NCBI GenBank assembly: GCA_910583545.1
Contig: CAJTXM010000001.1
Span: forward strand, 72,865-136,864
Origin: an uncultured Christensenella sp.
GTDB taxonomy: Bacteria > Bacillota > Clostridia > Christensenellales > Borkfalkiaceae
DNA: 64,000 nucleotides
Direction: 5' to 3'
Part shown: in pieces, positions 1-64,000 of the stretch
Position numbering within the stretch: the stretch's first letter is position 1
How the letters are laid out: each line of letters begins with the position of its first letter
Program-made: the position numbers and the translations under genes
The notes under the pieces: generated by a model
Databases searched by the model: none
What the model saw: the letters and a program-made list of their open reading frames with translations, nothing else
Told to the model about the DNA's origin: nothing

Positions 1-1
1 G

Positions 2-238
2 AACGACGCAACGGAAACGGTAGTGGATAACGACGAGAGAACGGTAGAGGTTAAACTTAAACCGCAGCAGTTCGTGAGCAAATATGCGTTCCCGAACCGT
101 GGGAATAAGGCGGTGCTGTATATGGACATTACCGAGAACCGTTCCTATCGTTGGGACGAAATAACGGGGAACTACGTCTGCATCGGTGCGGACTACAGTC
201 AAATAAAAATCATAAACGGAGGCAATGCAAATGGATAA
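2..238 (+). CDS. Phage structural protein, C-terminal fragment (5' end lies outside the window)
   Basis: The frame is open from nt 2. The protein ends ...QIKIINGGNANG, the same I-x-NGGNA ending as the next tail-fibre ORF. It overlaps the next gene by 14 nt, as in phage late operons. Confidence 0.5.
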   Translation, partial: NDATETVVDNDERTVEVKLKPQQFVSKYAFPNRGNKAVLYMDITENRSYRWDEITGNYVCIGADYSQIKIINGGNANG

Positions 239-1298
239 CAACGAAACGGTGGAAAGAGTATTGGAGAGCAGAATTCAACTGCGCAACGATACGGCGGCGA
301 ATTGGGCGACGGTTAATCCCGTTTTGCTCAAAGGTGAAATCGGTATCGAAATTGATACGAGAAAAATCAAGATAGGCGACGGAATTGCATCGTGGGAAAA
401 TTTAAAGTATGTGAGCGACGATATTGTCCTTGCAGAAACAAATCCTACGGATGCGGATACGGATTATGATATCGGCGAGTTATGGCTCAATCAGGCGGAA
501 TATAAATTTTTCGTGCTTATTGCAAAGAGCGAAACGGCGGCTGTATGGAAGCGTATCCCTACGGCGGAAGAACTGGAAGTCGTGGCAGAATCACAGGTAG
601 CACAGAAACTGAAAACGGCAAGGAAGATATCTATTTCGGGCGATGCCGAAGGCGAAACTGAGTTCGACGGCAGCGACGACGCAAACATAGAAATCATCCT
701 TGCGAACAGCGGTACGACGGCGGGTACGTTTACCAAATTCACGGTTAACGAAAAGGGACTGATTATTAAGTCCGAACTGCTTACACCCGAAGATATACCC
801 GAATTAACACTTGCAAAAATTAAGGATGCAGGTACGGCGGCGGCAAGGAACGTCGGCTCGAAAGCGGGCAATCTCGTCGAACTCGGTGCAAATGGAAAGA
901 TAGATAAAAAGTATCTTCCGCCCATTGCAATCACCGAACCGTTTGCTGTGTCGAGCGAAGAAGAAATGCTTGCACTTACGGCTCAAAAAGGCGACGTGGC
1001 AATCCGTTCGGATGAGAGCAAGTCGTACATCCTTAAAAATGCACCCGCTTCGGTTTTGGAGAATTGGCTTGAACTGCAGTCGCCCGATTGCAAAATCAGT
1101 TCAGTCAACGGACAGGTCGGTGCAGTTGTGCTGACCACCGCCGACATCGAGGAAAAGGAAAACCTGTACTACACGGAAGAACGTGCAAAGAATTCTTTCA
1201 CGGAAAACTTCGGACAGACAAGCTCGGCGGATTTAACGGACGGCAAAACGATTTTGCACGAAACGGATACCATTATTCTGAACGGCGGCAACGCATAA
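225..1298 (+). CDS. Phage tail-fibre protein with HylP/Mtd-type N-terminal domain
   Basis: The N-terminus RIQLRNDTAANWATVNPVLLKGEIGIEIDTRKIKIGDGIASWENLKY matches the conserved N-terminal module of phage hyaluronidase HylP and Mtd_N tail fibres. 357 aa, ending TIILNGGNA. Confidence 0.8.
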   Translation: MQMDNNETVERVLESRIQLRNDTAANWATVNPVLLKGEIGIEIDTRKIKIGDGIASWENLKYVSDDIVLAETNPTDADTDYDIGELWLNQAEYKFFVLIAKSETAAVWKRIPTAEELEVVAESQVAQKLKTARKISISGDAEGETEFDGSDDANIEIILANSGTTAGTFTKFTVNEKGLIIKSELLTPEDIPELTLAKIKDAGTAAARNVGSKAGNLVELGANGKIDKKYLPPIAITEPFAVSSEEEMLALTAQKGDVAIRSDESKSYILKNAPASVLENWLELQSPDCKISSVNGQVGAVVLTTADIEEKENLYYTEERAKNSFTENFGQTSSADLTDGKTILHETDTIILNGGNA

Positions 1299-1311
1299 AG
1301 GCGGTGCTGTT

Positions 1312-1644
1312 ATGGCGGAAAAAGAGGTGAATGTCAAAGTCCGCCTGCGGACGGATAGTGCAGTTAATTGGCTTAATGTAAACCCAGTATTACTAAAGGG
1401 TGAAATCGGGGTTGAAGAAGATACTGGGAGAATCAAAATCGGCAACGGTAAATCGTCATGGGCGGTCTTGCCGTATTTTTTTGCGGGGATGAGCAAGCAG
1501 GAAATTCTCGATGCATTCTTCCCGATTAACACTGTGAGGATAACGGTCGGGGATATTAACCCGGCGGATACGCTCGGCGGTGTTTGGCAAAAGGCAGTTG
1601 GAACACAAAGAACCGAATTCACATATTGGGTGCGAATGGAATAG
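1312..1644 (+). CDS. Short phage tail-fibre-like protein with the same N-terminal module
   Basis: VKVRLRTDSAVNWLNVNPVLLKGEIGVEEDTGRIKIGNGKSSWAVLPY repeats the HylP/Mtd-type module of the preceding gene. 110 aa. Confidence 0.7.
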   Translation: MAEKEVNVKVRLRTDSAVNWLNVNPVLLKGEIGVEEDTGRIKIGNGKSSWAVLPYFFAGMSKQEILDAFFPINTVRITVGDINPADTLGGVWQKAVGTQRTEFTYWVRME

Positions 1645-1652
1645 GAGAGTAT

Positions 1653-1949
1653 ATGGCAGCAATTATAATAAGCATAACGTCGAGCATCATCAGCGGGATG
1701 GTGCTTTTTTTCTTGCAGCATTTCTTTAAAAAGAAAGCCAAGAAGGACGAGGAACGGGACGAGGCAAAGAGAAAGGAAAATCTCTTGATACTCAGAAGCA
1801 TAGATGCGGTGGGAAAACTTACCTATGCAGATGCCATCGCCATACGCGATGGGAAGACCAACGGTGAAATGAAATCGGCAATCGAGGCATATAAGAAAGC
1901 CGATGAAGAGATGTACGAGTTTCTGCTCGAGCAAACTACCAAAAATTAA
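1653..1949 (+). CDS. Phage membrane protein of the lysis-cassette neighbourhood, function unknown
   Basis: Start moved to ATG 1653, with AGGAGAG 4 nt upstream. It has an N-terminal TM helix (AAIIISITSSIISGMVLFFLQHFF) followed by a charged helical tail, and sits directly upstream of the holin. Confidence 0.55.
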   Translation: MAAIIISITSSIISGMVLFFLQHFFKKKAKKDEERDEAKRKENLLILRSIDAVGKLTYADAIAIRDGKTNGEMKSAIEAYKKADEEMYEFLLEQTTKN

Positions 1950-1963
1950 GGAGGAAATTAGAA

Positions 1964-2260
1964 ATGGAGTATTTGGAACTTATAAGCGTACCCGCAATCG
2001 CAACCATTGTGTATTGGGTAATCAATATCATTAAATACGCAGTACAGGAAAACGAGAAATTCAAGCGGTTTATTCCGCTGATATCGGCGGCATTAGGCGC
2101 AGTACTCGGAGTTGTGGCTTTCTACGCCTTGCCGAGCATTATCCCGGCGGACAATGTGTGTGTGGCAATTCTTGTCGGCGGCGCAAGCGGTTTAACTGCT
2201 ACGGGTACTAATCAGATTATAAAGCAGCTTACGAAGAAGGATGATGAGGATGGAGAATAA
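1964..2260 (+). CDS. Phage holin (Hol44 / phage_holin_5-like)
   Basis: 98 aa with three hydrophobic segments (LISVPAIATIVYWVINII, FIPLISAALGAVLGVVAFYAL, VCVAILVGGASGLTATG) and a charged tail KKDDEDGE. It follows the tail-fibre genes. Confidence 0.75.
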   Translation: MEYLELISVPAIATIVYWVINIIKYAVQENEKFKRFIPLISAALGAVLGVVAFYALPSIIPADNVCVAILVGGASGLTATGTNQIIKQLTKKDDEDGE

Positions 2261-2378
2261 GGCATTGCAGATTGCCTATGCCAACGCTATCGTTGAGAAA
2301 ATGTGGCTGAAAGGCATCATCAACGATGAAGAAAAGGCGAGAATAAGCGATCTTATTTTGTCAAAAATTCTTTCGTAA
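2250..2378 (+). CDS. 42-aa ORF overlapping the holin stop, unknown function
   Basis: ATG 2250 encodes MENKALQIAYANAIVEKMWLKGIINDEEKARISDLILSKILS, which is below the ORF-track cutoff. It is the last ORF before the terminator. Confidence 0.3.
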   Translation: MENKALQIAYANAIVEKMWLKGIINDEEKARISDLILSKILS

Positions 2379-2421
2379 TTTGGCGCTGTTTCGCTGGGCT
2401 CAATTGAAGTTTTACGGTATG

Positions 2422-2461
2422 TTTGTCCTACCCACGGGAAATGGGTAGGACAAATTTTTTT
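2422..2461 (+). terminator. Rho-independent terminator ending the phage late operon
   Basis: 13-bp stem TTTGTCCTACCCA / TGGGTAGGACAAA with a 7-nt loop, followed by a T7 run. Confidence 0.85.
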
Positions 2462-2512
2462 AAGCTACATTCAAGTCCGAAAAATAATAGGTGTAGTTGT
2501 AAGGAGGTAAAA

Positions 2513-4018
2513 ATGGCAAAGCAAAGAGCAGTAGCATACTGTCGAGTATCAAGCAAAAGCAAGGCGCAAATGCACAGCTTAGGATATCAGACAGACTATT
2601 GGCAAAGAGCAATGGCGGAAAGCAACGAATACGAGTTTGTCGGAATCTATGCAGACTCAGGCATAAGCGGACGTTCGACGCATAAACGACCGCAGATCCT
2701 AAGATTGCTGGCAGACGCTAAGGAAAAGCGATTCGATGTCGTATTCACAAAATCTGTAGCAAGATTTGCAAGGAATACGGAAGAACTGCTGTCAATGGTG
2801 CGAGAACTTAGAGATGAGGGAATAAAGGTAATCTTTGAAAAAGAAAAGATTGATACATTTAACCCGAACAGCGAAGTATTCCTAACAATCGCCGCATCAG
2901 TAGCCGAAAACGACCTGAAAATCTATTCGCAAAACCAAACGTGGGCTATGCGTGAAAAGTACAAAAACGGCTATATCAGCATAGGGGCAAAGATACTCGG
3001 CTATCGGATGAGGAAAGAGGATAACACCCTCATCGTAGAGCCAAGCGAGGCTGAAGTAGTAAAAAGAATTTTTTATATGTATATCCACGGGAAAGGGATA
3101 CTCGCCATAGCCAAGCAACTAACGGCTGAAAAGGTGGGGCTTGATTATAGCAACCACGGAAAATGGAGCCGTGGTGCAATTCATTACATCCTGAACAACG
3201 AAAAGTATATAGGCTGTGCATTAATGCAAAAGTTTTATAATGTGGACGGAATATGCCGAAAGAATAGAGGCGAAGTCAAGCAGTATTTTATGGAAAATAC
3301 GCACGAACCCATTATATCAGTAGAAGATTTTCAAAAAGTGCAAGAATTGATGAGGGGAAGGGCATGTGAATGCGAAATAGGTGTAGCACGAAAAAATTAT
3401 GAATTTACGGGGAAGATTAAATGCGGATGCTGTGGTGGGAATTATATACGAAAAGTTCAGAACTGCGGAAAGCCATACGAAGTTGTGGTTTGGGTATGCA
3501 GTAAAAAAGACACCTTTGGGGCTGAGAACTGCATCGGTACTCGCATAAAAGACTGTGTCCTGAAAGATAAATTCGTAGAGTGCTATAACGAATTCATAGC
3601 ATTGAAAGGTGAGGGCGATACGATATCAGTGTTGAATCGGCAGCTATCGTGGCTGCTGGAACAAGAAAGAGAGTTAAATGCTCTTAAAGTTAATAGAATG
3701 ATAGAAATTGCCGACTATAATGCGGAATGGAAGACCGTGAAAGAGCAAATCGATGAAATTAATAAGCAGATAGAAAAACAGACTGTCCGCAAACTTAATA
3801 AATCGGATTTAGTCCCGATAACCGAATACGATAAGGAGAAGGTCGAAATATTCTTGGATTATGTGGTGATGACTCCGAAGAAAATCACATTCGTATTTAT
3901 TAACGGAGTTGAAATCAGCCGAGAATATACTAACGGCGCATCAGGGAACACAAAAGGTTGGTACGACCGAAGGATGGCAAGATTGGCAAGGGAAAAGGAG
4001 GTAGCCGATGGCAATTAA
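2513..4018 (+). CDS. Large serine recombinase
   Basis: Start moved to ATG 2513, with AAGGAGG upstream. Resolvase catalytic domain AVAYCRVSSKS...DSGISG...VFTKSVARFARNT, then a recombinase domain, a Cys-rich zinc ribbon (CGCCGGNY...VWVCSKK) and a coiled coil. Confidence 0.9.
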   Translation: MAKQRAVAYCRVSSKSKAQMHSLGYQTDYWQRAMAESNEYEFVGIYADSGISGRSTHKRPQILRLLADAKEKRFDVVFTKSVARFARNTEELLSMVRELRDEGIKVIFEKEKIDTFNPNSEVFLTIAASVAENDLKIYSQNQTWAMREKYKNGYISIGAKILGYRMRKEDNTLIVEPSEAEVVKRIFYMYIHGKGILAIAKQLTAEKVGLDYSNHGKWSRGAIHYILNNEKYIGCALMQKFYNVDGICRKNRGEVKQYFMENTHEPIISVEDFQKVQELMRGRACECEIGVARKNYEFTGKIKCGCCGGNYIRKVQNCGKPYEVVVWVCSKKDTFGAENCIGTRIKDCVLKDKFVECYNEFIALKGEGDTISVLNRQLSWLLEQERELNALKVNRMIEIADYNAEWKTVKEQIDEINKQIEKQTVRKLNKSDLVPITEYDKEKVEIFLDYVVMTPKKITFVFINGVEISREYTNGASGNTKGWYDRRMARLAREKEVADGN

Positions 4019-5594
4019 TAATAGGGTGGTGCAAGAGCGTCCCGTCTTATTCCGTCCAAATATGACGGCGGTTACAGCAAAAGAGAAGGTAACCTATTAT
4101 GCTCGAGTAAGCACAGAAAACGACGAGCAAGAGGACTCCTATGAGCGCCAGAAAGAACACTTTGAAGAAAAGATTATGGCGAATCCTAAATGGGAGTATG
4201 TGCCGGGGTATGCGGACTGGGGTGTAACAGGTACAAAGGCGGAGGCAAGAAAGAACTTCATGCGCATGATAGACGATTGCCGAGCTGGAAAGATAAACCG
4301 CATACTTGTCAAATCTATATCAAGATTCGCGCGAAATACGGTGGATACCTTAATGTACATCCGAGAGCTGAGGGAGAGGGGAATTAGTGTGTTCTTCGAA
4401 ACACAAAATATCGATACAATGTCTGCAAGCGGTGATGTGCTAATAACAATCTTGGCTGCGATGGCTGAACAAGAAAGTCGCACCATGTCAACCAATATTA
4501 AATGGGCATATCAAAAGAGGTTTAAAGACGGTCAGGTATTAATCAACCCTTGCACCCTTGGGTATAAAAAGGAAGGCGACGAATATGCTATCGTCGAGGA
4601 AGAAGCCGAAATTATACGAATGGTATTCCGCAACTACCTCGCAGGCGATTCCGTTAGACAGATTGCGGATTCTCTGAATGCGGAAGGATATGTGACAAGG
4701 AAAGGACATCAGTTCAAGCCTAACTCAATCCTCAATATCCTCGCAAACGAAAAATACACAGGTAATGCGATACTCGGAAAGACTTTCAAACCTGATGTAC
4801 TGTCTAAGCATCGAGTAAAGAACGAAGGGCAAGCACCGAGCTATTATGTAGAGAATAGTCATCCAGCAATCATCAGTCAGGAACTGTTCGATATGGTACA
4901 AGCAGAAAAAGAAAGACGCAAAAACCTCCGCTCAACCGTAAAAACGGGCAAGGGAAAGTACAGCAGAAAATATGTGCTGAGCGGATTGCTGGTCTGTGCA
5001 AACTGCGGGGCGAAGTTCAGACGAAACGGACGCACGGTTGCATCTGGGGAATTTATTCCTACATGGGTATGCATTACTCATCAAAAAGACCAGCAGTCAT
5101 GTAAAATGCGACCGCTGAAAGAGAAAGATATATATGCCGCATACGAGAGGGCAGTCAAGCGATTGCTGGGCGAAACCGATGGATTAATGGACATAATTAA
5201 GCAAACGACTCTCGAAGGAATGAACATAGAGCAACCCGAAGACATAGAGGAAATCCGCAAAGCTCTAATGCAAGCGAGAAAGGCGGTGCTGGACTTGTTC
5301 AAGGCAAAGAGAGATGGCGATGTGTCATTGGAAGAATACGAGCGGAAATATTCAGAATTCAGTCAGCAGATTGTTGACCTTGAAGAAAGAGAGAAAAATG
5401 TGCATGCTCAAAATCTTCAATGCCAGCTGGCGCAAAAGCGGTTGCAAGATGCATACGAACTTATAGACGAGGCAAGATCGAATTGCACCGATAAAGACGT
5501 AATGCGAAAATTACTCGATGCAATAAAGGTAATTAGTAAGCATGAGTTAGAGTTCCAGTTCAACTGCGGTATTGACATTAAGGAAACCGTTTAG
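4008..5594 (+). CDS. Large serine recombinase (second of an overlapping pair)
   Basis: VTYYARVSTENDEQEDSYERQ...DWGVTG...LVKSISRFARNT, with Cys cluster CANCGAKF...WVCITH. It overlaps the upstream gene by 11 nt. Confidence 0.9.
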   Translation: MAINNRVVQERPVLFRPNMTAVTAKEKVTYYARVSTENDEQEDSYERQKEHFEEKIMANPKWEYVPGYADWGVTGTKAEARKNFMRMIDDCRAGKINRILVKSISRFARNTVDTLMYIRELRERGISVFFETQNIDTMSASGDVLITILAAMAEQESRTMSTNIKWAYQKRFKDGQVLINPCTLGYKKEGDEYAIVEEEAEIIRMVFRNYLAGDSVRQIADSLNAEGYVTRKGHQFKPNSILNILANEKYTGNAILGKTFKPDVLSKHRVKNEGQAPSYYVENSHPAIISQELFDMVQAEKERRKNLRSTVKTGKGKYSRKYVLSGLLVCANCGAKFRRNGRTVASGEFIPTWVCITHQKDQQSCKMRPLKEKDIYAAYERAVKRLLGETDGLMDIIKQTTLEGMNIEQPEDIEEIRKALMQARKAVLDLFKAKRDGDVSLEEYERKYSEFSQQIVDLEEREKNVHAQNLQCQLAQKRLQDAYELIDEARSNCTDKDVMRKLLDAIKVISKHELEFQFNCGIDIKETV

Positions 5595-5703
5595 TGAATA
5601 GCAGAGTGGGGTTATATATAAATAATACCACTCGGCATTCGTATGCTTGACAGACGAACAGAAAAGGTGGTAGAAAGAAAAAAACTGCCTTAATGGAGGT
5701 CGT

Positions 5704-6708
5704 ATGTCGGCAGCGGAAATTGTTCAAATAGTTATCGGCGCATTATCATTGATAGCAACGGTTGCGGTATCGTTTTTCATCTATTGGTTGCAAAGTAGAC
5801 ATGAAAAGGAAATGGCTAAGATAGAAGAAAAGCATCGCCAAGAAAAGTTGGCTGAGGAAGCTAACAATTTCTTGATAGACCATGAAGATGAGAGAGATTA
5901 TCTACCTTGGTGTACAATTGCAACCAATCAGCATCAGCATGAACGGCATAACCGAAAGATATACACGGATTTCTGCCGTTGCTCTGTTGAGCTACAAAAC
6001 AAGATTTTGGAAATGGCAGAGTTTACGGTTAGGACTATCAAAGACACCGATTGGGTAGATACTGCATTTGAAAAGCTGGAAAAAGATATTGATTGTTATA
6101 AATTGGGTGAACAGCCGTTTCTTTATGAGGGGGCGAAATACTTCCATCGAGCATTTACTCTATATCGAGAAAATGAATTTGAAGAGAATTATAAAAGAGA
6201 ACTAAAAGCTATTTATAAAACAATTCAGTTATTTATAGTAAAGGAAGAAGAAAGGAACAGGGTTAGCCTTAGAACTTATATTGAACAGTATTTTGATTAT
6301 GTGTTGGGCGAGATACGAAAGGAAAATATTGAGTGGGAAGAACCTTTACCGCCTGTTGATTATGCCTGGGAACATTATCATCTGGGTTATGCGCCAGAAG
6401 AAGACGTGTGTTATTGGGTAATGGAACTTGTTCTAAACTTTGTTGTCAATATTCATAATAGATTTGGTACAACCGTTTTTGATAGCATAATACATGACAA
6501 TGCAACTGATGCGCAAGCTGAAACTTATGAAGATAGGTACTATGATATTCTTTATTGGATGTATTATACATATTGCTATAAGGCTGGAGAAAAAGAGGGA
6601 ATAGAATTAGAATCGAAGAAAAAGAAAGTGAAGAAACCAAAGGCGACAAGGAAACAAAAAGTTAAAAAGGATAAGAAAAAATCGAAAAAAGGGGTTGACA
6701 AATCCTAA
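5704..6708 (+). CDS. Membrane-anchored protein with a polybasic C-terminal tail, unknown function
   Basis: GGAGG RBS. One N-terminal TM helix (IVQIVIGALSLIATVAVSFFIYWL), a soluble domain of about 270 aa with no motif I recognise, and the tail KKKKVKKPKATRKQKVKKDKKKSKKG. Confidence 0.7.
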   Translation: MSAAEIVQIVIGALSLIATVAVSFFIYWLQSRHEKEMAKIEEKHRQEKLAEEANNFLIDHEDERDYLPWCTIATNQHQHERHNRKIYTDFCRCSVELQNKILEMAEFTVRTIKDTDWVDTAFEKLEKDIDCYKLGEQPFLYEGAKYFHRAFTLYRENEFEENYKRELKAIYKTIQLFIVKEEERNRVSLRTYIEQYFDYVLGEIRKENIEWEEPLPPVDYAWEHYHLGYAPEEDVCYWVMELVLNFVVNIHNRFGTTVFDSIIHDNATDAQAETYEDRYYDILYWMYYTYCYKAGEKEGIELESKKKKVKKPKATRKQKVKKDKKKSKKGVDKS

Positions 6709-6776
6709 AAATATGATATACTACAACGATTTGGCGCAGAAGCGTGAAATGGCGGCATGGGCGAAAGGAGAGTAGT

Positions 6777-7472
6777 ATGTTTGAATACGTTACAAAAGCA
6801 GAGTACAAACCAGTTAAACAGGAGCTTGAGAAAATAATCAATCAAGTTCAAGCCGTAATGCGTAAGAAATACGAAACAACCTTTCAGTTCAGCCTGATAG
6901 GGAGCGGCAAAAGGCATCTTGTAACTCGCATTGTCGGCGGAAACGGCGGTTATGATTTTGATTATAATTTGATAATCTCTGCGCCGAAGTCAGGATACCA
7001 CTATAAAGCGGATGTTGTAAAACAGCAGTTTATGGATGCTTTCAGGACTGTATTGAAAAATACGAAATATAAAGATCCGCAAGATTCAACGTCGGCTATA
7101 ACGATAAAAGTTGTTGATAAACAGAAAAGCCGTATAGAACATAGCTGTGATTTTGCGATAATTTATTACGATAGCAATCGTAGCGAAAACGGGTATTATT
7201 ACTTAAGGCATGACAAACGGCAAGAAAGCTATGACTTTGTATTCAGGAATTTGAGCCGTGATGTTGATGCAAAGGTTGATGAAATACTTGAATTTAACAA
7301 CGGCTGGAATGCGATCCGTGACGAGTATTTAAAATTAAAAAATGCCAATCGGGATAACAACAAGCATTCGTTCTCGCTCTATCTTGAAGCAGTAAATAAC
7401 GTTTATAATCGCTTACCCGATGAAGATGATTATTATGATGAAGACGATGATGACGATTACTATGATGATTAA
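6777..7472 (+). CDS. Minimal Pol-beta-superfamily nucleotidyltransferase with a polyacidic Asp/Tyr tail
   Basis: Start moved to ATG 6777, with AAAGGAGAG upstream. Signature LIGSGK...GGYDFDYNLII (G-S ... D-x-D) plus a third acidic strand HSCDFAIIYY. The C-terminus is DEDDYYDEDDDDDYYDD. Confidence 0.65.
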   Translation: MFEYVTKAEYKPVKQELEKIINQVQAVMRKKYETTFQFSLIGSGKRHLVTRIVGGNGGYDFDYNLIISAPKSGYHYKADVVKQQFMDAFRTVLKNTKYKDPQDSTSAITIKVVDKQKSRIEHSCDFAIIYYDSNRSENGYYYLRHDKRQESYDFVFRNLSRDVDAKVDEILEFNNGWNAIRDEYLKLKNANRDNNKHSFSLYLEAVNNVYNRLPDEDDYYDEDDDDDYYDD

Positions 7473-7492
7473 TTCCTGGGGAAGGTCTTAAA

Positions 7493-8875
7493 ATGAAAGT
7501 ATTATCAACAAGGCTTGAGCTCATAAACGAGTTCAACGAAAAAGAAATGAACTCGGTCATCATCCGATGGCTGAAAGGCAACGAGCCATGCAAGGCGATC
7601 GGAACGGAATATGAGAACACCGTCGATAAAAGTGCGGTTCACCTAACCGACGAATATTGCCTAATCGATACGTTCAAAACAAGGAATGAAAGTGGTGACT
7701 ACTTTCTATTCAAATTTGAACAAACCTATTACGAGCAAATTTGGATAACCGAGATAATTCTGAAATCCACGGATGCGGAAAAGGTTTTATACATACACGT
7801 AAAATGTAATGGCGATACAACAAGATTTGAAAAAGTGCCGATTATCCGTACAGACATAATTCGGGCGTTTATAGACAGTAAGTACATAAAGCCAACTGCT
7901 ATCCCAATAACGGCGCAGCCAGTATATACGACGGAAGAGATGAAAGACCTGATCGTCGATGCGGTAAACGGTAACTACCAACTAACGATGCCAATGGTGT
8001 TCGCAACTAAGATATTCGATAGTGCTGGGTATGAAATAGACATTGATAACCTTGCTCGACGGCTGGCTGGTATGGCGTACATCGTAGCTGAGAACGAAGA
8101 TGGGTATGCTCGAAGCCTGAAAGATAAAACCAACGGGAATAACCCATACAACGGGCATGTAGCGATATACTACCCAGGCAGAGGAAAATCAAAAAATCTA
8201 ACGCCACGAAGTGCGCTCGGCTGGGGTACGCTGGATAAAATGATACTAAATGAAGTCGCTCAATATATGACAGCACAGGTAGATGCGGAAGCACCAACAT
8301 GGAAAGGGTTACACGTTGAGCGAATGACGGATGAAGTAAAAGTTAAAAGTGAGTTATTAGATGAATTTGATGCGGAGAATGGTTCGCTTGAAGAGCAGTT
8401 AAGCCAAGCGAAACGGCGAATAGCGACATTGACTGCAAGGATTGAAGTGTTAGAACAAGGGCAGACGGCTGAAGGCGGTTTGCTCACCATGACTGATAAA
8501 AATGAGTTTTATGATTATGAACAATACGACTTAATAATGACGATACTGACTAATGCCTTACAAAATTATGCCGAAGATACGAGAGCATACGAGCTATTAA
8601 AGGCAACCATAGACGATAATCCCGTCAAGGGATATGGCAAAGAAATCTTCGAGAGGATAAAGCAGATATTCTCCCGAGGTGAAGGGATAAAGGACAAGGA
8701 GTTTGCCGAGCTGCGTGAGCTTGGGTTTGAAGTGGTAAGCGAAAAGAACCATTACAAAATCGTGTTCAAAGGCGATGAAAAGTATTGGTTTCCCATCTCG
8801 AAAACGCCGAGCGACGGGCGTAGCGGTAAGAATCTTGCGTCTAATATCATAAAAAGGCTGTCAATATATAAGTAA
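7493..8875 (+). CDS. 460-aa protein with a central coiled coil, unknown function
   Basis: Starts 20 nt after the NTase stop. Coiled-coil segment EEQLSQAKRRIATLTARIEVLEQ. The C-terminal 55 aa show a HicA/YcfA-like pattern (see findings). A terminator follows. Confidence 0.7.
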   Translation: MKVLSTRLELINEFNEKEMNSVIIRWLKGNEPCKAIGTEYENTVDKSAVHLTDEYCLIDTFKTRNESGDYFLFKFEQTYYEQIWITEIILKSTDAEKVLYIHVKCNGDTTRFEKVPIIRTDIIRAFIDSKYIKPTAIPITAQPVYTTEEMKDLIVDAVNGNYQLTMPMVFATKIFDSAGYEIDIDNLARRLAGMAYIVAENEDGYARSLKDKTNGNNPYNGHVAIYYPGRGKSKNLTPRSALGWGTLDKMILNEVAQYMTAQVDAEAPTWKGLHVERMTDEVKVKSELLDEFDAENGSLEEQLSQAKRRIATLTARIEVLEQGQTAEGGLLTMTDKNEFYDYEQYDLIMTILTNALQNYAEDTRAYELLKATIDDNPVKGYGKEIFERIKQIFSRGEGIKDKEFAELRELGFEVVSEKNHYKIVFKGDEKYWFPISKTPSDGRSGKNLASNIIKRLSIYK

Positions 8876-8882
8876 ATAAAAG

Positions 8883-8917
8883 GGTCATCACTCAATAACG
8901 GGTGATGACCTTTTTTT
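8883..8917 (+). terminator. Rho-independent terminator closing the three-gene cassette
   Basis: 9-bp stem GGTCATCAC / GTGATGACC followed by a T7 run. Confidence 0.85.
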
Positions 8918-8924
8918 CGTTTTT

Positions 8925-9071
8925 AAGGTTGCAAATATTGATTTTTTAGGATGCGAAAATTAAAAAATTACTGCAATCTTAAAATGGCGTAAAATGGCTG
9001 TTTTTACCACAAAAAGTGCAAAATAGCGGCTATTTTACTTGCTTTCAGAGCCAAGGTTGCAAGAATACGGG
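8925..9071 (+). repeat. Motif cluster: AAGGTTGCAA (8925-8934 and 9053-9062), GTGCAAAAT (9016-9024), GCAAGAATACGGG (9059-9071)
   Basis: The same words recur at 16960-17014 and 19100-19155. GCAAGAATACGGG recurs at 9546-9558. All copies lie in non-coding DNA. Confidence 0.6.
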
Positions 9072-9085
9072 GGCAATACTTTCCG

Positions 9086-9412
9086 CTATTTCATTTGCTT
9101 AACCAAGGCTTCCAAAATGCTCTGGCTATCCGCTGAAAGGTTCTTCATCTGCGAAACGACATTTTCCATAGCTGCCGTGCGCTCTGCGTCCGTATTGAAG
9201 AACTCCCACAGCTTAATGCCGAGAGCGTCGCAGAGACAACACAGAGTTTGGAAACTCGGCATTGTCTTCCGCCTACGTGCTTGGTAGATGGAAGAAATGC
9301 TCGTTTCGGACATAAAGCTCAGCTGATTAAACGTGATGCCTTTCATCTCAAGCAAAAAGTCCAACCGCTGAAAGAACCGTGCAGACGTCCAAAATTCTAC
9401 GTTGCTTTCCAT
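9086..9412 (-). CDS. XRE-family helix-turn-helix transcriptional regulator
   Basis: Start moved to ATG at 9412, with GGAGGTG upstream. HTH_3 pattern GITFNQLSFMSETSISSIYQARRRKTMPSFQTLCCLCDALGIKLWEFF. It is divergent from the ATPase-recombinase operon. Confidence 0.8.
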   Translation of the reverse strand: MESNVEFWTSARFFQRLDFLLEMKGITFNQLSFMSETSISSIYQARRRKTMPSFQTLCCLCDALGIKLWEFFNTDAERTAAMENVVSQMKNLSADSQSILEALVKQMK

Positions 9413-9635
9413 ATGTAATACACCTCCTTTATAAAACTGCCACAATGGGAGAGTGGCTATAAAGAATATGTAGACAAAAACGAGTATTTCGCCAACCGTT
9501 TTTGGGGTGTTTTTTATAAAAAATTATACAAATGTCAGAAAATCGGCAAGAATACGGGCGTTTTTTTGACAAATGTATTCACGGGCAAAATGCGTTTAAT
9601 GTTAAAATAGATAGAGGCTGAAAATTGGAGGTCGT

Positions 9636-10628
9636 ATGGACGGCGTAAAGCAACCTTATTCAGTTAAATATTACAGAGAAGTAAAGGCTAAAAAGGTAGA
9701 ATGGTTGTGGTATCCGTATATCCCTTACGGCAAAATTACAATTATTCAAGGTGATCCAGGAGAAGGGAAATCCACGGTTGCTATTAACTTAGCATCCATC
9801 ATATCGAACGGCGAGGCTTTACCGCTTGAAAAAGAAAAAACCGATCCGAGAGCGGTCGTCTATCAGAATAGCGAAGACGGAAAGGAAGATACAATAGTAC
9901 CTCGCTTAATTGCTTGCGGTGCGGACTTGAATAAAGTTGCCTATATAGAAGAAGATGAAACGGCGTTAGAGCTTGGTGATGAACGGCTGTCAAAAGCAAT
10001 TGATGAAACAGGGGCAAGGGTGCTGATACTTGACCCAGTTCAAGCCTATTGGGGTGCAAACACCGATATGAATAGGGCTGGGGCAATTCGCCCGATTATG
10101 AATCAACTCGCACGAATGGCACAGCAAAAGAAGTGCGCTGTCATTATGATAGGACACATGACAAAAGGGAACGGAAAAGGATTATACCGTGGACTTGGCT
10201 CTATTGATATAGCCGCCGCAGCTCGAAGTGTGTTGCTGGTTGCAAGGCTGAAAAGTCAGCCCGAAATGCGAGTACTCGCTCATGTTAAAAGCAATCTTGC
10301 ACCGATAGGCGATTCGATTTTATTTTCTGTCGATGGGAAATCGTCTATTTCGTGGCTACGAAAAAGCAAGCTGACCGCTGAACAAATTTTGGATGAGTCC
10401 TATGAGGAATCAAACAGCAAGTTAGACCGCGCAGTAGCAATTATTAAAGAATGTATAAAAAACGGTGAATGCTCTGCCAATGAAGTTCTGCGCCAATGTG
10501 AAGACCAGGGTATTGCAAAGCGGACGGTTAATGAAGCTAAAGCAAGACTGAATATAGAATCAGTTAAGCGAAAGGGCGGCTGGTTTTGGATAGCTGGGGA
10601 AGACGAGGACTCGGACGATGACGACTAA
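9636..10628 (+). CDS. AAA_25 / RepA-RecA-like ATPase of mobile elements
   Basis: Walker A GDPGEGKST and Walker B RVLILDPV, then IMIGHMTKG..GLGSID, and an acidic C-terminus. Confidence 0.75.
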   Translation: MDGVKQPYSVKYYREVKAKKVEWLWYPYIPYGKITIIQGDPGEGKSTVAINLASIISNGEALPLEKEKTDPRAVVYQNSEDGKEDTIVPRLIACGADLNKVAYIEEDETALELGDERLSKAIDETGARVLILDPVQAYWGANTDMNRAGAIRPIMNQLARMAQQKKCAVIMIGHMTKGNGKGLYRGLGSIDIAAAARSVLLVARLKSQPEMRVLAHVKSNLAPIGDSILFSVDGKSSISWLRKSKLTAEQILDESYEESNSKLDRAVAIIKECIKNGECSANEVLRQCEDQGIAKRTVNEAKARLNIESVKRKGGWFWIAGEDEDSDDDD

Positions 10629-10639
10629 CGGAGGTATAA

Positions 10640-12475
10640 ATGGCAGTAAGCGATAATCGGGAACAGATACGGCAAGCATACAAAATCCATGAAGCCGATG
10701 CTCCGACAAAGATGATACCAGCGATGAAGAAAATGGACATCAATGATGATGCTCGGTCAATGAGGGTATGTGCCTATTGCCGTGTATCAACGGGAAACGA
10801 CGAGCAGTTGTCATCTTTTGTCCTTCAGCAGGAGCATTATACTCATCTTGCCAATACACACAAAAATTGGGATTTAAAACGTGTATATGCCGATGAGGGA
10901 ATTTCGGGTACGTCTTTAAAACACAGAGATAGTTTCAATGAAATGATAGAGGCTTGCCGCCGTGGTGAATATGACCTCATAGTTACAAAGAGTGTATCCC
11001 GTTTTGCAAGAAATATCGTTGACTGCCTTTCTCTTGTACGAGAACTAAAACGTTTAAATCCGCCAGTGGGTGTTTTGTTTGAAACCGACTCAATTTATAC
11101 GCTTTCGGAAGAATCCGAGTTGAAACTTGGACTTTTTGCAAACATAGCGCAAGCCGAGTCTGAAAAAAAGAGCGAGAGTATGAATTGGTCGCTGAATGAA
11201 CGGTTCAAACATAATAAACTGCTTACCCCAGAACTTTATGGATATAGACGACCGAAAGATATGCTCGGCAACTATATAAAGTACGGTATATTAGAAATTG
11301 AAGAATCGGAAGCGGTTGTCGTGCGATTTATTTTCGACGCATTTTTGGCTGGGTTTACTCTTGACCGTATTGCTGAAATGCTTACGGAAATGCAGATAAA
11401 AACCAAACTCGGCAATACGAATTGGAATGCGGGGTCGCTTGCATATATCGTGCGCAATGAACGGTATTGCGGAAGTGTTCTTACGTGGAAGACCTTCACG
11501 GCGGACATTTTTGAACATAAGAAGAAAAAGAACAGAAATAACCGTGACCAATGCTATTACGAAAATCATCACCCGGCGATTATACCTGTTGAAATCTTCG
11601 AAGCGGCACAAACGCTGATATACAATAGACGCCACGGAATGCGGGGCGGTCTGCACGTGATGCAAGTCATAGACGACGGGGTATTTCAGGGATATGTGCC
11701 TATCAATCATCATTGGGCGAATGACGATCCAAATGCATACTATAACGCATCGGACAGCGTTGAGGGGCGAAGAACAGAGCGTAGGGTGCGTAGGTCAGCA
11801 TTTAGTGCATTTGATTTAACGGGATATCAAGTGGTCCGGGGGCAGTTTTTAACCGCACGTTCAGAGCTTCCGTGTATGACGATATCAAATGAAAAGATAC
11901 TGTTCAATACGGCTTGCGGAAAAAAATTGCAAGACTATTCCTATATCCAATTACTACTGCATCCAACCGAAAGAAAAATGGCGATACGACCGTGTGATAG
12001 GGACGACGCTTTCAGTATTTCTTGGCGAAGGCAGAAGACGGGACAGCCGATATTAATAAAGATACTCTCGTGTCCATTCTTTATCAAGGCGCTTATGCAA
12101 ATAATGGACTGGAATCCTGAATTTAATTATAGGATTTTGGGGACGTGGATAGAGAAGGGCGCAGACTGCATAATGGTCTTTAATCTTACAAAAGCAATGC
12201 CGATTGCCGAGATTGTGAATGAAGAAGAACAAGAGTCAATTCGGAAGCGGCGGATGGCAGTATGTCCCGAGGAATGGGAAGAATCGTTTGGCGATGAGTT
12301 CTATGAATTCAGTATGGACAACGAATTATATTATTTGAAGTCCGTTCCGAATCTTCGAAGCGGAATTAAATGCAGAGATGTAGACGGACAGCAGCAAATT
12401 TCGCTACTGTCGCATGCGGAAGTGTTAGAAAGTGCAGCAAAAATTAAAATGGGAGTAACGGGTACAGATGAGTAA
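10640..12475 (+). CDS. Large serine recombinase with an atypical C-terminal domain
   Basis: VCAYCRVSTGNDEQLSSFVLQQEHY...DEGISG...VTKSVSRFARN. From about residue 391 (FDLTGYQVV...) it carries a copy of the domain encoded by the next three ORFs. Confidence 0.9.
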   Translation: MAVSDNREQIRQAYKIHEADAPTKMIPAMKKMDINDDARSMRVCAYCRVSTGNDEQLSSFVLQQEHYTHLANTHKNWDLKRVYADEGISGTSLKHRDSFNEMIEACRRGEYDLIVTKSVSRFARNIVDCLSLVRELKRLNPPVGVLFETDSIYTLSEESELKLGLFANIAQAESEKKSESMNWSLNERFKHNKLLTPELYGYRRPKDMLGNYIKYGILEIEESEAVVVRFIFDAFLAGFTLDRIAEMLTEMQIKTKLGNTNWNAGSLAYIVRNERYCGSVLTWKTFTADIFEHKKKKNRNNRDQCYYENHHPAIIPVEIFEAAQTLIYNRRHGMRGGLHVMQVIDDGVFQGYVPINHHWANDDPNAYYNASDSVEGRRTERRVRRSAFSAFDLTGYQVVRGQFLTARSELPCMTISNEKILFNTACGKKLQDYSYIQLLLHPTERKMAIRPCDRDDAFSISWRRQKTGQPILIKILSCPFFIKALMQIMDWNPEFNYRILGTWIEKGADCIMVFNLTKAMPIAEIVNEEEQESIRKRRMAVCPEEWEESFGDEFYEFSMDNELYYLKSVPNLRSGIKCRDVDGQQQISLLSHAEVLESAAKIKMGVTGTDE

Positions 12476-13067
12476 TAACGACGAGTATATCCAGGAATTG
12501 ATTGAAGGTGAGGAAACCGAAACGGTCAACCTTGCAGGGTTTCAGGTAGCAAAAGCTGAACTCTTTGCACATACGCGAGAGCCTGCCATAACGGTCTGGG
12601 ATAATAAAATCAAATTCAATATGGCATGTCTTAGGCGATTTCCAGGCATTACACACATTCAACTGTTGATACACCCCGAGGAAAAACGGTTGATAGTTCG
12701 TCCGTGCGATGCAGATGCCCCGGATTCATTAAGGTGGGCAAGCGGCGGCGGAGAAAAGGAAATTAAGACCAGGGATATGATATGCCAGATATTTGCCGCC
12801 AAGCTGTTTGAACTCATGGGCTGGGATAAGCAATATAGATATAAGATGCTCGGCAAACCTGCGGTTTATCACGATGAAGGGTTATACTTATTCAAATTAA
12901 ATGATTTTGAATTATTCGTAGGTACGGGGACGAAACGAAAGCGGTCATATTTGCCTGCGGATTGGCGGGAATGCTTCGGTGTACCAATAGAGCAGCACGA
13001 AGAGCAATATAAAATCGATTTAGCAGAAGGCTACGTTTCGACAAATAAAGTAGGAGAAATAAAATAA
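12468..13067 (+). CDS. Unknown protein, paralogue 1 of the recombinase C-terminal domain
   Basis: VNLAGFQVAKAELF...HIQLLIHPEEKRLIVRPCD...GWDKQYRYKMLG aligns with the recombinase tail. The start overlaps the recombinase stop (ATGAGTAA). Confidence 0.75.
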   Translation: MSNNDEYIQELIEGEETETVNLAGFQVAKAELFAHTREPAITVWDNKIKFNMACLRRFPGITHIQLLIHPEEKRLIVRPCDADAPDSLRWASGGGEKEIKTRDMICQIFAAKLFELMGWDKQYRYKMLGKPAVYHDEGLYLFKLNDFELFVGTGTKRKRSYLPADWRECFGVPIEQHEEQYKIDLAEGYVSTNKVGEIK

Positions 13068-13498
13068 TGGATAGCTTAATGACAGAGATAGACTTGGAAG
13101 GATTCCAAGTAGTAAACAGCCAATATTTCAGTACGATATCAGCACCGCAAATGACAATATGGTGCGATTCGGTTTCATTTAGCCAAGCTGCATATGCGGC
13201 ACTCAATAATTGCGAAGCAATATCGATAATGCTTAATAAGGATAAGAAGTGTATTCTTATTTCGCCTGTTCAGACCTCCAATCCTAATGCGATAGTTTGG
13301 CGAAAGGGTAAGAGCGTAACTAAGTATTGCAAAATTAGCTGTACCACATTCGCTCGAAAGCTCTTTGATGACTGGGGGCTAAATGATGATTATCGTTATA
13401 GAACCATCGGTCGATTGGTACAGTCCGATAGAAAAGTAATGGTATTATTTGATTTTACTCAATCAGAAAAATGGAAAGGCGATAAAGCGGTAAAATGA
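13067..13498 (+). CDS. Unknown protein, paralogue 2
   Basis: IDLEGFQVVNSQYF...AISIMLNKDKKCILISPVQ...GLNDDYRYRTIG. TAATG start/stop overlap. Confidence 0.75.
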   Translation: MDSLMTEIDLEGFQVVNSQYFSTISAPQMTIWCDSVSFSQAAYAALNNCEAISIMLNKDKKCILISPVQTSNPNAIVWRKGKSVTKYCKISCTTFARKLFDDWGLNDDYRYRTIGRLVQSDRKVMVLFDFTQSEKWKGDKAVK

Positions 13499-13499
13499 G

Positions 13500-13862
13500 A
13501 TGGCAGAATCAACCTATATTTCTTTTTACAGTAAGACAGGCTGTATTCGAATCTTTAAAGCATCTGTAAGAGCAATAGGACTTCCAAGATTTATTCGATT
13601 CCGCATAAACGAAGATGCGACATCGCTTTTATTAGAACCATTCGATAGAATATCTTTGACATCATTCCGTGTGCCAGCGAATCTAAATGAGGAGGAGGGC
13701 AATATGGAAGTGTACAGCAAAGGATTTATTCACGGGCTTTCACAGCGTTTGGGCTGGGAAAGAGGTCGGTCATATCGTGTCCCCGGAAAGGTTCTGCCAC
13801 AGCAAAACATTGTGTTGTACGATTTGACTCAAGCGCAAGAAATACCTAACGACGGAGTTTAA
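13500..13862 (+). CDS. Unknown protein, divergent paralogue 3
   Basis: FIRFRINEDATSLLLEPFD...LGWERGRSYRVPG keeps the central and C-terminal motifs. It starts 2 nt after the upstream stop. Confidence 0.65.
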   Translation: MAESTYISFYSKTGCIRIFKASVRAIGLPRFIRFRINEDATSLLLEPFDRISLTSFRVPANLNEEEGNMEVYSKGFIHGLSQRLGWERGRSYRVPGKVLPQQNIVLYDLTQAQEIPNDGV

Positions 13863-13873
13863 TGTTAAAAATA

Positions 13874-13900
13874 GAGCTGTTGCAAAAAACGCAACAGCTC
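13874..13900 (+). terminator. Hairpin after the recombinase operon (weak terminator)
   Basis: 10-bp stem GAGCTGTTGC / GCAACAGCTC with a 7-nt loop. There is no clean T-run. Confidence 0.4.
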
Positions 13901-13932
13901 AACTTGGTTTAGGAGAACATAAGGAGATATTT

Positions 13933-15201
13933 ATGGAAAAGAAAATCACGGCTCCACAGATGTTTGCTTTGGAGCATAATTATTTAAGCATAGGGCAAAA
14001 GTGCATATTAAATGATGAGTCGGCTGGGTTGTTGAATACCTTACTTGATAAGCTGGCTAAACTTCAATGGAATAATGAAACCGAAAGGTGGCGGTTTTGG
14101 GTGTCAGTGCCAAGGGGAACTATCGAAGACTTTGATTATGCAGACCTGCATGAAAGAGAGGAATATGAAACAGACGACGAATATGAGAAGGCTTGGAAAG
14201 AATGGTTTCCAAATGATGAGTATTGGTACGAAATAACGGTTGCCGCTGCAAACGGTTATGCCGTTATTGTCGTTAATAATTCTATAGTGCTAAATGTAGA
14301 TCCTAATACCGAATCGTGGAATAAAAAAGATTATACGGATTTTTTGCAATTCCTAATTGATGAGGTTGATAACATTATCAAATTGCTGAAAGACGGCTCG
14401 TATGCGGAGAAAATCAAGTCAAGCATCCCTATTGAATATCGAATGGGAATCATTAAGCGCAATGCTTTATGGTCAATCAGCCCGGAATGCATGAAACATG
14501 ACTTGAGCGATTTAACCGAACAAGAAATAGATTGCTTCATCAATAATGTAGAACAGGACAAATCGGTAATTGATAAGACTTGGCGCATACAGGATTTGAC
14601 GGCTAAGATATATTACGATGCTTGTGCCGTATGCTATCGTGCTGCAAGGCTTAAGGGATTAGAAGGTAAAACTGCTAAAGAACAATATGGCAGATATGCC
14701 GATGATAGAGATGGTGGGTTGACAACAATAGAGGATACCTCTGTCGATGCCTTTGAAAAGTGGTTTAATCTGAGCGATTCGGAAAAATGGAAAATACAGA
14801 ACCCGAGCCATATGTGGGAGATTTGCCAAGGCAGCAGTTATACGCGGATACATTTATATGTCAATAAAGATGATGCTGGCTACTACTTAGGCTTAGCTGG
14901 CGGAGTGCATTGCAGGACAGAAGAAATTGTGCGTATGTATAATGCGTTAAGGAAAGCTGGTTTCCCTGTACGCATGTTTAGCCATCAACTGATTGCAAAA
15001 GCAATAAGCGGTGTGGATTATATAGGAATTGTTCCCTGCACCGACACGCCGTCGCAGTATTGGTACGGTGGGTTTCCGCTGAAGGAGGTTATATCATTTA
15101 TTAACCTTACAGATGAAGTATTTTCAGAGGAAATGATACAGCGGATAACAGAACAAGCTGAGTGGCTTGAAATGTCGTTGCTAACGCAAATTGACGGGTA
15201 A
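13933..15201 (+). CDS. Acidic 422-aa protein, unknown function
   Basis: AAGGAGA RBS and a long uninterrupted ORF. I recognise no motif. Confidence 0.7.
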   Translation: MEKKITAPQMFALEHNYLSIGQKCILNDESAGLLNTLLDKLAKLQWNNETERWRFWVSVPRGTIEDFDYADLHEREEYETDDEYEKAWKEWFPNDEYWYEITVAAANGYAVIVVNNSIVLNVDPNTESWNKKDYTDFLQFLIDEVDNIIKLLKDGSYAEKIKSSIPIEYRMGIIKRNALWSISPECMKHDLSDLTEQEIDCFINNVEQDKSVIDKTWRIQDLTAKIYYDACAVCYRAARLKGLEGKTAKEQYGRYADDRDGGLTTIEDTSVDAFEKWFNLSDSEKWKIQNPSHMWEICQGSSYTRIHLYVNKDDAGYYLGLAGGVHCRTEEIVRMYNALRKAGFPVRMFSHQLIAKAISGVDYIGIVPCTDTPSQYWYGGFPLKEVISFINLTDEVFSEEMIQRITEQAEWLEMSLLTQIDG

Positions 15202-15205
15202 GAGT

Positions 15206-15481
15206 ATGTCTAGGGAAATACTTTCTAAAAGAAATGACTTAGCTAAAATTATAATCGCCGATTGTAAGCCCAAAATTGCGGACGTGTGCCACTTGTTGGA
15301 AAGAAGCGAGAGCGTGGACGAGAAAGAGATTGAAAGGCTTTTAGACGGCTTGTTGGACTATGGTTACGACAATGAAGTAATCGAACTTTTCAACCAGCTA
15401 TGTCATACGGCAGAGGCAAGATATCCGCAACTCGTAAAGGACTACACTCGTTATTTTGCGAATCAATGGGCGGAAGACTAG
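15206..15481 (+). CDS. 91-aa protein, unknown function
   Basis: ATG 15206 lies 5 nt after the upstream stop. MSREILSKRNDLAKIIIADCK... Confidence 0.55.
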   Translation: MSREILSKRNDLAKIIIADCKPKIADVCHLLERSESVDEKEIERLLDGLLDYGYDNEVIELFNQLCHTAEARYPQLVKDYTRYFANQWAED

Positions 15482-15549
15482 GTGCAACTATTGCCTTTTT
15501 ATGGAAAATCTGTTATAATAAGTATATCTCGAAAGAAGAGGATGCGGCT

Positions 15550-16953
15550 ATGGCAGAGGAAATAAAACCGTTAATTGTTGCGCTTGATACAAATGTCTTT
15601 GACAATGCAAATTATTTTTATAGTGGGTTGGATTTAGGCATACTCAAACAATATATCGATGATGGGGTTATAGGTGAACTGATAATTAGTGATGTCGTAG
15701 TCAGAGAGTGCAAAAGACACCTATCTGAAAGTGCTGAAAACTTGGTGGAGGATTTTGCCGCCAAGTTTGATTCGCTTGAATGGAAAAGAGCATCCACCAT
15801 TGGTGCATTACCATCTGTCCCCGAAATAATTGATAAAGAAGCGATAACTGCTGGGCTAATGAAGATGTATGATGAATACCTCGTTGCTACACACGCAAAA
15901 ATTGTAGACAGCAAAAGTGTCAACATCGAAAACGTTATTTCAGATTATTTTAACGAAGTGCCTCCTTTTAAGGGAGGTAAGAAAAATGGCAAAAAGAAAG
16001 ACCATAAGAAATATGAGTTCCCCGATGCAATAATTATCGCTCGTCTAAAACAGATTGCTGAGGAAAGCGGAGAGTTGCGTGTAGTTAGTGATGACCCTGA
16101 TTGGAAAGCGGCATTTTGGGGCAATGATAAGGTAAAATTCTATAAAGAAATAAAGGAATTATTCTCCGACATTACCTTGGAAGAAAAGCTAGGGGCTAAG
16201 GCTATAAAGTATTTTAACGATCATCAAGCACAGTTTAACAACCGTATTGAGCAAATGTTGAGGATGAAACCAGTAGAAGTGTTTGCGCAAGTTCGTGATA
16301 GGCATGGTGATGACCGTAGGGAAGCGTATGACAATTTTGACATCCTAAATATTGGTGTTTCTTCTAAAATAGCGAATGTGGATTATGTTGGGAAATTGAC
16401 AGTTATTATTACTGCAACCGCATTTGCTTTGGTTGAATTAGAAGGGATGTTTTATAATGAGGTTGTTCCTGATGACATACCAAGGTGGGGCGATGAGAGT
16501 GCCGAGCCGTATTATTATGAGATGACTGGCTTATGTAAAGAGTTCCATGAAATTAAGTTTCCAGTTCAGGTAACTTTTATAATAAAAGAAGAAAACATAG
16601 ACCGCATGGTAAAAGCTGATCCACTGTTGCCGAGAAAAATTGTCCTGGATGAAGCTACAGTCGCTGATAGAAGATTCATTGATACTGAAGGGTTTTATAC
16701 CTATAAAAAAGAATATCAATGTGAGTGCGGACACAAATTCATTGTTGATTTAATGGAACAGGTCGACACTACATCTCCTGATGGTGAACGCAATATGGGA
16801 AGTGAGCTGGATCACTTTGTTTTTTGTGAGGATAAATGTCCTAATTGCGGAAGGAAATATCGTATATGCGGTGATGTGTATGAATACCCCATTGGGACGT
16901 TATCTCTTGACCAAACCAAAATCGAATGGAAAAACAGTAAGGAGAATAAATAG
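15550..16953 (+). CDS. PIN_12 (DUF4935)-like predicted nuclease with a C-terminal zinc ribbon
   Basis: Start moved to ATG 15550. LIVALDTNVFDN, then EFPDAIIIA and LRVVSDDPDW give the acidic-residue layout of PIN-like domains. The C-terminus has CECGHKF...CPNCGRKYRIC. Confidence 0.7.
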   Translation: MAEEIKPLIVALDTNVFDNANYFYSGLDLGILKQYIDDGVIGELIISDVVVRECKRHLSESAENLVEDFAAKFDSLEWKRASTIGALPSVPEIIDKEAITAGLMKMYDEYLVATHAKIVDSKSVNIENVISDYFNEVPPFKGGKKNGKKKDHKKYEFPDAIIIARLKQIAEESGELRVVSDDPDWKAAFWGNDKVKFYKEIKELFSDITLEEKLGAKAIKYFNDHQAQFNNRIEQMLRMKPVEVFAQVRDRHGDDRREAYDNFDILNIGVSSKIANVDYVGKLTVIITATAFALVELEGMFYNEVVPDDIPRWGDESAEPYYYEMTGLCKEFHEIKFPVQVTFIIKEENIDRMVKADPLLPRKIVLDEATVADRRFIDTEGFYTYKKEYQCECGHKFIVDLMEQVDTTSPDGERNMGSELDHFVFCEDKCPNCGRKYRICGDVYEYPIGTLSLDQTKIEWKNSKENK

Positions 16954-16959
16954 CACCCC

Positions 16960-17014
16960 TGCAACCTTGCAAGAATTTTGCACGATTGCAAGGTTGCAAA
17001 AGGAAGTGCAAAAT
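16960..17014 (+). promoter_or_regulatory. Interleaved inverted repeats between the PIN gene and the phosphoesterase gene
   Basis: IR1 is TGCAACCTTGCAA (16960-16972) / TTGCAAGGTTGCA (16986-16998), 13 bp perfect. IR2 is ATTTTGCAC (16975-16983) / GTGCAAAAT (17006-17014) and overlaps the ATG at 17013. Confidence 0.6.
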
Positions 17015-17822
17015 GAAATATTACGTTGTGGCTGACGTCCACGGCTTTTATGACTATATGATAGAAGCCTTGACCGAAAAAGGTTACTTTACGGATGCGG
17101 CACCGCATAAATTAATTATCTGCGGAGATTTGTTCGACAGAGGAAAACAGAGCAAGGAATTGCAAGAGTTCATTCTCGGACTTTTGAAGCAAGATGAGGT
17201 TATACTTATCAAAGGCAACCACGAAGACCTGTTGGTGGATTTTGTGGAGAAGTTGCCGATATACGCTGGAATGGGTTTTCAATACACTCATCATTTTTCT
17301 AACGGAACAGTACACACGGTTCGTGATTTAACTGGAAGTACTTTGACCAAGATGGGAATGTACCCTGAGATGACGGCAAGCAAAATGAAGCAGACGGGAT
17401 TTTTCAGAACAATTCTCCCAGCAATGCGAAATTATTACGAAACCAAGAATTACATTTTTGTACATGGGTGGATACCGTCTATTGCTAATGGAACGGGCGG
17501 AAATGCAAGTTTCTTCCAATTCAATCCCGAATGGAGAAATGATGATGCCGCTGGCTGGTATTTTGCACGTTGGTATAACGGTATGCTTGCAGCGCATCAG
17601 GGTGTTATTGAGCCTGGGAAGACGATTGTATGTGGTCATTGGCATACATCATACGGACATTCAAGGTATGAAGATAAAGGTGAGGAGTTCGGCAAGGATG
17701 AAGACTTTTCGCCTTACTATGCGGATGGCATAATCGCACTTGATGCTTGCACGGTACACAGCAGGAAGGTTAACTGTGTTGTCATAGAAGATGATGAGTT
17801 GACTACCGCCGATGAAACGTAA
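17013..17822 (+). CDS. Calcineurin-like metallophosphoesterase (PrpE/ApaH/lambda-phosphatase type)
   Basis: Start moved to ATG 17013. Motifs VVADVHG, ICGDLFDRG, IKGNHED, FVHGW, VCGHWH. Confidence 0.8.
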   Translation: MKYYVVADVHGFYDYMIEALTEKGYFTDAAPHKLIICGDLFDRGKQSKELQEFILGLLKQDEVILIKGNHEDLLVDFVEKLPIYAGMGFQYTHHFSNGTVHTVRDLTGSTLTKMGMYPEMTASKMKQTGFFRTILPAMRNYYETKNYIFVHGWIPSIANGTGGNASFFQFNPEWRNDDAAGWYFARWYNGMLAAHQGVIEPGKTIVCGHWHTSYGHSRYEDKGEEFGKDEDFSPYYADGIIALDACTVHSRKVNCVVIEDDELTTADET

Positions 17823-17961
17823 ACCTCAGCCGCCTTTAAATTTCAGATTTCACGGTACACTGGACTTATTCCAGTTGCTGGATGTGTGTATGGAAGCTAA
17901 CATTCCTAAGGTTGAGAAAGCTATAGCTGATTGGAAGTCTCAAAGCGAAAATTCCGATAAG

Positions 17962-18010
17962 TGTCCAAAAATATGCACAAATCAAGTAAACGACTGTCCA
18001 AAAATATGCA
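17962..18010 (+). repeat. Perfect 16-bp direct repeat TGTCCAAAAATATGCA, two copies
   Basis: Copies at 17962-17977 and 17995-18010, 33 bp start to start. The second ends just before the RBS of the SGNH gene. Confidence 0.7.
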
Positions 18011-18024
18011 TAGGAGGGTTGGCG

Positions 18025-18693
18025 ATGGGTAATGCCCCCCAAAAGAAGGTTTCTATCCTTGGTGATTCCATATCTACGTATATGGGATTCAACCCTTATG
18101 GTTACCCAGTATATTATAAAGAAGACAAGTCATACGACAACGAAATTGACAGTGTAAACGACACCTGGTGGAAACAGGTTATAGACGGCATTGGCGGAGA
18201 GCTGTGCATAAATGATTCATATTCGGGAAGTTTGGTCGCTGGAGTATTTGAGTCATCGGCTTGCTCAAAAGAGAGATGCTCAAATCTGCATAGCGAATCT
18301 GCCCCGGACATTATTCTCATTTATATGGGGACTAATGACAGGGGGTATGAGATTAAACTTGGGTTGAATGAGCCAGAGAACACAATGGGGTTCTATGGGG
18401 CATATAGGGTTATGCTGCGGCAATTAAAAAACAATTACCCTACGACTAAAATCGTGTGCGGCACGTTGTTGATAGGATACAAAAAGGACGAAAAAGAACG
18501 TTACATTCGAGCGGATGCACGCTATAATGACGTAATAAGATTGGTTGCAAAAGAGGAAGGTTGCTTGCTGGCAGACATAGCACAATCGGGTGAGTGCTAC
18601 GAAACTTTGGACTATTGCCACCCTACAAAAAAAGGACATAAACAAATAGCAAAACTTTGGTTGGCAGCATTAAAAACTTTACTGACTGAATAA
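18025..18693 (+). CDS. SGNH/GDSL-family hydrolase
   Basis: Start set at ATG 18025, with AGGAGGG upstream. Block I ILGDSIS, block III YMGTNDR, block V DYCHP (DxxH). An upstream in-frame extension to 17812/17890 cannot be excluded. Confidence 0.75.
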   Translation: MGNAPQKKVSILGDSISTYMGFNPYGYPVYYKEDKSYDNEIDSVNDTWWKQVIDGIGGELCINDSYSGSLVAGVFESSACSKERCSNLHSESAPDIILIYMGTNDRGYEIKLGLNEPENTMGFYGAYRVMLRQLKNNYPTTKIVCGTLLIGYKKDEKERYIRADARYNDVIRLVAKEEGCLLADIAQSGECYETLDYCHPTKKGHKQIAKLWLAALKTLLTE

Positions 18694-18722
18694 AACTACA
18701 AATGATTTTTAGGAGATTAAAA

Positions 18723-19046
18723 ATGAAGTTTGAAGAACTTTTTGCGCTTGGATATGAATATAACAGAAAAGCATTGGCACAAGCAATATATCAAATCGAT
18801 AACTATAATAATGAGCCAACCAGCAAGGAAAAGAAAAGAGAATTAGGATATAGGAAATCTGTAGCTTCAAATCAAAAAGAAAAAGAAATTTTAGAAGAAT
18901 ACAAAGAGGAACTTTTAAAAGATAGGGCATCGCCGCTTAGCTATCGGGTGGATGGGCATATGACAGAAATTGACAATGAGCGAAAGGAAGAAATATATGA
19001 TTGTGTCTTGAATGAAATCAATAGAATAATTCAAGAATTGAACTGA
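18723..19046 (+). CDS. 107-aa charged protein, unknown function
   Basis: ATG 18723, with AGGAGA upstream. MKFEELFALGYEYNRKALAQ... Confidence 0.55.
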   Translation: MKFEELFALGYEYNRKALAQAIYQIDNYNNEPTSKEKKRELGYRKSVASNQKEKEILEEYKEELLKDRASPLSYRVDGHMTEIDNERKEEIYDCVLNEINRIIQELN

Positions 19047-19119
19047 GTCAAAACCCTAATAAGAATGCAATTTATCTGTAAAAGTGGTATTCTTAAAGGG
19101 TGCAATATAAAAAATAAGA

Positions 19120-19155
19120 TTGCAACCTTGCGGATATGGCGATAAGGTTGCAACC
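19120..19155 (+). promoter_or_regulatory. Inverted repeat TTGCAACCTT / AAGGTTGCAA (the right arm extends to the palindrome GGTTGCAACC)
   Basis: Arms at 19120-19129 and 19144-19153 with a 14-nt spacer. GTGCAATAT lies at 19100-19108. The words match those at 16960-17014. Confidence 0.6.
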
Positions 19156-19178
19156 ATAAATGTAATCTTGATTTCTTG

Positions 19179-19212
19179 AAATCTCACCTCTATAGGGTGG
19201 TGGGATTTTTTT
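19179..19212 (+). terminator. Rho-independent terminator
   Basis: Stem AAATCTCACC / GGTGGGATTT with one G-U pair, followed by a T7 run. Confidence 0.7.
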
Positions 19213-19226
19213 GTGGTGTTGGAAAA

Positions 19227-19284
19227 GGGGAGTTTTGGTCAAATGCCTATCGTTCAACCCCCAAAAATGGGGAGTTTCGGTCAA
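19227..19284 (+). repeat. Direct repeats GGGGAGTTTTGGTCAA / GGGGAGTTTCGGTCAA
   Basis: Copies at 19227-19242 and 19269-19284, 42 bp apart with 15 of 16 positions identical. They lie 3' of the integrase gene. Confidence 0.65.
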
Positions 19285-19296
19285 TACACGCAGCAG

Positions 19297-19335
19297 AACG
19301 GGAGAAATTCACAAAATTTCTCCCGTTTTGTTATC
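19297..19335 (+). terminator. Perfect 13-bp hairpin with a T-rich tail
   Basis: AACGGGAGAAATT cacaa AATTTCTCCCGTT followed by TTGTTATCTTT. Confidence 0.65.
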
Positions 19336-19402
19336 TTTGGGAAGTAATTGGGAAGTGGTTTTTGCCCGATTTCAGCCCAAAACAGGTGTTTTTGTGTGTT
19401 AT

Positions 19403-20635
19403 TTACAGTTCATAGTCTATTTTGTTAATTTTTTGCAAGATATACTCTTGTGAATAAGTTGTATAGCCTCTGTCCACTCGCGAAGTCTTTACGTCCGAGT
19501 CAAACTCGTGTCCTGCCCATTTCATAACAAGTTCGGGGTTGCACCCACATTCTTTTGCTCTCGTAATGAAGCTGTAACGCAGTTCGTGGATATGTCTTTC
19601 AGGAAATATCCGTTTCAGCGCGTCTCGAATTGTATAGCGATTAGTCGCTTTTGCCTGTTCCAAATCGATTAACGGCAAAACTTTTTTCAGCATCGGCGAT
19701 ATGGGTATTTGCCTTATTACTTTTGCATAGCCCTTTCTCGTCTTTTCCGATTCGCAGTAAATAAACGTGTCGTCATAAGTTATCGTTTCCAGCTCGCCCA
19801 CGCGCATACCCGTATAGAGTAGGGTAAGAATAGCGGAGTTGCCGGCATAGTGCAGATTTTCCTTACAGAAGTCAATTATTGTTTTCTCTTCGGCTTTGGT
19901 AAACGCCTTGCCTTTCTTGACTTCGTAGTGCGAAAGTACGATTTTTGCCATCGGCGTTTTTATGCCGTAGTCCTCGGCAATTACGTCAAATATTGCAGAT
20001 AAAAGTAATTTCAGTTTCTGTGCGGTGCGATTTTTGCCGCTGTCCGTCAGTTCAAACAGAAAGTCCTGAATATCTTTTCTCATTATTTCGTTGACGTGGT
20101 AATGACCGAACTTCGGCAGAATATTGTGCGACAGCAAGTTGACGTAGCTTTTGTGAGTCGTCTCTTTAACCGTTTGCTTCTTGACTTTAAGCCAATCGTT
20201 TATGAAGTCTGCAAATAGGGGGTAACCTGCGTTTTGCTTTGCCTTTTCTGCGGCAAGCAACTTGTCCAAGAATTTTTGTCTCATTATATCGAAGCTCTTG
20301 GACGCAACCTCGATATTGTAACCGTCTCTACGGAACCGCGCTTGGTACAAGCCATTCACATTGCGGTAGGTTACGATTTTGTCGTTTATGGTAAATAATT
20401 TCTTTAAGTAGTCCGACATAGAATTTATCTCCTTAGGTTTGAATTTGATAAATCCGTTTGTTGCGGTTTCCTTAAAATCAACTCTTGTTTCCCTTTTAGT
20501 TAGTTGTTTCAACCTGTCCAGAGTTATGCTTTCCGAAGCCGCTTTCAATTTAATCTGCGTAACTTCGTCCCGCTCGTTCTCGGACGGCATGTACTTAATT
20601 GCATTGAATACTTTTTGTAATTCGATGTCTGTCAA
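19403..20635 (-). CDS. Tyrosine recombinase / phage-type integrase
   Basis: LLYTGMRVGEL...HELRYSFITRA...WAGHEF...RGYTTY gives the R..HxxR..Y catalytic layout, with an N-terminal SAM-like domain. TTG start with AAGGA upstream. Confidence 0.85.
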   Translation of the reverse strand: MTDIELQKVFNAIKYMPSENERDEVTQIKLKAASESITLDRLKQLTKRETRVDFKETATNGFIKFKPKEINSMSDYLKKLFTINDKIVTYRNVNGLYQARFRRDGYNIEVASKSFDIMRQKFLDKLLAAEKAKQNAGYPLFADFINDWLKVKKQTVKETTHKSYVNLLSHNILPKFGHYHVNEIMRKDIQDFLFELTDSGKNRTAQKLKLLLSAIFDVIAEDYGIKTPMAKIVLSHYEVKKGKAFTKAEEKTIIDFCKENLHYAGNSAILTLLYTGMRVGELETITYDDTFIYCESEKTRKGYAKVIRQIPISPMLKKVLPLIDLEQAKATNRYTIRDALKRIFPERHIHELRYSFITRAKECGCNPELVMKWAGHEFDSDVKTSRVDRGYTTYSQEYILQKINKIDYEL

Positions 20636-20844
20636 GTATCCTTATTCGGACAGTCAGTTTTTTTATTTTACCGCGCCATTATAGTTAAGAATACTATGTT
20701 CTCTTTTCAAAACTGTTTTCCTCCTAAAAAATTATTTTGTGCAAACGGAGGGAGCTGTCCGTCATACTCCGCCTGCGGAATGTTAATACGATTATAACGA
20801 CCTGACGTAAAAAGTCAAGGGTCTATTTAAAAATACTAAATTTT

Positions 20845-21669
20845 TTAATAGCGGTATGGTAAGTCGTCGAAATCGGGAATAAAGTCGTACTTATCATCTT
20901 CGTATCTTCCGAAACGCTTTTTCTGTTCAAGACAAGTGCTTCTGAAAGGCGAAATGCTTTTGCCTCGCACTGCACCGTACTTTTCGGAAACTTTGTTATA
21001 GAAGTCTTCCTGCAAATCAAAAAACGAAGTTGTTCCACCACGCTGTTTCCAAAACTCTGTACGGCATAGAAGAGGACTGTCAAAGTTTTCTTTTTCACGA
21101 TAAAGCGGTTCTCCGTTTTCATCGGTCAACTGCAAAAGTGTGCCGTAATCGTTTTTCTCTTTACTCATAATCTTCGCTTGCCATTTAGGTGTTATCGGTA
21201 AGTAGTAGACAAATAGATTGCGCCTGTTCGGCTCGGTAATTATTACAGCACAGATAATGTTCTTATCTGTACCGAGATAACCTATCTTGTCCACAGCAAA
21301 GGAATAGCACTTTTTAAAGTAACCTCCAATTTCATACTCATTCGGGAAACTGTCCCAGAATTCTTTGTTTCCGCCGACTTGAAGACATTCCAAAACTACG
21401 TTGCGCTTTCGTTTATTGAACTGTGCGTTCAATTTATCCATCGCTACTTTCCAAGCCTGTTCGGTTGTGTTATGTAATAACTTTAAGTACTCAATTTCGA
21501 ATTCCCGTTCGCATCTCGAAAGGTAATCGTCCACGGTTTGTAATTCCTGCATAGTGTGAGTTAATACGGAAATAGTTGCGTGCTTGTCCCGTGGCAGTTT
21601 CCACGGTGCAATTTCGTCCGGCAACAAATCTACGTTTTTCTTGTTCCAAAGATAATTATTCATTTTCAC
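20845..21669 (-). CDS. Mob_Pre (MobV)-like protein with a degenerate active-site motif
   Basis: NVVLECLQVGGNKEFW...YFKKCYSFAVDKIG...NIICAVIITEPNRRNLFVYYLPI and FFDLQEDFYNKVSEKYGAVRG parallel the MobM segments AVLCDEWIITS...[22 protein letters not shown] and LKHIQEDLPRYMSDHGFELERG, but the HxDE..PHxH histidines are absent. Confidence 0.5.
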   Translation of the reverse strand: MKMNNYLWNKKNVDLLPDEIAPWKLPRDKHATISVLTHTMQELQTVDDYLSRCEREFEIEYLKLLHNTTEQAWKVAMDKLNAQFNKRKRNVVLECLQVGGNKEFWDSFPNEYEIGGYFKKCYSFAVDKIGYLGTDKNIICAVIITEPNRRNLFVYYLPITPKWQAKIMSKEKNDYGTLLQLTDENGEPLYREKENFDSPLLCRTEFWKQRGGTTSFFDLQEDFYNKVSEKYGAVRGKSISPFRSTCLEQKKRFGRYEDDKYDFIPDFDDLPYRY

Positions 21670-21713
21670 CTCCTTAATTTATTTCTGCTCATGGATGCGG
21701 ATTTTCTAAGGGA

Positions 21714-21747
21714 AGCAAAAGTCGGCTCTTTGTTCAAGAGCCGACTT
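21714..21747 (-). terminator. Rho-independent terminator for the small-ORF transcript
   Basis: 12-bp stem AAGTCGGCTCTT / AAGAGCCGACTT, followed on the minus strand by TTTTGCTT. Confidence 0.6.
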
Positions 21748-21870
21748 AACGTTCCTCACTATATAAGCCACGAGAACGCCGAAAATATTACTAAAATAAG
21801 AAAATTTCTAAAAAATTTTTATTTGGATAGATTTTTACCCGTATAAGCCTTGTAAAACTGTCTTAACCGT

Positions 21871-22077
21871 CTATTCCGCCATTTTGCTACATAAGGGTAA
21901 AAACGTTGTGTAAGATATTCTTCCATGCCCATGTTCAATCTTTTTGTAATCTTTTCTATCGCAGAAAATATGCTTGTATAGAACTTGTCCGATTCGTGTA
22001 TCCAGCTCTATAATGTTGAAAGTAACGTAACAGTCATTGATAAACACTGTATTTTCATACATAAATTCTTTACACAT
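21871..22077 (-). CDS. 68-aa hypothetical protein
   Basis: ATG with AAGAGG upstream. MCKEFMYENTVFINDCYVTF... No motif recognised. Confidence 0.4.
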   Translation of the reverse strand: MCKEFMYENTVFINDCYVTFNIIELDTRIGQVLYKHIFCDRKDYKKIEHGHGRISYTTFLPLCSKMAE

Positions 22078-22259
22078 TTTCGATTACCTCTTATATAATC
22101 TTGAACCAAATGAAATAGGTAACGCATATCACGTGTTTCAATTCCTACTTTGTCTGTCTTTGAGGCGTTCATAACTTCAAGCTCGACTGTATGAAATTCG
22201 TAATAAGTTGCTGAGTATTCACCCTCGGTTATGGGGCGTTTAATGCAGTCCTCGAACAC
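22008..22259 (-). CDS. 83-aa hypothetical protein (GTG start; frame stays open upstream into the junction)
   Basis: It overlaps the next ORF by 70 nt and has no ATG. It may be 5'-truncated by the element boundary or may be non-coding. Confidence 0.3.
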   Translation of the reverse strand: MFEDCIKRPITEGEYSATYYEFHTVELEVMNASKTDKVGIETRDMRYLFHLVQDYIRGNRKCVKNLCMKIQCLSMTVTLLSTL

Positions 22260-22288
22260 CTTAATGTATGCGGTGCTTTTTTTGCTGA

Positions 22289-22555
22289 CAGGCGATCGCA
22301 GGCAACTGCAAGGCGCTCATTTCTATGCAGGACGATACCGACCGCGCCGCCGCGTGCAGCGTTGCAGATAAGAGCGGCGTCTGGTTTTCGGTCATCGGAA
22401 CCTGCATATACGGCACCGAAGAATGGAACGAAATGTCAAGCTATGATCATTACGTCGGCTAGATAGGCACGTCGCTCGACAGCGAGGTCAAGGCAGGCTA
22501 CGATATGGTTAAGAAATATATCGACATCATCAACGAGAGGGGAGCTCAGAACTGA
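22289..22555 (+). pseudogene. Orphan 3' fragment of a host gene with an in-frame TAG
   Basis: The frame opens at 22289, exactly at the composition jump, with no start codon. It reads ...GVWFSVIGTCIYGTEEWNEMSSYDHYVG*IGTSLDSEVKAGYDMVKKYIDIINERGAQN. TAG is at 22460-22462 and the stop TGA at 22553-22555, 2 nt before the esterase start. Confidence 0.6.
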
Positions 22556-22557
22556 GT

Positions 22558-23296
22558 ATGGCAAGATTTAATTTACGGTTCGTAAGTAAATCTTTGCTGA
22601 GAAAGGTTGAAGTAAACCTCGTTATACCGTCGCTCGATCTTCACGGCGCAATCGCCGAAAAAAAATCCGCGCCATTACCGCGACAGCGATAAGAAATATC
22701 CGCTTATCATTTTGCTGTCCGGCTTCGGCGACGACAACGAAGCGTGGCTGTTGCAGACTAATATATCCGCGCTCTGCGCCGAGTATGGAGTAGCCGTCGC
22801 ATTGATCGGCGGTGAAAACAAATGGTATCTCGACCAAAGCCCGATAGACGGCTGGCACACTTTTATCGAAGACGAGCTTCCCGATTTTCTGTACGGCAAT
22901 TTTTCGGCTCTCGATCAGAACAGGCTTCCCGTCATAGGCGGAGTTTCTATGGGCGGTTACGGCGCGCTGTACAACGGGCTGAAATCTCCCGAAAAATATT
23001 CGGCGATTATGGCGCTGTCGCCTGCGACAAAGCCCGACGGGATAGTGGATGAAACCGCGCACGGAACATTGAAGGAGCTGTTTTCGAAAGCTAAAGGCAG
23101 ATTGCCTTATACCTATATATCCGTTGGCGATAAAGACTTTATCTACGAAGTCAGCAAACAGTTAGACGGCTGGCTTACGCAAAACGGAACGGGCGTAAAT
23201 TATACGTTCGTCGGGGGATATGCCCATACCTGGGACCTGTGGCGGACGGAAATAGTCAAATTTTTACAGGAACTTAAAAATAAAAAAATAATTTAA
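22558..23296 (+). pseudogene. Esterase (esterase D family) interrupted by a +1 frameshift in an A8 run
   Basis: The frame from ATG 22558 gives MARFNLRFVSKSLLRKVEVNLVIPS... and stops at 22690. The +1 frame continues ...DSDKKYPLIILLSGFGDDNEAWL...GGVSMGGYGA (GxSxG). The frames overlap across AAAAAAAA at 22658-22665, and deleting one A joins them. Confidence 0.75.
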
Positions 23297-23317
23297 AATT
23301 TTCTCGGAGGAAAATGT

Positions 23318-24748
23318 ATGAAAAAGAAAATGCTTTTAGCGGTGTGCGCGGTAACAGCCGCAACCGCTCTGACAGTCGGATTTACAGCCTGCGGCGGAGA
23401 CGGTGAGGGAATGAGCGCCGAGGACGCAAAAAAGAAAATTGCGACTTTTACCACTGTGCCTAATACCGTAAATGCAACTTTCAAGCAGACTTACAAGCTT
23501 GAAGTCAACTCTGACAATGCAAGCTTCAAATCGTTTGAAAAGGATATAGCCGATACCGTTACGGTAAATATCGACTATACTGCCGGCAACCTGTATTATT
23601 ACGGCAAAAAGACGGCAAAGGACAATTCGGTTACGGAACACCTCGTCGTCAAGGAAGACAGCACTTATTACTATCTGACTACCACGAAGGCGAAGCAGGC
23701 GCTTGCAAGCGAAGCAGATGCAAAGACGAAAATCAGCGAACTTTTGGAATCGCTTTCGAAAGAGACTGCCGGTTATATTGACGGCGACGCTTTCGTTTAC
23801 AGCAACGATTGGGTACATACTTATCTTCTTTTGGGAAGCGGTACTTTAAACGGCACGGAAAAATCTTTTACTTACAGTTACGACAAGGCTGACGGCGACG
23901 GGCTTAAAGTCAACGTCGGTATGGACTACGTCGGCTATTACGGCGACGCAGGTACGTTCGAGTTCGGCACGGACGCCGCGCATAAGGGCGCGAAAGCCGA
24001 GATAGTCACCGATTCGAAAGGCTATATCACCTCGTTTAATCAGACGCTCGACAACCATCTCGATATGAGAATTACGTCGACGCCTATTCCTCTCGACCTG
24101 TCGGGAACGCGTTCGCTTACGGCAACCTACGACGGCGCGGTAACCAAGAAGACGGCAGGCGATATCGAGCAGAATATCCCCACGACGAGCGAGATCAAAG
24201 TTCCCGAAGTCACCAACGCAACAATCACGACATACGATTTTAAAAACGGCGATTTCTCGACGCTCGGCAAGCCGAGTACGACTGTAACCGAGGGTAACTT
24301 CGTCGCAGTAAAGGTTGTTTGCGAAGAGGGCTTCGAAGTCAAATCCGTCAAGGTAAACGGAAGCGATACTCAGCTCATACAGGGCTATTATTGCCTGATG
24401 CAGCCTGCGACGGCAGGCACGACGTACAACGTCGCGGTAGTCGTCGGCGCGGTAGGCGAGGAAGTTCCCGCAACGGGCACTATTACCGTTGCCGAAACAG
24501 CGCACGCAACAATCACGACATACGATTTTAAAAACGGTGATTTCTCGACGCTTGCAAAGCCGAGCACGACCGTTACGGCAGGAAATTTTGTCGCCGTGAA
24601 AGTCGTTTGCGAAAGCGGTTATGAAGTTGATAACGTCAAAGTAAACGGTTCGGATACTGTGTTTATAAACGGCTATTACTGTCTTATGCAATCTGCGACG
24701 GCAGGCACGACTTATAACGTTGTCGTGACTTTAAAGGCAGCGGCTTAA
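23318..24748 (+). CDS. Lipoprotein with two C-terminal tandem repeat domains
   Basis: Signal peptide and lipobox MKKKMLLAVCAVTAATALTVGFTAC. Two copies of ATITTYDFKNGDFSTL.KPSTTVT.GNFVAVKVVCE.G.EV..VKVNGSDT...GYYCLMQ.ATAGTTYNV. Confidence 0.8.
   Translation: MKKKMLLAVCAVTAATALTVGFTACGGDGEGMSAEDAKKKIATFTTVPNTVNATFKQTYKLEVNSDNASFKSFEKDIADTVTVNIDYTAGNLYYYGKKTAKDNSVTEHLVVKEDSTYYYLTTTKAKQALASEADAKTKISELLESLSKETAGYIDGDAFVYSNDWVHTYLLLGSGTLNGTEKSFTYSYDKADGDGLKVNVGMDYVGYYGDAGTFEFGTDAAHKGAKAEIVTDSKGYITSFNQTLDNHLDMRITSTPIPLDLSGTRSLTATYDGAVTKKTAGDIEQNIPTTSEIKVPEVTNATITTYDFKNGDFSTLGKPSTTVTEGNFVAVKVVCEEGFEVKSVKVNGSDTQLIQGYYCLMQPATAGTTYNVAVVVGAVGEEVPATGTITVAETAHATITTYDFKNGDFSTLAKPSTTVTAGNFVAVKVVCESGYEVDNVKVNGSDTVFINGYYCLMQSATAGTTYNVVVTLKAAA
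24218..24736 (+). repeat. In-frame tandem duplication with a 288-bp period (about 1.8 copies)
   Basis: Copy 1 starts at 24218 and copy 2 at 24506 (gcaacaatcacgacatacgattttaaaaacgg...). The copies are highly similar at the DNA level. Confidence 0.8.
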
Positions 24749-24758
24749 AAGTTCGGAT

Positions 24759-24788
24759 AAATACGCCGTCCAGCGACGGCGTATTTTT
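24759..24788 (+). terminator. Rho-independent terminator
   Basis: AAATACGCCGTC cagc GACGGCGTATTT followed by TT. Confidence 0.8.
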
Positions 24789-24806
24789 AAGTCAAGGAGT
24801 TAAAAT

Positions 24807-26762
24807 ATGTTGGAAAAACCTTTAAAGGCAGGGAAAATGACACTCAAAAACCGCGTAGTGTTCCCTCCGCTTACTACGGGCTATGAAGAGCGCGACGGAT
24901 CCGTCGGCGAAAAAAGCCTCAACTTTTACAGGCGGTTGGCGCAGGGCGGAACGGCTTATATAGTTGTCGGCGACGTGGCTCCCGTGAATACGGCTTCGCC
25001 CACGCCGAAGCTCTTCTGCGACGCGCAGATACCTTCGTTTAAAAAGCTCGCAGACGCGTGCCACGAATACGGCGCAAAACTCGCCGTTCAGATATTTCAC
25101 CCCGAATACGACGTCGAAGGCGTCGGTGCGCTGATAGTCAAAAGCCGTGCTCTTATGCAGGCAGGCGATAAAGAGGGCAGTGACAGAACGACGAAAGAAG
25201 CGTTTGCCAAACTGCATTACGATATGGAGCATTTCGTCAACGAAGCTACCGAAAAACAGCTTTCTGATATCTGCACCGCGATTGCCGACTGCGCAAAACG
25301 CGCGGAGCAGGCAGGCGTTGACGCAGTACAGATACACGGCGACAGACTCGTCGGTTCGCTGTGTTCGAAAATTTTAAACAAGAGGAAGGACGGATACGGC
25401 GCAACGTTCGAAAACAGAATAAGGTTTGCGCTCGAAGTCGTGCGCGCGGTCAAAGCTTCCGCGCCGTCGCTTACGATAGACTATAAACTTCCCGTCATAA
25501 CTCCGGACAAAGACGGACTTCGCGGAAAGGGCGGTCTTGAAATCGACGAGGCGGTAAAGCTTTCGCAGATTCTCGAAAAAGAGGGCGTGGAAATGTTCCA
25601 CGTCGCTCAGGCAAACCATACGGGAAATATGAACGACACTATCCCTGCAATGGGCACGCGCGAATACGGTTTTGCCGTATCTTTGGCAGAAGCCGTAAAA
25701 AAGGCGGTCACCGTTCCCGTGTGCGCCGTCGGCAGAATTATCACTGAAGAGACGGCGGAAGCCGTCCTTGCGTCGGGCAAATGCGATCTTGTCGGACTCG
25801 GCAGACCGCTTTTGTGCGATCCCGATTTCGCGGATAAGGCAATTTCGGGCAGACCCGTCCGCTACTGTATGAGCTGTAACAAAGGCTGTACGGATAATAT
25901 AATCGGGCGGTCGTTCTGTCAGTGCGTGCTCAACGCCGAAAACGGCGCGGAATACGTCCGCAGTATCGAGCCTGCGGTAAACAGAAAAAAAGTCGCCGTA
26001 ATCGGCGCGGGCATAGCAGGGTTGGAGGCGGCGAGAGTTTGCGCCGTAAAGGGTCACAACGTCACGGTTTTTGAAAAAAGCTACGATATCGGCGGTCAGA
26101 TAAATATCGCGTCAGTCCCTCCGAGAAAGGGCGAAATGACTCGCGCCGTTCTGTATTACAGGAACGTTTTACCTGCGCTTGGCGTTACGGTTATTACGGG
26201 CAGACAGCCGTCGGTTTCTCAGTTGAATGACTTCGATGAAGTTATCGTTGCAGTAGGCGCGCGCAATTCGGATATAAAAGTCGAAGGCGCCTCTCTTCCG
26301 CACGTCGTCGGAGCGTGGAGCGTGCTTTGCGGAAGCTGTACCCTGTTCGGCAAAATCGCTGTAATCGGCGGAGGCCTTGTCGGAGCTGAAACGGCGGAGT
26401 TTCTCGCAAATCAGGGCGCGGACGTCAGCATTATAGAGATGACGGATAAAATCGCAAACGGCGAAAGCCCCACCGTTTTACCCGAAATGAAAGCAGATTT
26501 TGCCGAACACGGCGTAAAGGAATTCGTCAACTGCAAAGTGATAAAAATCACTGAAAAGGAAGTCGTATGCGAAAATACGTCGGACGGAAAAATCATAACG
26601 GTTCCTGCCGATTTCGTGGCTGTTGCCGTCGGCGCAAAGCCCGAAGTTATCGATCTTACGGGCGTTAAGGCAAACGTAAGTTATTGCGGTGACTGCGTAA
26701 AACCTTCCGATATTTCACACGCGGTGCGCAGCGCTTACGACGTTGCAAACGCAATCAATTAA
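24807..26762 (+). CDS. Old-yellow-enzyme-type NADH:flavin oxidoreductase fused to an FAD/NAD(P)-binding domain (2,4-dienoyl-CoA/enoate reductase family)
   Basis: The N-terminal OYE TIM barrel has the Cys cluster CMSCNKGCTDNIIGRSFCQC. The C-terminal part has dinucleotide-binding motifs VAVIGAGIAGLEAA and IAVIGGGLVGAE. Confidence 0.85.
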   Translation: MLEKPLKAGKMTLKNRVVFPPLTTGYEERDGSVGEKSLNFYRRLAQGGTAYIVVGDVAPVNTASPTPKLFCDAQIPSFKKLADACHEYGAKLAVQIFHPEYDVEGVGALIVKSRALMQAGDKEGSDRTTKEAFAKLHYDMEHFVNEATEKQLSDICTAIADCAKRAEQAGVDAVQIHGDRLVGSLCSKILNKRKDGYGATFENRIRFALEVVRAVKASAPSLTIDYKLPVITPDKDGLRGKGGLEIDEAVKLSQILEKEGVEMFHVAQANHTGNMNDTIPAMGTREYGFAVSLAEAVKKAVTVPVCAVGRIITEETAEAVLASGKCDLVGLGRPLLCDPDFADKAISGRPVRYCMSCNKGCTDNIIGRSFCQCVLNAENGAEYVRSIEPAVNRKKVAVIGAGIAGLEAARVCAVKGHNVTVFEKSYDIGGQINIASVPPRKGEMTRAVLYYRNVLPALGVTVITGRQPSVSQLNDFDEVIVAVGARNSDIKVEGASLPHVVGAWSVLCGSCTLFGKIAVIGGGLVGAETAEFLANQGADVSIIEMTDKIANGESPTVLPEMKADFAEHGVKEFVNCKVIKITEKEVVCENTSDGKIITVPADFVAVAVGAKPEVIDLTGVKANVSYCGDCVKPSDISHAVRSAYDVANAIN

Positions 26763-26864
26763 ACTTTTTCTCCATTGTTTTCTTTATCTGACGGCGCAGG
26801 CAAATTTTTTCCTGCGCCGTTAATCAGAGAATTTTTCAGATTTTTAAAATAAGGTAAAATAAAA

Positions 26865-26902
26865 AAGGATAAACCTTAAAAAGTTTATCCCTTTTATTTT
26901 TT
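26865..26902. terminator. AT-rich hairpin with T-runs on both strands
   Basis: GGATAAAC / GTTTATCC stem with an 8-nt loop, flanked by an A-run and a T-run. Confidence 0.4.
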
Positions 26903-26911
26903 CGAGTCAGA

Positions 26912-27031
26912 TTAAAATTTCATTACCGAAGCATAGAGTGCGTATACAAACAAAAGGCTGTTCTTTTTTTTCTGTTCTTCCATAACTTCGATATTGTCGC
27001 GTTTTTCTAATTCTTCAACGTCGTAAAACAT
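26912..27031 (-). CDS. Possible 39-aa small protein
   Basis: Internal ATG at 27031 with a strong AAAGGAGAG RBS. MFYDVEELEKRDNIEVMEEQKKKNSLLFVYALYASVMKF has a hydrophobic C-terminus. A hairpin follows. Confidence 0.35.
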   Translation of the reverse strand: MFYDVEELEKRDNIEVMEEQKKKNSLLFVYALYASVMKF

Positions 27032-27372
27032 ATTGCTTCTCTCCTTTTCAATGAAATTTTTTTGGTTCGTTTTCCGAATCGATTGCAGTATAGCAGAATG
27101 AAAAATGTTAGTCAATAACATTTTAAAACATTGCAAAAAAATTATTTTTGTGAACATTTAACGCATTTTTCAGTAAAACACTTCATTTTTGTAATCAAAA
27201 ATGAAAATATTTTTAATTTTGTTAAAAACTGACAAAATTGTTTTGTCAATAATCAGCCTGCATCTGCTCACAGCAATGTAGCGGCGGAGCGCAGTCAGCA
27301 TATTGAAAAAACTTGCAAAAATGTTGATTTTTAACATTTTTTGTTTGTTATTAAAAATTTTTAAAAAAAGTA

Positions 27373-27401
27373 TTGACAAAATAAATAATGAGTATTATAA
27401 T
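27373..27401 (+). promoter_or_regulatory. Consensus sigma-A promoter
   Basis: TTGACA (27373-27378), 17-nt spacer, TATAAT (27396-27401). It lies about 55 nt upstream of the lipoprotein gene. Confidence 0.7.
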
Positions 27402-27403
27402 TT

Positions 27404-27419
27404 ACTTAATCGGTTAAGT
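27404..27419 (+). promoter_or_regulatory. Near-perfect 16-bp palindrome, candidate LacI-family operator
   Basis: ACTTAATCGGTTAAGT is centred on CG and lies immediately after the -10 box. Confidence 0.45.
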
Positions 27420-27457
27420 AATTTAAAAAAACCGAAAAATATTAACGAGGTGTGTAG

Positions 27458-29308
27458 ATGAAAAGGGCTACTAAAATTGCAGGTCTTGTCGTTGCTACGG
27501 CTGTTTGCGTAACTTCGATGAGTGTGTTGGTCGCGTGCGGAGACGATCCTGCCGACACGGCGAAAAATGAATATACCGTTACTTATTACGACGGTACAAA
27601 AGAACTTAAAAAAGAAACGGTCAAGGAAGGCGAGAAGGCAACAAGATGGACGCCGACGAAGGAAAATTATACTTTCGTCGACTGGTACGCGACGCCTAAT
27701 TTTGCGCATAAATTCGATTTTGACGCGCCCATAACCGAAAACAAGTCTGCATTTGCGCAGTTTGCTTCGGCTACGCAGTCGGATGATACGCGTGATTTCT
27801 ATATAGTGGGAAGTGGCGTGAGTCCCGTGCTTATGGAAAGCAACTGGGGAAACAGCACGAGCGACAAACATAAGATGACTAAAACCGAAGGCAAAAACGA
27901 ATACACCTATACGGTGGATTTGTATGAAGGCGACAAGTTCCAGTTTGAAATTACGGGAACGGGCGACTGGCAGAACCAGCGCGGAGCCGGATATCTTACC
28001 GAAACCAAGCTTGACGGAACTACGGTTTTCAGCGGAGCGCAGACGATCGGCGACAATTCCTCGTACCGTCTCGACATCAAGTGCGAATATTCGGGCAACT
28101 ATACCTTCACGCTTACGACTCATCCCGACGACGACACCTACGAGACGAATCACCCCAGCTATACCGAAGACAACAAAGAGGCGTTCAATATCAACCCTCT
28201 CGATACGCTCAGCTGGAAGAGAAACGGCAACGCTCCCGAAATTACGGAAAAGATAACCGACTACTTTATCAAGGGCTCGGGCATAACCAACTGGAAGAAT
28301 ATGGTCAACGCTTCAACCAAGATGACCAACAAAAACGGTGTATATTCTCTGGAAGTATATCTCAAAGCCAACGAAGAGTTTATGTTCGCTTCGCAATTCA
28401 CGGTAGGAACGGCGGTCAGCGAGGGCAACTTATATATAAAAGCCGATTATCTTGACGAAGCGAGCAAGGCGTATATCGACCAAAAACCCAGTCTGAATAT
28501 GGTTGCAAAGGCAAGCGGCACTTATACGTTCACGTTTACCGAAGCTACGAATAAGCTGACGGTTGCGTTCGACGCGACTAAAACTCCCGTCTTAGCAGAT
28601 TACTATCTCGACGGTACTTACGACGGCGGTAACTGGGGCGACTTTATGGGAGCTGAAAACAAAGCCGAGCATAAGTTTACCGAAACGGTGGCGGGGTCCG
28701 GCGTGTTCGTTTTGGAAAACGTAGCTCTTGCAAAAGACGGACAAATGGTTCTGCGCGCTTATCCCAAAGACGAGTCGGAGCTTACCTGGAATAACGGTCT
28801 GGGCAATTTTAACTATACCTACCTTTACGGTGGCGGAAACGACTTTTCGGCAGTAGACGGCAACAACCTCAACATAAAGGTGCTTACGGCAGGCAATTAC
28901 GATATAACTTTCGACAGCTATTCGAAAATGATAACTATCGCAAAACACGTTGAATCAAAAGATAACCTTGACATTTATATCAAGGGTAAGAATATTAACG
29001 GTTGGGCGCACAACTGGTCGGAAGATTATATGCTTACTATTTCCGAAGACGAATTGACTTACGAATACGTACTCACCGTTGAAGAAGGCAAAGCGGTTGA
29101 ATTTGGACTTGAAAAACATCCTAAGGGTGAGAAAGAGGGTTACGGCACGTATCTCGGAGCTTCTGCTATGGGAACAAGCGGTGACGCGAACGATAAATTC
29201 AAGCCTGAATCCGGTACAAACTTTACCTGCTCGGTTGCGGGAACTTACAAAATAGTTTATACTATTGCAACGGGAACACTCGATTTCTATGCAGTGCCGA
29301 ACGCATAA
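27458..29308 (+). CDS. Surface lipoprotein with a Listeria-Bacteroides (Flg_new) repeat and about four repeated putative carbohydrate-binding modules
   Basis: Lipobox SVLVAC. YTVTYYDG..YTFVDWYATPNF matches the Flg_new repeat. Module openings recur: FYIVGSG, YFIKGSGITNW, YYLDGTYDGGNW, IYIKGKNINGW. Confidence 0.7.
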   Translation: MKRATKIAGLVVATAVCVTSMSVLVACGDDPADTAKNEYTVTYYDGTKELKKETVKEGEKATRWTPTKENYTFVDWYATPNFAHKFDFDAPITENKSAFAQFASATQSDDTRDFYIVGSGVSPVLMESNWGNSTSDKHKMTKTEGKNEYTYTVDLYEGDKFQFEITGTGDWQNQRGAGYLTETKLDGTTVFSGAQTIGDNSSYRLDIKCEYSGNYTFTLTTHPDDDTYETNHPSYTEDNKEAFNINPLDTLSWKRNGNAPEITEKITDYFIKGSGITNWKNMVNASTKMTNKNGVYSLEVYLKANEEFMFASQFTVGTAVSEGNLYIKADYLDEASKAYIDQKPSLNMVAKASGTYTFTFTEATNKLTVAFDATKTPVLADYYLDGTYDGGNWGDFMGAENKAEHKFTETVAGSGVFVLENVALAKDGQMVLRAYPKDESELTWNNGLGNFNYTYLYGGGNDFSAVDGNNLNIKVLTAGNYDITFDSYSKMITIAKHVESKDNLDIYIKGKNINGWAHNWSEDYMLTISEDELTYEYVLTVEEGKAVEFGLEKHPKGEKEGYGTYLGASAMGTSGDANDKFKPESGTNFTCSVAGTYKIVYTIATGTLDFYAVPNA

Positions 29309-29315
29309 CAAGTAA

Positions 29316-29345
29316 AAAGAAGGCGTTCTTCCGAACGCCTTCTTT
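29316..29345. terminator. Bidirectional terminator between convergent genes
   Basis: 13-bp stem AAAGAAGGCGTTC / GAACGCCTTCTTT with a 4-nt loop. Confidence 0.8.
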
Positions 29346-29347
29346 AA

Positions 29348-30124
29348 TTAAACGGTATATATATGTACGTCAAACGGTTCACGGCTTAAAGCCTTTTCAA
29401 CGCAGTCGGCGGTATGACGGCATAAGGGAAGGTATATATCTTCGTAATACAAATCCACGTTCCGTCTTTTGAAAAAGTCGGCTATAAACCCGTTGATTGT
29501 AAACACGGCGGTATCTTTCACCGAAAGAATATCGTCTGTAAATCGTACCGTCTCAAAGGCTGAAAGTATTCTGTTTTTCAGCTCCGCATCGTTCGGTTCG
29601 GGACAGACGAAAGCATAGTCCGTTTTAAAATAATTATCGGCTTTTGCTCTGAGTTTTTCAAAGTCGGGCGTTATCTGGAAAAAGAGTTTGTCCTCCACGC
29701 AGCAGTTGACCGCGATCAGAGGAATATAGTTCGCGTTGCCTATGGCGTAAAAGGTTTCCCTTGAAACGTTGTACGCGATTATCGCGTCCGCGCTGGTTAT
29801 TCTTCCGAACGGCGGAGCGATGAAAACAAGGTCGTATTTTCCGTTGAAGGCAAGCGAAAGCTTTTCCAGAACGTCGATAAAATCGGCTTTGTCGGCATAG
29901 TTTTCCGTCTGAGTGCATACGGCGATTATTTTTCTTGCAGAGGAGCGCAGGTTTTTGGCGAAGACGTTGGGCTTGTAATTGAACATATTTATTACGTGCC
30001 ATATCTTGTCTTTAGTTTCCTGACTTATCGACTGCCCTGCGGTATCGTTGATTACATACGATACGGTGGCGGCGGAAACGCCTGCCTCTCTTGCGATATC
30101 GTGAATCGTTATTCTTTTGCTCAT
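29348..30124 (-). CDS. LacI-family transcriptional regulator (short, 258 aa)
   Basis: Start moved to ATG 30124. HTH MSKRITIHDIAREAGVSAATVSYVIND. The ligand-binding part is shorter than in typical LacI proteins. Confidence 0.8.
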   Translation of the reverse strand: MSKRITIHDIAREAGVSAATVSYVINDTAGQSISQETKDKIWHVINMFNYKPNVFAKNLRSSARKIIAVCTQTENYADKADFIDVLEKLSLAFNGKYDLVFIAPPFGRITSADAIIAYNVSRETFYAIGNANYIPLIAVNCCVEDKLFFQITPDFEKLRAKADNYFKTDYAFVCPEPNDAELKNRILSAFETVRFTDDILSVKDTAVFTINGFIADFFKRRNVDLYYEDIYLPLCRHTADCVEKALSREPFDVHIYTV

Positions 30125-30176
30125 ACGAAAAATTATACCAAAAATACGTTTAAATGTCAATATATAAGAGGATTCT

Positions 30177-31766
30177 ATGAACGAAAAAGCAATGGCGCAC
30201 AGTCCCGAATCTAAATACTGTTTCGCCCTCGACAAAAATACCGTCAGATTAAGACTGAGAATTTCTAAGAACGACCGCCCCGAAAAGGTGGACGTGGTCT
30301 ACGGCGGGAAATACGAATTTGCGCTTAAACAGAACCGTCTTACGGCGGTGCGCGTATGCGAGGACGCGCTTTTTGCGTACTATACCGCAACGCTTAAACT
30401 CAAAGACAGGCGTCTTGTGTACGTCTTTGAAATTTCGGACAAGGGGAAAACCTATTACTATTCCGAGGACGGACTCACCGGAAAATACGATTTTTCGCTC
30501 AGCTTTTACAACTGTTTTCAGTACGCCTATATAAACGACTGCGATATACACAGGGGCGCGGACTGGATGAAAAGCGCCGTCTTTTATCAGATTTTCGTCG
30601 ACAGATTCAATATCGGCGACGGTAAAAAGGACAAAAGCTATATCAATCTTAAATGGGGAGAAAAGCCCACGCCGAAAAGTTTTGCAGGCGGTGACTTAAA
30701 GGGCATATGCGACAAGCTTGACTATATTTCAAGCCTCGGCGCAAACACGATTTACCTCACGCCCGTGTTTACTTCGGTATCAAACCACAAGTACGATATA
30801 GCCGATTACTTCGAAATCGACAGGCAGTTCGGTGATAAAGACGACCTGAAAAACCTTGTGGAAGGCGCGCATAAGCGCGGAATGAAAGTCGTTCTGGACG
30901 CCGTTTTCAACCATTGCAGTGAAAATCTCAAACAGTTTCGGGACGTACTTAAAAACGGCAGGAAATCAAAATATTATAACTGGTTCGTCATTAACGGCGA
31001 CAGTCCGCTCGAATACGAGTGCTTCGCTTCCTGCAAGTATATGCCCAAGTTCAACACGTCAAACAGGGAAGTGCGCGGCTACCTTATCAGCGTAGCTACA
31101 TACTGGATAAAGGAGTTCGATATAGACGGCTGGCGGTTGGATGTTTCGGACGAGGTTTCGCACGGATTCTGGCGCGATATGCGCAGGGCGGTAAAGGAAA
31201 TAAAAGAGGACTGTGTTCTGATAGGCGAAAACTGGCACGACGCAAACGTGTACCTCAAAGGCGACCAGTTCGATTCGATTATGAACTACGCGTTCACGAA
31301 AGCCTGCCTCGACTTTTACGCGTTCGGAACGCTGAGCGCACAAGGCTTTGCAGACAGACTCAACGGGATACTTATGCGCAACACCGACACCGTCAACTCG
31401 ATGATGCTCAATCTTCTGGACAGCCACGACACGCACAGGTTTCTTACTCAGACGGGCGGAGATATAAGCAAGCTTTTGAGCGCGCTGTGCGTTATGTTCT
31501 TTTTCACGGGCGCGCCGTGCATATATTACGGCACGGAAAACGCAATGGAGGGGGGCTACGACCCCGATTGCAGACGCACCTTCGACTGGAATGAAGAGGG
31601 GCGCGAAAACACGGTAAAATCGCTCATTAAGAAGTTGAGCGAACTGAAAAAAAGTCCGTCGTTCGCTTCTGCGGAAGTTAAGATTTACGCGCAGGACGGA
31701 CAGCTTATAATAGAGAGAGATAACTATAAATTAACGGTCGGAAACGAAGGTTTCGCCATAGATTAA
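30177..31766 (+). CDS. GH13 alpha-amylase-family enzyme (neopullulanase / cyclomaltodextrinase type)
   Basis: AVFYQIFVDRF, GGDLKGI..KLDYISSLGANTIYLTPVF, DAVFNH, GWRLDV, GENWH, LLDSHDT. Confidence 0.9.
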   Translation: MNEKAMAHSPESKYCFALDKNTVRLRLRISKNDRPEKVDVVYGGKYEFALKQNRLTAVRVCEDALFAYYTATLKLKDRRLVYVFEISDKGKTYYYSEDGLTGKYDFSLSFYNCFQYAYINDCDIHRGADWMKSAVFYQIFVDRFNIGDGKKDKSYINLKWGEKPTPKSFAGGDLKGICDKLDYISSLGANTIYLTPVFTSVSNHKYDIADYFEIDRQFGDKDDLKNLVEGAHKRGMKVVLDAVFNHCSENLKQFRDVLKNGRKSKYYNWFVINGDSPLEYECFASCKYMPKFNTSNREVRGYLISVATYWIKEFDIDGWRLDVSDEVSHGFWRDMRRAVKEIKEDCVLIGENWHDANVYLKGDQFDSIMNYAFTKACLDFYAFGTLSAQGFADRLNGILMRNTDTVNSMMLNLLDSHDTHRFLTQTGGDISKLLSALCVMFFFTGAPCIYYGTENAMEGGYDPDCRRTFDWNEEGRENTVKSLIKKLSELKKSPSFASAEVKIYAQDGQLIIERDNYKLTVGNEGFAID

Positions 31767-31778
31767 ATTCAAATTCGT

Positions 31779-31816
31779 TAAGGGATATCCCTTATGCGTT
31801 TGCAGGCAAACGCATA
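31779..31816 (+). promoter_or_regulatory. Perfect 16-bp palindrome plus an adjacent hairpin between the GH13 and binding-protein genes
   Basis: TAAGGGATATCCCTTA at 31779-31794, and TATGCGTTTGC ag GCAAACGCATA at 31793-31816. Confidence 0.45.
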
Positions 31817-31841
31817 ATAAATCATTAACAGTGAGGAAAAT

Positions 31842-33278
31842 ATGAGAAAAACTTTACCTGCGCTTATCGCGCATATCGCCTTAATTCTCGCAGTGATAAT
31901 CACCGTAGGTGTTCTTGGCGTTATCGCGGCAGGCGTGTCTGCCGAGGGCAGTGAAAAGTTTACGGACGAGTTGGAGCGCAACGTTACGCTTCATATTCTC
32001 GAAAACGACACGGCAAAGGAACAGGGCTATTTAAAAGAGCTTTTAGACGCGTTCAATGCCGAGTATGCCGAATACGGCATAAAGGCGGTCGACGCTAATA
32101 TCGACCAGTACAACGACCTCGAACAGAGCGGTCCTTTCGGCTACGGCCCCGACGTTTTATATCAGGCGAACGACGCGCTTATGAAGTACGTCGACGGCAA
32201 GCATATTCTGCCGCTGCCCGTCGATAAAATCGAGTGCGCGGAAGAGTTGAGCGAAGCGGCGTTCAAGGCGTACCGCTCAACGGTAGGCGGTCAGGAATAC
32301 ACCTTCGGCGTGCCCGTAAACATTCAGCAGCCTCTTCTTTTCTACCGCAAGGACCTTATTCCCGAAAACTGGGAAACGGAATGGGACGACGATAAAAACG
32401 GCGTTCCCGATATGATAGAATACTGGACGGATATGTACCGCTTTTCAAAGCAGATAAAGAAGGACAGCAACAATTCGAAATACGGGTATATGAAGTCTTT
32501 GAACGACGGATATTTCGCTTCGGGTTACTTCTTTTCGTACGGCGGATACGTTTTCGGCGGAGAGGACGGAAAGGATACTTCCGATATCGGATTTTCCAAA
32601 AACGACGGGTATCTGGGCGGAAAAATAATCCGTCAGCTTGCTTCGGTAATGAACCTCGAATGTACCGAGGACACCATTACGAGGAACTCGTATTCGCGTA
32701 TGGCAAAGGGCGATTACTTCGCTACGATGACTACGCCCGACGTGTATACGCTGTTTATAAAAGAGATGGTAAACGCAGGCTACACCGAGGAATATGCGCG
32801 CGCCAACCTCATAATGACCGACATTCCCTCGCTTCCCGTAAGCGGAGATTTGGAGGACGAGAGTCAGGGCTTTAAGGATATGGTCGCTATGGGAGGCGTC
32901 AACGGTTATGCGATAAGCTCGTACACGAAGGCGCCCAACGCCTCGCTCGCGTTCGTCAATTTTGCAACTTCATATAAAATGATAAACCGCAGAGCGGAGC
33001 TTTTGGGTATATCGCCTGCAAGGCGCGACCTTGCCGAAGAGCTGGGCGGTCTGAACGAAAAGATAAATCAGAATCTCGACAGCGGAAGCATCTACGTTAT
33101 GCCGAGCGTGCGCGCGCTTGCGCAGGTGTGGACGCCTTTGCAGACGTTCTGCGCTACGCTCGCGGACGACGTTCTCAATAATAAAGGCGTCTACGTCACG
33201 GACGAAAAACTTAAAGACGGAATACGCAACGTCGACAATCAGATTTACGCGGCTATCCATACGCTCGGAGGTTCCTGA
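31842..33278 (+). CDS. ABC sugar transporter solute-binding protein (MalE-like)
   Basis: N-terminal membrane anchor, family-1 solute-binding layout, and the first gene of the transporter operon. Confidence 0.8.
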   Translation: MRKTLPALIAHIALILAVIITVGVLGVIAAGVSAEGSEKFTDELERNVTLHILENDTAKEQGYLKELLDAFNAEYAEYGIKAVDANIDQYNDLEQSGPFGYGPDVLYQANDALMKYVDGKHILPLPVDKIECAEELSEAAFKAYRSTVGGQEYTFGVPVNIQQPLLFYRKDLIPENWETEWDDDKNGVPDMIEYWTDMYRFSKQIKKDSNNSKYGYMKSLNDGYFASGYFFSYGGYVFGGEDGKDTSDIGFSKNDGYLGGKIIRQLASVMNLECTEDTITRNSYSRMAKGDYFATMTTPDVYTLFIKEMVNAGYTEEYARANLIMTDIPSLPVSGDLEDESQGFKDMVAMGGVNGYAISSYTKAPNASLAFVNFATSYKMINRRAELLGISPARRDLAEELGGLNEKINQNLDSGSIYVMPSVRALAQVWTPLQTFCATLADDVLNNKGVYVTDEKLKDGIRNVDNQIYAAIHTLGGS

Positions 33279-33280
33279 AA

Positions 33281-34684
33281 ATGAAAGCATTAGACACAAT
33301 AACCGCAAAATTCAAAAACCTGCCTTCCGCGGTTGCGAAGAAGTTCAGGGCGATACCTTCTGAACTTGCAGGCAAATTCGCAGGCGCGAAAGAGATTTTA
33401 ACTCAGGGCAACGGAAAAGTCACCGCGTCTATGCTCGTAATGGGCTTGGGTCAGCTGATTTACAGACAGTGGATAAAGGGCTTTATGTACCTTTTCGTAC
33501 AGGCGGCGTTTATCGTCTATTTCGTGCTTACGGGCGCTGGCGATCTCTTCGGACTTTTCACCCTCGGCACACGCGAAGGCAACGCCTGGTACGGCGTGGA
33601 GGGCGACAACTCTGTAGTTATGCTCATTACGGGCATACTTTCGGTTTTCATAATCTTCCTGTATATAATGCTGTATATTTCCAACGTAAAGGACGCTTAC
33701 CGCACACAGTGCGCTGTGGATACGCTGAAAGAGCCTCTCTCTTTCAAAAAGGAAGTCGGAGCGCTGCTCGATAAATCTTTCCACAAAACCGCGCTCGCTC
33801 TGCCCGTAATCGGTGTATGCGTTTTCAGCATACTTCCGATAGTGTTTATGATACTCATAGCGTTCACGAACTACGGCGGAGACGTCGTGCCTCCGGCGCT
33901 CGTAGACTGGGTCGGCTTCAAAAACTTCGGCAAGATTCTCTCGCTCGGACAGTTCGCTCCCACGTTCTTCAAGATATTCGGCTGGAATATGCTCTGGGCG
34001 GTACTTTCGACCGCACTCAACTATTTCGCAGGCTTGGGTCTTGCACTTCTTCTTAACAAGAAGTGCGTAAAAGGCAAGGCTATATGGCGCGCTTTTCCCA
34101 TACTTGCGTACGCTATCCCCGGCTTTATAACATTGCTCGGCTTTAAATTTATGTTCTCCTACGGCGGACCGATAAACTATTACATTCAGCAGGGCGGAGG
34201 CGAAGTCGTCGGATTTTTAGGCCTCGACGCGAAGTGGACGGCACGCTTTTTGGGACTTGGGGTCAACGCCTGGATATCCATACCCTCGACTATGCTTCTG
34301 GCAACGGGAATACTTTCTAACGTCAATACCGATCTATACGAAGCGGCGAGGGTTGACGGCGCAAGCTCGTGGAAACAGTTTATAAAAATAACTCTCCCGT
34401 ACGTTCTGTTTGCAACCACGCCCGTTCTCATTTCGCAGTTTATCGGCAACTTCAACAACTTCGGTATCTTCTACTTTTTGAGGGGCGGACTTTACGTCGA
34501 CGGTTACTTCCTTGCAAGCGATACCGACCTTCTTATAAACTGGCTTTACAATATGTCGATAGACAACAACTATTACTCGATAGGCGCGGCGATAAGTCTG
34601 GTGATTTTCGCCATTACCTCGGTGATATCCCTTACCGTATACGTTCTGTCGCCGTCGTATAAACAGGAGGAAACGTTCAGATGA
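33281..34684 (+). CDS. ABC sugar transporter permease (MalF-like)
   Basis: Multiple TM helices, a long N-terminal extension and the EAA loop LYEAARVDGAS. Confidence 0.85.
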   Translation: MKALDTITAKFKNLPSAVAKKFRAIPSELAGKFAGAKEILTQGNGKVTASMLVMGLGQLIYRQWIKGFMYLFVQAAFIVYFVLTGAGDLFGLFTLGTREGNAWYGVEGDNSVVMLITGILSVFIIFLYIMLYISNVKDAYRTQCAVDTLKEPLSFKKEVGALLDKSFHKTALALPVIGVCVFSILPIVFMILIAFTNYGGDVVPPALVDWVGFKNFGKILSLGQFAPTFFKIFGWNMLWAVLSTALNYFAGLGLALLLNKKCVKGKAIWRAFPILAYAIPGFITLLGFKFMFSYGGPINYYIQQGGGEVVGFLGLDAKWTARFLGLGVNAWISIPSTMLLATGILSNVNTDLYEAARVDGASSWKQFIKITLPYVLFATTPVLISQFIGNFNNFGIFYFLRGGLYVDGYFLASDTDLLINWLYNMSIDNNYYSIGAAISLVIFAITSVISLTVYVLSPSYKQEETFR

Positions 34685-35538
34685 ATAAAGCAAAAGCCAA
34701 AGTCGTCAAGGCTAAATCAAAAAAAGTTTTCAACGTTGTCATCACCTACTGCATACTGTCGATCGTGGCGTTTATCTTCTTTTTCCCCTGTCTGTGGCTG
34801 ATACTTGCGTCGTTTTCCAAGTCGGGGTCTATATACTCTTTCGACGGTTTCTTCCCCACCGAATACGGCTTCGACGCATTCAAGGCGCTGTTTACGGACA
34901 CAGTTATGTATAACTATAAACGCTGGTTTTTCAATACCCTTTTCATTGCGGTAATGAGCTGTATTTTAGGTACGTTATTAACTATACTCACGGCGTACTG
35001 TATGTCGCGTTTCCGCTTTAAATCAAGAAAGGCAATGATGAAAGCAACGTTGTTGCTTGGAATGTTCCCCTCGTTTATGGGCACTATCGCGGTGTACCTT
35101 ATAATGACTCAGTTCAATCTTATCAATCAGCATTGGGGACTTATCCTCATATACTCGGCGCAGGCGCCTATGGGATATATGGTACAGAAAGGCTTTTTCG
35201 ATACGATACCGTATTCAATCGACGAGGCGGCGCGAATAGACGGGGCTTCTAATTTTACGGTTTTCGTGAAGTTTATTCTTCCGCTTTCAAAACCCATGCT
35301 CGTATACACGGCTTTGACTTCGTTCACCTGGCCGTGGTCGGACTTCATTCTGCCTAAAATGCTTTTGATTGATAAAGACCTTTACACCGTTGCGGTCGGG
35401 CTTATGTCGCTCGGCGAAACAGAATTTGCAAGGTTTGCGGCAGGCTCGATATTCATAGCAATACCTATTATACTTTTGTATTTCTGTCTGGTTAAGTATA
35501 TGATTAACGGAATGGCCGCGGGCGCCGTAAAAGAATAA
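34681..35538 (+). CDS. ABC sugar transporter permease (MalG-like)
   Basis: Six TM segments and the EAA loop IDEAARIDGAS. It overlaps the upstream gene by 4 nt. Confidence 0.85.
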   Translation: MNKAKAKVVKAKSKKVFNVVITYCILSIVAFIFFFPCLWLILASFSKSGSIYSFDGFFPTEYGFDAFKALFTDTVMYNYKRWFFNTLFIAVMSCILGTLLTILTAYCMSRFRFKSRKAMMKATLLLGMFPSFMGTIAVYLIMTQFNLINQHWGLILIYSAQAPMGYMVQKGFFDTIPYSIDEAARIDGASNFTVFVKFILPLSKPMLVYTALTSFTWPWSDFILPKMLLIDKDLYTVAVGLMSLGETEFARFAAGSIFIAIPIILLYFCLVKYMINGMAAGAVKE

Positions 35539-35704
35539 GAGCAAATAAACTTCGCAATAGTTCGTTGAGCTTACGTTTGTGTTTCGGTCATTTATTTCTG
35601 TGTAAATTCTCTCACACAATCCGCACTCGCCTGCTTTTGCTCGTTTCTTTGCACTTATTAACAAAATACTTGCTTCTTACTGTAAAAAAAGGGAGGAAAT
35701 TAAT

Positions 35705-37648
35705 ATGGCAAATCTTAGTTTAAAACATATCTATAAAGTTTATCCAAACGGAGCGAAAGCGGTAAACGATTTCAATATGCAGATTGAAGATAAGGAGTTT
35801 ATCGTATTCGTAGGACCTTCGGGCTGCGGAAAGTCGACTACTCTCCGTATGATAGCAGGGTTAGAACCTATCACCGCAGGCGAGCTAAAAATCGGCGACG
35901 TGGTAGTCAACGGTATGGAGCCAAAGGACAGGGATATCGCAATGGTATTCCAGAACTACGCGCTGTACCCGCATATGTCTATCTTCGAAAATATTGCGTT
36001 CGGACTCAGAATGCGCAAAATACCCGACATCAAGCGCGATAAGGAGGGGAACCCCGTACTCGACAAAGAGGGGAAAGAAATTCCCGTAATGCGCAAGTAC
36101 AACAAACAGGAGCTTGCCGAAAAGGTCAACGAAGCGGCGGAAATTCTGGGAATAACCGAATACCTGAAACGCAAGCCCAAAGAAATGTCGGGCGGACAAA
36201 GACAGCGAGTTGCGCTCGGCCGTGCGATAGTGCGTCAGCCGAAAGTTATGCTTTTGGATGAACCTTTATCCAACCTCGACGCAAAGCTGAGAACGCAGAT
36301 GCGCAGCGAGATAGTAAAGCTACATAAAAAATTGCAGACGACGTTTATATACGTCACCCACGATCAGGTTGAGGCTATGACTATGGGCACGCGCATAGTC
36401 GTAATGAAAGACGGCTTCGTCAAGCAGATAGACACGCCGAAAAACCTGTATAAGTACCCTGCAAACAAATTCGTTGCCGGCTTTATAGGCACGCCGCAGA
36501 TGAACTTTTTCGAAGCGACTCTGAAAAAGACGGGCGACAAGGTCCATATAGAATTTAAAAACTGCGACGCTAAAATCACCGTACCGTATTCTCTGCTTAT
36601 GAAGACTACTCCGCAGTACTTAGACGGCAAAAAACCCGTCTATCTCGGTTTCCGTGCGGAAGATATCACTCTCGAAAGGGATAAGACGGCTTCCTGTCAG
36701 GCTAAAATCAAAGTGCGCATTTCCCACTCGGAGGAATTAGGTACCGAAACTTTGGTTTACGGCGACGTAAATATGAACGGAGACGGCTACACCGACACGG
36801 GCACGCAGGTCATAATCAAGGCAGGCGGATTTAAGGAAATCGAGCCCGACACCGTTGTCGAGGCAGGGCTCGATATCGGCGCGATACACCTTTTCGACGC
36901 AGAAACTGAGGAGAGTATTCTGCCGAGAATTCCCGAATACAACTACCTCGACTGTAAGGTCAAATCGGGCAAACTGACTTTTTCGGGAACGGAAGTTCAG
37001 CTTCCGCCTGCAATAAGATGCCCCGACGGCAAGGGTGAAATGCTCATTCCCGTTTCGGCAATAAGATGGAACGGCGGTATCAAAGCCAAAGTTACGGACT
37101 GCGAAAATATCAACGGACGTATTCTCGTTACACTCGATATAAACGGCGGAAGGCTCTACGCGCTTTCCGACGAGGTTAAAAAGGGTGATGTTTTAATAGG
37201 TATCGACTATAAAAAAGCTACGCTCGATATTTCGGACGAACGCGTTTCGCCGATGCCCGAAGTCAACGGACTTGACGGAATTTTCACAAAGGATAAGGGC
37301 GAGGGCAAGGGCGAACTTGTTTACTCGCTTGAAATCAACGGCGTTAAAATTCCTACGCCCGAGGATGTATATCTGAAGATGTTTTCGGCAACTTCGGGCA
37401 GGAAGGTTTACAACTGCCGTTTCCGCTACGAATGGACGCCGTACGACTTTACGGTTTCCGAAAGCGGAATAGAGGCGGAAGCGCTTGAAACGCTTGACTA
37501 CGGCGAAGAAAAATTCATTAAATGCGCCGTCGGCGAAGAGGTTATTTACGTCAGGGCGGACGGCGAGTATTCGGGCAAAATTCATATTATACCCGACGCA
37601 GGCAAAGTCAGCGTAATAGAGCTTGAACGCAACATAAGAATAGTTTAG
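35705..37648 (+). CDS. MalK/MsmX-type ABC ATPase with an internal insertion and a C-terminal extension of about 250 aa
   Basis: GPSGCGKST, LSGGQRQRVALGRAIV, LLDEPLSNLD. 647 aa. Confidence 0.85.
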   Translation: MANLSLKHIYKVYPNGAKAVNDFNMQIEDKEFIVFVGPSGCGKSTTLRMIAGLEPITAGELKIGDVVVNGMEPKDRDIAMVFQNYALYPHMSIFENIAFGLRMRKIPDIKRDKEGNPVLDKEGKEIPVMRKYNKQELAEKVNEAAEILGITEYLKRKPKEMSGGQRQRVALGRAIVRQPKVMLLDEPLSNLDAKLRTQMRSEIVKLHKKLQTTFIYVTHDQVEAMTMGTRIVVMKDGFVKQIDTPKNLYKYPANKFVAGFIGTPQMNFFEATLKKTGDKVHIEFKNCDAKITVPYSLLMKTTPQYLDGKKPVYLGFRAEDITLERDKTASCQAKIKVRISHSEELGTETLVYGDVNMNGDGYTDTGTQVIIKAGGFKEIEPDTVVEAGLDIGAIHLFDAETEESILPRIPEYNYLDCKVKSGKLTFSGTEVQLPPAIRCPDGKGEMLIPVSAIRWNGGIKAKVTDCENINGRILVTLDINGGRLYALSDEVKKGDVLIGIDYKKATLDISDERVSPMPEVNGLDGIFTKDKGEGKGELVYSLEINGVKIPTPEDVYLKMFSATSGRKVYNCRFRYEWTPYDFTVSESGIEAEALETLDYGEEKFIKCAVGEEVIYVRADGEYSGKIHIIPDAGKVSVIELERNIRIV

Positions 37649-37693
37649 CATTTTCAATCACGATCACGCTTTCATTTTTTTCCATTCCATAAA

Positions 37694-37724
37694 AACCGGA
37701 CAGCGTAAAGCTGTTCGGTTTTTT
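37694..37724 (+). terminator. Rho-independent terminator
   Basis: AACCGGACAGC / GCTGTTCGGTT stem followed by a T-run. Confidence 0.7.
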
Positions 37725-37794
37725 CTTTAAAAAATACGGCGCAACTCTTTTCTTTTCCGCCGAAAAACGATATAATGGCTGTAAGAGGTTTGAA

Positions 37795-39120
37795 ATGGAA
37801 CAGGGAACTTTGTTTGAAGATACGTCAAGCCAGCCGCTTGCGTCGAGATTAAGACCGCAGACTCTGGACGAATACTGCGGACAGAAGCACCTTTTGGGCG
37901 AGGGCAAAATTCTGCGCCGTCTTATCGAGAGCGACAGCGTAAGCTCTATGATTTTCTGGGGTCCTCCCGGCGTGGGCAAGACTACGCTCGCAAGGATAAT
38001 CGCAAACAGGACGAAGGCTAACTTTATCGATTTTTCCGCCGTGACCAGCGGTATAAAGGAGATTAAGACGGTAATGGAACAGGCGGAAAAGAACCGCCGT
38101 TTCGGGGAAAAGACAATACTTTTCGTCGACGAAATTCACCGTTTCAATAAAGCGCAGCAGGACGCGTTTCTGCCGTTCGTAGAAAAGGGAAGTATAATTC
38201 TTATCGGCGCGACTACCGAAAATCCGTCGTTTGAAGTCAACGGCGCTCTGCTCTCGCGCTGTAAAGTTTTCGTCTTGCAGGAGTTAAAGACGGACGAGCT
38301 TTGCGGTCTTTTGAAGCACGCCTTAACCGATGAACGCGGTTTCGGTTTGCAGAAAGTCGAAATAGACGACGTGCTGATAGAGGGCATTGCAAACTTTGCA
38401 AACGGCGACGCGCGCAGTGCGCTTTCGACTTTGGAAATGGCGGTTTTAAACGGTGTATTCGACGGTGAAAAGACCGTAGTTACGGCGGAAACGCTTGAAC
38501 AGTGCATTTCCAAAAAATCGCTTCTGTACGATAAGAACGGCGAACAGCACTACAATATTATTTCGGCTCTGCATAAATCGATGCGCAATTCCGACCCCGA
38601 CGCTTCGGTGTACTGGCTGGCGAGAATGCTGGAAGCCGGCGAAGATCCACTGTATATCGCACGGCGCATAACGAGGTTTGCAAGCGAGGATATAGGTCTT
38701 GCCGATCCGCGCGCGCTCGAAATCGCGGTTGCGGTTTTTCAGGCTTGCCGCCTCATAGGTATGCCTGAATGTACCGTTCATCTTACCGAGGCGGTCGTAT
38801 ATATGTCGCTTGCGCCCAAGTCAAACGCGCTGTACACGGCGTACGGTTCGGCGAAGAGGGACGCGGTGAATATGCTTGCCGAGCCCGTGCCTCTCGTCAT
38901 ACGCAACGCATCCACCAAGCTTATGAAGGAACTCGAATACGGCAAGGGCTATCAGTATGCGCACGATACCGCGGACAAGCTTACGGATATGCAGTGTCTG
39001 CCGGACAGCCTGCTCGGCAGGGAATATTACCGACCCACCGAAGAGGGCGTGGAGGCTCGGTTCAAAGCGCGCTTGCAGGAAATCAAGGACCGGAAAGCAA
39101 AAGCGAAAACGGACAAATAA
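37795..39120 (+). CDS. rarA: Replication-associated recombination protein A (MgsA/RarA AAA+ ATPase)
   Basis: FWGPPGVGKTTLARIIA, FVDEIHRFNK, and the C-terminal MgsA domain (YDKNGEQHYNIISALHKSMRNSDPDA). Confidence 0.9.
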   Translation: MEQGTLFEDTSSQPLASRLRPQTLDEYCGQKHLLGEGKILRRLIESDSVSSMIFWGPPGVGKTTLARIIANRTKANFIDFSAVTSGIKEIKTVMEQAEKNRRFGEKTILFVDEIHRFNKAQQDAFLPFVEKGSIILIGATTENPSFEVNGALLSRCKVFVLQELKTDELCGLLKHALTDERGFGLQKVEIDDVLIEGIANFANGDARSALSTLEMAVLNGVFDGEKTVVTAETLEQCISKKSLLYDKNGEQHYNIISALHKSMRNSDPDASVYWLARMLEAGEDPLYIARRITRFASEDIGLADPRALEIAVAVFQACRLIGMPECTVHLTEAVVYMSLAPKSNALYTAYGSAKRDAVNMLAEPVPLVIRNASTKLMKELEYGKGYQYAHDTADKLTDMQCLPDSLLGREYYRPTEEGVEARFKARLQEIKDRKAKAKTDK

Positions 39121-39121
39121 A

Positions 39122-39147
39122 AAACGCACCGCGTCTGCGGTGCGTTT
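39122..39147. terminator. Bidirectional terminator between convergent genes
   Basis: AAACGCACCGC gtct GCGGTGCGTTT. Confidence 0.8.
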
Positions 39148-39156
39148 CGGTTTCCT

Positions 39157-40017
39157 TTAAAATATGACGAGGAGAAATCCTGCGAGAACGCCGACGAACA
39201 GCGCGAAGGCAGGGAGCTTACTTCGCCACATTAAAATAGATTCGGGCAGAAGTTCGCCGAACACGACGTACAGCATTGCGCCGCTTGCAAAGCCGAGCGA
39301 AATGACGAGCATAATATCGTTTATTCCGCCGATCGCATAGCCTAAAAGCGCGCCGAAAACGGTAGGAAGTCCGCTAAGCGCCGTGAGAAGAATTGCCTTG
39401 TATTTTTTCATTCCCCCCGATATAAGGGGCACCGAAACCGCCATTCCCTCGGGCACGTTGTGCAGTCCTATGACTATCGCCATAATGAATCCGCTTCCCG
39501 TAAAAAGACTTTTGCCGAGGTCGGCTTCAAGCGCATAGGACGCGCCTATTACCATACCTTCTGGCAGGTTGTGCAGAGCTATCGCGAACATCATCACAAG
39601 CCCTGCAATAAACAGATTTGACTTTGCGTCCCTGTGCGTTTCGAAGTGGTTCGAGTGGATAAGCTCGTCCAGATCGTCCGCCGTCGCAGGGTGATTTTCG
39701 TCTATGTGTTTTACTTCGCGGTTGGTTCGTTTGTCGATAAGAAAATTCAGAAGATAAACTATTCCGTATCCTGCCGCGACCGACGCGACAATGATGAGCG
39801 GAGTGAGCGAGGGGAGCGTGCCTTCTTCCATCATATGCAAGGGTTCGCTCATCAGATCGAAACAGACTACGGCAAGCATTATTCCTGCGGCAAACGATAA
39901 AAGCAGGCTGACTATTTTGTTCGAGTCGCGCTTCATTACCGCGCCGACGACTCCGCCGAGTCCCGTTCCGACCACGCCCGAAATAAAGGTTATCAGAATA
40001 ATTATCAGGTAGTTCAT
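39157..40017 (-). CDS. ZIP-family metal (zinc) transporter
   Basis: Polytopic membrane protein with the motifs ALHNLPEGMVIG and GLHNVPEGMAV. Confidence 0.85.
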   Translation of the reverse strand: MNYLIIILITFISGVVGTGLGGVVGAVMKRDSNKIVSLLLSFAAGIMLAVVCFDLMSEPLHMMEEGTLPSLTPLIIVASVAAGYGIVYLLNFLIDKRTNREVKHIDENHPATADDLDELIHSNHFETHRDAKSNLFIAGLVMMFAIALHNLPEGMVIGASYALEADLGKSLFTGSGFIMAIVIGLHNVPEGMAVSVPLISGGMKKYKAILLTALSGLPTVFGALLGYAIGGINDIMLVISLGFASGAMLYVVFGELLPESILMWRSKLPAFALFVGVLAGFLLVIF

Positions 40018-40062
40018 AAAAATTATTATAGCACTTCTGTCCTATAAATCAAGCGTTCACAG

Positions 40063-40102
40063 TCAAAAAATTACGCCGTCCGTAAATTTGCGCGGACGGC
40101 GT
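40063..40102 (-). terminator. Rho-independent terminator
   Basis: ACGCCGTCCG / CGGACGGCGT stem, with a T-run on the minus strand. Confidence 0.7.
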
Positions 40103-40109
40103 TTTAACG

Positions 40110-43100
40110 TCAGTTAAATATTACGACGGAATCTATCGCGGTCTTACCCTTACACTTTATTTCAACGCCGTGCTTTCCGCCGCCTATATCCGGCGAAAGA
40201 TACGATACGTAAATTTTACCGTCGTCGTCTTTCACCGTCACGGAGTCGACTTTTTTTCCGTCGATATATACCTCGAAGTCGGCTTTGTAATTTTTCGGGC
40301 ATAGGACGGCGATGCGCGTGCCCTCGAAATCGAATTTTAAAGTGTCATTCTTTTTTCCGTATAAGATTTGTCCGAACGTCGAGAAAGCCTGTTTTGCAGT
40401 CCAGCTCCCGTTGAACTCCATTTTTCCGTCGCTCGGAGAAAGCTGTTTCCCTCCGTTTACTTCGAACATTCTGAATGCTTCGATATCGCTGATTATGATA
40501 TATCTGCCCGTCGATTCGAAAATTTCGAGTCTGTAATAGCGTATAACGGTTTCGTCGAAGTCTACCGTGACTGAAGTACCGTTTCTCACGGCGTCGTTAA
40601 ATTCGCCTATCAGAAACTCTTCTCCGCCGTCCGCTCTGCCGTAGAGTCTGAAAGATTTAACGCAGTGCCAGTCGCCGTTCGGTCTGTACTGGGTGTGTAT
40701 GGTCAGCCTGTTTACGGGCTTGTTTCCGCCGAGGTCGGCTGTGATTTTAAGCGGTGTTTCCTCTGAAACGGTAATTTTGTCGCCCGTATGTATCCAGGTG
40801 TTTTTGTCTCCGTCAAAAAGATTTGTGACGGGGTGCTCGTTTATATTCCAGCTTATTTCGGCGTCGTAGTTGGTTTCGACGAGAGAGGTGTTTGCGCTCT
40901 GCACGAGGTTGTCTTTATAGTTGTATATATAATCTCGTGTATAGAAGTAGTCGGTTTCGAATTCGTTGTCGGGGAATTCGTAAGAGCTTCTGTACGCGTT
41001 CGCGTAGGAAACTTCTACGCTTTCAGGCGCGGTGCCCGTAAGGTTTCCCTCGTCGTCGAAAACACCGTGTTCGGGCGTGAACTTGCCGAAGCCCACGCCT
41101 ATGAAGCTCGACGTGGTTCCGTTCCGACCCGTTATCATTACCGCTTTGAAGCGTACCCAGTCGCCCTTATTCAGCTCCATATCCTTATACGTTCCCTCTG
41201 TGAGGGGGAACGAGGGGGAAGAGCCGGTTTGCTTATAGCTTGCGCAAAGAGAATATTCTCCGTCGTTTACCGCGGTATACAGCGCTACGTTCCAGCGCCC
41301 TCTCAGAGCAATTCTGTATTTTGCCGTTTCGCCGATATAGAGCTTGCCCTCCGTTTCCACGACGGCGTTTTCCGGAACGGTATCGCCTTCCGCGTTCGTG
41401 TACCAGACGTCCGTGTTGCAGTTCTGTGTTCTGTTGACGTTGTCGCTCTTTGTTTTTTCAATAAAGCCCGCATATTGCGCGTCGAACGCTTCGGCGGCGT
41501 CCTTGTACGCGGTTTCCGCCGTATACAGATAAGTCGTCCTTTCAATTATATTCTTGTTGTGTTCCTGCGTGGGTTTGAATTCGAGCACGAGTTCGACGTT
41601 GCCTGCGGTGCAGAGGTTTGTCTTATGTTTTAAAGAAAGAGTGACGGATATCTTCCCCGAAGAGTTCATTCCGTCGGGAGTGTAAGTATAAAGTCCGTTG
41701 CCTTTGTCTTTGATTTGTCCGCGTTCGGGCGAAGAAACGCCGACTACCGAATAAGTAAAATCTTCGGGAAGGATCACACTGCCCGAGGCATATCTGCCGT
41801 CGGGTGCGTCGTACCTGTTAAGGTCTAATTCAAATTCTTTGCCTGCCGGTATGAGGTAAGGCTGCATAGTCTGTATATATCTTTTCTGATTATCGTATGA
41901 GTAACTTCTGCCCGTCTGATATACGCACGATACGGGTACGAAAACGGGGTAATCCGGATTTTTATATCTGTTTGCGTCCTCTTCGGAAATGCCTTTGAGC
42001 ACGTCCTTGAAGTAGTAAGTCATATCGTTGTGCGTAACTTCCTGCCACGCGCGCATATAGCCGGTGTAGCTTTCGCCGTAGCCCTGCGTCTGCTGGCGCA
42101 CTTTCGCCTGAATATAGTCGTCGGGTCCGAAGTTGTGCAGGAGTGTTGCGTACAGTGCAAGTCCCTTTTTACCGTTTTCCGGCTCGGCGCCGTCCTTTGC
42201 GATTTTAAGCGTTTCGTTGAGCGCGAACGTTGCGGAGGTGTATCTGTTCCAGCCGTCAAGTCCCTCCGCGCCGAAGCTGCCTGTACCTCTGCTTGCCGAA
42301 ATTTTTGTAAACAGCGCGTAAGATACAAGGCTCATTCCGTTGTTAGTGACCTCGCCTCCCTCGCCTACGCCGTAGCTCTGGAAATTGTGGTGGTATTCGT
42401 GGAAGTTGCCCCAGGCGCCCGTAGTCACCATAGTTTTATAGTCAAGCGAATTTGCCATCCATTCGGTCGGGCAGTTTACCGACTGCTGGGAAGGGAACGC
42501 GACCGCCGCGCCTGCCGCAACGAACGGGTCATATAAAAATACTATGCCCTGCAAGGAGTTGGAGGTTGACACAAGCGAAACCTTTTCCCACAGGACGGCG
42601 GCTTTGTACAGTTCGCCGTAAGTGTGCTTTTTCGCGTAAGTTGAAGGACCCGAATGAAGCACGCCGTAATTTCTGATTTCCATATCGAAGTAGGGCGCGG
42701 AAGATTTCGCGTTGTTTTCGAATTCTTTTTCCGTAGTGTAGCCTAAAATGAAATGCTGATAGTTTACCGCGCCCGATACGGTGACGGTGAAAACCTCTTT
42801 ATTGTTGCGGATATATACGGGTCCGCCGAGGAATGAGCCGACGTAAGAGGTGTAAACTCCGTTTTCGAGTACCGCCGTATTCTCGTTCACCTGCATAGTG
42901 TTGAGAATTACGGGCATACGGTTCATCGTGTTTTTGTCGGTCCATATGTTGTTGGCTTTGCCGTTGTAGAGAGCCTGTCCTATATGTACCGTAATTCCTC
43001 CCGTGGCTTTCATATCGGCTTCGCTGAGCTGTATCTTTATGACTTCGCCTGCGGGGGCGTAGACTCCCGTCAGAGAATAGCTGTCGTAACCGCGCGGGCT

Positions 43101-43700
43101 TAAAGTAACTTTTTTTATGACGCCACGTTCGCCGTCCGAAACGTCGCCACCGTACAGACCTACCGACGCGGAGTGCTTGTAAAGCTGTCTGCGGCCGCCG
43201 CTGCCGTCGAGAGAGGGTTCGGGCGAAGATACGGTTCCGTTGTAGAGAAAGCCGTCCTTGTCCATCCAAACGTAATCTCCGCCGTTGCCCGCGTTCCAGG
43301 TCCCCGTTGCGGCAAGAGAATTCGCTTCGGCTATCAAAGCGTCGCGCATAGCCGTTTTGTCGCCCGTCATACCCAGAACGCTTTCAAGCTGTTTGCCGTA
43401 TTCGGGGTAAGCGGGAAGTCCGCCGTTTTTCATTTCTTTAACGGGCTTTACTCTTTCGGCGTAGCCCGTCTGTTCGGAATGATACCCGACCGAAGTTTTT
43501 GCAGGGTAGGGGTTGAAATACCTTCCGCCCGATACCGAACACGAACGAATTCCGAGTGTTATTCCGAGGATAAGCGCGGTCAGAAAAATAATCGCCGCAC
43601 CGCCGATAGCGAGTATGCGCGTCTTGTTTCTTGTAAAAAACGAAGCCTTTTCTCCGCCGTCGTATTCTTGGTAGTTTTCTTCTTTGATTTTTTTAGCCAT
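40110..43700 (-). CDS. Membrane-anchored M60-like (enhancin-type) metallopeptidase with C-terminal discoidin-like modules
   Basis: N-terminal TM helix. The zinc site FHEYHHNFQSYGVGEGGEVTNN corresponds to HExxH...E-TNN of Peptidase_M60. An F5/8-type-C-like segment follows (NLFDGDKNTWIHT). Confidence 0.8.
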   Translation of the reverse strand: MAKKIKEENYQEYDGGEKASFFTRNKTRILAIGGAAIIFLTALILGITLGIRSCSVSGGRYFNPYPAKTSVGYHSEQTGYAERVKPVKEMKNGGLPAYPEYGKQLESVLGMTGDKTAMRDALIAEANSLAATGTWNAGNGGDYVWMDKDGFLYNGTVSSPEPSLDGSGGRRQLYKHSASVGLYGGDVSDGERGVIKKVTLSPRGYDSYSLTGVYAPAGEVIKIQLSEADMKATGGITVHIGQALYNGKANNIWTDKNTMNRMPVILNTMQVNENTAVLENGVYTSYVGSFLGGPVYIRNNKEVFTVTVSGAVNYQHFILGYTTEKEFENNAKSSAPYFDMEIRNYGVLHSGPSTYAKKHTYGELYKAAVLWEKVSLVSTSNSLQGIVFLYDPFVAAGAAVAFPSQQSVNCPTEWMANSLDYKTMVTTGAWGNFHEYHHNFQSYGVGEGGEVTNNGMSLVSYALFTKISASRGTGSFGAEGLDGWNRYTSATFALNETLKIAKDGAEPENGKKGLALYATLLHNFGPDDYIQAKVRQQTQGYGESYTGYMRAWQEVTHNDMTYYFKDVLKGISEEDANRYKNPDYPVFVPVSCVYQTGRSYSYDNQKRYIQTMQPYLIPAGKEFELDLNRYDAPDGRYASGSVILPEDFTYSVVGVSSPERGQIKDKGNGLYTYTPDGMNSSGKISVTLSLKHKTNLCTAGNVELVLEFKPTQEHNKNIIERTTYLYTAETAYKDAAEAFDAQYAGFIEKTKSDNVNRTQNCNTDVWYTNAEGDTVPENAVVETEGKLYIGETAKYRIALRGRWNVALYTAVNDGEYSLCASYKQTGSSPSFPLTEGTYKDMELNKGDWVRFKAVMITGRNGTTSSFIGVGFGKFTPEHGVFDDEGNLTGTAPESVEVSYANAYRSSYEFPDNEFETDYFYTRDYIYNYKDNLVQSANTSLVETNYDAEISWNINEHPVTNLFDGDKNTWIHTGDKITVSEETPLKITADLGGNKPVNRLTIHTQYRPNGDWHCVKSFRLYGRADGGEEFLIGEFNDAVRNGTSVTVDFDETVIRYYRLEIFESTGRYIIISDIEAFRMFEVNGGKQLSPSDGKMEFNGSWTAKQAFSTFGQILYGKKNDTLKFDFEGTRIAVLCPKNYKADFEVYIDGKKVDSVTVKDDDGKIYVSYLSPDIGGGKHGVEIKCKGKTAIDSVVIFN

Positions 43701-43823
43701 AATGTCTCCGATTTCAAATTATTTACGATATAAGCATAGCTTAAAATGCGCGCTTTGTCAACCGTTCGGATTTTTATGGCGTTTTTTCGGTATAATAGAT
43801 GCAAGAGTATTTCAAATTACCTA

Positions 43824-43852
43824 TTGCAGAATTTTGTCGGATATGGTATAAT
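43824..43852 (+). promoter_or_regulatory. Strong extended -10 promoter
   Basis: TTGCAG, 17-nt spacer, TGgTATAAT. The -10 box ends 7 nt before the ATG at 43860. Confidence 0.55.
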
Positions 43853-43859
43853 ATGGGAT

Positions 43860-45164
43860 ATGACGGCAACATTAGTCTTATTTATAGCCACTATCGCGGT
43901 AATGATAGTATGCGTACTGTTTTTTCCGAAGCTGAAACTCGGCAAAATTACGGTCGATACATATTGGATAGTTACGTTGACCGGCGCGGTAATCCTGCTT
44001 ATTTCGGGGCTTGCGGATGCGGAAGGCGTCGGAAAGTCGTTGATTGCCGACACAGCGGTCAACCCGCTTAAAATTCTGGTGCTGTTCATTTCGATGACCG
44101 TACTTTCGATTTACCTTGACGAGCTGGGCTTTTTCCGCTATCTTGCAAGCGCGGTATTGAAGAGGGCGAAGACGGGGCAGATGAAGCTTTTTGTCTTTCT
44201 GTATCTGATAGTATCCGTACTCACCGTATTCACTTCCAACGACGTAATAATTTTGTCGTTCACGCCGTTTATTTGTTATTTCGCAAAAAATGCAAAGATA
44301 AGCGCTATTCCCTATCTTGCCGCAGAGTTTATCGCCGCCAACACCTGGAGTATGGCGCTGATAATCGGAAACCCGACAAACATTTACCTTGCAACGGCTT
44401 ACGGAATAGACTTTTTAAATTATCTCAAATACAGCATTGCCCCCACAGTATGCGCTGGTTCAGCCGCTTTTTTAATGCTTTGGCTTCTGTACCGCAAAAA
44501 GCTCAAAGCGCCCATCGAGGGGGTTGCCGAAGACGCGGAAATCAAGGATAAGCTTCTCTTATGGATAGGTATAGCGCATTTAGGCGTATGCACGTTATTG
44601 CTTGCAGTCAGTTCGTACATTGGTTTGGAAATGTGGATAGTGTCGGCTTCCGCCGTCGGCTGTCTGTTTATATCCACGCTCATAGTTTCGGCGGTAAGAA
44701 GGAGTAAGCCGGCTTCGCTTACGGGGTGTCTTAAACGCGCGCCCTATCAGATAGTGCCGTTTATTATTTCAATGTTCGTGCTTATCATTGCGCTCGATCA
44801 GCAGGGTGTAACGGCTTTGCTTGCGAAATTTTTCACGGACGAAAATGCGATATGGAAATACGGAACGCTGTCGTTCCTTGCTTGTAACGTGATAAACAAC
44901 ATACCTATGAGCGTACTGTTTTCGTCCGTAATACAGACTGCGGAAGTCGGACTTCCTGCCGTATTCGCCACGATAATCGGTTCGAACATAGGCGCGTTTT
45001 TAACGCCTATCGGCGCGCTCGCAGGCATAATGTGGAGTTCGATTTTATCTGAACACGGTGAAAAATTCAGTTACGTCGACTTTGTTAAGATGGGCGCGGT
45101 CGTGTCGGTGCCGTCGCTTTTTGCGGCGCTCGGCGCGCTCGCGGTGACGTTTTTGATTTTTTAA
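43860..45164 (+). CDS. ArsB/NhaD-superfamily (CitMHS-like) permease
   Basis: Start moved to ATG 43860. About 10-12 TM helices and a typical anion-permease layout. Confidence 0.65.
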   Translation: MTATLVLFIATIAVMIVCVLFFPKLKLGKITVDTYWIVTLTGAVILLISGLADAEGVGKSLIADTAVNPLKILVLFISMTVLSIYLDELGFFRYLASAVLKRAKTGQMKLFVFLYLIVSVLTVFTSNDVIILSFTPFICYFAKNAKISAIPYLAAEFIAANTWSMALIIGNPTNIYLATAYGIDFLNYLKYSIAPTVCAGSAAFLMLWLLYRKKLKAPIEGVAEDAEIKDKLLLWIGIAHLGVCTLLLAVSSYIGLEMWIVSASAVGCLFISTLIVSAVRRSKPASLTGCLKRAPYQIVPFIISMFVLIIALDQQGVTALLAKFFTDENAIWKYGTLSFLACNVINNIPMSVLFSSVIQTAEVGLPAVFATIIGSNIGAFLTPIGALAGIMWSSILSEHGEKFSYVDFVKMGAVVSVPSLFAALGALAVTFLIF

Positions 45165-45231
45165 ATAAAAAAATAAATTTACGGGGGAAATACAAACGGA
45201 AGAAGGCAGGCAAAAAACCGAGGGCACAAAC

Positions 45232-45423
45232 TATCTTAAAATAGATCTCTATTCTTATGACGGCGAAGAACCTTATATTTTTATAAGCTACTCGCACGCC
45301 GACACGGAAAAGGTTTAGAAGATTCTAAAAATAATCGATAAAGAAAAATACAGATTCCGGTAAGACGATACTATGGAAATCGGAAAGATCTTCTCTTTCC
45401 GCGTTTTGCATATAATCGGGTGA
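45232..45423 (+). pseudogene. Decayed N-terminal remnant of a TIR-domain gene
   Basis: YLKIDLYSYDGEEPYIFISYSHADTEKV*KILKIIDKEKYRFR*DDTMEIGKIF... There is no start codon, and in-frame stops lie at 45316-45318 and 45361-45363. Confidence 0.6.
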
Positions 45424-45475
45424 CATTTTGTAAAATTAGTGTTATAATTGTTAAAAATCAGACGGGGAGATTAAA

Positions 45476-46297
45476 ATGTTCAGACTTTACAACGGGGTTG
45501 AAATTCCCGAAACAGGTTTCGGAACCTGGCAGATCAAGGCGGGCGGCGAGGCGTATAATTCCACTATATCAGCGCTTGAAGCGGGTTACAGACATATCGA
45601 CACGGCGTATGCGTACGAGAACGAGGAGAGCGTAGGCAAAGCCGTGCGCGATTTCGGAATAAAGAGGGAAGACGTGTTTATTACGACTAAGCTTCCTTCG
45701 CATATTAAAAGCTATGACGGGGCTATGGAATACTTTGATAAATCGAATAAGAATTTAGGGCTTGACTATATCGATTTATATTTAATCCACGCGCCCTGGC
45801 CGTGGAGCAATATAGGTCAGGAATGTACCGAGGGTAATATAGAGGCGTGGAAAGCTTTTATAGAAATTTACAGACAGAAAAAGGCGCGTGCGATAGGTGT
45901 TTCAAATTTCCTCGTCAAGGATATGAAGGCGGTTTCCGACGCGACGGGCGCTCAGCCTATGGTCAATCAGATACGCTATTTCATCGGCAACACGCAGCCC
46001 GAAATTACGGGTTACTGCAAGCAGAACGGTATACTTGTCGAGGCGTATTCTCCGCTTGCCACGGGCGAGCTTATCGGTAATGAAACTTTGAAAAAATTGG
46101 CCGTGAAGTACGGCGTGAGCGTCGCGCAGATTTGTTTGAAATACTGCCTTCAAAACGGCGTTCTGCCCCTGCCGAAGAGCACAAACGCCGACAGGATAAA
46201 GGCGAATTTAAAAACAGATTTCACTATTTCATCCGAAGATATGTCCTACCTTGACGGGCTTTCGGGCGTAGGCTCGGTTAAGTTTTTAAGATCGTAA
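45476..46297 (+). CDS. Aldo/keto reductase
   Basis: GFGTWQ, YRHIDTAYAYENEESVG, FITTKL, IDLYLIHAPW. Confidence 0.9.
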   Translation: MFRLYNGVEIPETGFGTWQIKAGGEAYNSTISALEAGYRHIDTAYAYENEESVGKAVRDFGIKREDVFITTKLPSHIKSYDGAMEYFDKSNKNLGLDYIDLYLIHAPWPWSNIGQECTEGNIEAWKAFIEIYRQKKARAIGVSNFLVKDMKAVSDATGAQPMVNQIRYFIGNTQPEITGYCKQNGILVEAYSPLATGELIGNETLKKLAVKYGVSVAQICLKYCLQNGVLPLPKSTNADRIKANLKTDFTISSEDMSYLDGLSGVGSVKFLRS

Positions 46298-47268
46298 TGA
46301 ACGGATTTCGTGCCGAAATAATTTCCTCTGCGGAAGAGGCGTTAAAAGACTATGACGAAGTTTCTTCTCTTTTGGAATATCCCGAAGTTACGGCGGACAA
46401 GGCGTACTATCTTTCCGTTCTTGAAAAGTACAATTCGCTCAATCTCATAAAGTCAAATCTCGACAGACTTAAATCGGCTGTATCGGAGGAGGCGGAGCTG
46501 TATTCTCTTCTGTCCGTAACACGCGCGGAGAGCGAGCGCACGGCGGTGTTTGCGGAAATTTCCGCAAACAGGATAAGGACGGCTGAGCTTATTAAAAATA
46601 TAGCTTCCGCTCTCGGCAGAAGCGTTGAAGAAAAGTCGTTTGTCAGAATTAAGCTTTCGGGCAATTGCCGTGCACTCTTTGAAAAATTTACGTCGGCCGT
46701 GACGGCGGATGCGGAAAGGCGCGGAATGAGAATAAGCGGAATAAAAACCGAAGCGTGTCTGACGGAATTCGTCTGCTTCGGCGACGGTGCGCTGTCGCGC
46801 CTTCTGCCACTTGCAGGCTGTCACAGAATATCTGCCTCGAAGGGCGAAATTTCCGTCGCGGCGGTGCAGGCGGAAGAGGTGCCGCAAATCAAGGACTGCG
46901 ATATAAAGATAGACGTCTTTCACTCTCACGGCGCGGGCGGACAAAATATTAACAAGGTGGAAACGGCGGTTAGGGCTACTCATATTCCCACGGGAACTGT
47001 TGCCGTCTGTCAGGACGAAAGAAGTCAGCTCAAAAACAGAAACCGAGCCGTGGAAACCCTTAAACGGAGAGTTGACGGGCTTTTGACATCCGCGGAGAAA
47101 CAGCGCGCCGAAGAGGAGATCAAAGTGCAGTTTTCATATAATTCCACCCCTATTGTTTTCTATGCGGAGGACAATACGTTTGCGGACAAAAGGCTTTCAT
47201 CGCTCGGACGTATCCCTTTGACGGCGGACGCGGTTTCGCAGTATCTCGACGCATTGTCCGTAAAATAA
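46297..47268 (+). CDS. Class-I release-factor-like protein (GGQ domain intact, codon-recognition motifs absent)
   Basis: FHSHGAGGQNINKVETAVRATHIPTGTVAVCQDERSQLKNRNRA. There is no PxT or SPF tripeptide. TAATG overlap with the upstream gene. Confidence 0.7.
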   Translation: MNGFRAEIISSAEEALKDYDEVSSLLEYPEVTADKAYYLSVLEKYNSLNLIKSNLDRLKSAVSEEAELYSLLSVTRAESERTAVFAEISANRIRTAELIKNIASALGRSVEEKSFVRIKLSGNCRALFEKFTSAVTADAERRGMRISGIKTEACLTEFVCFGDGALSRLLPLAGCHRISASKGEISVAAVQAEEVPQIKDCDIKIDVFHSHGAGGQNINKVETAVRATHIPTGTVAVCQDERSQLKNRNRAVETLKRRVDGLLTSAEKQRAEEEIKVQFSYNSTPIVFYAEDNTFADKRLSSLGRIPLTADAVSQYLDALSVK

Positions 47269-47290
47269 GTTCGGCTTTAACGGTAAAAAT

Positions 47291-49660
47291 ATGCAGGTTG
47301 TAATCGACACAAGCAAAATAATTCTGTCGGCAAAGCGCAACGTCTACAAGACGGAGGGCTTTATTTCGCTTACGAAAAAAACTTCGGCAATAGACAGGTT
47401 TGCTTCCCGAGCGGCGGAAAGCATATTTGCGGAAAATTTACGGCTCGATAAAAAAAGTTACTGCGCAAAGACCGGAGACGGACTTTACGCGCTGTTTTTT
47501 ACCGCAGGGGGCGGGGATAATAACGATATAATTTTTTACGGTTACCGCTGCAAAGAAGACGGCGGAGGGTTTGACAGACGGCTCTGCGAATATCTTTCCG
47601 CGCACAAAAAAATAAAGCTGGATATAAGCGAAACGCAGGAAAGTTTCGACGGGAACGATCTGAAAAAACTCTATCTTCTGTCGTCGTCCGACGGCATAGT
47701 CAATTTTCCGCTTTTAAATAAAACGCAGAAAAAAATCGTGGAAACGGAAGACGCGAATATGCTTGTGCAGGGAATCGCAGGAAGCGGAAAGACCAACGTC
47801 TGCGTTGAAAAAGTAGTCTACTGCGCCTGCCGTGATTACCGCGGAAAAGTTCTGTACACTACTTTTTCAAGGGGGCTATTAGCGGAAACAAGGGACAGGG
47901 TAGAACTGTTTTTAAAGAATATCGAAGATTTCACAAAGGCATATGCCGAGGGCAATGTCGTATTTTTGGACGCAGACCATAAAAAAAGCGTCGAAAACAA
48001 GATAGGAATAAGCTTTTCGGTTGATGAAGACGGGCAGATAATGACCGCGCTTTTGCGGATAGCCGATTTTCTGAAAAACAAGGTGGAATACCTTCTTATC
48101 GAGGACATATATTCGGCTCGGTTCGAAAAGAGAAAAGTCGCGGACGAAAGCGTTTTTCTCAACGAATATCTCGGCGGTAAAAATTATCGGCTTTCGGGTG
48201 CGGTGGACAGGATAAAGAATATCGCGCCCGAGATAATTTACAAAGAAATTTACGGAATGATTTTCGGCAAGTACTCGCTTTCCGCTCCGTCGGAAATGAT
48301 GTCGAGGGAGGAATATGCCTTGGCGAGGGCGGACAGTTTCCGCAAAAACGAGTGCGATACGATCTATTCCGTTGCGGCGGACTATCTTCAGTTTTTGAAG
48401 AAAAACGGCTATACCGACAATAATCTTATGAGCCGTGCGCTTTTGAACGCGATATCGTCGCCCGTATATTCCGTCGCCGTCGTCGACGAGGTTCAGGACT
48501 TCACGCAGGTGAATCTGTGCCTTGTGAAAAAGCTTGCAAGAAAGCTTTTCTGCGTGGGCGACGCGTTGCAGATGATAAATCCGTCATACTTCAATTTCGG
48601 ATATCTGAAGAGTCTTATGTACGGCGACGTCACCGGCGTGGAAGAGCTGACGCACAATTACCGGAGCACCCAAAAAATAGAGAGCATTGCCGAAAAACTC
48701 GGCGAAATGAATATCGGCCGGTTCGGCACGCACAGCTTTGTTTTAAAGGGCAGGAGCGTGGCGTCTCCGCTCGACTCATCCGCAGTTTTCGTAAAGGATA
48801 AAAACTTCGTCTATTCTCTGGACGATAAAAAATACGAGAATGCGACGATAGTCGTAGCTTCTGAAAGGAAGAAGGAAAAGCTGAAAAAATCTCTCGGAAA
48901 AATAGAAATTCTTACCGTTGCCGAGGCGAAGGGTCTGGAACGCAACACCGTCATTTTAGCTGACGTTCTGAGCGACAGCATAGACAAATGGCAGTATCTT
49001 GAAAACCTTTCGCTGAACAGAAAGACGGCGGACGAAAATTCCGTTTACAGATATTACTTCAACTTATTCTACGTCGGAATTTCAAGGGCTAAGCAACACC
49101 TTTTCGTATGCGAGAGGGAATATCCGAAATCGTTCGAAAGCCTGTTTAATGAAAAATTCGAAAGAAAAAGCAAAGAAGACGCACTCGCGTATCTGAAAGA
49201 ATGTGCAGGCAGGATCTTAATAGACGACGGAGAGCTTACGGAGAGAATAGAAAAATTCTGTTCGCTCGGACAGTACGCAAACGCGCGTGACTCCGCCGAC
49301 AGAATGTCGGATGAGAGAAAGAGGGAAGAAGAGCTTGCATACATCTTCGTGCACGAAAAATATTTAAGGTTTTCCTCGTTCAGGGAAGCGGGGGTCGAGT
49401 ACTGGCGCAGAGGTCTTGACGCGCAGGCGCGCGAAATGTTCACGCGCTCAGGCGATACCGCACTGTTCCCTCTTATGGACGCGTGCAAGGAGGGCGGAGG
49501 CGCGCTCGATCCTGAAATAGTGCGTTTCTATCCGCTTGCGGAAAACAACGAAGCCGCAAAAAAAATAATTCTCGATACACTGCAAACCGACGCAAGAGAA
49601 CTCGGCGCAAGTATCAGAGAAATCAACGATAAATTCAAAGCAAAGAGGAAAAGACAATGA
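47291..49660 (+). CDS. UvrD/Rep-like superfamily-1 helicase-family protein
   Basis: Walker A GIAGSGKTN, DExx VAVVDEVQDF, HNYRSTQKI, and AEAKGLERNTVIL near the C-terminal helicase core. It has extra N- and C-terminal regions. Confidence 0.75.
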   Translation: MQVVIDTSKIILSAKRNVYKTEGFISLTKKTSAIDRFASRAAESIFAENLRLDKKSYCAKTGDGLYALFFTAGGGDNNDIIFYGYRCKEDGGGFDRRLCEYLSAHKKIKLDISETQESFDGNDLKKLYLLSSSDGIVNFPLLNKTQKKIVETEDANMLVQGIAGSGKTNVCVEKVVYCACRDYRGKVLYTTFSRGLLAETRDRVELFLKNIEDFTKAYAEGNVVFLDADHKKSVENKIGISFSVDEDGQIMTALLRIADFLKNKVEYLLIEDIYSARFEKRKVADESVFLNEYLGGKNYRLSGAVDRIKNIAPEIIYKEIYGMIFGKYSLSAPSEMMSREEYALARADSFRKNECDTIYSVAADYLQFLKKNGYTDNNLMSRALLNAISSPVYSVAVVDEVQDFTQVNLCLVKKLARKLFCVGDALQMINPSYFNFGYLKSLMYGDVTGVEELTHNYRSTQKIESIAEKLGEMNIGRFGTHSFVLKGRSVASPLDSSAVFVKDKNFVYSLDDKKYENATIVVASERKKEKLKKSLGKIEILTVAEAKGLERNTVILADVLSDSIDKWQYLENLSLNRKTADENSVYRYYFNLFYVGISRAKQHLFVCEREYPKSFESLFNEKFERKSKEDALAYLKECAGRILIDDGELTERIEKFCSLGQYANARDSADRMSDERKREEELAYIFVHEKYLRFSSFREAGVEYWRRGLDAQAREMFTRSGDTALFPLMDACKEGGGALDPEIVRFYPLAENNEAAKKIILDTLQTDARELGASIREINDKFKAKRKRQ

Positions 49661-50373
49661 ACGACAATTCGGTAAAGGAACTTATTGACAGCTTTATCGC
49701 CTACCGCAATATGATAGCTCCTTTGGAGGAGAGTTTAAGACAGGTTTCAAAGACCTACGGCGAAATAAGGGAAGACCTTGACAGTCTGTCAAAGAACTTT
49801 TCGTCGGGCGCGATGTCGCAGCTTGAAAAGGTCCATTCCGCGATAGGAGCACAGGCGAGAAGCGGTCAGGAACTTTCCCGCCGTATAGACGAATATTCTC
49901 AATCGGGCGAAAAGTACGCTCAGGCGGTCAGGGATATGAGCGCGCGCTTCGAGGGCGTGGCAAAGAGTATCGACGCGCTCGCGGAAATTGAAAAAAGCGC
50001 CGAAAGCCAGCTTGCCAGAATCGACGGCATAGTCAACGAAAAGCGTTCGTCTTACAATCTTAAAGAGTTGCAGAAATCGCTCGACGGCTATAATACGAAC
50101 GTTGAAAAAATAAGCGAATTTATCAATAAAGACATTGCGTCGGTGCTGACGCAGAACGCCGAAAAGATAGAGGAAATAAAAAAGGAAAACGAACGTCTCG
50201 GCACGGCGGTCAAGGAACAGAGCAACGATATTGCAACGCTCGTTTCGGCGTTCAGGGAAACTGCGGCGCTTCTTAAAAAGGTCGCCGAGAGCGGAAGCGT
50301 GAACGAAGAATATCTTTTCGACGCGTTCGATAAATGGGCTAAGGACAGAAACGTAAAAATAAAGAAAAAGTAA
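49657..50373 (+). CDS. 238-aa coiled-coil protein, unknown function
   Basis: ATGA overlap with the helicase stop. Heptad-rich and charged throughout. Confidence 0.65.
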   Translation: MNDNSVKELIDSFIAYRNMIAPLEESLRQVSKTYGEIREDLDSLSKNFSSGAMSQLEKVHSAIGAQARSGQELSRRIDEYSQSGEKYAQAVRDMSARFEGVAKSIDALAEIEKSAESQLARIDGIVNEKRSSYNLKELQKSLDGYNTNVEKISEFINKDIASVLTQNAEKIEEIKKENERLGTAVKEQSNDIATLVSAFRETAALLKKVAESGSVNEEYLFDAFDKWAKDRNVKIKKK

Positions 50374-50387
50374 TCTGAGCAGGGCAT

Positions 50388-52703
50388 ATGACGGAGTTAA
50401 TTGCCGAAAAAACGTTTGAAGCAATATTGCGCGACGACGCCGTTTCGTTCGGCGCGCTTATGGAAAAGGACCGTATCGGGGCATACCGCTACGGCAGATT
50501 TCCCGTACTCTCTTTGATGTATCTGTTCAAATCAAAAAAACTTATAAAGCGCTACGAAGAGGAGTTTATCAAAATCACTTCGTTTACGGAAAAGAACGAA
50601 CCCGTTACGGCGTTTTCAGAGTTTAAAAAGATTGCGGGCAAATGTTTAAGACTCTATTTTTCGGAAATTGTTTCACCGCTTGAAATGCTGCTTATTTCGG
50701 ACGATATAAGGCGGTTGAAGCGGATATATCCCCTTGCGAAGCCGTCAGAGGATATTAAAAAGAGGCTCAAAGAGGCTTACTTTATAAGATACGGACTCGA
50801 CATAAAGTACGAAAACGGACGGATAATCTTAGACAGACGCCCTTTGAGTAAAACGCGGAAAAGGAAAATAATTGCCGTCTGCGCAGGAGTATTCTTCGCA
50901 GTAGCGATAACCGTGCTTACGCCCTCGCTTGCAATATCGCTTATGCCCAAGCCGGTCGAGGGCGACGTTACAGAACTGAGCCAGATAGACTTCTCTTCGA
51001 AAAAGAAATACACGCTCAAAAACGATTTGGTTCTGCCGGAAAACTATTCGGTGGAGAGGGTCAACTGCAGTATAGACGGCGGAGGGAAAAAGCTTATTTT
51101 TAAATCGGGCGCAACGCTCGGCGCGCTGTACGGAAAATTTTATAACGCCGAGGTCGAAACGTCGGGGGATAAGCCCGTGTTCACACTCGTCGCCGAAACG
51201 GCGGAAGTCGAAAATATCGTATTAAAAGTCAATGCGGATTTTACCGCGGAAGAGTCTGTGGCCTTTCTTGCAAAAACCAATCTCGGCACGGTGGAAAAAG
51301 TTACTCTCGGCGTGAGCGGAAAAATGGGCGCGTACGCGGAGCAGAACGGCGAAGAAGCGATTTCGCTGACGTTCGGCGGTATCGTGCAGAATAACTATTA
51401 TAAATACAATTCACAGCTTCAGACGACTTACAGGGGAACCGTCAGGGACTGCACCGCAACGTACGACGGCTTTTCTCTTACGGGCACGGCAGGCGCAAAC
51501 CCGGCGTTCGGCGGAATTACAGGCTTAAACTACGGCACCGTTCAGGGCTGTACCGTTTCGGGTAATATCAGTGGCGACACTTTCGATATTGCGGGCATTT
51601 GCGTTGAAAACCAGGGGCTTCTTTCGGACGTCAAAAACACGGCGGAGCTATATCAGACGAGTCGTGATACGGGCTGGAATACGGTCACCTGCGGAATAGT
51701 TATAACCAACGGCAACGTGGTCGAAAACTGCGAAAACAGCGGTAATATAACCGCGCTGTCGGAATGCGGAGACCTCGGAGATACCGAAAGAGAGGCTGCC
51801 GTTTCGGCGTCGGGTATCGTCTATATGAGCGATGGGTACGTGTCGAGTCTGATTATAAAGGACTGTAAAAATACTGGTACGGTTACTGCAGGCGCGAAGC
51901 ACAGGAACGCCTACGCTTCGGGCGTGTGCATACTCAACGCAAGCGGTATAATAAGCTGTTCGAATTACGGCAAAATTTCGGGTACGGCGGAAAACGGAAA
52001 GGAGTCTTATACGGGCGGTATAAGCGCCTTTGCCAACGGATATATAGTGATGTCGGAAAACGACGCGGATATAAATTCGTTTGGGTCAAAGAGCTATATA
52101 GGCGGAATTGCGGCAAAATCCGTCGCTCAGATTTATAACTGCATTTCACGGGGCAACGTGAACGCAAGCGCGGATGAGGCGTACGCAGGCGGAATTTTAG
52201 GCTTCGGCGCAGTCGTCCGTGTAGACGGTCCGTTTTATTCGAGTCTTCACTCGGCTTCGATAGAGAGCTGTATTTCGAAAAGCAGTATAAAGGCGGTAAC
52301 GACGGACGAGGGTACGGCATATGTAGGGGGCATTGCAGGATTTTTTGCGGAAGAAAAATTCGAAATAAGCGGTGAAACGGTTATTTACAGCAGCCGTGCG
52401 GTCGGGTCGTATTTTATAGGGAATATCGAAGCGAACGGATATTCGGGAAATATAGTCGGCGCCGTCGGCATAAACATATATGAGAGCAACGCTTTTATAT
52501 CCAACGGAAACGAGATACCTTATTTCGAAGAAAATTTCTACGTTTCAAACCTTCTGACGGCGTTCGGTTCGGCAAAGGACGGGGACGGAAACTTTACTTC
52601 AATCGCGGATAAGGGCGCGGAGAGTAAGGACAGACAGGAGATAGAAGCCGACGAAAAGTATAAAAAAATACTCGATAATTTGACTGCGGAACGGAAGAAA
52701 TAA
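50388..52703 (+). CDS. Single-pass membrane protein with an extracellular array of GLUG-type repeats
   Basis: TM helix IIAVCAGVFFAVAITVLTPSLAISL. Repeated G-G-I-x-G units: FGGITGLNYG, YTGGISAF, YIGGIAAKS, YAGGILGFG, YVGGIAGFF. Confidence 0.7.
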   Translation: MTELIAEKTFEAILRDDAVSFGALMEKDRIGAYRYGRFPVLSLMYLFKSKKLIKRYEEEFIKITSFTEKNEPVTAFSEFKKIAGKCLRLYFSEIVSPLEMLLISDDIRRLKRIYPLAKPSEDIKKRLKEAYFIRYGLDIKYENGRIILDRRPLSKTRKRKIIAVCAGVFFAVAITVLTPSLAISLMPKPVEGDVTELSQIDFSSKKKYTLKNDLVLPENYSVERVNCSIDGGGKKLIFKSGATLGALYGKFYNAEVETSGDKPVFTLVAETAEVENIVLKVNADFTAEESVAFLAKTNLGTVEKVTLGVSGKMGAYAEQNGEEAISLTFGGIVQNNYYKYNSQLQTTYRGTVRDCTATYDGFSLTGTAGANPAFGGITGLNYGTVQGCTVSGNISGDTFDIAGICVENQGLLSDVKNTAELYQTSRDTGWNTVTCGIVITNGNVVENCENSGNITALSECGDLGDTEREAAVSASGIVYMSDGYVSSLIIKDCKNTGTVTAGAKHRNAYASGVCILNASGIISCSNYGKISGTAENGKESYTGGISAFANGYIVMSENDADINSFGSKSYIGGIAAKSVAQIYNCISRGNVNASADEAYAGGILGFGAVVRVDGPFYSSLHSASIESCISKSSIKAVTTDEGTAYVGGIAGFFAEEKFEISGETVIYSSRAVGSYFIGNIEANGYSGNIVGAVGINIYESNAFISNGNEIPYFEENFYVSNLLTAFGSAKDGDGNFTSIADKGAESKDRQEIEADEKYKKILDNLTAERKK

Positions 52704-52777
52704 AAATTCGGTTTACCTCTTGAAATTTTTAAATTAAGTGTTATAATAGATTATATCTTTTAATGAGGGTGGGAAAA

Positions 52778-53455
52778 ATGCAATTATTGCCTGATAAGCT
52801 CATTGAGCTTGAATATGTAATAAGAATACTTATAGCGGTGCTGTTGGGGTTTGCCATAGGCATCGAGCGCAAAATGCGATTCAAAGAAGCCGGTATGCGC
52901 ACGCATACGATAGTGGCGGCAGGCGCGTGCCTGTTTATGCTTATTTCAAAATACGGCTTTAACGATCTGGGCGGCGAGAAGTTCGACGGGGCAAGACTGG
53001 CGGCGCAGGTCGTTTCGGGCATAGGTTTTATCGGCGCGGGAATGATAATGTACAGAAAGCAGGCGATCCACGGACTGACCACGGCGGCAGGCGTATGGAT
53101 AACTGCAGGCGTGGGAATGGCTGTCGGCGCGGGTATGTACATAGTCGCGGCAAGCTCGACGGTAATCCTCGTCGCGGTGCAGTGCATAATGCACGCGGAT
53201 ATCAGATTTTTCAGAAACAAGCACTATATGCAGCTGAGGGTGGTTTTCTTAAACAATAACGGCGAAAGCGCACAGATTCAGGAGCTGTTCAACGTGGACA
53301 GATATCTTCAGCTCGACGCAAAGAAGCAGGGCGAAGATATCGTGTTTTCGGTGCTTGTGCGGACCGACAAAAATTTTGACGACAAGTTTATTTTAAACGC
53401 GCTCAAAGAATATCCGTACATAATTTCCATTGACCGAATCGACGACGAAAACTAA
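52778..53455 (+). CDS. mgtC: MgtC/SapB-family membrane protein
   Basis: Start set at ATG 52778, with GAGGGTGGG upstream. RILIAVLLGFAIGIERK...GMRTHTIVAAGACLFMLIS. Confidence 0.8.
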   Translation: MQLLPDKLIELEYVIRILIAVLLGFAIGIERKMRFKEAGMRTHTIVAAGACLFMLISKYGFNDLGGEKFDGARLAAQVVSGIGFIGAGMIMYRKQAIHGLTTAAGVWITAGVGMAVGAGMYIVAASSTVILVAVQCIMHADIRFFRNKHYMQLRVVFLNNNGESAQIQELFNVDRYLQLDAKKQGEDIVFSVLVRTDKNFDDKFILNALKEYPYIISIDRIDDEN

Positions 53456-53457
53456 AA

Positions 53458-53488
53458 TAAAAGACGGACGTTCAAGTCCGTCTTTTTC
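53458..53488. terminator. Bidirectional terminator between convergent genes
   Basis: AAAGACGGAC gttcaa GTCCGTCTTT followed by TT. Confidence 0.8.
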
Positions 53489-53498
53489 GATATTTAAA

Positions 53499-54485
53499 TC
53501 AGTAATCGTATTTATCGTCTATCTCGCCGACTAATTCTTCAAGCACGTCCTCCATAGAAATAAGCCCTTTAATTTCTTCGCCGTCCTTTACGATTGCCTG
53601 CGGAACCTGTTGGCTTTGAAGAGTTTCGAAAAGGACGGAAACGTGAACGTCCGAGCCTGTAAACAGCACGGGCTTTAAAATTTTCGATATGTCCGATTTT
53701 CCGCTCAACAACATTTCGTAGAAATCCGCGCGGTAGAGTATGCCTATTATATTCTTCCTTTTTTCGTCGTAGACGGGCACGCGCGAATAGTTGCTTTCCA
53801 CGAAAACGTTTTTGACGGATTTCATATTGTCGGTAATGCAGACCGAAGTTATGTCTTCGGCTTTCGTCATAACCTGAGCCACTGCGGTTTCGTCCAACCT
53901 GATTGTGTTCTGAATTATTTCGGCTTCGGATTCGGCAAGCACGCCCTCGCCGGTTATGTCGTCGACGATAAGCGAAAATTCTTCCTCCGTCATAGTCGGA
54001 CGCTTTTTATTCAGTCTGAAAACTTTGTTGACGAGTTTTTTCCAGCCTTCGAAAATTATATTCAGCGGAGTGAAGAGTATCTGACAGACGTACAGTATTC
54101 TCACTGCGAAAAATGCAAATTCTTCGGGTCGTTCCTTTGCGATGCTCTTCGGCGTGATTTCGCCGAACGTCAGAACGAGGACGGTCATAATCACGGTCGA
54201 AAGCGTCACGCCTAAATCTCCGAACCAGAAAGTAAACACTATCGTGGCGATGGACGCGGAAGCTATATTGACGATATTGTTGCCGATGAGAAGAGTGGAT
54301 AAAAGCCTGTTGTAATTTTCACCCATTTTCAGGACGAGCTTTGCCGATTTTTTCGCGGACGCAAGACTTCTTACTCTTACGGGAGAAAGACTCGTAAACG
54401 CCGTTTCGGACGCCGAAAAGAATGCGGACAACAACAGTAAAACAAACAAAACCGAGACAAGCACAATTGCCGTAACGGTATTCAT
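53499..54485 (-). CDS. CNNM/CorC-type transporter (DUF21 membrane domain plus CBS pair; no CorC_HlyC tail)
   Basis: N-terminal DUF21 with 4 TM helices (ASETAFTSLS...), then a CBS pair. The protein ends right after the CBS region at 328 aa. Confidence 0.8.
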   Translation of the reverse strand: MNTVTAIVLVSVLFVLLLLSAFFSASETAFTSLSPVRVRSLASAKKSAKLVLKMGENYNRLLSTLLIGNNIVNIASASIATIVFTFWFGDLGVTLSTVIMTVLVLTFGEITPKSIAKERPEEFAFFAVRILYVCQILFTPLNIIFEGWKKLVNKVFRLNKKRPTMTEEEFSLIVDDITGEGVLAESEAEIIQNTIRLDETAVAQVMTKAEDITSVCITDNMKSVKNVFVESNYSRVPVYDEKRKNIIGILYRADFYEMLLSGKSDISKILKPVLFTGSDVHVSVLFETLQSQQVPQAIVKDGEEIKGLISMEDVLEELVGEIDDKYDY

Positions 54486-54536
54486 AAAAAAATTCCTCCG
54501 ATAATTTAATATTTTTGTCTGATCGAAAGCAGAGTA

Positions 54537-54662
54537 TTACACGCCACGGCCCTCCCCCGTACAGCAAAAAAACACAGTCTGCGTCAAATTCGGCAGACTA
54601 TGCTTATCGGAAAAATTATTCGTCTTTTCATAAAAGGCAACGCAACTTGGGGCGTCGTCCAT
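54537..54662 (-). CDS. Candidate 41-aa leader peptide upstream of the CNNM gene
   Basis: AAGGAGAAAAAATAATATG. MDDAPSCVAFYEKTNNFSDKHSLPNLTQTVFFCCTGEGRGV. The ORF reads through the leader terminator. Confidence 0.35.
   Translation of the reverse strand: MDDAPSCVAFYEKTNNFSDKHSLPNLTQTVFFCCTGEGRGV
54564..54601 (-). terminator. Intrinsic terminator inside the 5' leader (attenuator)
   Basis: On the minus strand: AGTCTGC cgaatttgac GCAGACT followed by gtgTTTTTTT. It lies about 80 nt upstream of the CNNM start. Confidence 0.6.
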
Positions 54663-54693
54663 ATTATTTTTTCTCCTTGAAAAAGATGAATTG

Positions 54694-54722
54694 ATATTAT
54701 CACAAATTCGTTCGGTTGTCAA
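54694..54722 (-). promoter_or_regulatory. Sigma-A-type promoter for the leader and CNNM transcript
   Basis: On the minus strand: TTGACA, 17-nt spacer, TAATAT. Confidence 0.55.
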
Positions 54723-54841
54723 ACGTTTTGAATAATCGGTATAATTTGCAAAATTATGCGTTTTTTATATAACTTATATTATAAAATATTATTTTACTTT
54801 ATTATAAAATATGTTATAATCTAATAAAAAGGGGGCTGCAA

Positions 54842-55375
54842 ATGAATATCTGGCACGAAATAGACGAAAAGAGGATAGAGGAAAATAAATTCGAAGCGCT
54901 GATAGAAATACCGAAGGGAAGCAAGGCAAAGTATGAACTCGATAAGGAAACGGGACTTCTTAGGTTGGACAGGGTACTGTATACGTCGACGGTGTATCCT
55001 GCGAATTACGGATTTATACCCCGTACGCTTGCCGACGACGGAGATCCTCTGGACGTACTTATACTTTGCAACGAGATAATCTATCCTATGACTTTGGTGA
55101 CGTGTATGCCGATAGGCGTTATAAAGATGATAGACGGCGGCGAAATGGACGAAAAGATAATCGCCGTACCGCTGAACGATCCAAATTATAAACACTACTA
55201 CGATATAAAGGAATTGCCAAAACATATCTTCGACGAAATGATGCACTTTTTCGAAGTGTATAAGATGCTCGAACACAAGACTACGACAGTCAAGGAAATC
55301 TGTCACAAATACGAAGCTATTCAGATTATCCGTAAATGTATAGATAATTATAACCTTAAATATATCAAGAAGTAA
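54842..55375 (+). CDS. ppa: Family I inorganic pyrophosphatase
   Basis: KYELDKETGLLRLDRVLYTS..YPANYGFIPRTLADDGDPLDVL. Confidence 0.9.
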   Translation: MNIWHEIDEKRIEENKFEALIEIPKGSKAKYELDKETGLLRLDRVLYTSTVYPANYGFIPRTLADDGDPLDVLILCNEIIYPMTLVTCMPIGVIKMIDGGEMDEKIIAVPLNDPNYKHYYDIKELPKHIFDEMMHFFEVYKMLEHKTTTVKEICHKYEAIQIIRKCIDNYNLKYIKK

Positions 55376-55460
55376 ATAAAACAGCGCCGCCCGTAATGCG
55401 CACTTCCCATAAGTAATTAAAAAACTAAATTATTAAGAGTTATACTTTCAAGCAAGGACA

Positions 55461-55494
55461 AAAGCTCTCGAACGATATGTTCGAGAGCTTTTTA
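55461..55494 (+). terminator. Rho-independent terminator
   Basis: 13-bp stem AAAGCTCTCGAAC / GTTCGAGAGCTTT followed by TT. Confidence 0.8.
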
Positions 55495-55525
55495 CTACAA
55501 ACCATTTACAAAGATAAATTGAAAT

Positions 55526-55939
55526 TTACAGTTCTATCGTTTCAATCTTAAAATCGCAATAATACTCGGCTTTTTTGCCTACAAATTTCAATACGCAATA
55601 ATCGGGGTCGGTTACGCCTTGTTTGTAAAACAGCTTGTCGCCGAAACGCCAAATTGCGTCTTTGGTTGCTTGATCGGTACAAACCTGCATTTCGCCCGTA
55701 ATCGATACGCCCTGATACTTGAATCTTCCGCGTTTGTAAAAATAGACGCACGCTTTATTGTTTGCTAAATATTGTTTGATTTTATTAGACGAAGTATTTG
55801 TACTGAAATAGATTTCGTTACCGTCTATTTTGCGAGGGGCAAGCATTGCCCTTATTACGGGAAACCCTTGCTCGTTGACAGAGGCAATAAAAGCCGTTTT
55901 TTGTTCCGATATAAATTGCAAAATTTGTGTTTTATCCAT
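55526..55939 (-). CDS. Pyridoxamine 5'-phosphate oxidase-family (general stress protein 26-like) protein
   Basis: FIASVNEQGFPVIRAM...IYFSTNTSSNKIKQ...ACVYFY is the split-barrel pattern. Confidence 0.75.
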   Translation of the reverse strand: MDKTQILQFISEQKTAFIASVNEQGFPVIRAMLAPRKIDGNEIYFSTNTSSNKIKQYLANNKACVYFYKRGRFKYQGVSITGEMQVCTDQATKDAIWRFGDKLFYKQGVTDPDYCVLKFVGKKAEYYCDFKIETIEL

Positions 55940-56199
55940 TGTTTTTTTCTCCGTTAAATTATTGTTTATCGTACAATTATTATATCACGAAAAATGAAAG
56001 AATGCAACCCATTGAATTTTGCGGGAAATATAAAACATATCTATATCTCACTATGCTACGAGTAGCCTGATTCGTCCACGAAAAAAAGTACAGAAAAGGC
56101 ACAGCTTAACGCTATGCCTAAATCTTTTTATTTGCGTTTTATTAAATTCCCTGTGGGAATTACGGTAACGGGCGGGCTGTTTTTTGCTATGTAAGGGTT

Positions 56200-57084
56200 T
56201 TATTTATTCAGTACCGTTCTGTAAAGCTCGCGCGAGGCGTTCGTGTGGGGGTGGTGAGGATCTGATATGATGCAGATCTGCCGTGCAGGCAGTTCCCTGT
56301 CGATTCCTATTTTAAAAACTTCGCCTTTTTCTATCGCTTTGCGCGCCATATCGTAAGGAACGAAGCCGAGCCCGAAGTTGTGCCGTATCATAGGTACTAA
56401 AAGGTCGGCGCTGTCCACCTCGATATCGGGCGTAACGGAAAGACCTTTTTCGGATAAATACGAATCGATAAACTGTCTTAGCTGCATATGGCTTCTCAGC
56501 CCTACGACGGGATACGAGCGAAGCTCTTCAAGCGGAAGCACTTTGTCTTTCAGCTCTTCGAATTTGCTTCCGCCTATCAGAACGTCGTTGAACTGTTTAA
56601 TTACGGAAACATTCAGCTCTTTCGTGTTGCTGTACGGCGTGGACACGAAAGCAAGGTCGGCAATACCGCTTTTGAGCTGATTTATGCAGTTGTTGGTCGA
56701 GCCCGTGTTTATTTTGAATTTTACTTTCGGGAACTTATTCAGATGAAAATCGTCGAGTATATCGAACAGGTAACACCTCAGCGCGGTGACGGTCGCGGCA
56801 ATGTAGACCGTTCCGTTTTCAACGCTGTTCGAACGGCTTATTTCCTCCTCGCCCTTGACTATCTGGCTGTGCGCCGCCGAGATATATTCGAACAGCTTTC
56901 CGCCGTCGTGCGTAAATTCTACGCCGTTTTTAGTCCTGACAAACAGCCTGCAACCGAGCTCGGCTTCGAGGTTCTGTATCGCCCTCGTTACGGCAGGCTG
57001 GCTTGAAAACAGGTCCGCCGCCGCCCTCGTAATGTTCTTGTGTTTTCCCACGTAGTAAAATATTTTATAGTACTCGTAATTCAT
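56200..57084 (-). CDS. LysR-family transcriptional regulator
   Basis: HTH ITRAAADLFSSQPAVTRAIQNLEAELGCRLFVRT. It is divergent from the malic enzyme gene. Confidence 0.85.
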   Translation of the reverse strand: MNYEYYKIFYYVGKHKNITRAAADLFSSQPAVTRAIQNLEAELGCRLFVRTKNGVEFTHDGGKLFEYISAAHSQIVKGEEEISRSNSVENGTVYIAATVTALRCYLFDILDDFHLNKFPKVKFKINTGSTNNCINQLKSGIADLAFVSTPYSNTKELNVSVIKQFNDVLIGGSKFEELKDKVLPLEELRSYPVVGLRSHMQLRQFIDSYLSEKGLSVTPDIEVDSADLLVPMIRHNFGLGFVPYDMARKAIEKGEVFKIGIDRELPARQICIISDPHHPHTNASRELYRTVLNK

Positions 57085-57231
57085 ACTGCTTCACTTCCAT
57101 ATCAATTTGTTATAATACTTATGATATATTATTATTTTACATTATAACTGTTCCGTGATAGAATGTAAAGGAAAATGAAACTAAATAAAAAATTATGTTA
57201 TAAATTAACAAAAAATTATGGAGGCAGAAGA

Positions 57232-58410
57232 ATGAATTACAGGGAAACGTCTTTGAAAAAGCACGGCGAGTGGAAGGGCAAAATAGAAACTGTGGCGCGC
57301 GTGCCCGTGGACAGCAGAGAAGCGCTGTCGCTGGCGTACACGCCGGGCGTTGCCGAACCCTGTCTGGCAATTCATAACGACACGGAAAAAAGCTTTGAGC
57401 TGACGAGGCGCTGGAACACTGTTCCCGTCATCACCGACGGAACGGCGGTTCTGGGGCTGGGCGATATAGGTCCTGAGGCGGGTATGCCCGTAATGGAGGG
57501 CAAGTGCGCGCTTTTCAAGGCATTCGGAAACGTCGACGCATATCCCATATGTCTGAGAACCAAGGACACGGAAGAGATAATCAATACAATCAAATTTATG
57601 GCAGGCTCTTTCGGCGGAATCAATTTAGAGGATATATCCGCGCCGCGCTGTTTCGAAATAGAAACAAGGCTAAAAGAGGAGCTGGATATTCCCGTCTTTC
57701 ACGACGATCAGCACGGAACTGCAATAGTTTCAGCCGCCGCGCTCATAAACGCTTTAAAGCTTACGGGCAAAAAAACGGACGCCATTAAGCTTGTGATAAA
57801 CGGCGCGGGCGCCGCAGGTATAGCTATAGGCAGATTTTTATTGAAACTCGGCGTCAAAGATGTTACGCTCTGCGATCTCAAAGGCATAGTCTGCGACGGC
57901 GAAGAGTGGCTCAACCCTGCGCAGAAGCAGGTAGCAAAGATAACTAATTTATCGCACGCAAAGGGCAAGCTTGCAGACGCAATGCGCGGAGCGGACGTGT
58001 TCATCGGCGTTTCGGGACCGCATTGCGTGACCAAAGAGATGGTAAGGTCGATGGCGGAAAAACCCGTACTGTTCACTTGCGCAAACCCCGTCCCCGAAAT
58101 AGAGCCGGAGGACGCTTTGGAGGCAGGTGCGTTCATAGTCGGAACGGGATCTTCCGAACACCCCAATCAGATAAATAACGTTCTGGTTTTCCCCGGACTT
58201 TTCCGCGGAGCGCTCGATGCGAGGGCGTCGACGGTGAACGACGAAATGATGATAGCGGCGGCATACGGCATCGCTTCGTGCGTGGGCGAAAAAGAGCTTG
58301 CGCCCGATTACATTCTTCCCTATGCCTACGACAAGTCGGCGCACAGAGCCGTTGCAAAAGCGGTGGAGGAAGCCGTTTACAGGACGGGCGTTTCCAAACT
58401 GAAAAAGTAG
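57232..58410 (+). CDS. NAD(P)-dependent malic enzyme (short form, no PTA domain)
   Basis: Start moved to ATG 57232, with GGAGG upstream. LSLAYTPGVAEPC, VITDGTAVLGLGDIG, FHDDQHGTA, INGAGAAG. Confidence 0.9.
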   Translation: MNYRETSLKKHGEWKGKIETVARVPVDSREALSLAYTPGVAEPCLAIHNDTEKSFELTRRWNTVPVITDGTAVLGLGDIGPEAGMPVMEGKCALFKAFGNVDAYPICLRTKDTEEIINTIKFMAGSFGGINLEDISAPRCFEIETRLKEELDIPVFHDDQHGTAIVSAAALINALKLTGKKTDAIKLVINGAGAAGIAIGRFLLKLGVKDVTLCDLKGIVCDGEEWLNPAQKQVAKITNLSHAKGKLADAMRGADVFIGVSGPHCVTKEMVRSMAEKPVLFTCANPVPEIEPEDALEAGAFIVGTGSSEHPNQINNVLVFPGLFRGALDARASTVNDEMMIAAAYGIASCVGEKELAPDYILPYAYDKSAHRAVAKAVEEAVYRTGVSKLKK

Positions 58411-58486
58411 GTTTTTTTGCTAACGCAAAAAGGGCAGGCAACTTACGTTGCCTGCCGCATAAATCACTATCAGTCGGAGGTCTGAA

Positions 58487-59647
58487 ATGAAAAGAAAATT
58501 TTTCCCGATTATTCTGTCGGCTGTTTTGCTTGCACTCGGTTGCGGAATTTCCGCGTCCTGTTCGGGGAATGACGAATTCAGCTTCAAAGTGGCTTCGGGC
58601 GTCAGGGCAAGCCTTTCGGATAACGGCAGATACGGCTTCGTGCTTACGGTGAAAGGAGAGGGGGAAATACCCGATTACGCCTCCGCGAAGGACGCGCCCT
58701 GGTACAGAAAATCGGGAAGAATTACCGACGTGGTCATCGGCGAGGGTATTACCAAAATCGGGGATAACGCCTTTACGGACTGCAAGGTCAAGACCGTCGT
58801 CGTACCGTCGACGGCAAAGACAGTCGGCAGAAACTGTTTTTATAAGAATACCGGAATCTGCGTTTTCGGCGAAACGGTCACCGCGGACGGGGCAAAGACT
58901 TACGCCTATTCGGAAACCAAGCCCGATACGGAAAATACGCACTGGCGCTATATAGGGAACACCGCTTTCGTCTGGGAGAAAAAGAAAGTTCTCTTTATCG
59001 GCAACAGCTTTACTTTTTACAGCGATATCCCTGCGCTTTTCAATGAAATTGCCGTTTCGGCAGGCGAATGGACGGAGGTCGAGTCGGTGACGCAGGGAAG
59101 CTGGACGCTTAAAAAATTTGCGGATAAAAACGACGAATACGGAAAGATAGTCGACGAAAAACTCACTTCGAACAACGACTACGACGCGATAATTTTGCAG
59201 GAACAGAGTACTAAACCGCTCAACGATTACGACGGGTTTTTGTCGTCGGTAAAGAGCTTGCAGAGCAAGATAAACAGGACGCAGGCAGACTGCCGTATTT
59301 ATCTTTATTCGACCTGGGGCTATAAGGAAGAAGCGGACGCAAGGAAAATTACCGTTCCCGAAATGGAGGCAAAGATACGCGAAGCGTACGAAAAAGCCGC
59401 GTCGGCTGCGGGGCTGAAAGTCTGTTACGTCGGTTCGGCGTTCACGGCTGTATACAATGATTATCCCCATCTTAATCTGTATTACCAGGACAATAAACAT
59501 CCCTCGTATACGGGCGCGTTTCTTTCGGCTTGCGTACATTTTGCTACTGTCCTCGATATCGATCCGCGCATATCGCCGTATATCGGCGGACTTGACGCGG
59601 ATACGGCAAATATACTTAAAACGGCTGCATATAACGCGGCACATTAA
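58487..59647 (+). CDS. Lipoprotein with BspA-type leucine-rich repeats and an SGNH-like (DUF4886-type) domain
   Basis: Signal peptide and Cys (LLALGCGISASCSG). GEGITKIGDNAFTDCKVKTVVVPSTAKTVGRNCF. VLFIGNSFTFY...ILQEQS. Confidence 0.7.
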   Translation: MKRKFFPIILSAVLLALGCGISASCSGNDEFSFKVASGVRASLSDNGRYGFVLTVKGEGEIPDYASAKDAPWYRKSGRITDVVIGEGITKIGDNAFTDCKVKTVVVPSTAKTVGRNCFYKNTGICVFGETVTADGAKTYAYSETKPDTENTHWRYIGNTAFVWEKKKVLFIGNSFTFYSDIPALFNEIAVSAGEWTEVESVTQGSWTLKKFADKNDEYGKIVDEKLTSNNDYDAIILQEQSTKPLNDYDGFLSSVKSLQSKINRTQADCRIYLYSTWGYKEEADARKITVPEMEAKIREAYEKAASAAGLKVCYVGSAFTAVYNDYPHLNLYYQDNKHPSYTGAFLSACVHFATVLDIDPRISPYIGGLDADTANILKTAAYNAAH

Positions 59648-59670
59648 TAAAATTTTTCAGGAGGAAGATA

Positions 59671-60978
59671 ATGAAAAAACACTTGATTGCGGCATTGCTT
59701 GCTATGGTTATGTGTTTGGCGGCGCTTTCGGGCTGTACGTTGGTAAAGGGCTTCGAAAAGGACGTTCAGGTCGTACTCAACGTAAACGGAGAGTATCAGG
59801 GCTGCTACACGGTAAACATTTTCAACAATGCAATCGTTCCCGTTCCCGAGGCGCCTAAGGGCTTGAAGTTCTACGGCTGGACCGCGGAAGAAAACTGGGA
59901 AGAGGTCGGCGCAGACAACGTGCCCGTTACTGCGAACAAGGGGCTCGTGCGCTACGACGACGTCAAGGACTGGGTAAAGGGCGACGAGCTCAGCGTAACG
60001 CTCTATCCCGTATTCGGCGAAATCATCCGTCACGATATAGCAATCGCCTGGTACGACAAAGACAAGACGTCAGGGCTCAATGCTTCGGTAATGTCCGGAT
60101 TCGAAACTAAGTTAAACGCTTTCCTTAAAGAAAACGGCTACAACACCGAAGATATGGATATAGTTATCCGTGCCTATGCCGGCAACGTCGGTCCTACCTG
60201 TGACGCAATCCGTTCCGACGGCGATATCGATATTATGGTCGGTTGGTCGGATTACGCAAACCTCAGCGGTACGGGCGGTATGATGCCCGACGAAGTCCTT
60301 GAAAACCACGGAAATATTCTCATTAACCCCGACTTCAAGGCGCGCTACGCCGCAAAGCTTTACGAAAGCGAAACCGTCAACGCGGTTTACGGCTGGATAC
60401 TCGATACATATGCAGGCGAGGGCGGAGCAACGCTCGACTATAAGTACGAAGGAAACGACCCTGAACCAGAGCCTGAACCCGAACCCGAACCCGACGACCA
60501 GAGCGGTATTAAGTACACGATAGGCGCGGAAGACGTCATTTCCTTAAAAATAGGCTGCTACGGTCTTTTTAAAACCTCGGGTTTCAGCAATGAAATAAAA
60601 GCTAACTTCGAAGAGGGCTTAAAGGCTGCGCTTAAAGTTTGCGGCGCGTCCGACGAACAGCTTGCGGGCGTAGAGGTCAAATTCTACTGCCTTAAAGAAA
60701 CGGGCGATTCCGACAGCGAAACGGACGTAACGGCGCTCGATAAGGCTATCGAGGCGGATGGCGGCGTAAATATTCTTTTGGGCGGCAGAGCGCTTGCCAA
60801 AGACAAAGCGCCCTATCTCAATCCTTTGATTAAGGAATCGTCCGGCGATATGTCGATAGGTACCAGCAATAACAGAAAGGTAATAAGGTTTACAAACGAC
60901 GGACTTGCGCTTGCCGTTTACAACTGGATACTTTCGGCCGAGGGGCAGGCGCTGCTTGCTGCGCCTGCAACGGTATAA
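59671..60978 (+). CDS. Lipoprotein with an N-terminal Flg_new-like repeat and a (PE)n linker
   Basis: Lipobox LAALSGC. LKFYGWTAEENW. The DPEPEPEPEPEPDD linker is encoded at about 60458-60495. Confidence 0.7.
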   Translation: MKKHLIAALLAMVMCLAALSGCTLVKGFEKDVQVVLNVNGEYQGCYTVNIFNNAIVPVPEAPKGLKFYGWTAEENWEEVGADNVPVTANKGLVRYDDVKDWVKGDELSVTLYPVFGEIIRHDIAIAWYDKDKTSGLNASVMSGFETKLNAFLKENGYNTEDMDIVIRAYAGNVGPTCDAIRSDGDIDIMVGWSDYANLSGTGGMMPDEVLENHGNILINPDFKARYAAKLYESETVNAVYGWILDTYAGEGGATLDYKYEGNDPEPEPEPEPEPDDQSGIKYTIGAEDVISLKIGCYGLFKTSGFSNEIKANFEEGLKAALKVCGASDEQLAGVEVKFYCLKETGDSDSETDVTALDKAIEADGGVNILLGGRALAKDKAPYLNPLIKESSGDMSIGTSNNRKVIRFTNDGLALAVYNWILSAEGQALLAAPATV

Positions 60979-60989
60979 GGAGGCAGGAT

Positions 60990-63488
60990 ATGTTTTTGAA
61001 AAGTAAATTAATGAAATCGGCGTCGATATGTTCTTACGTATTCACCGCGCTGTGGTTCGTGTTATGCGCTTCCTTTTTTGCGCTGTCCAACAACTGGTAC
61101 TGGGCTTTCCTCATATTCGCGCTCGTAAGCCTGTATAACGGCTTCGTGATAACTTCCGTAAGGGAAAAGATGACAAGCGTCGAACTGAGCAAAACCGAAA
61201 ATACGAAATTTCTCGTATGCTGGATTTTAAGCATCGTTTGCCTGCCTGCGTTTATTCTGTGCGGTATCGCGTATTTCCGCAAAACCGAAGATGAAATTAC
61301 GGTCCGCAGAAATACGGTTAAAGAAGAGGCGGTCGGGGAGGCCGTGACGGCTGAACCCGTTCAGCCTGCCGAAGAAAAGAAATCTTTGAAAGCAAGCGTA
61401 AAAAAATTCTGCAAAGCAAAGAGTTTTATTACGGCGTGCGTTGCTTTTGCTTTGATTTTCGTTGCAAGCTTTACTGCAATGTGCTTCGAAACTTCGGGTT
61501 TTTCCGTCGGCGTTTCAGACTTTACCCTGACCCGCGAAATGACGCTTGCGTATAACGAGGGTAAAATTCACGATAAGCAGTATGCGATACCTCTCACCGT
61601 CACCGACGACGGCAAGGAGCACGAAACTTCTTATTCGGTAACTATGTATAAGCCCGATTCGGCAACGGAAGAAAACCCTGCGCCCGTCGTATTCGTGCTT
61701 CCCGGTTTTACGCGTACGAAAGCGACTATGGCTCAGTACTGCATAGAACTTTCAAGACGCGGTGCGGTGGTGTTCTGTTCCGACCCCGGCGGTCAGGGCG
61801 GTACTACGGAAAACTCCTCGACGGGCGCTCACGGTATTGAATACCTCGTTCAGTACGTCTACAATAATTCCGACGACTTCAAATTCTGCGATAAAAACCG
61901 CTTCGGCGCGGTAGGGCACTCGCAGGGCGGCGGAAACGTTATCACCCTTGCTTCCGATATGGCGGGCGCGGATTATAACGACAGCATTATAAAATCGGTT
62001 TACAATTCGGGCTACATAAAGACCTCGGCTGCAAATAAGTTCAAAAATCTCAACTGCAACGCAGCTATGTCTTACGCCTATTACGACGAGGGCGCGTATC
62101 GCTATCAGTCGGATTCGACCGCGTTCGAGGTGATAGGTCTGCGTTTCATAAACGAGATTAACGGCGCGGCAAACTCTTTCGATACAGTCGCTTACGACTA
62201 CGGTTACGGCGATATGTCAAACGGAACTTACAGAATAGTACACCGCGAAAAGATAAATCACTGCTTCGAAATGTACGACAGAGTCAGTATTGCAAACACC
62301 GTCGATTTCTTCAACGAAACGCTGAATATGGGCTCGGATAACGGCGGTTTGAATCAGATATGGTTCGGCAAGGAATTCTCTAACGGAATAGCGCTTGCGT
62401 CCGCGTTCACGTTTGTGCTTGCACTGTGCGGAGTTTTGATGAATATTCCGTTCTTCAAGAGCATTAAAGCGGGTGTTAAGAGTAAAAACGGCGAAAAGGC
62501 GGAAGGCACGGCGGACGGTGTTCCGGCAGAGGGCGGAAACGTTTCGGGCGAAATGAGTTCCGTTGCTAAGGCTAAAATGGTTACCGCTCCCGAAATAGCG
62601 AAAAAGAGCGTTGCGCATAAAGTGATATTCTGGTCGTGTATGATTCTTACGGCGATAATCGCCTGCCTCGACTATATCCCCCTTGCAAATCTTTCCATAG
62701 AAATTTTCCCGACAAGCAATCTTGCAAGCGTGTTCACGTTCACATTCCCCGCGCGTATGATCAACGCAATACTTCTTTGGGCGGCGATAAACGGCGCAGT
62801 GGGGCTTGCGATATTCTTCGGAACGACCGCGCTTGAAAATCTTTACGAATATACTATGTACAAAGTAAAGGGCGTACAGCCCCGCTACGACTGGGCTAAG
62901 TTCGGTGATATAAAAATCCGCGGAAACGGCTGGAAAAACGTCGTCATCAACGTTTTGAAAAGCTTGCTTATCGCGCTTATTATGTTCGCTTCGTTCTATT
63001 TCCTTGTTCAGCTTTCTTACTGGATATTCCATCAGGATTTCAGATTTATGCTTGTTTCCGCAGCTCCGCTGAATGCAAGAATGTTTGTGACGGCACTGGA
63101 ATATATGCCTTTCATATTCGTTTTCTATATCTCGAACTCGATAAGAGTAAATTGCAGTATAGGCAGAGAGGGCTGGAAGGAGTGGAAAGTTCTGCTGGTC
63201 GGCGCACTTGCAAACAGCATCGGACTTGCGTTCATTCTTCTTATAAATTATGTGTGCTACTTCACGACAGGCTCGCCGTACTACGGCAACTGGGGCAGCG
63301 GCAACAACGAAGTCTGGCTGTTCGTGAATATGGTATTCGGACTCGTGGTAATGATGTTTATACTTCCCATTTTCAACAGATTAACCTATAAGGCTACGGG
63401 CAACGTATGGACGGGCGCGATTGCGTGGTGTATGATTTTCGTTATGATGACTATATCGGCATCCGTATCGTACATACCGATGTACTGA
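60990..63488 (+). CDS. Polytopic membrane protein with an embedded alpha/beta-hydrolase domain
   Basis: N- and C-terminal TM bundles. The central domain has VFVLPGFTRTK and the nucleophile elbow GAVGHSQGG. Confidence 0.7.
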   Translation: MFLKSKLMKSASICSYVFTALWFVLCASFFALSNNWYWAFLIFALVSLYNGFVITSVREKMTSVELSKTENTKFLVCWILSIVCLPAFILCGIAYFRKTEDEITVRRNTVKEEAVGEAVTAEPVQPAEEKKSLKASVKKFCKAKSFITACVAFALIFVASFTAMCFETSGFSVGVSDFTLTREMTLAYNEGKIHDKQYAIPLTVTDDGKEHETSYSVTMYKPDSATEENPAPVVFVLPGFTRTKATMAQYCIELSRRGAVVFCSDPGGQGGTTENSSTGAHGIEYLVQYVYNNSDDFKFCDKNRFGAVGHSQGGGNVITLASDMAGADYNDSIIKSVYNSGYIKTSAANKFKNLNCNAAMSYAYYDEGAYRYQSDSTAFEVIGLRFINEINGAANSFDTVAYDYGYGDMSNGTYRIVHREKINHCFEMYDRVSIANTVDFFNETLNMGSDNGGLNQIWFGKEFSNGIALASAFTFVLALCGVLMNIPFFKSIKAGVKSKNGEKAEGTADGVPAEGGNVSGEMSSVAKAKMVTAPEIAKKSVAHKVIFWSCMILTAIIACLDYIPLANLSIEIFPTSNLASVFTFTFPARMINAILLWAAINGAVGLAIFFGTTALENLYEYTMYKVKGVQPRYDWAKFGDIKIRGNGWKNVVINVLKSLLIALIMFASFYFLVQLSYWIFHQDFRFMLVSAAPLNARMFVTALEYMPFIFVFYISNSIRVNCSIGREGWKEWKVLLVGALANSIGLAFILLINYVCYFTTGSPYYGNWGSGNNEVWLFVNMVFGLVVMMFILPIFNRLTYKATGNVWTGAIAWCMIFVMMTISASVSYIPMY

Positions 63489-63501
63489 TAAATCAATTAA
63501 T

Positions 63502-63530
63502 AAAAAAGTCGGCGGCAGCCGACTTTTTTA
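63502..63530 (+). terminator. Rho-independent terminator
   Basis: AAAAAGTCGGC ggca GCCGACTTTTT followed by TA TTT. Confidence 0.85.
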
Positions 63531-63632
63531 TTTGCTGATTTTTTTGTGGAAGAATTAAGTGGCGCGCAGCCGTGCGCTCGTTTATTCAAGCACCCGCCAC
63601 AGTGCCATTTTACTTTTGACGGCTTTATACGG

Positions 63633-63661
63633 TTGAAAAATCGTATTATATGTGCTATAAT
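63633..63661 (+). promoter_or_regulatory. Sigma-A-type promoter
   Basis: TTGAAA, 17-nt spacer, TATAAT. It lies 50 nt upstream of the ATG at 63711. Confidence 0.55.
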
Positions 63662-63710
63662 AAATTTACTCAAATTGTGCGATAAACAGTAATTTAGCGG
63701 AGAGGAAACG

Positions 63711-64000
63711 ATGACGAATGAAGATATATTGCAAGTTGCAATGCGCCAATCGGCTGTCGATTTGGGGTGTAATGCAGAAGATTTTTTGAGCAGTCGAAAT
63801 AAAATCGTAATCTCGAAACAAAACAGCGCGGCGCGGAAATATCTCGAACTTCCGTTTGCATGCGATCTTGTTTCGTATGGAAACAATATTGTAGCGTCGG
63901 TTCGCGAGGATATTAAGAAAACGGTAAAAGATTATATCGAGCGGTATCAAATTGAACATTGTTTTGAAACGCCGAATTTGAATGCTTTCAGCGACGCTTT
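63711..64000 (+). CDS. Hypothetical protein, N-terminal fragment (runs off the window)
   Basis: GGAGAGG RBS. MTNEDILQVAMRQSAVDLGCNAEDFLSSRNKIVISKQNSAARKYLELPFACDLVSYGNNIVASV... has no stop before the window ends. It is absent from the ORF track because it is open-ended. Confidence 0.6.
   Translation, partial: MTNEDILQVAMRQSAVDLGCNAEDFLSSRNKIVISKQNSAARKYLELPFACDLVSYGNNIVASVREDIKKTVKDYIERYQIEHCFETPNLNAFSDA

Follow-up and report, generated by a model that had tools for sequence, protein, structure and literature searches.

The three genes that lie on the forward strand at positions 5704–6708, 6777–7472 and 7493–8875 of the 64,000-nucleotide stretch analysed here (the window) are on balance best read as accessory genes that were acquired one by one and together make up a small island, and not as the parts of one three-component machine. 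Gene 1 encodes a 334-residue membrane-anchored protein, gene 2 a 231-residue compact nucleotidyltransferase (NTase) and gene 3 a 460-residue HEC-07-like protein, with the coordinates and strand that an earlier note on this DNA had given. When each of the three families was searched for with an HMM, gene 2 was accompanied by both gene 1 and gene 3 in 3 of the 80 species genomes that have a gene 2 homologue and in 2 of 18 viral contigs, and every copy of the trio belongs to the same Christensenella-type phage element. Gene 2 is present without gene 3 in 77 of the 80 species genomes, and gene 3 without gene 2 in 57 of 63 loci. The trio is thus confined to copies of one phage and the three-gene-system reading therefore fails on co-occurrence, a check that the earlier note itself had named. 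The proposal that the cassette is a defence system holds in part: defence is indicated by the neighbourhoods and the relatives of genes 1 and 3, but the three genes are not conserved together.

Phage setting of the three genes

The cassette would represent the moron region, with accessory genes, of a temperate phage of the Christensenellaceae, placed between serine integrases and an XRE-type regulator. Its upstream border is a pair of overlapping large serine integrases on the forward strand (2423–4018 and 4008–5594), whose open reading frames match the PHROG integrase family phrog_95 with E values of 1e-104 and 6e-131, respectively, and which are both conserved at 90–100% in the related elements L010, L014, L015, L111 and L112. 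Matches to a tail fibre and a holin identify two further phage genes upstream of genes 1–3, and downstream of the cargo a divergent XRE-type regulator (phage repressor) is followed by replication genes. The same element is present in two IMG/VR viral contigs. Each of the three genes has a Shine-Dalgarno sequence: TGGAGG for the ATG at 5704, AAAGGAGAG for the ATG at 6777 and GGGGAAGG for the ATG at 7493. An intrinsic terminator predicted on the forward strand at 8878–8915, with a 16-pair stem including 6 G-C pairs and a T run, would close the gene 2–gene 3 transcription unit. The integrase matches and this hairpin agree with the earlier placement of the trio between a recombinase pair and a strong terminator, and support the cargo position of the region. 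The GC content is 36.1% in gene 1, 37.2% in gene 2 and 42.6% in gene 3 against 45.4% for the window, and the minimum-GC 3-kb stretch begins at 6001 when the whole window is scanned, in line with the description of the cassette as the most AT-rich coding stretch.

Gene 2 encodes a compact cGAS-like nucleotidyltransferase

The gene 2 product (6777–7472, forward strand) has a predicted cGAS/CD-NTase-like fold with G42, S43, the D60-x-D62 pair and D125 as its catalytic set. These residues are invariant in 44 close homologues and 92–98% conserved in 108 representatives that are 26–47% identical to gene 2, and they are the best-conserved positions across these divergent members. Tyr-184 is 97% conserved, and the C-terminal tail is acidic and Tyr-rich. 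The AlphaFold model (pLDDT 80) finds solely CD-NTases, DncV and cGAS as its best Foldseek matches in the PDB, headed by CdnB (7ljo, E 2e-6), and the same holds for every match with E ≤ 1e-3. Gene 2 shares with the CBASS CD-NTases (CdnB, CdnC, CdnE and DncV) and cGAS a long N-terminal helix, the NTase β-sheet core, C-terminal helices and the GS...DxD...D catalytic set. In contrast to these enzymes it is about 30% shorter (approximately 215–230 residues in the family, against roughly 270–390 in the matched chains), with TM-scores of 0.44–0.58, and it has no match among sequence profiles. Gene 2 and four other family members found nothing in Pfam, PADLOC or NCBIfam, and sequence and profile searches of the PDB with gene 2 found no NTase. 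The Pol-beta assignment, the small size relative to CBASS cyclases and the absence of a fitting NTase family, all read from the sequence in the earlier note, are therefore upheld.

An antibiotic-modifying (ANT/Lnu-type) or housekeeping nucleotidyltransferase whose neighbours are irrelevant would also have a Pol-beta core of similar size and might be solitary and mobile, as gene 2 is. This explanation is scarcely credible, considering that NCBIfam and Pfam return no match, that the best 50 structural matches include no ANT or Lnu enzyme, and that the significant ones are all of the CD-NTase, DncV or cGAS type. Moreover, gene 2 was found in 0 of 72,556 plasmids and its homologue loci display no conserved housekeeping synteny.

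Promoter, RNA leader and mobility of gene 2

The gene 2 family comprises 877 unannotated clusters at 50% identity and its members are nearly always solitary. Recombinases, HTH proteins, EF-Tu, MatE and PrgI are most often found next to them; no neighbour family recurs in over 6 of the 77 loci, and the 25 commonest include no CBASS-type effector domain. Gene 2 thus differs from CBASS in having no conserved adjacent effector gene, and it is further set apart from CBASS CD-NTases by a dedicated leader RNA. A near-consensus sigma-A promoter is predicted on the forward strand at 6695–6722, where it overlaps the gene 1 stop codon; it consists of TTGACA, 16 nt and TG-n-TATACT, with 11 of 12 matches and an extended TG, and an equivalent promoter is present in 89 of 105 gene 2 loci. 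The conserved 5′ leader that follows (6723–6776, forward strand) is composed of AYGAU, a covarying hairpin stem, a single-stranded AUGG-N-GG-N-WUGGG segment and the RBS. In the stem, 86.9% of the cells of the alignment (A7) are paired, against 31–41% in slid controls; 73 cells are double changes, and 0 of 500 shuffles did as well. The leader covariance model has its sole window match at 6723–6779 (E 4e-11), and all 81 of its matches in 1.18 Mb of other loci lie directly upstream of gene 2 homologues. Rfam 15 has no match to the leader in the window (E ≤ 10) or in four divergent loci (E ≤ 1). Instead of being a regulatory element, the leader may simply stabilise the 5′ end.

Between gene 2 copies in unrelated contexts the block of homology extends, in most pairs, from 70–160 nt upstream to about the stop codon. 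One prophage carries its copy antisense in a siphophage tail module, between the tape-measure and tail-chaperone genes; another copy lies in an ICE T4SS module, together with PrgI and a 788-residue ATPase read as VirB4-like, and further copies occupy integrase-proximal ends. The orientation in 61 loci is mixed, with both neighbours opposite in 12, at least one opposite in 36 and both on the same strand in 25. Gene 2 is similar to phage morons, where a promoter and one gene are dropped into unrelated operons, and on its predicted promoter and the variety of its insertion sites it is itself classed as one. It moves as an autonomous block of about 0.8 kb, in which a strong sigma-A promoter and a structured leader precede the coding sequence, and would be expressed by the lysogen or ICE host from the element resident there. 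The enzyme would act without a dedicated partner; its activity would be to nucleotidylate a target or, alternatively, to synthesise a nucleotide product. From its genomic context, gene 2 may have a role in defence.

Gene 3 combines HEC-07-like modules with a HicA-like C-terminus

The model of the gene 3 product (7493–8875, forward strand; pLDDT 85) displays an N-terminal β-sheet domain (residues 1–130), a thioredoxin-like domain (about 140–240) whose fold matches are thioredoxin, calsequestrin and ERdj5, a coiled coil, a helical linker and a C-terminal domain (401–456). The coiled coil is formed by long helices at 246–324 and corresponds to the central coiled coil read from the sequence earlier. 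Gene 3 matches the PADLOC HEC-07 profile PDLC04161 with an E value of 1.3e-6, as do 25 of 30 members of its family (best E 3.2e-14), and in gene 3 and its relatives the match covers the last part of the first domain together with the second, thioredoxin-like one. The C-terminal domain has the order α-β-β-β-α and is HicA-like, with an invariant His-420. The PADLOC HicA-like profile is matched by 18 of the 30 family members (best E 2.8e-7), and a weak match of the gene 3 C-terminus to PDB entry 6hpb (E 0.23) aligns His-420 with the HicA histidine. A HicAB toxin-antitoxin assignment was rejected for gene 3, as the HicA-like part comprises the last 60 of 460 residues and no HicB-like neighbour is present.

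HEC-07, Hma-embedded candidate 07 of Payne et al. (bioRxiv 10.1101/2024.01.29.577857), is one polypeptide with a C-terminal RelE-type RNase domain and a first domain that its authors call AdoMetDC-like; according to them it protected E. coli against phages as a single gene. Gene 3 displays the same arrangement of N-terminal and thioredoxin-like modules with an RNase-toxin-type domain at the C-terminus of a single chain. In contrast to HEC-07, no RelE-family RNase domain was found at the C-terminus, where the HicA-like domain stands instead, the first domain resembles helix-grip/START-like folds, and there are two insertions, the coiled coil (about 80 residues) and the helical linker. A further difference is that about a third of the gene 3 relatives (~17 of 63 loci) are coupled to an upstream gene for an RNase III with a dsRBD. 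Gene 3 falls in a candidate family that already has a name, an outcome of the sort that the earlier note had given as refuting its proposal. The HEC-07-like N-terminal half and the HicA-like C-terminus, as well as the promoter and leader of gene 2, are features that the earlier note did not contain.

Homology to one candidate validated in a preprint suggests that gene 3 may serve in defence, as an abortive-infection-type effector that belongs to the HEC-07 family and consists of a single polypeptide. The N-terminal β-sheet and thioredoxin-like modules would provide a sensing or regulatory part, and an infection cue would free the HicA-like RNase domain to cut RNA.

Possible coupling of gene 2 and gene 3

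A gap of 20 bp with no terminator-like site in it separates gene 2 from gene 3, and the two would be co-transcribed in this phage; in the related loci L130–L133 there is a 4-nt overlap of the gene 2 stop with the called (alternative) start of gene 3. In a distant gene 2 clade the NTase gene is overlapped in 9 of 9 loci by a downstream, translationally coupled Abi_2/AbiD-like gene of 242–254 residues, the nine loci representing seven distinct partner sequences. Abi_2 is counted among the HEPN RNases. NTase–RNase pairing therefore exists in the gene 2 family, which leaves some room for a functional gene 2–gene 3 pair. Such a pair would follow the logic of MNT-HEPN/AbiE, with gene 1 as an unrelated neighbour, and its NTase would either restrain the HicA-type RNase of gene 3 by nucleotidylation or activate, or signal to, the gene 3 protein. 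The shared promoter and terminator, the short spacing and the overlaps described above argue for this module, and so does the coupling of other gene 3 homologues to an upstream enzyme, the RNase III-like one.

Both the module and its proposed chemistry are nevertheless rather doubtful. The two genes occur apart in nearly all the genomes and loci counted at the outset, the authors of HEC-07 describe it as working on its own, as one gene, and a related Pumilibacter element retains gene 2 alone in the same position after the integrase pair. In a 99.9%-identical strain a deletion removes the C-terminal half of gene 3; gene 2 is kept and thus does not need gene 3, and the tolerated truncation is compatible with gene 3 being a toxin. 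The likeness to MNT-HEPN/AbiE pairs lies in a small Pol-beta NTase directly upstream of an RNase-type protein, which applies to the distant clade and, by position, to genes 2 and 3. In contrast, a minimal MNT has about 100–130 residues, while gene 2 has a cGAS-like fold and its main clade is solitary.

The AbiD-like partners also bear on a different explanation, in which gene 2 is not a defence gene but a counter-defence or immunity enzyme of phages and ICEs. As an orphan antitoxin-like NTase, for which PMC11825919 offers a precedent in phages, it would neutralise AbiD/HEPN-like RNase toxins of the host; alternatively, it would destroy or mimic immune nucleotides. Solitary copies on prophages and ICEs, often integrase-proximal, fit this proposal, and relatives paired with AbiD-like genes are expected if the solitary copies are orphaned antitoxin-type partners. 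However, its own consensus sigma-A promoter and the antisense copy within late genes suggest expression in the lysogen and not in the lytic cycle, and sequenced phage genomes hardly ever carry gene 2 (1 of 50,697 records). We regard a counter-defence function, in either form, as unlikely.

Gene 1 is a membrane-anchored protein with a variable cytoplasmic domain

Gene 1 (5704–6708, forward strand) encodes one N-terminal TM helix, a cytoplasmic globular domain and a Lys-rich tail. The only hydrophobic segment comprises the 19 residues 9–27 (mean Kyte-Doolittle value 2.38), in accordance with the single helix first read from the sequence. The cytoplasmic domain contains conserved Cys/His residues and the motifs LYDGAKYFHR and ETYEDxYY. 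Gene 1 matches nothing in Pfam, NCBIfam or PADLOC, so that the protein still has no nameable domain; its family comprises at least 268 clusters, all without annotation, and PADLOC v2 includes neither this family nor that of gene 2. In three lineages gene 1 homologues occupy the hsdS–hsdR gap of type I R-M operons, as do R-M-embedded defence genes under “guilt by embedding”. Other homologues lie directly upstream of Tiamat TmtA or, inside a type I R-M operon, after a ThsB-like TIR protein, and one family member is fused to Mrr_cat. By association, these surroundings and relatives point to a defence role. Gene 1 would be a membrane-tethered protein with a cytoplasmic recognition domain, of a family whose usual place is inside type I R-M operons and in defence islands.

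In a megablast comparison of the window with L111 the two are 96.7% identical as far as 5789 and 94.5% identical again from 6665 onwards. Nothing is matched in between, and this hypervariable part of gene 1 (5789–6665, forward strand) corresponds to the cytoplasmic domain. At the protein level gene 1 is 59% identical, in contrast to 97–100% for the two recombinases, gene 2 and gene 3. The domain is swapped between otherwise near-identical phages, an exchange of the putative recognition domain that would be expected of an arms-race gene. Gene 1 alleles that are 59–100% identical are combined with a near-constant gene 2, and gene 1 and gene 2 therefore do not co-evolve.

This bears on the suggestion that genes 1–3 form one system in which a signal or polymer made by the NTase controls gene 1 in the manner of CBASS or Hailong and gene 3 is an accessory. 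In its favour, the three genes follow one another closely on a single strand, and in an unrelated chromosomal locus (L187/L188) a gene 1 homologue (76% identity) lies directly upstream of a very different, 34%-identical gene 2 homologue, an adjacency unlikely to be pure chance. The homologue that follows a ThsB-like TIR protein, another type of signal-making enzyme, argues in the same direction. In contrast, the trio is limited to one phage lineage, gene 2 is under its own promoter, the gene 1 alleles vary as described, and the gene 1 family is mostly without any NTase nearby. Gene 1 itself, with its single TM helix, matches no effector in PADLOC or Pfam. HalB, the Hailong NTase, is a Tyr-primed poly-dA synthase guarding a channel (review PMC13434031). 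Here too an NTase adjoins a membrane protein, and Tyr-184 and the Tyr-rich acidic tail of gene 2 are a resemblance only. The gene order is reversed relative to Hailong, gene 2 has a separate promoter, gene 1 combines one TM helix with a large cytoplasmic domain, a conserved pairing of the HalA/HalB type is absent in 77 of the 80 species with gene 2, and no HalB entry is among the best 50 Foldseek matches of gene 2. With no recurrent neighbour for gene 2, the idea of an NTase working through a membrane effector is not borne out for the cassette, and a single system of all three genes is very unlikely.

Implications for the gene 2 family

Against the background of three separately acquired genes, we tentatively consider that the gene 2 family, found mostly on mobile elements of gut Firmicutes, may constitute an undescribed, widespread class of minimal cGAS-like NTases acting as single-gene, RNA-coupled immune or counter-immune modules. 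The structured leader might then be a regulatory sensor or the RNA ligand or substrate of the enzyme itself. If this were true, individual lineages would have plugged the NTase into RNase effectors, AbiD-like in the distant clade and a HicA-type relative of HEC-07 in the phage described here.

Organization of the locus and its phage setting

The trio consists of gene 1 (5704-6708), encoding a membrane-anchored protein, gene 2 (6777-7472), encoding a Pol-beta nucleotidyltransferase (NTase), and gene 3 (7493-8875), encoding a protein related to HEC-07 (Hma-embedded candidate 07, an anti-phage candidate family). All three ORFs lie on the forward strand, exactly where the earlier note had placed them, and each is preceded by a Shine-Dalgarno sequence at proper spacing. 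The described position between a recombinase pair and a strong terminator also stands, with a terminator of 16-bp stem (8878-8915) located directly after gene 3. On the 5' side of the trio, PHROG matches identify tail-fibre proteins and a holin, and also two large serine integrases with overlapping genes (rec1, 2423-4018, and rec2, 4008-5594). Past the terminator, an XRE-type gene in divergent orientation is followed by an AAA_25 gene (primase/helicase-like) and by another serine recombinase, the third. Gene order thus runs from late genes through integrases, cargo and regulator to replication genes, a layout that points to a temperate phage, and the same element is present in two IMG/VR viral contigs. 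The AT-rich character of the stretch was confirmed, as the GC content of genes 1, 2 and 3 is 36.1%, 37.2% and 42.6%, respectively, against 45.4% for the window, whose lowest-GC 3-kb stretch starts at position 6001. Further downstream (10640-13862), a repeated domain with motifs GFQV...F...A...I.LL.HP...RPC...W seems by eye to be common to the C-terminal part of this third recombinase (10640-12475) and the three small ORFs that come next (12468-13067, 13067-13498 and 13500-13862); loci L010 and L012 have this ORF series after the recombinase as well.

Distribution of the trio

The three genes had been read as one candidate undescribed defence system, comparable to CBASS or Hailong, and their co-occurrence as a unit in other genomes was not borne out. 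In a scan of one genome per species, covering the best 80 of 102 loci that encode gene 2 homologues, TBLASTN and HMM searches located genes 1 and 3 beside gene 2 in 3 of the 80 loci, all of them copies of the present element from Christensenella or Christensenellaceae. Likewise, both genes accompany gene 2 on 2 of 18 viral contigs, again copies of this element. In a related Pumilibacter element, gene 2 alone comes after the integrase pair. Locus L013, from a mouse-gut Christensenellaceae MAG, is 99.9% identical to the window and retains a 100% identical gene 2, but an 8.8-kb deletion (window 8107-16952 against L013 3990-4164) cuts gene 3 at about residue 205 and removes its C-terminal half, the terminator, the XRE and AAA_25 genes, the third serine recombinase and the following ORFs; this gap reflects either a deletion at strain level or a difference between assemblies. 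Taken together, these distributions indicate that the trio is not a conserved unit. The best reading is a mini-island of three genes within the accessory region of a prophage, not a single new system. The earlier interpretation therefore holds for the cargo position, the NTase and the defence-type neighbours, and fails for the single three-gene system.

Gene 2 encodes a compact cGAS-like nucleotidyltransferase

Gene 2 matches no Pfam, NCBIfam, PADLOC or PHROG model, and sequence and profile searches of the PDB returned nothing. The family is nevertheless large, with more than 424 clusters at 90% identity and, in an exhaustive search (E <= 1e-3), 877 clusters at 50% identity, almost all of 205-250 aa; as in the families of genes 1 and 3, every source name is "hypothetical protein". 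Among 108 full-length representatives, 26-47% identical to gene 2, only 11 positions are at least 85% conserved, and these include G42, S43, T50, D60, D62, D125, Y184, K188 and S198. The Pol-beta motif had thus been correctly recognised, and the retention of the catalytic residues across such divergent members argues that the enzyme is selected to stay active. The AlphaFold model (44 homologues in the alignment, pLDDT 80, pTM 0.69) refines this reading. Its significant PDB matches are exclusively CD-NTases, DncV and cGAS, including CdnB 7ljo (E 2e-6, TM 0.56), and gene 2 is thus predicted to adopt a truncated cGAS/CD-NTase-like fold. Against viral structures (Foldseek, BFVD) the model gave one match, an uncharacterised giant-virus protein.

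An antibiotic or housekeeping NTase is unlikely. Gene 2 lacks NCBIfam and Pfam matches, ANT and Lnu structures are missing from the top structural matches, none of 72,556 plasmids carries a member, and no conserved housekeeping synteny surrounds gene 2. The family is also nearly missing from deposited phage genomes (1 of 50,697) and resides mainly in uncultured gut Firmicutes, on chromosomal prophages and ICEs.

Longer relatives were scanned for a functional hint, and their extra part is either a tandem NTase duplication or an unannotated extension. Proteins P0301, P0356, P0360 and P0375 (376-444 aa) are tandem-duplicated NTase fusions. The N-terminal copy of such proteins retains GS and DxD and has lost the third catalytic Asp, an arrangement that hints at an NTase acting as a dimer with one catalytic subunit. 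The C-terminus of gene 2 (7400-7472) is an acidic, Tyr-rich tail (DEDDYYDEDDDDDYYDD), and that of gene 1 (6610-6708) is Lys-rich. A pairing of the two tails as matched partners was considered and dropped, since acidic tails occur in 2 of the 108 representatives by the threshold used and Tyr-containing ones are also found in some solitary homologues.

Gene 2 carries its own promoter and a covarying leader

A near-consensus promoter (TTGACA, 16 nt, TG-n-TATACT) at 6695-6722 overlaps the stop codon of gene 1. When the 140 nt preceding gene 2 homologues were aligned for 105 loci, this promoter was seen in 89 of them, and almost all aligned loci share a leader composed of AYGAU, a hairpin and AUGG-N-GG-N-WUGGG, followed by the ribosome-binding site. 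The promoter and a leader of ~55 nt, with its covarying hairpin and a G-rich single-stranded tail, extend over window 6695-6779 and are found in L001-L092, L111-L121 and L187. The hairpin arms vary yet remain complementary (TTTGGC/GCCAAA, TTTAAC/GTTAAA, ACAAT/ATTGT), with 86.9% of alignment cells paired, whereas sliding the partner columns lowers this share to 31-41%. Changes on both sides are seen in 73 cells, compared with 7-14 after sliding, and the observed score was equalled by 0 of 500 shuffles. A covariance-model search of 1.18 Mb from 94 loci (E <= 0.1) gave 81 matches, every one (81/81) directly upstream of a gene 2 homologue, with 6723-6779 as the single significant match in the window. 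The leader matches no family in Rfam 15, and searches for a second helix or for pairing of the leader with the start of the coding sequence found neither. As a candidate new cis-acting RNA motif, it could serve as a regulatory RNA, as a binding site for the enzyme or as a 5' stabiliser.

Between copies in unrelated contexts, DNA homology is limited in most pairs compared to a block that begins 70-160 nt before the ATG and ends near the stop codon. The own promoter, the leader and the confinement of homology to this module make gene 2 a textbook moron of ~0.8 kb. Outside the Christensenella-type element, gene 2 is nearly always solitary. Homologues lie antisense between siphophage tape-measure and tail-chaperone genes, beside variable restriction islands, at the end of an element with AAA_25 and serine-recombinase genes, in an ICE transfer module adjoining PrgI and a 788-aa ATPase, read as VirB4-like, or with EF-Tu, MATE or glycerate-kinase genes as neighbours. 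Any one neighbouring family recurs in at most 6 of 77 loci, tyrosine and serine recombinases being the commonest.

Gene 1 belongs to a membrane protein family embedded in type I R-M operons

Gene 1 has a single N-terminal TM helix (residues 9-27), as the earlier note had read, followed by basic residues that, by the positive-inside rule, place the bulk of the protein probably in the cytoplasm. The sequence of the TM helix is itself unusually conserved in the family, together with Cys/His residues and LYDGAKYFHR / ETYEDxYY motifs, and the Lys-rich tail is a feature of one subclade. Searches of Pfam, NCBIfam, PADLOC and PHROGs, and of the PDB by sequence and profile, gave no usable match. Three lineages of gene 1 relatives occupy the hsdS-hsdR gap of type I R-M operons. 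In one of them, at L189-L192, a ThsB-like TIR protein (PADLOC PDC-S66 / ThsB) is encoded 12 nt 5' of the gene 1 homologue (e.g. L189 4228-5882), both genes being inside the hsdS-hsdR interval. Another homologue, 79% identical, sits directly 5' of Tiamat TmtA in an island that also holds a methylase and Vsr, and one family member has a C-terminal Mrr nuclease domain. At two gene 3 loci a gene 1 homologue lies within 5 kb of the gene 3 homologue.

Viral contig L111 bears the same phage element. Identity to the window is 97-100% for rec1, rec2 and genes 2 and 3, but only 59% for gene 1. DNA identity is lost only at 5789-6665, corresponding to the cytoplasmic domain of gene 1. A cassette replacement of this kind fits a gene under diversifying selection.

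Adjacency of genes 1 and 2 recurs in L187 and L188, where the gene directly after a homologue of gene 1 (76% identity) is a homologue of gene 2 with only 34% identity, complete with the leader and its own terminator. These loci (L187 5001-6790 and L188) have a chromosomal context without integrases and represent a second, independent adjacency. Two independent adjacencies are more than expected by chance among the few long-tailed gene 1 contexts inspected. The independence of the three genes is thus not absolute, yet it is very improbable that all three form one system.

Gene 3 is a putative HicA-type variant of HEC-07

The gene 3 family is small (36 clusters in a word-indexed search). The structure model (pLDDT 85) displays a beta-sheet domain (residues 1-130), an alpha/beta domain matching thioredoxin-like folds (about 140-240), long coiled-coil helices (246-324), which agree with the central coiled coil described earlier, a helical linker and a C-terminal alpha-beta-beta-beta-alpha unit (401-456). 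Profile searches of gene 3 (Pfam, NCBIfam, PADLOC, PHROGs) gave only weak HEC-07, HicA-like and PHROG matches; in the family, 25 of 30 members match PADLOC HEC-07 (best E 3e-14) and 18 of 30 match PADLOC "HicA-like" (best E 3e-7), while Pfam HicA_toxin is weakly matched by 2 of 18. The profile of the C-terminal unit weakly matches E. coli HicA 6hpb (E 0.23), an alignment in which the invariant H420 meets the His of the HicA "GSNH" stretch. Sequence and profile searches of the PDB returned coiled-coil noise only, and whole-chain Foldseek of this multi-domain model gave only weak per-domain matches. HEC-07 was described as an AdoMetDC-like domain joined to a thioredoxin-like domain and a RelE RNase, and was reported to be among the 7 of 9 candidates that cut plaquing in E. 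coli (bioRxiv 10.1101/2024.01.29.577857). Gene 3 displays a similar architecture. In contrast, its toxin domain is HicA-like where that of HEC-07 is RelE, which makes gene 3 a new HEC-07 variant with a different putative RNase toxin domain. Among named systems, then, the gene 3 family matches HEC-07, and genes 1 and 2 match none by profile.

Outside this phage, gene 3 homologues stand alone, for example adjoining a Cas9 locus, or are coupled to an upstream RNase III + dsRBD protein. This partner (354-376 aa) is translationally coupled through a 4-nt overlap in about 17 of 63 gene 3 loci, and the two genes may constitute a module missed by PADLOC v2. Loci of this kind are L096-L101, L140, L144, L150, L158, L160-L166 and L171.

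Genes 2 and 3 might instead form a functional NTase-RNase pair. They lie 20 bp apart under a common promoter and terminator, and in related alleles the called start of gene 3 overlaps the stop codon of gene 2. One distant clade of the NTase (40-44% identity, no leader) has a 242-254-aa Abi_2/AbiD-like gene overlapping downstream in 9 of 9 loci, so NTase-RNase pairing does exist in the gene 2 family. These pairs (L087 8001-9354; L088 5676-7068; L091 7968-9366; L122-L127 about 7970-9357; several on viral contigs) look like an undescribed two-gene NTase-RNase operon. Abi_2 is counted among HEPN RNases, and MNT NTases AMPylate HEPN toxins and thereby neutralise them; this analogy offers no more than a lead. 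With gene 3 truncated beside an intact gene 2 in L013, and gene 2 alone in Pumilibacter, a functional pair is unlikely here, and independent cargo remains the preferred reading.

Significance

An apparent single system resolves into three candidates that can be tested one by one; all belong to unannotated families, and we infer the functions of all three. Gene 1 represents a further candidate family among the genes that type I R-M operons harbour, and its swappable domain leaves a clear signature. Gene 3, as a putative RNase and HicA-type variant, points to a HEC-07 sensing module joined to interchangeable putative RNase toxin domains (RelE/HicA) and to optional partners, either RNase III-like or NTase. 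The most valuable candidate is gene 2, a widespread, unannotated and solitary mini NTase, very compact and of predicted cGAS/CD-NTase fold, with a dedicated covarying leader and abundant in the prophages and ICEs of gut Firmicutes. If active alone, gene 2 would extend the uses of the cGAS-like fold in bacterial conflict past cyclase-plus-effector operons and would also provide a new cis-acting RNA motif for study.
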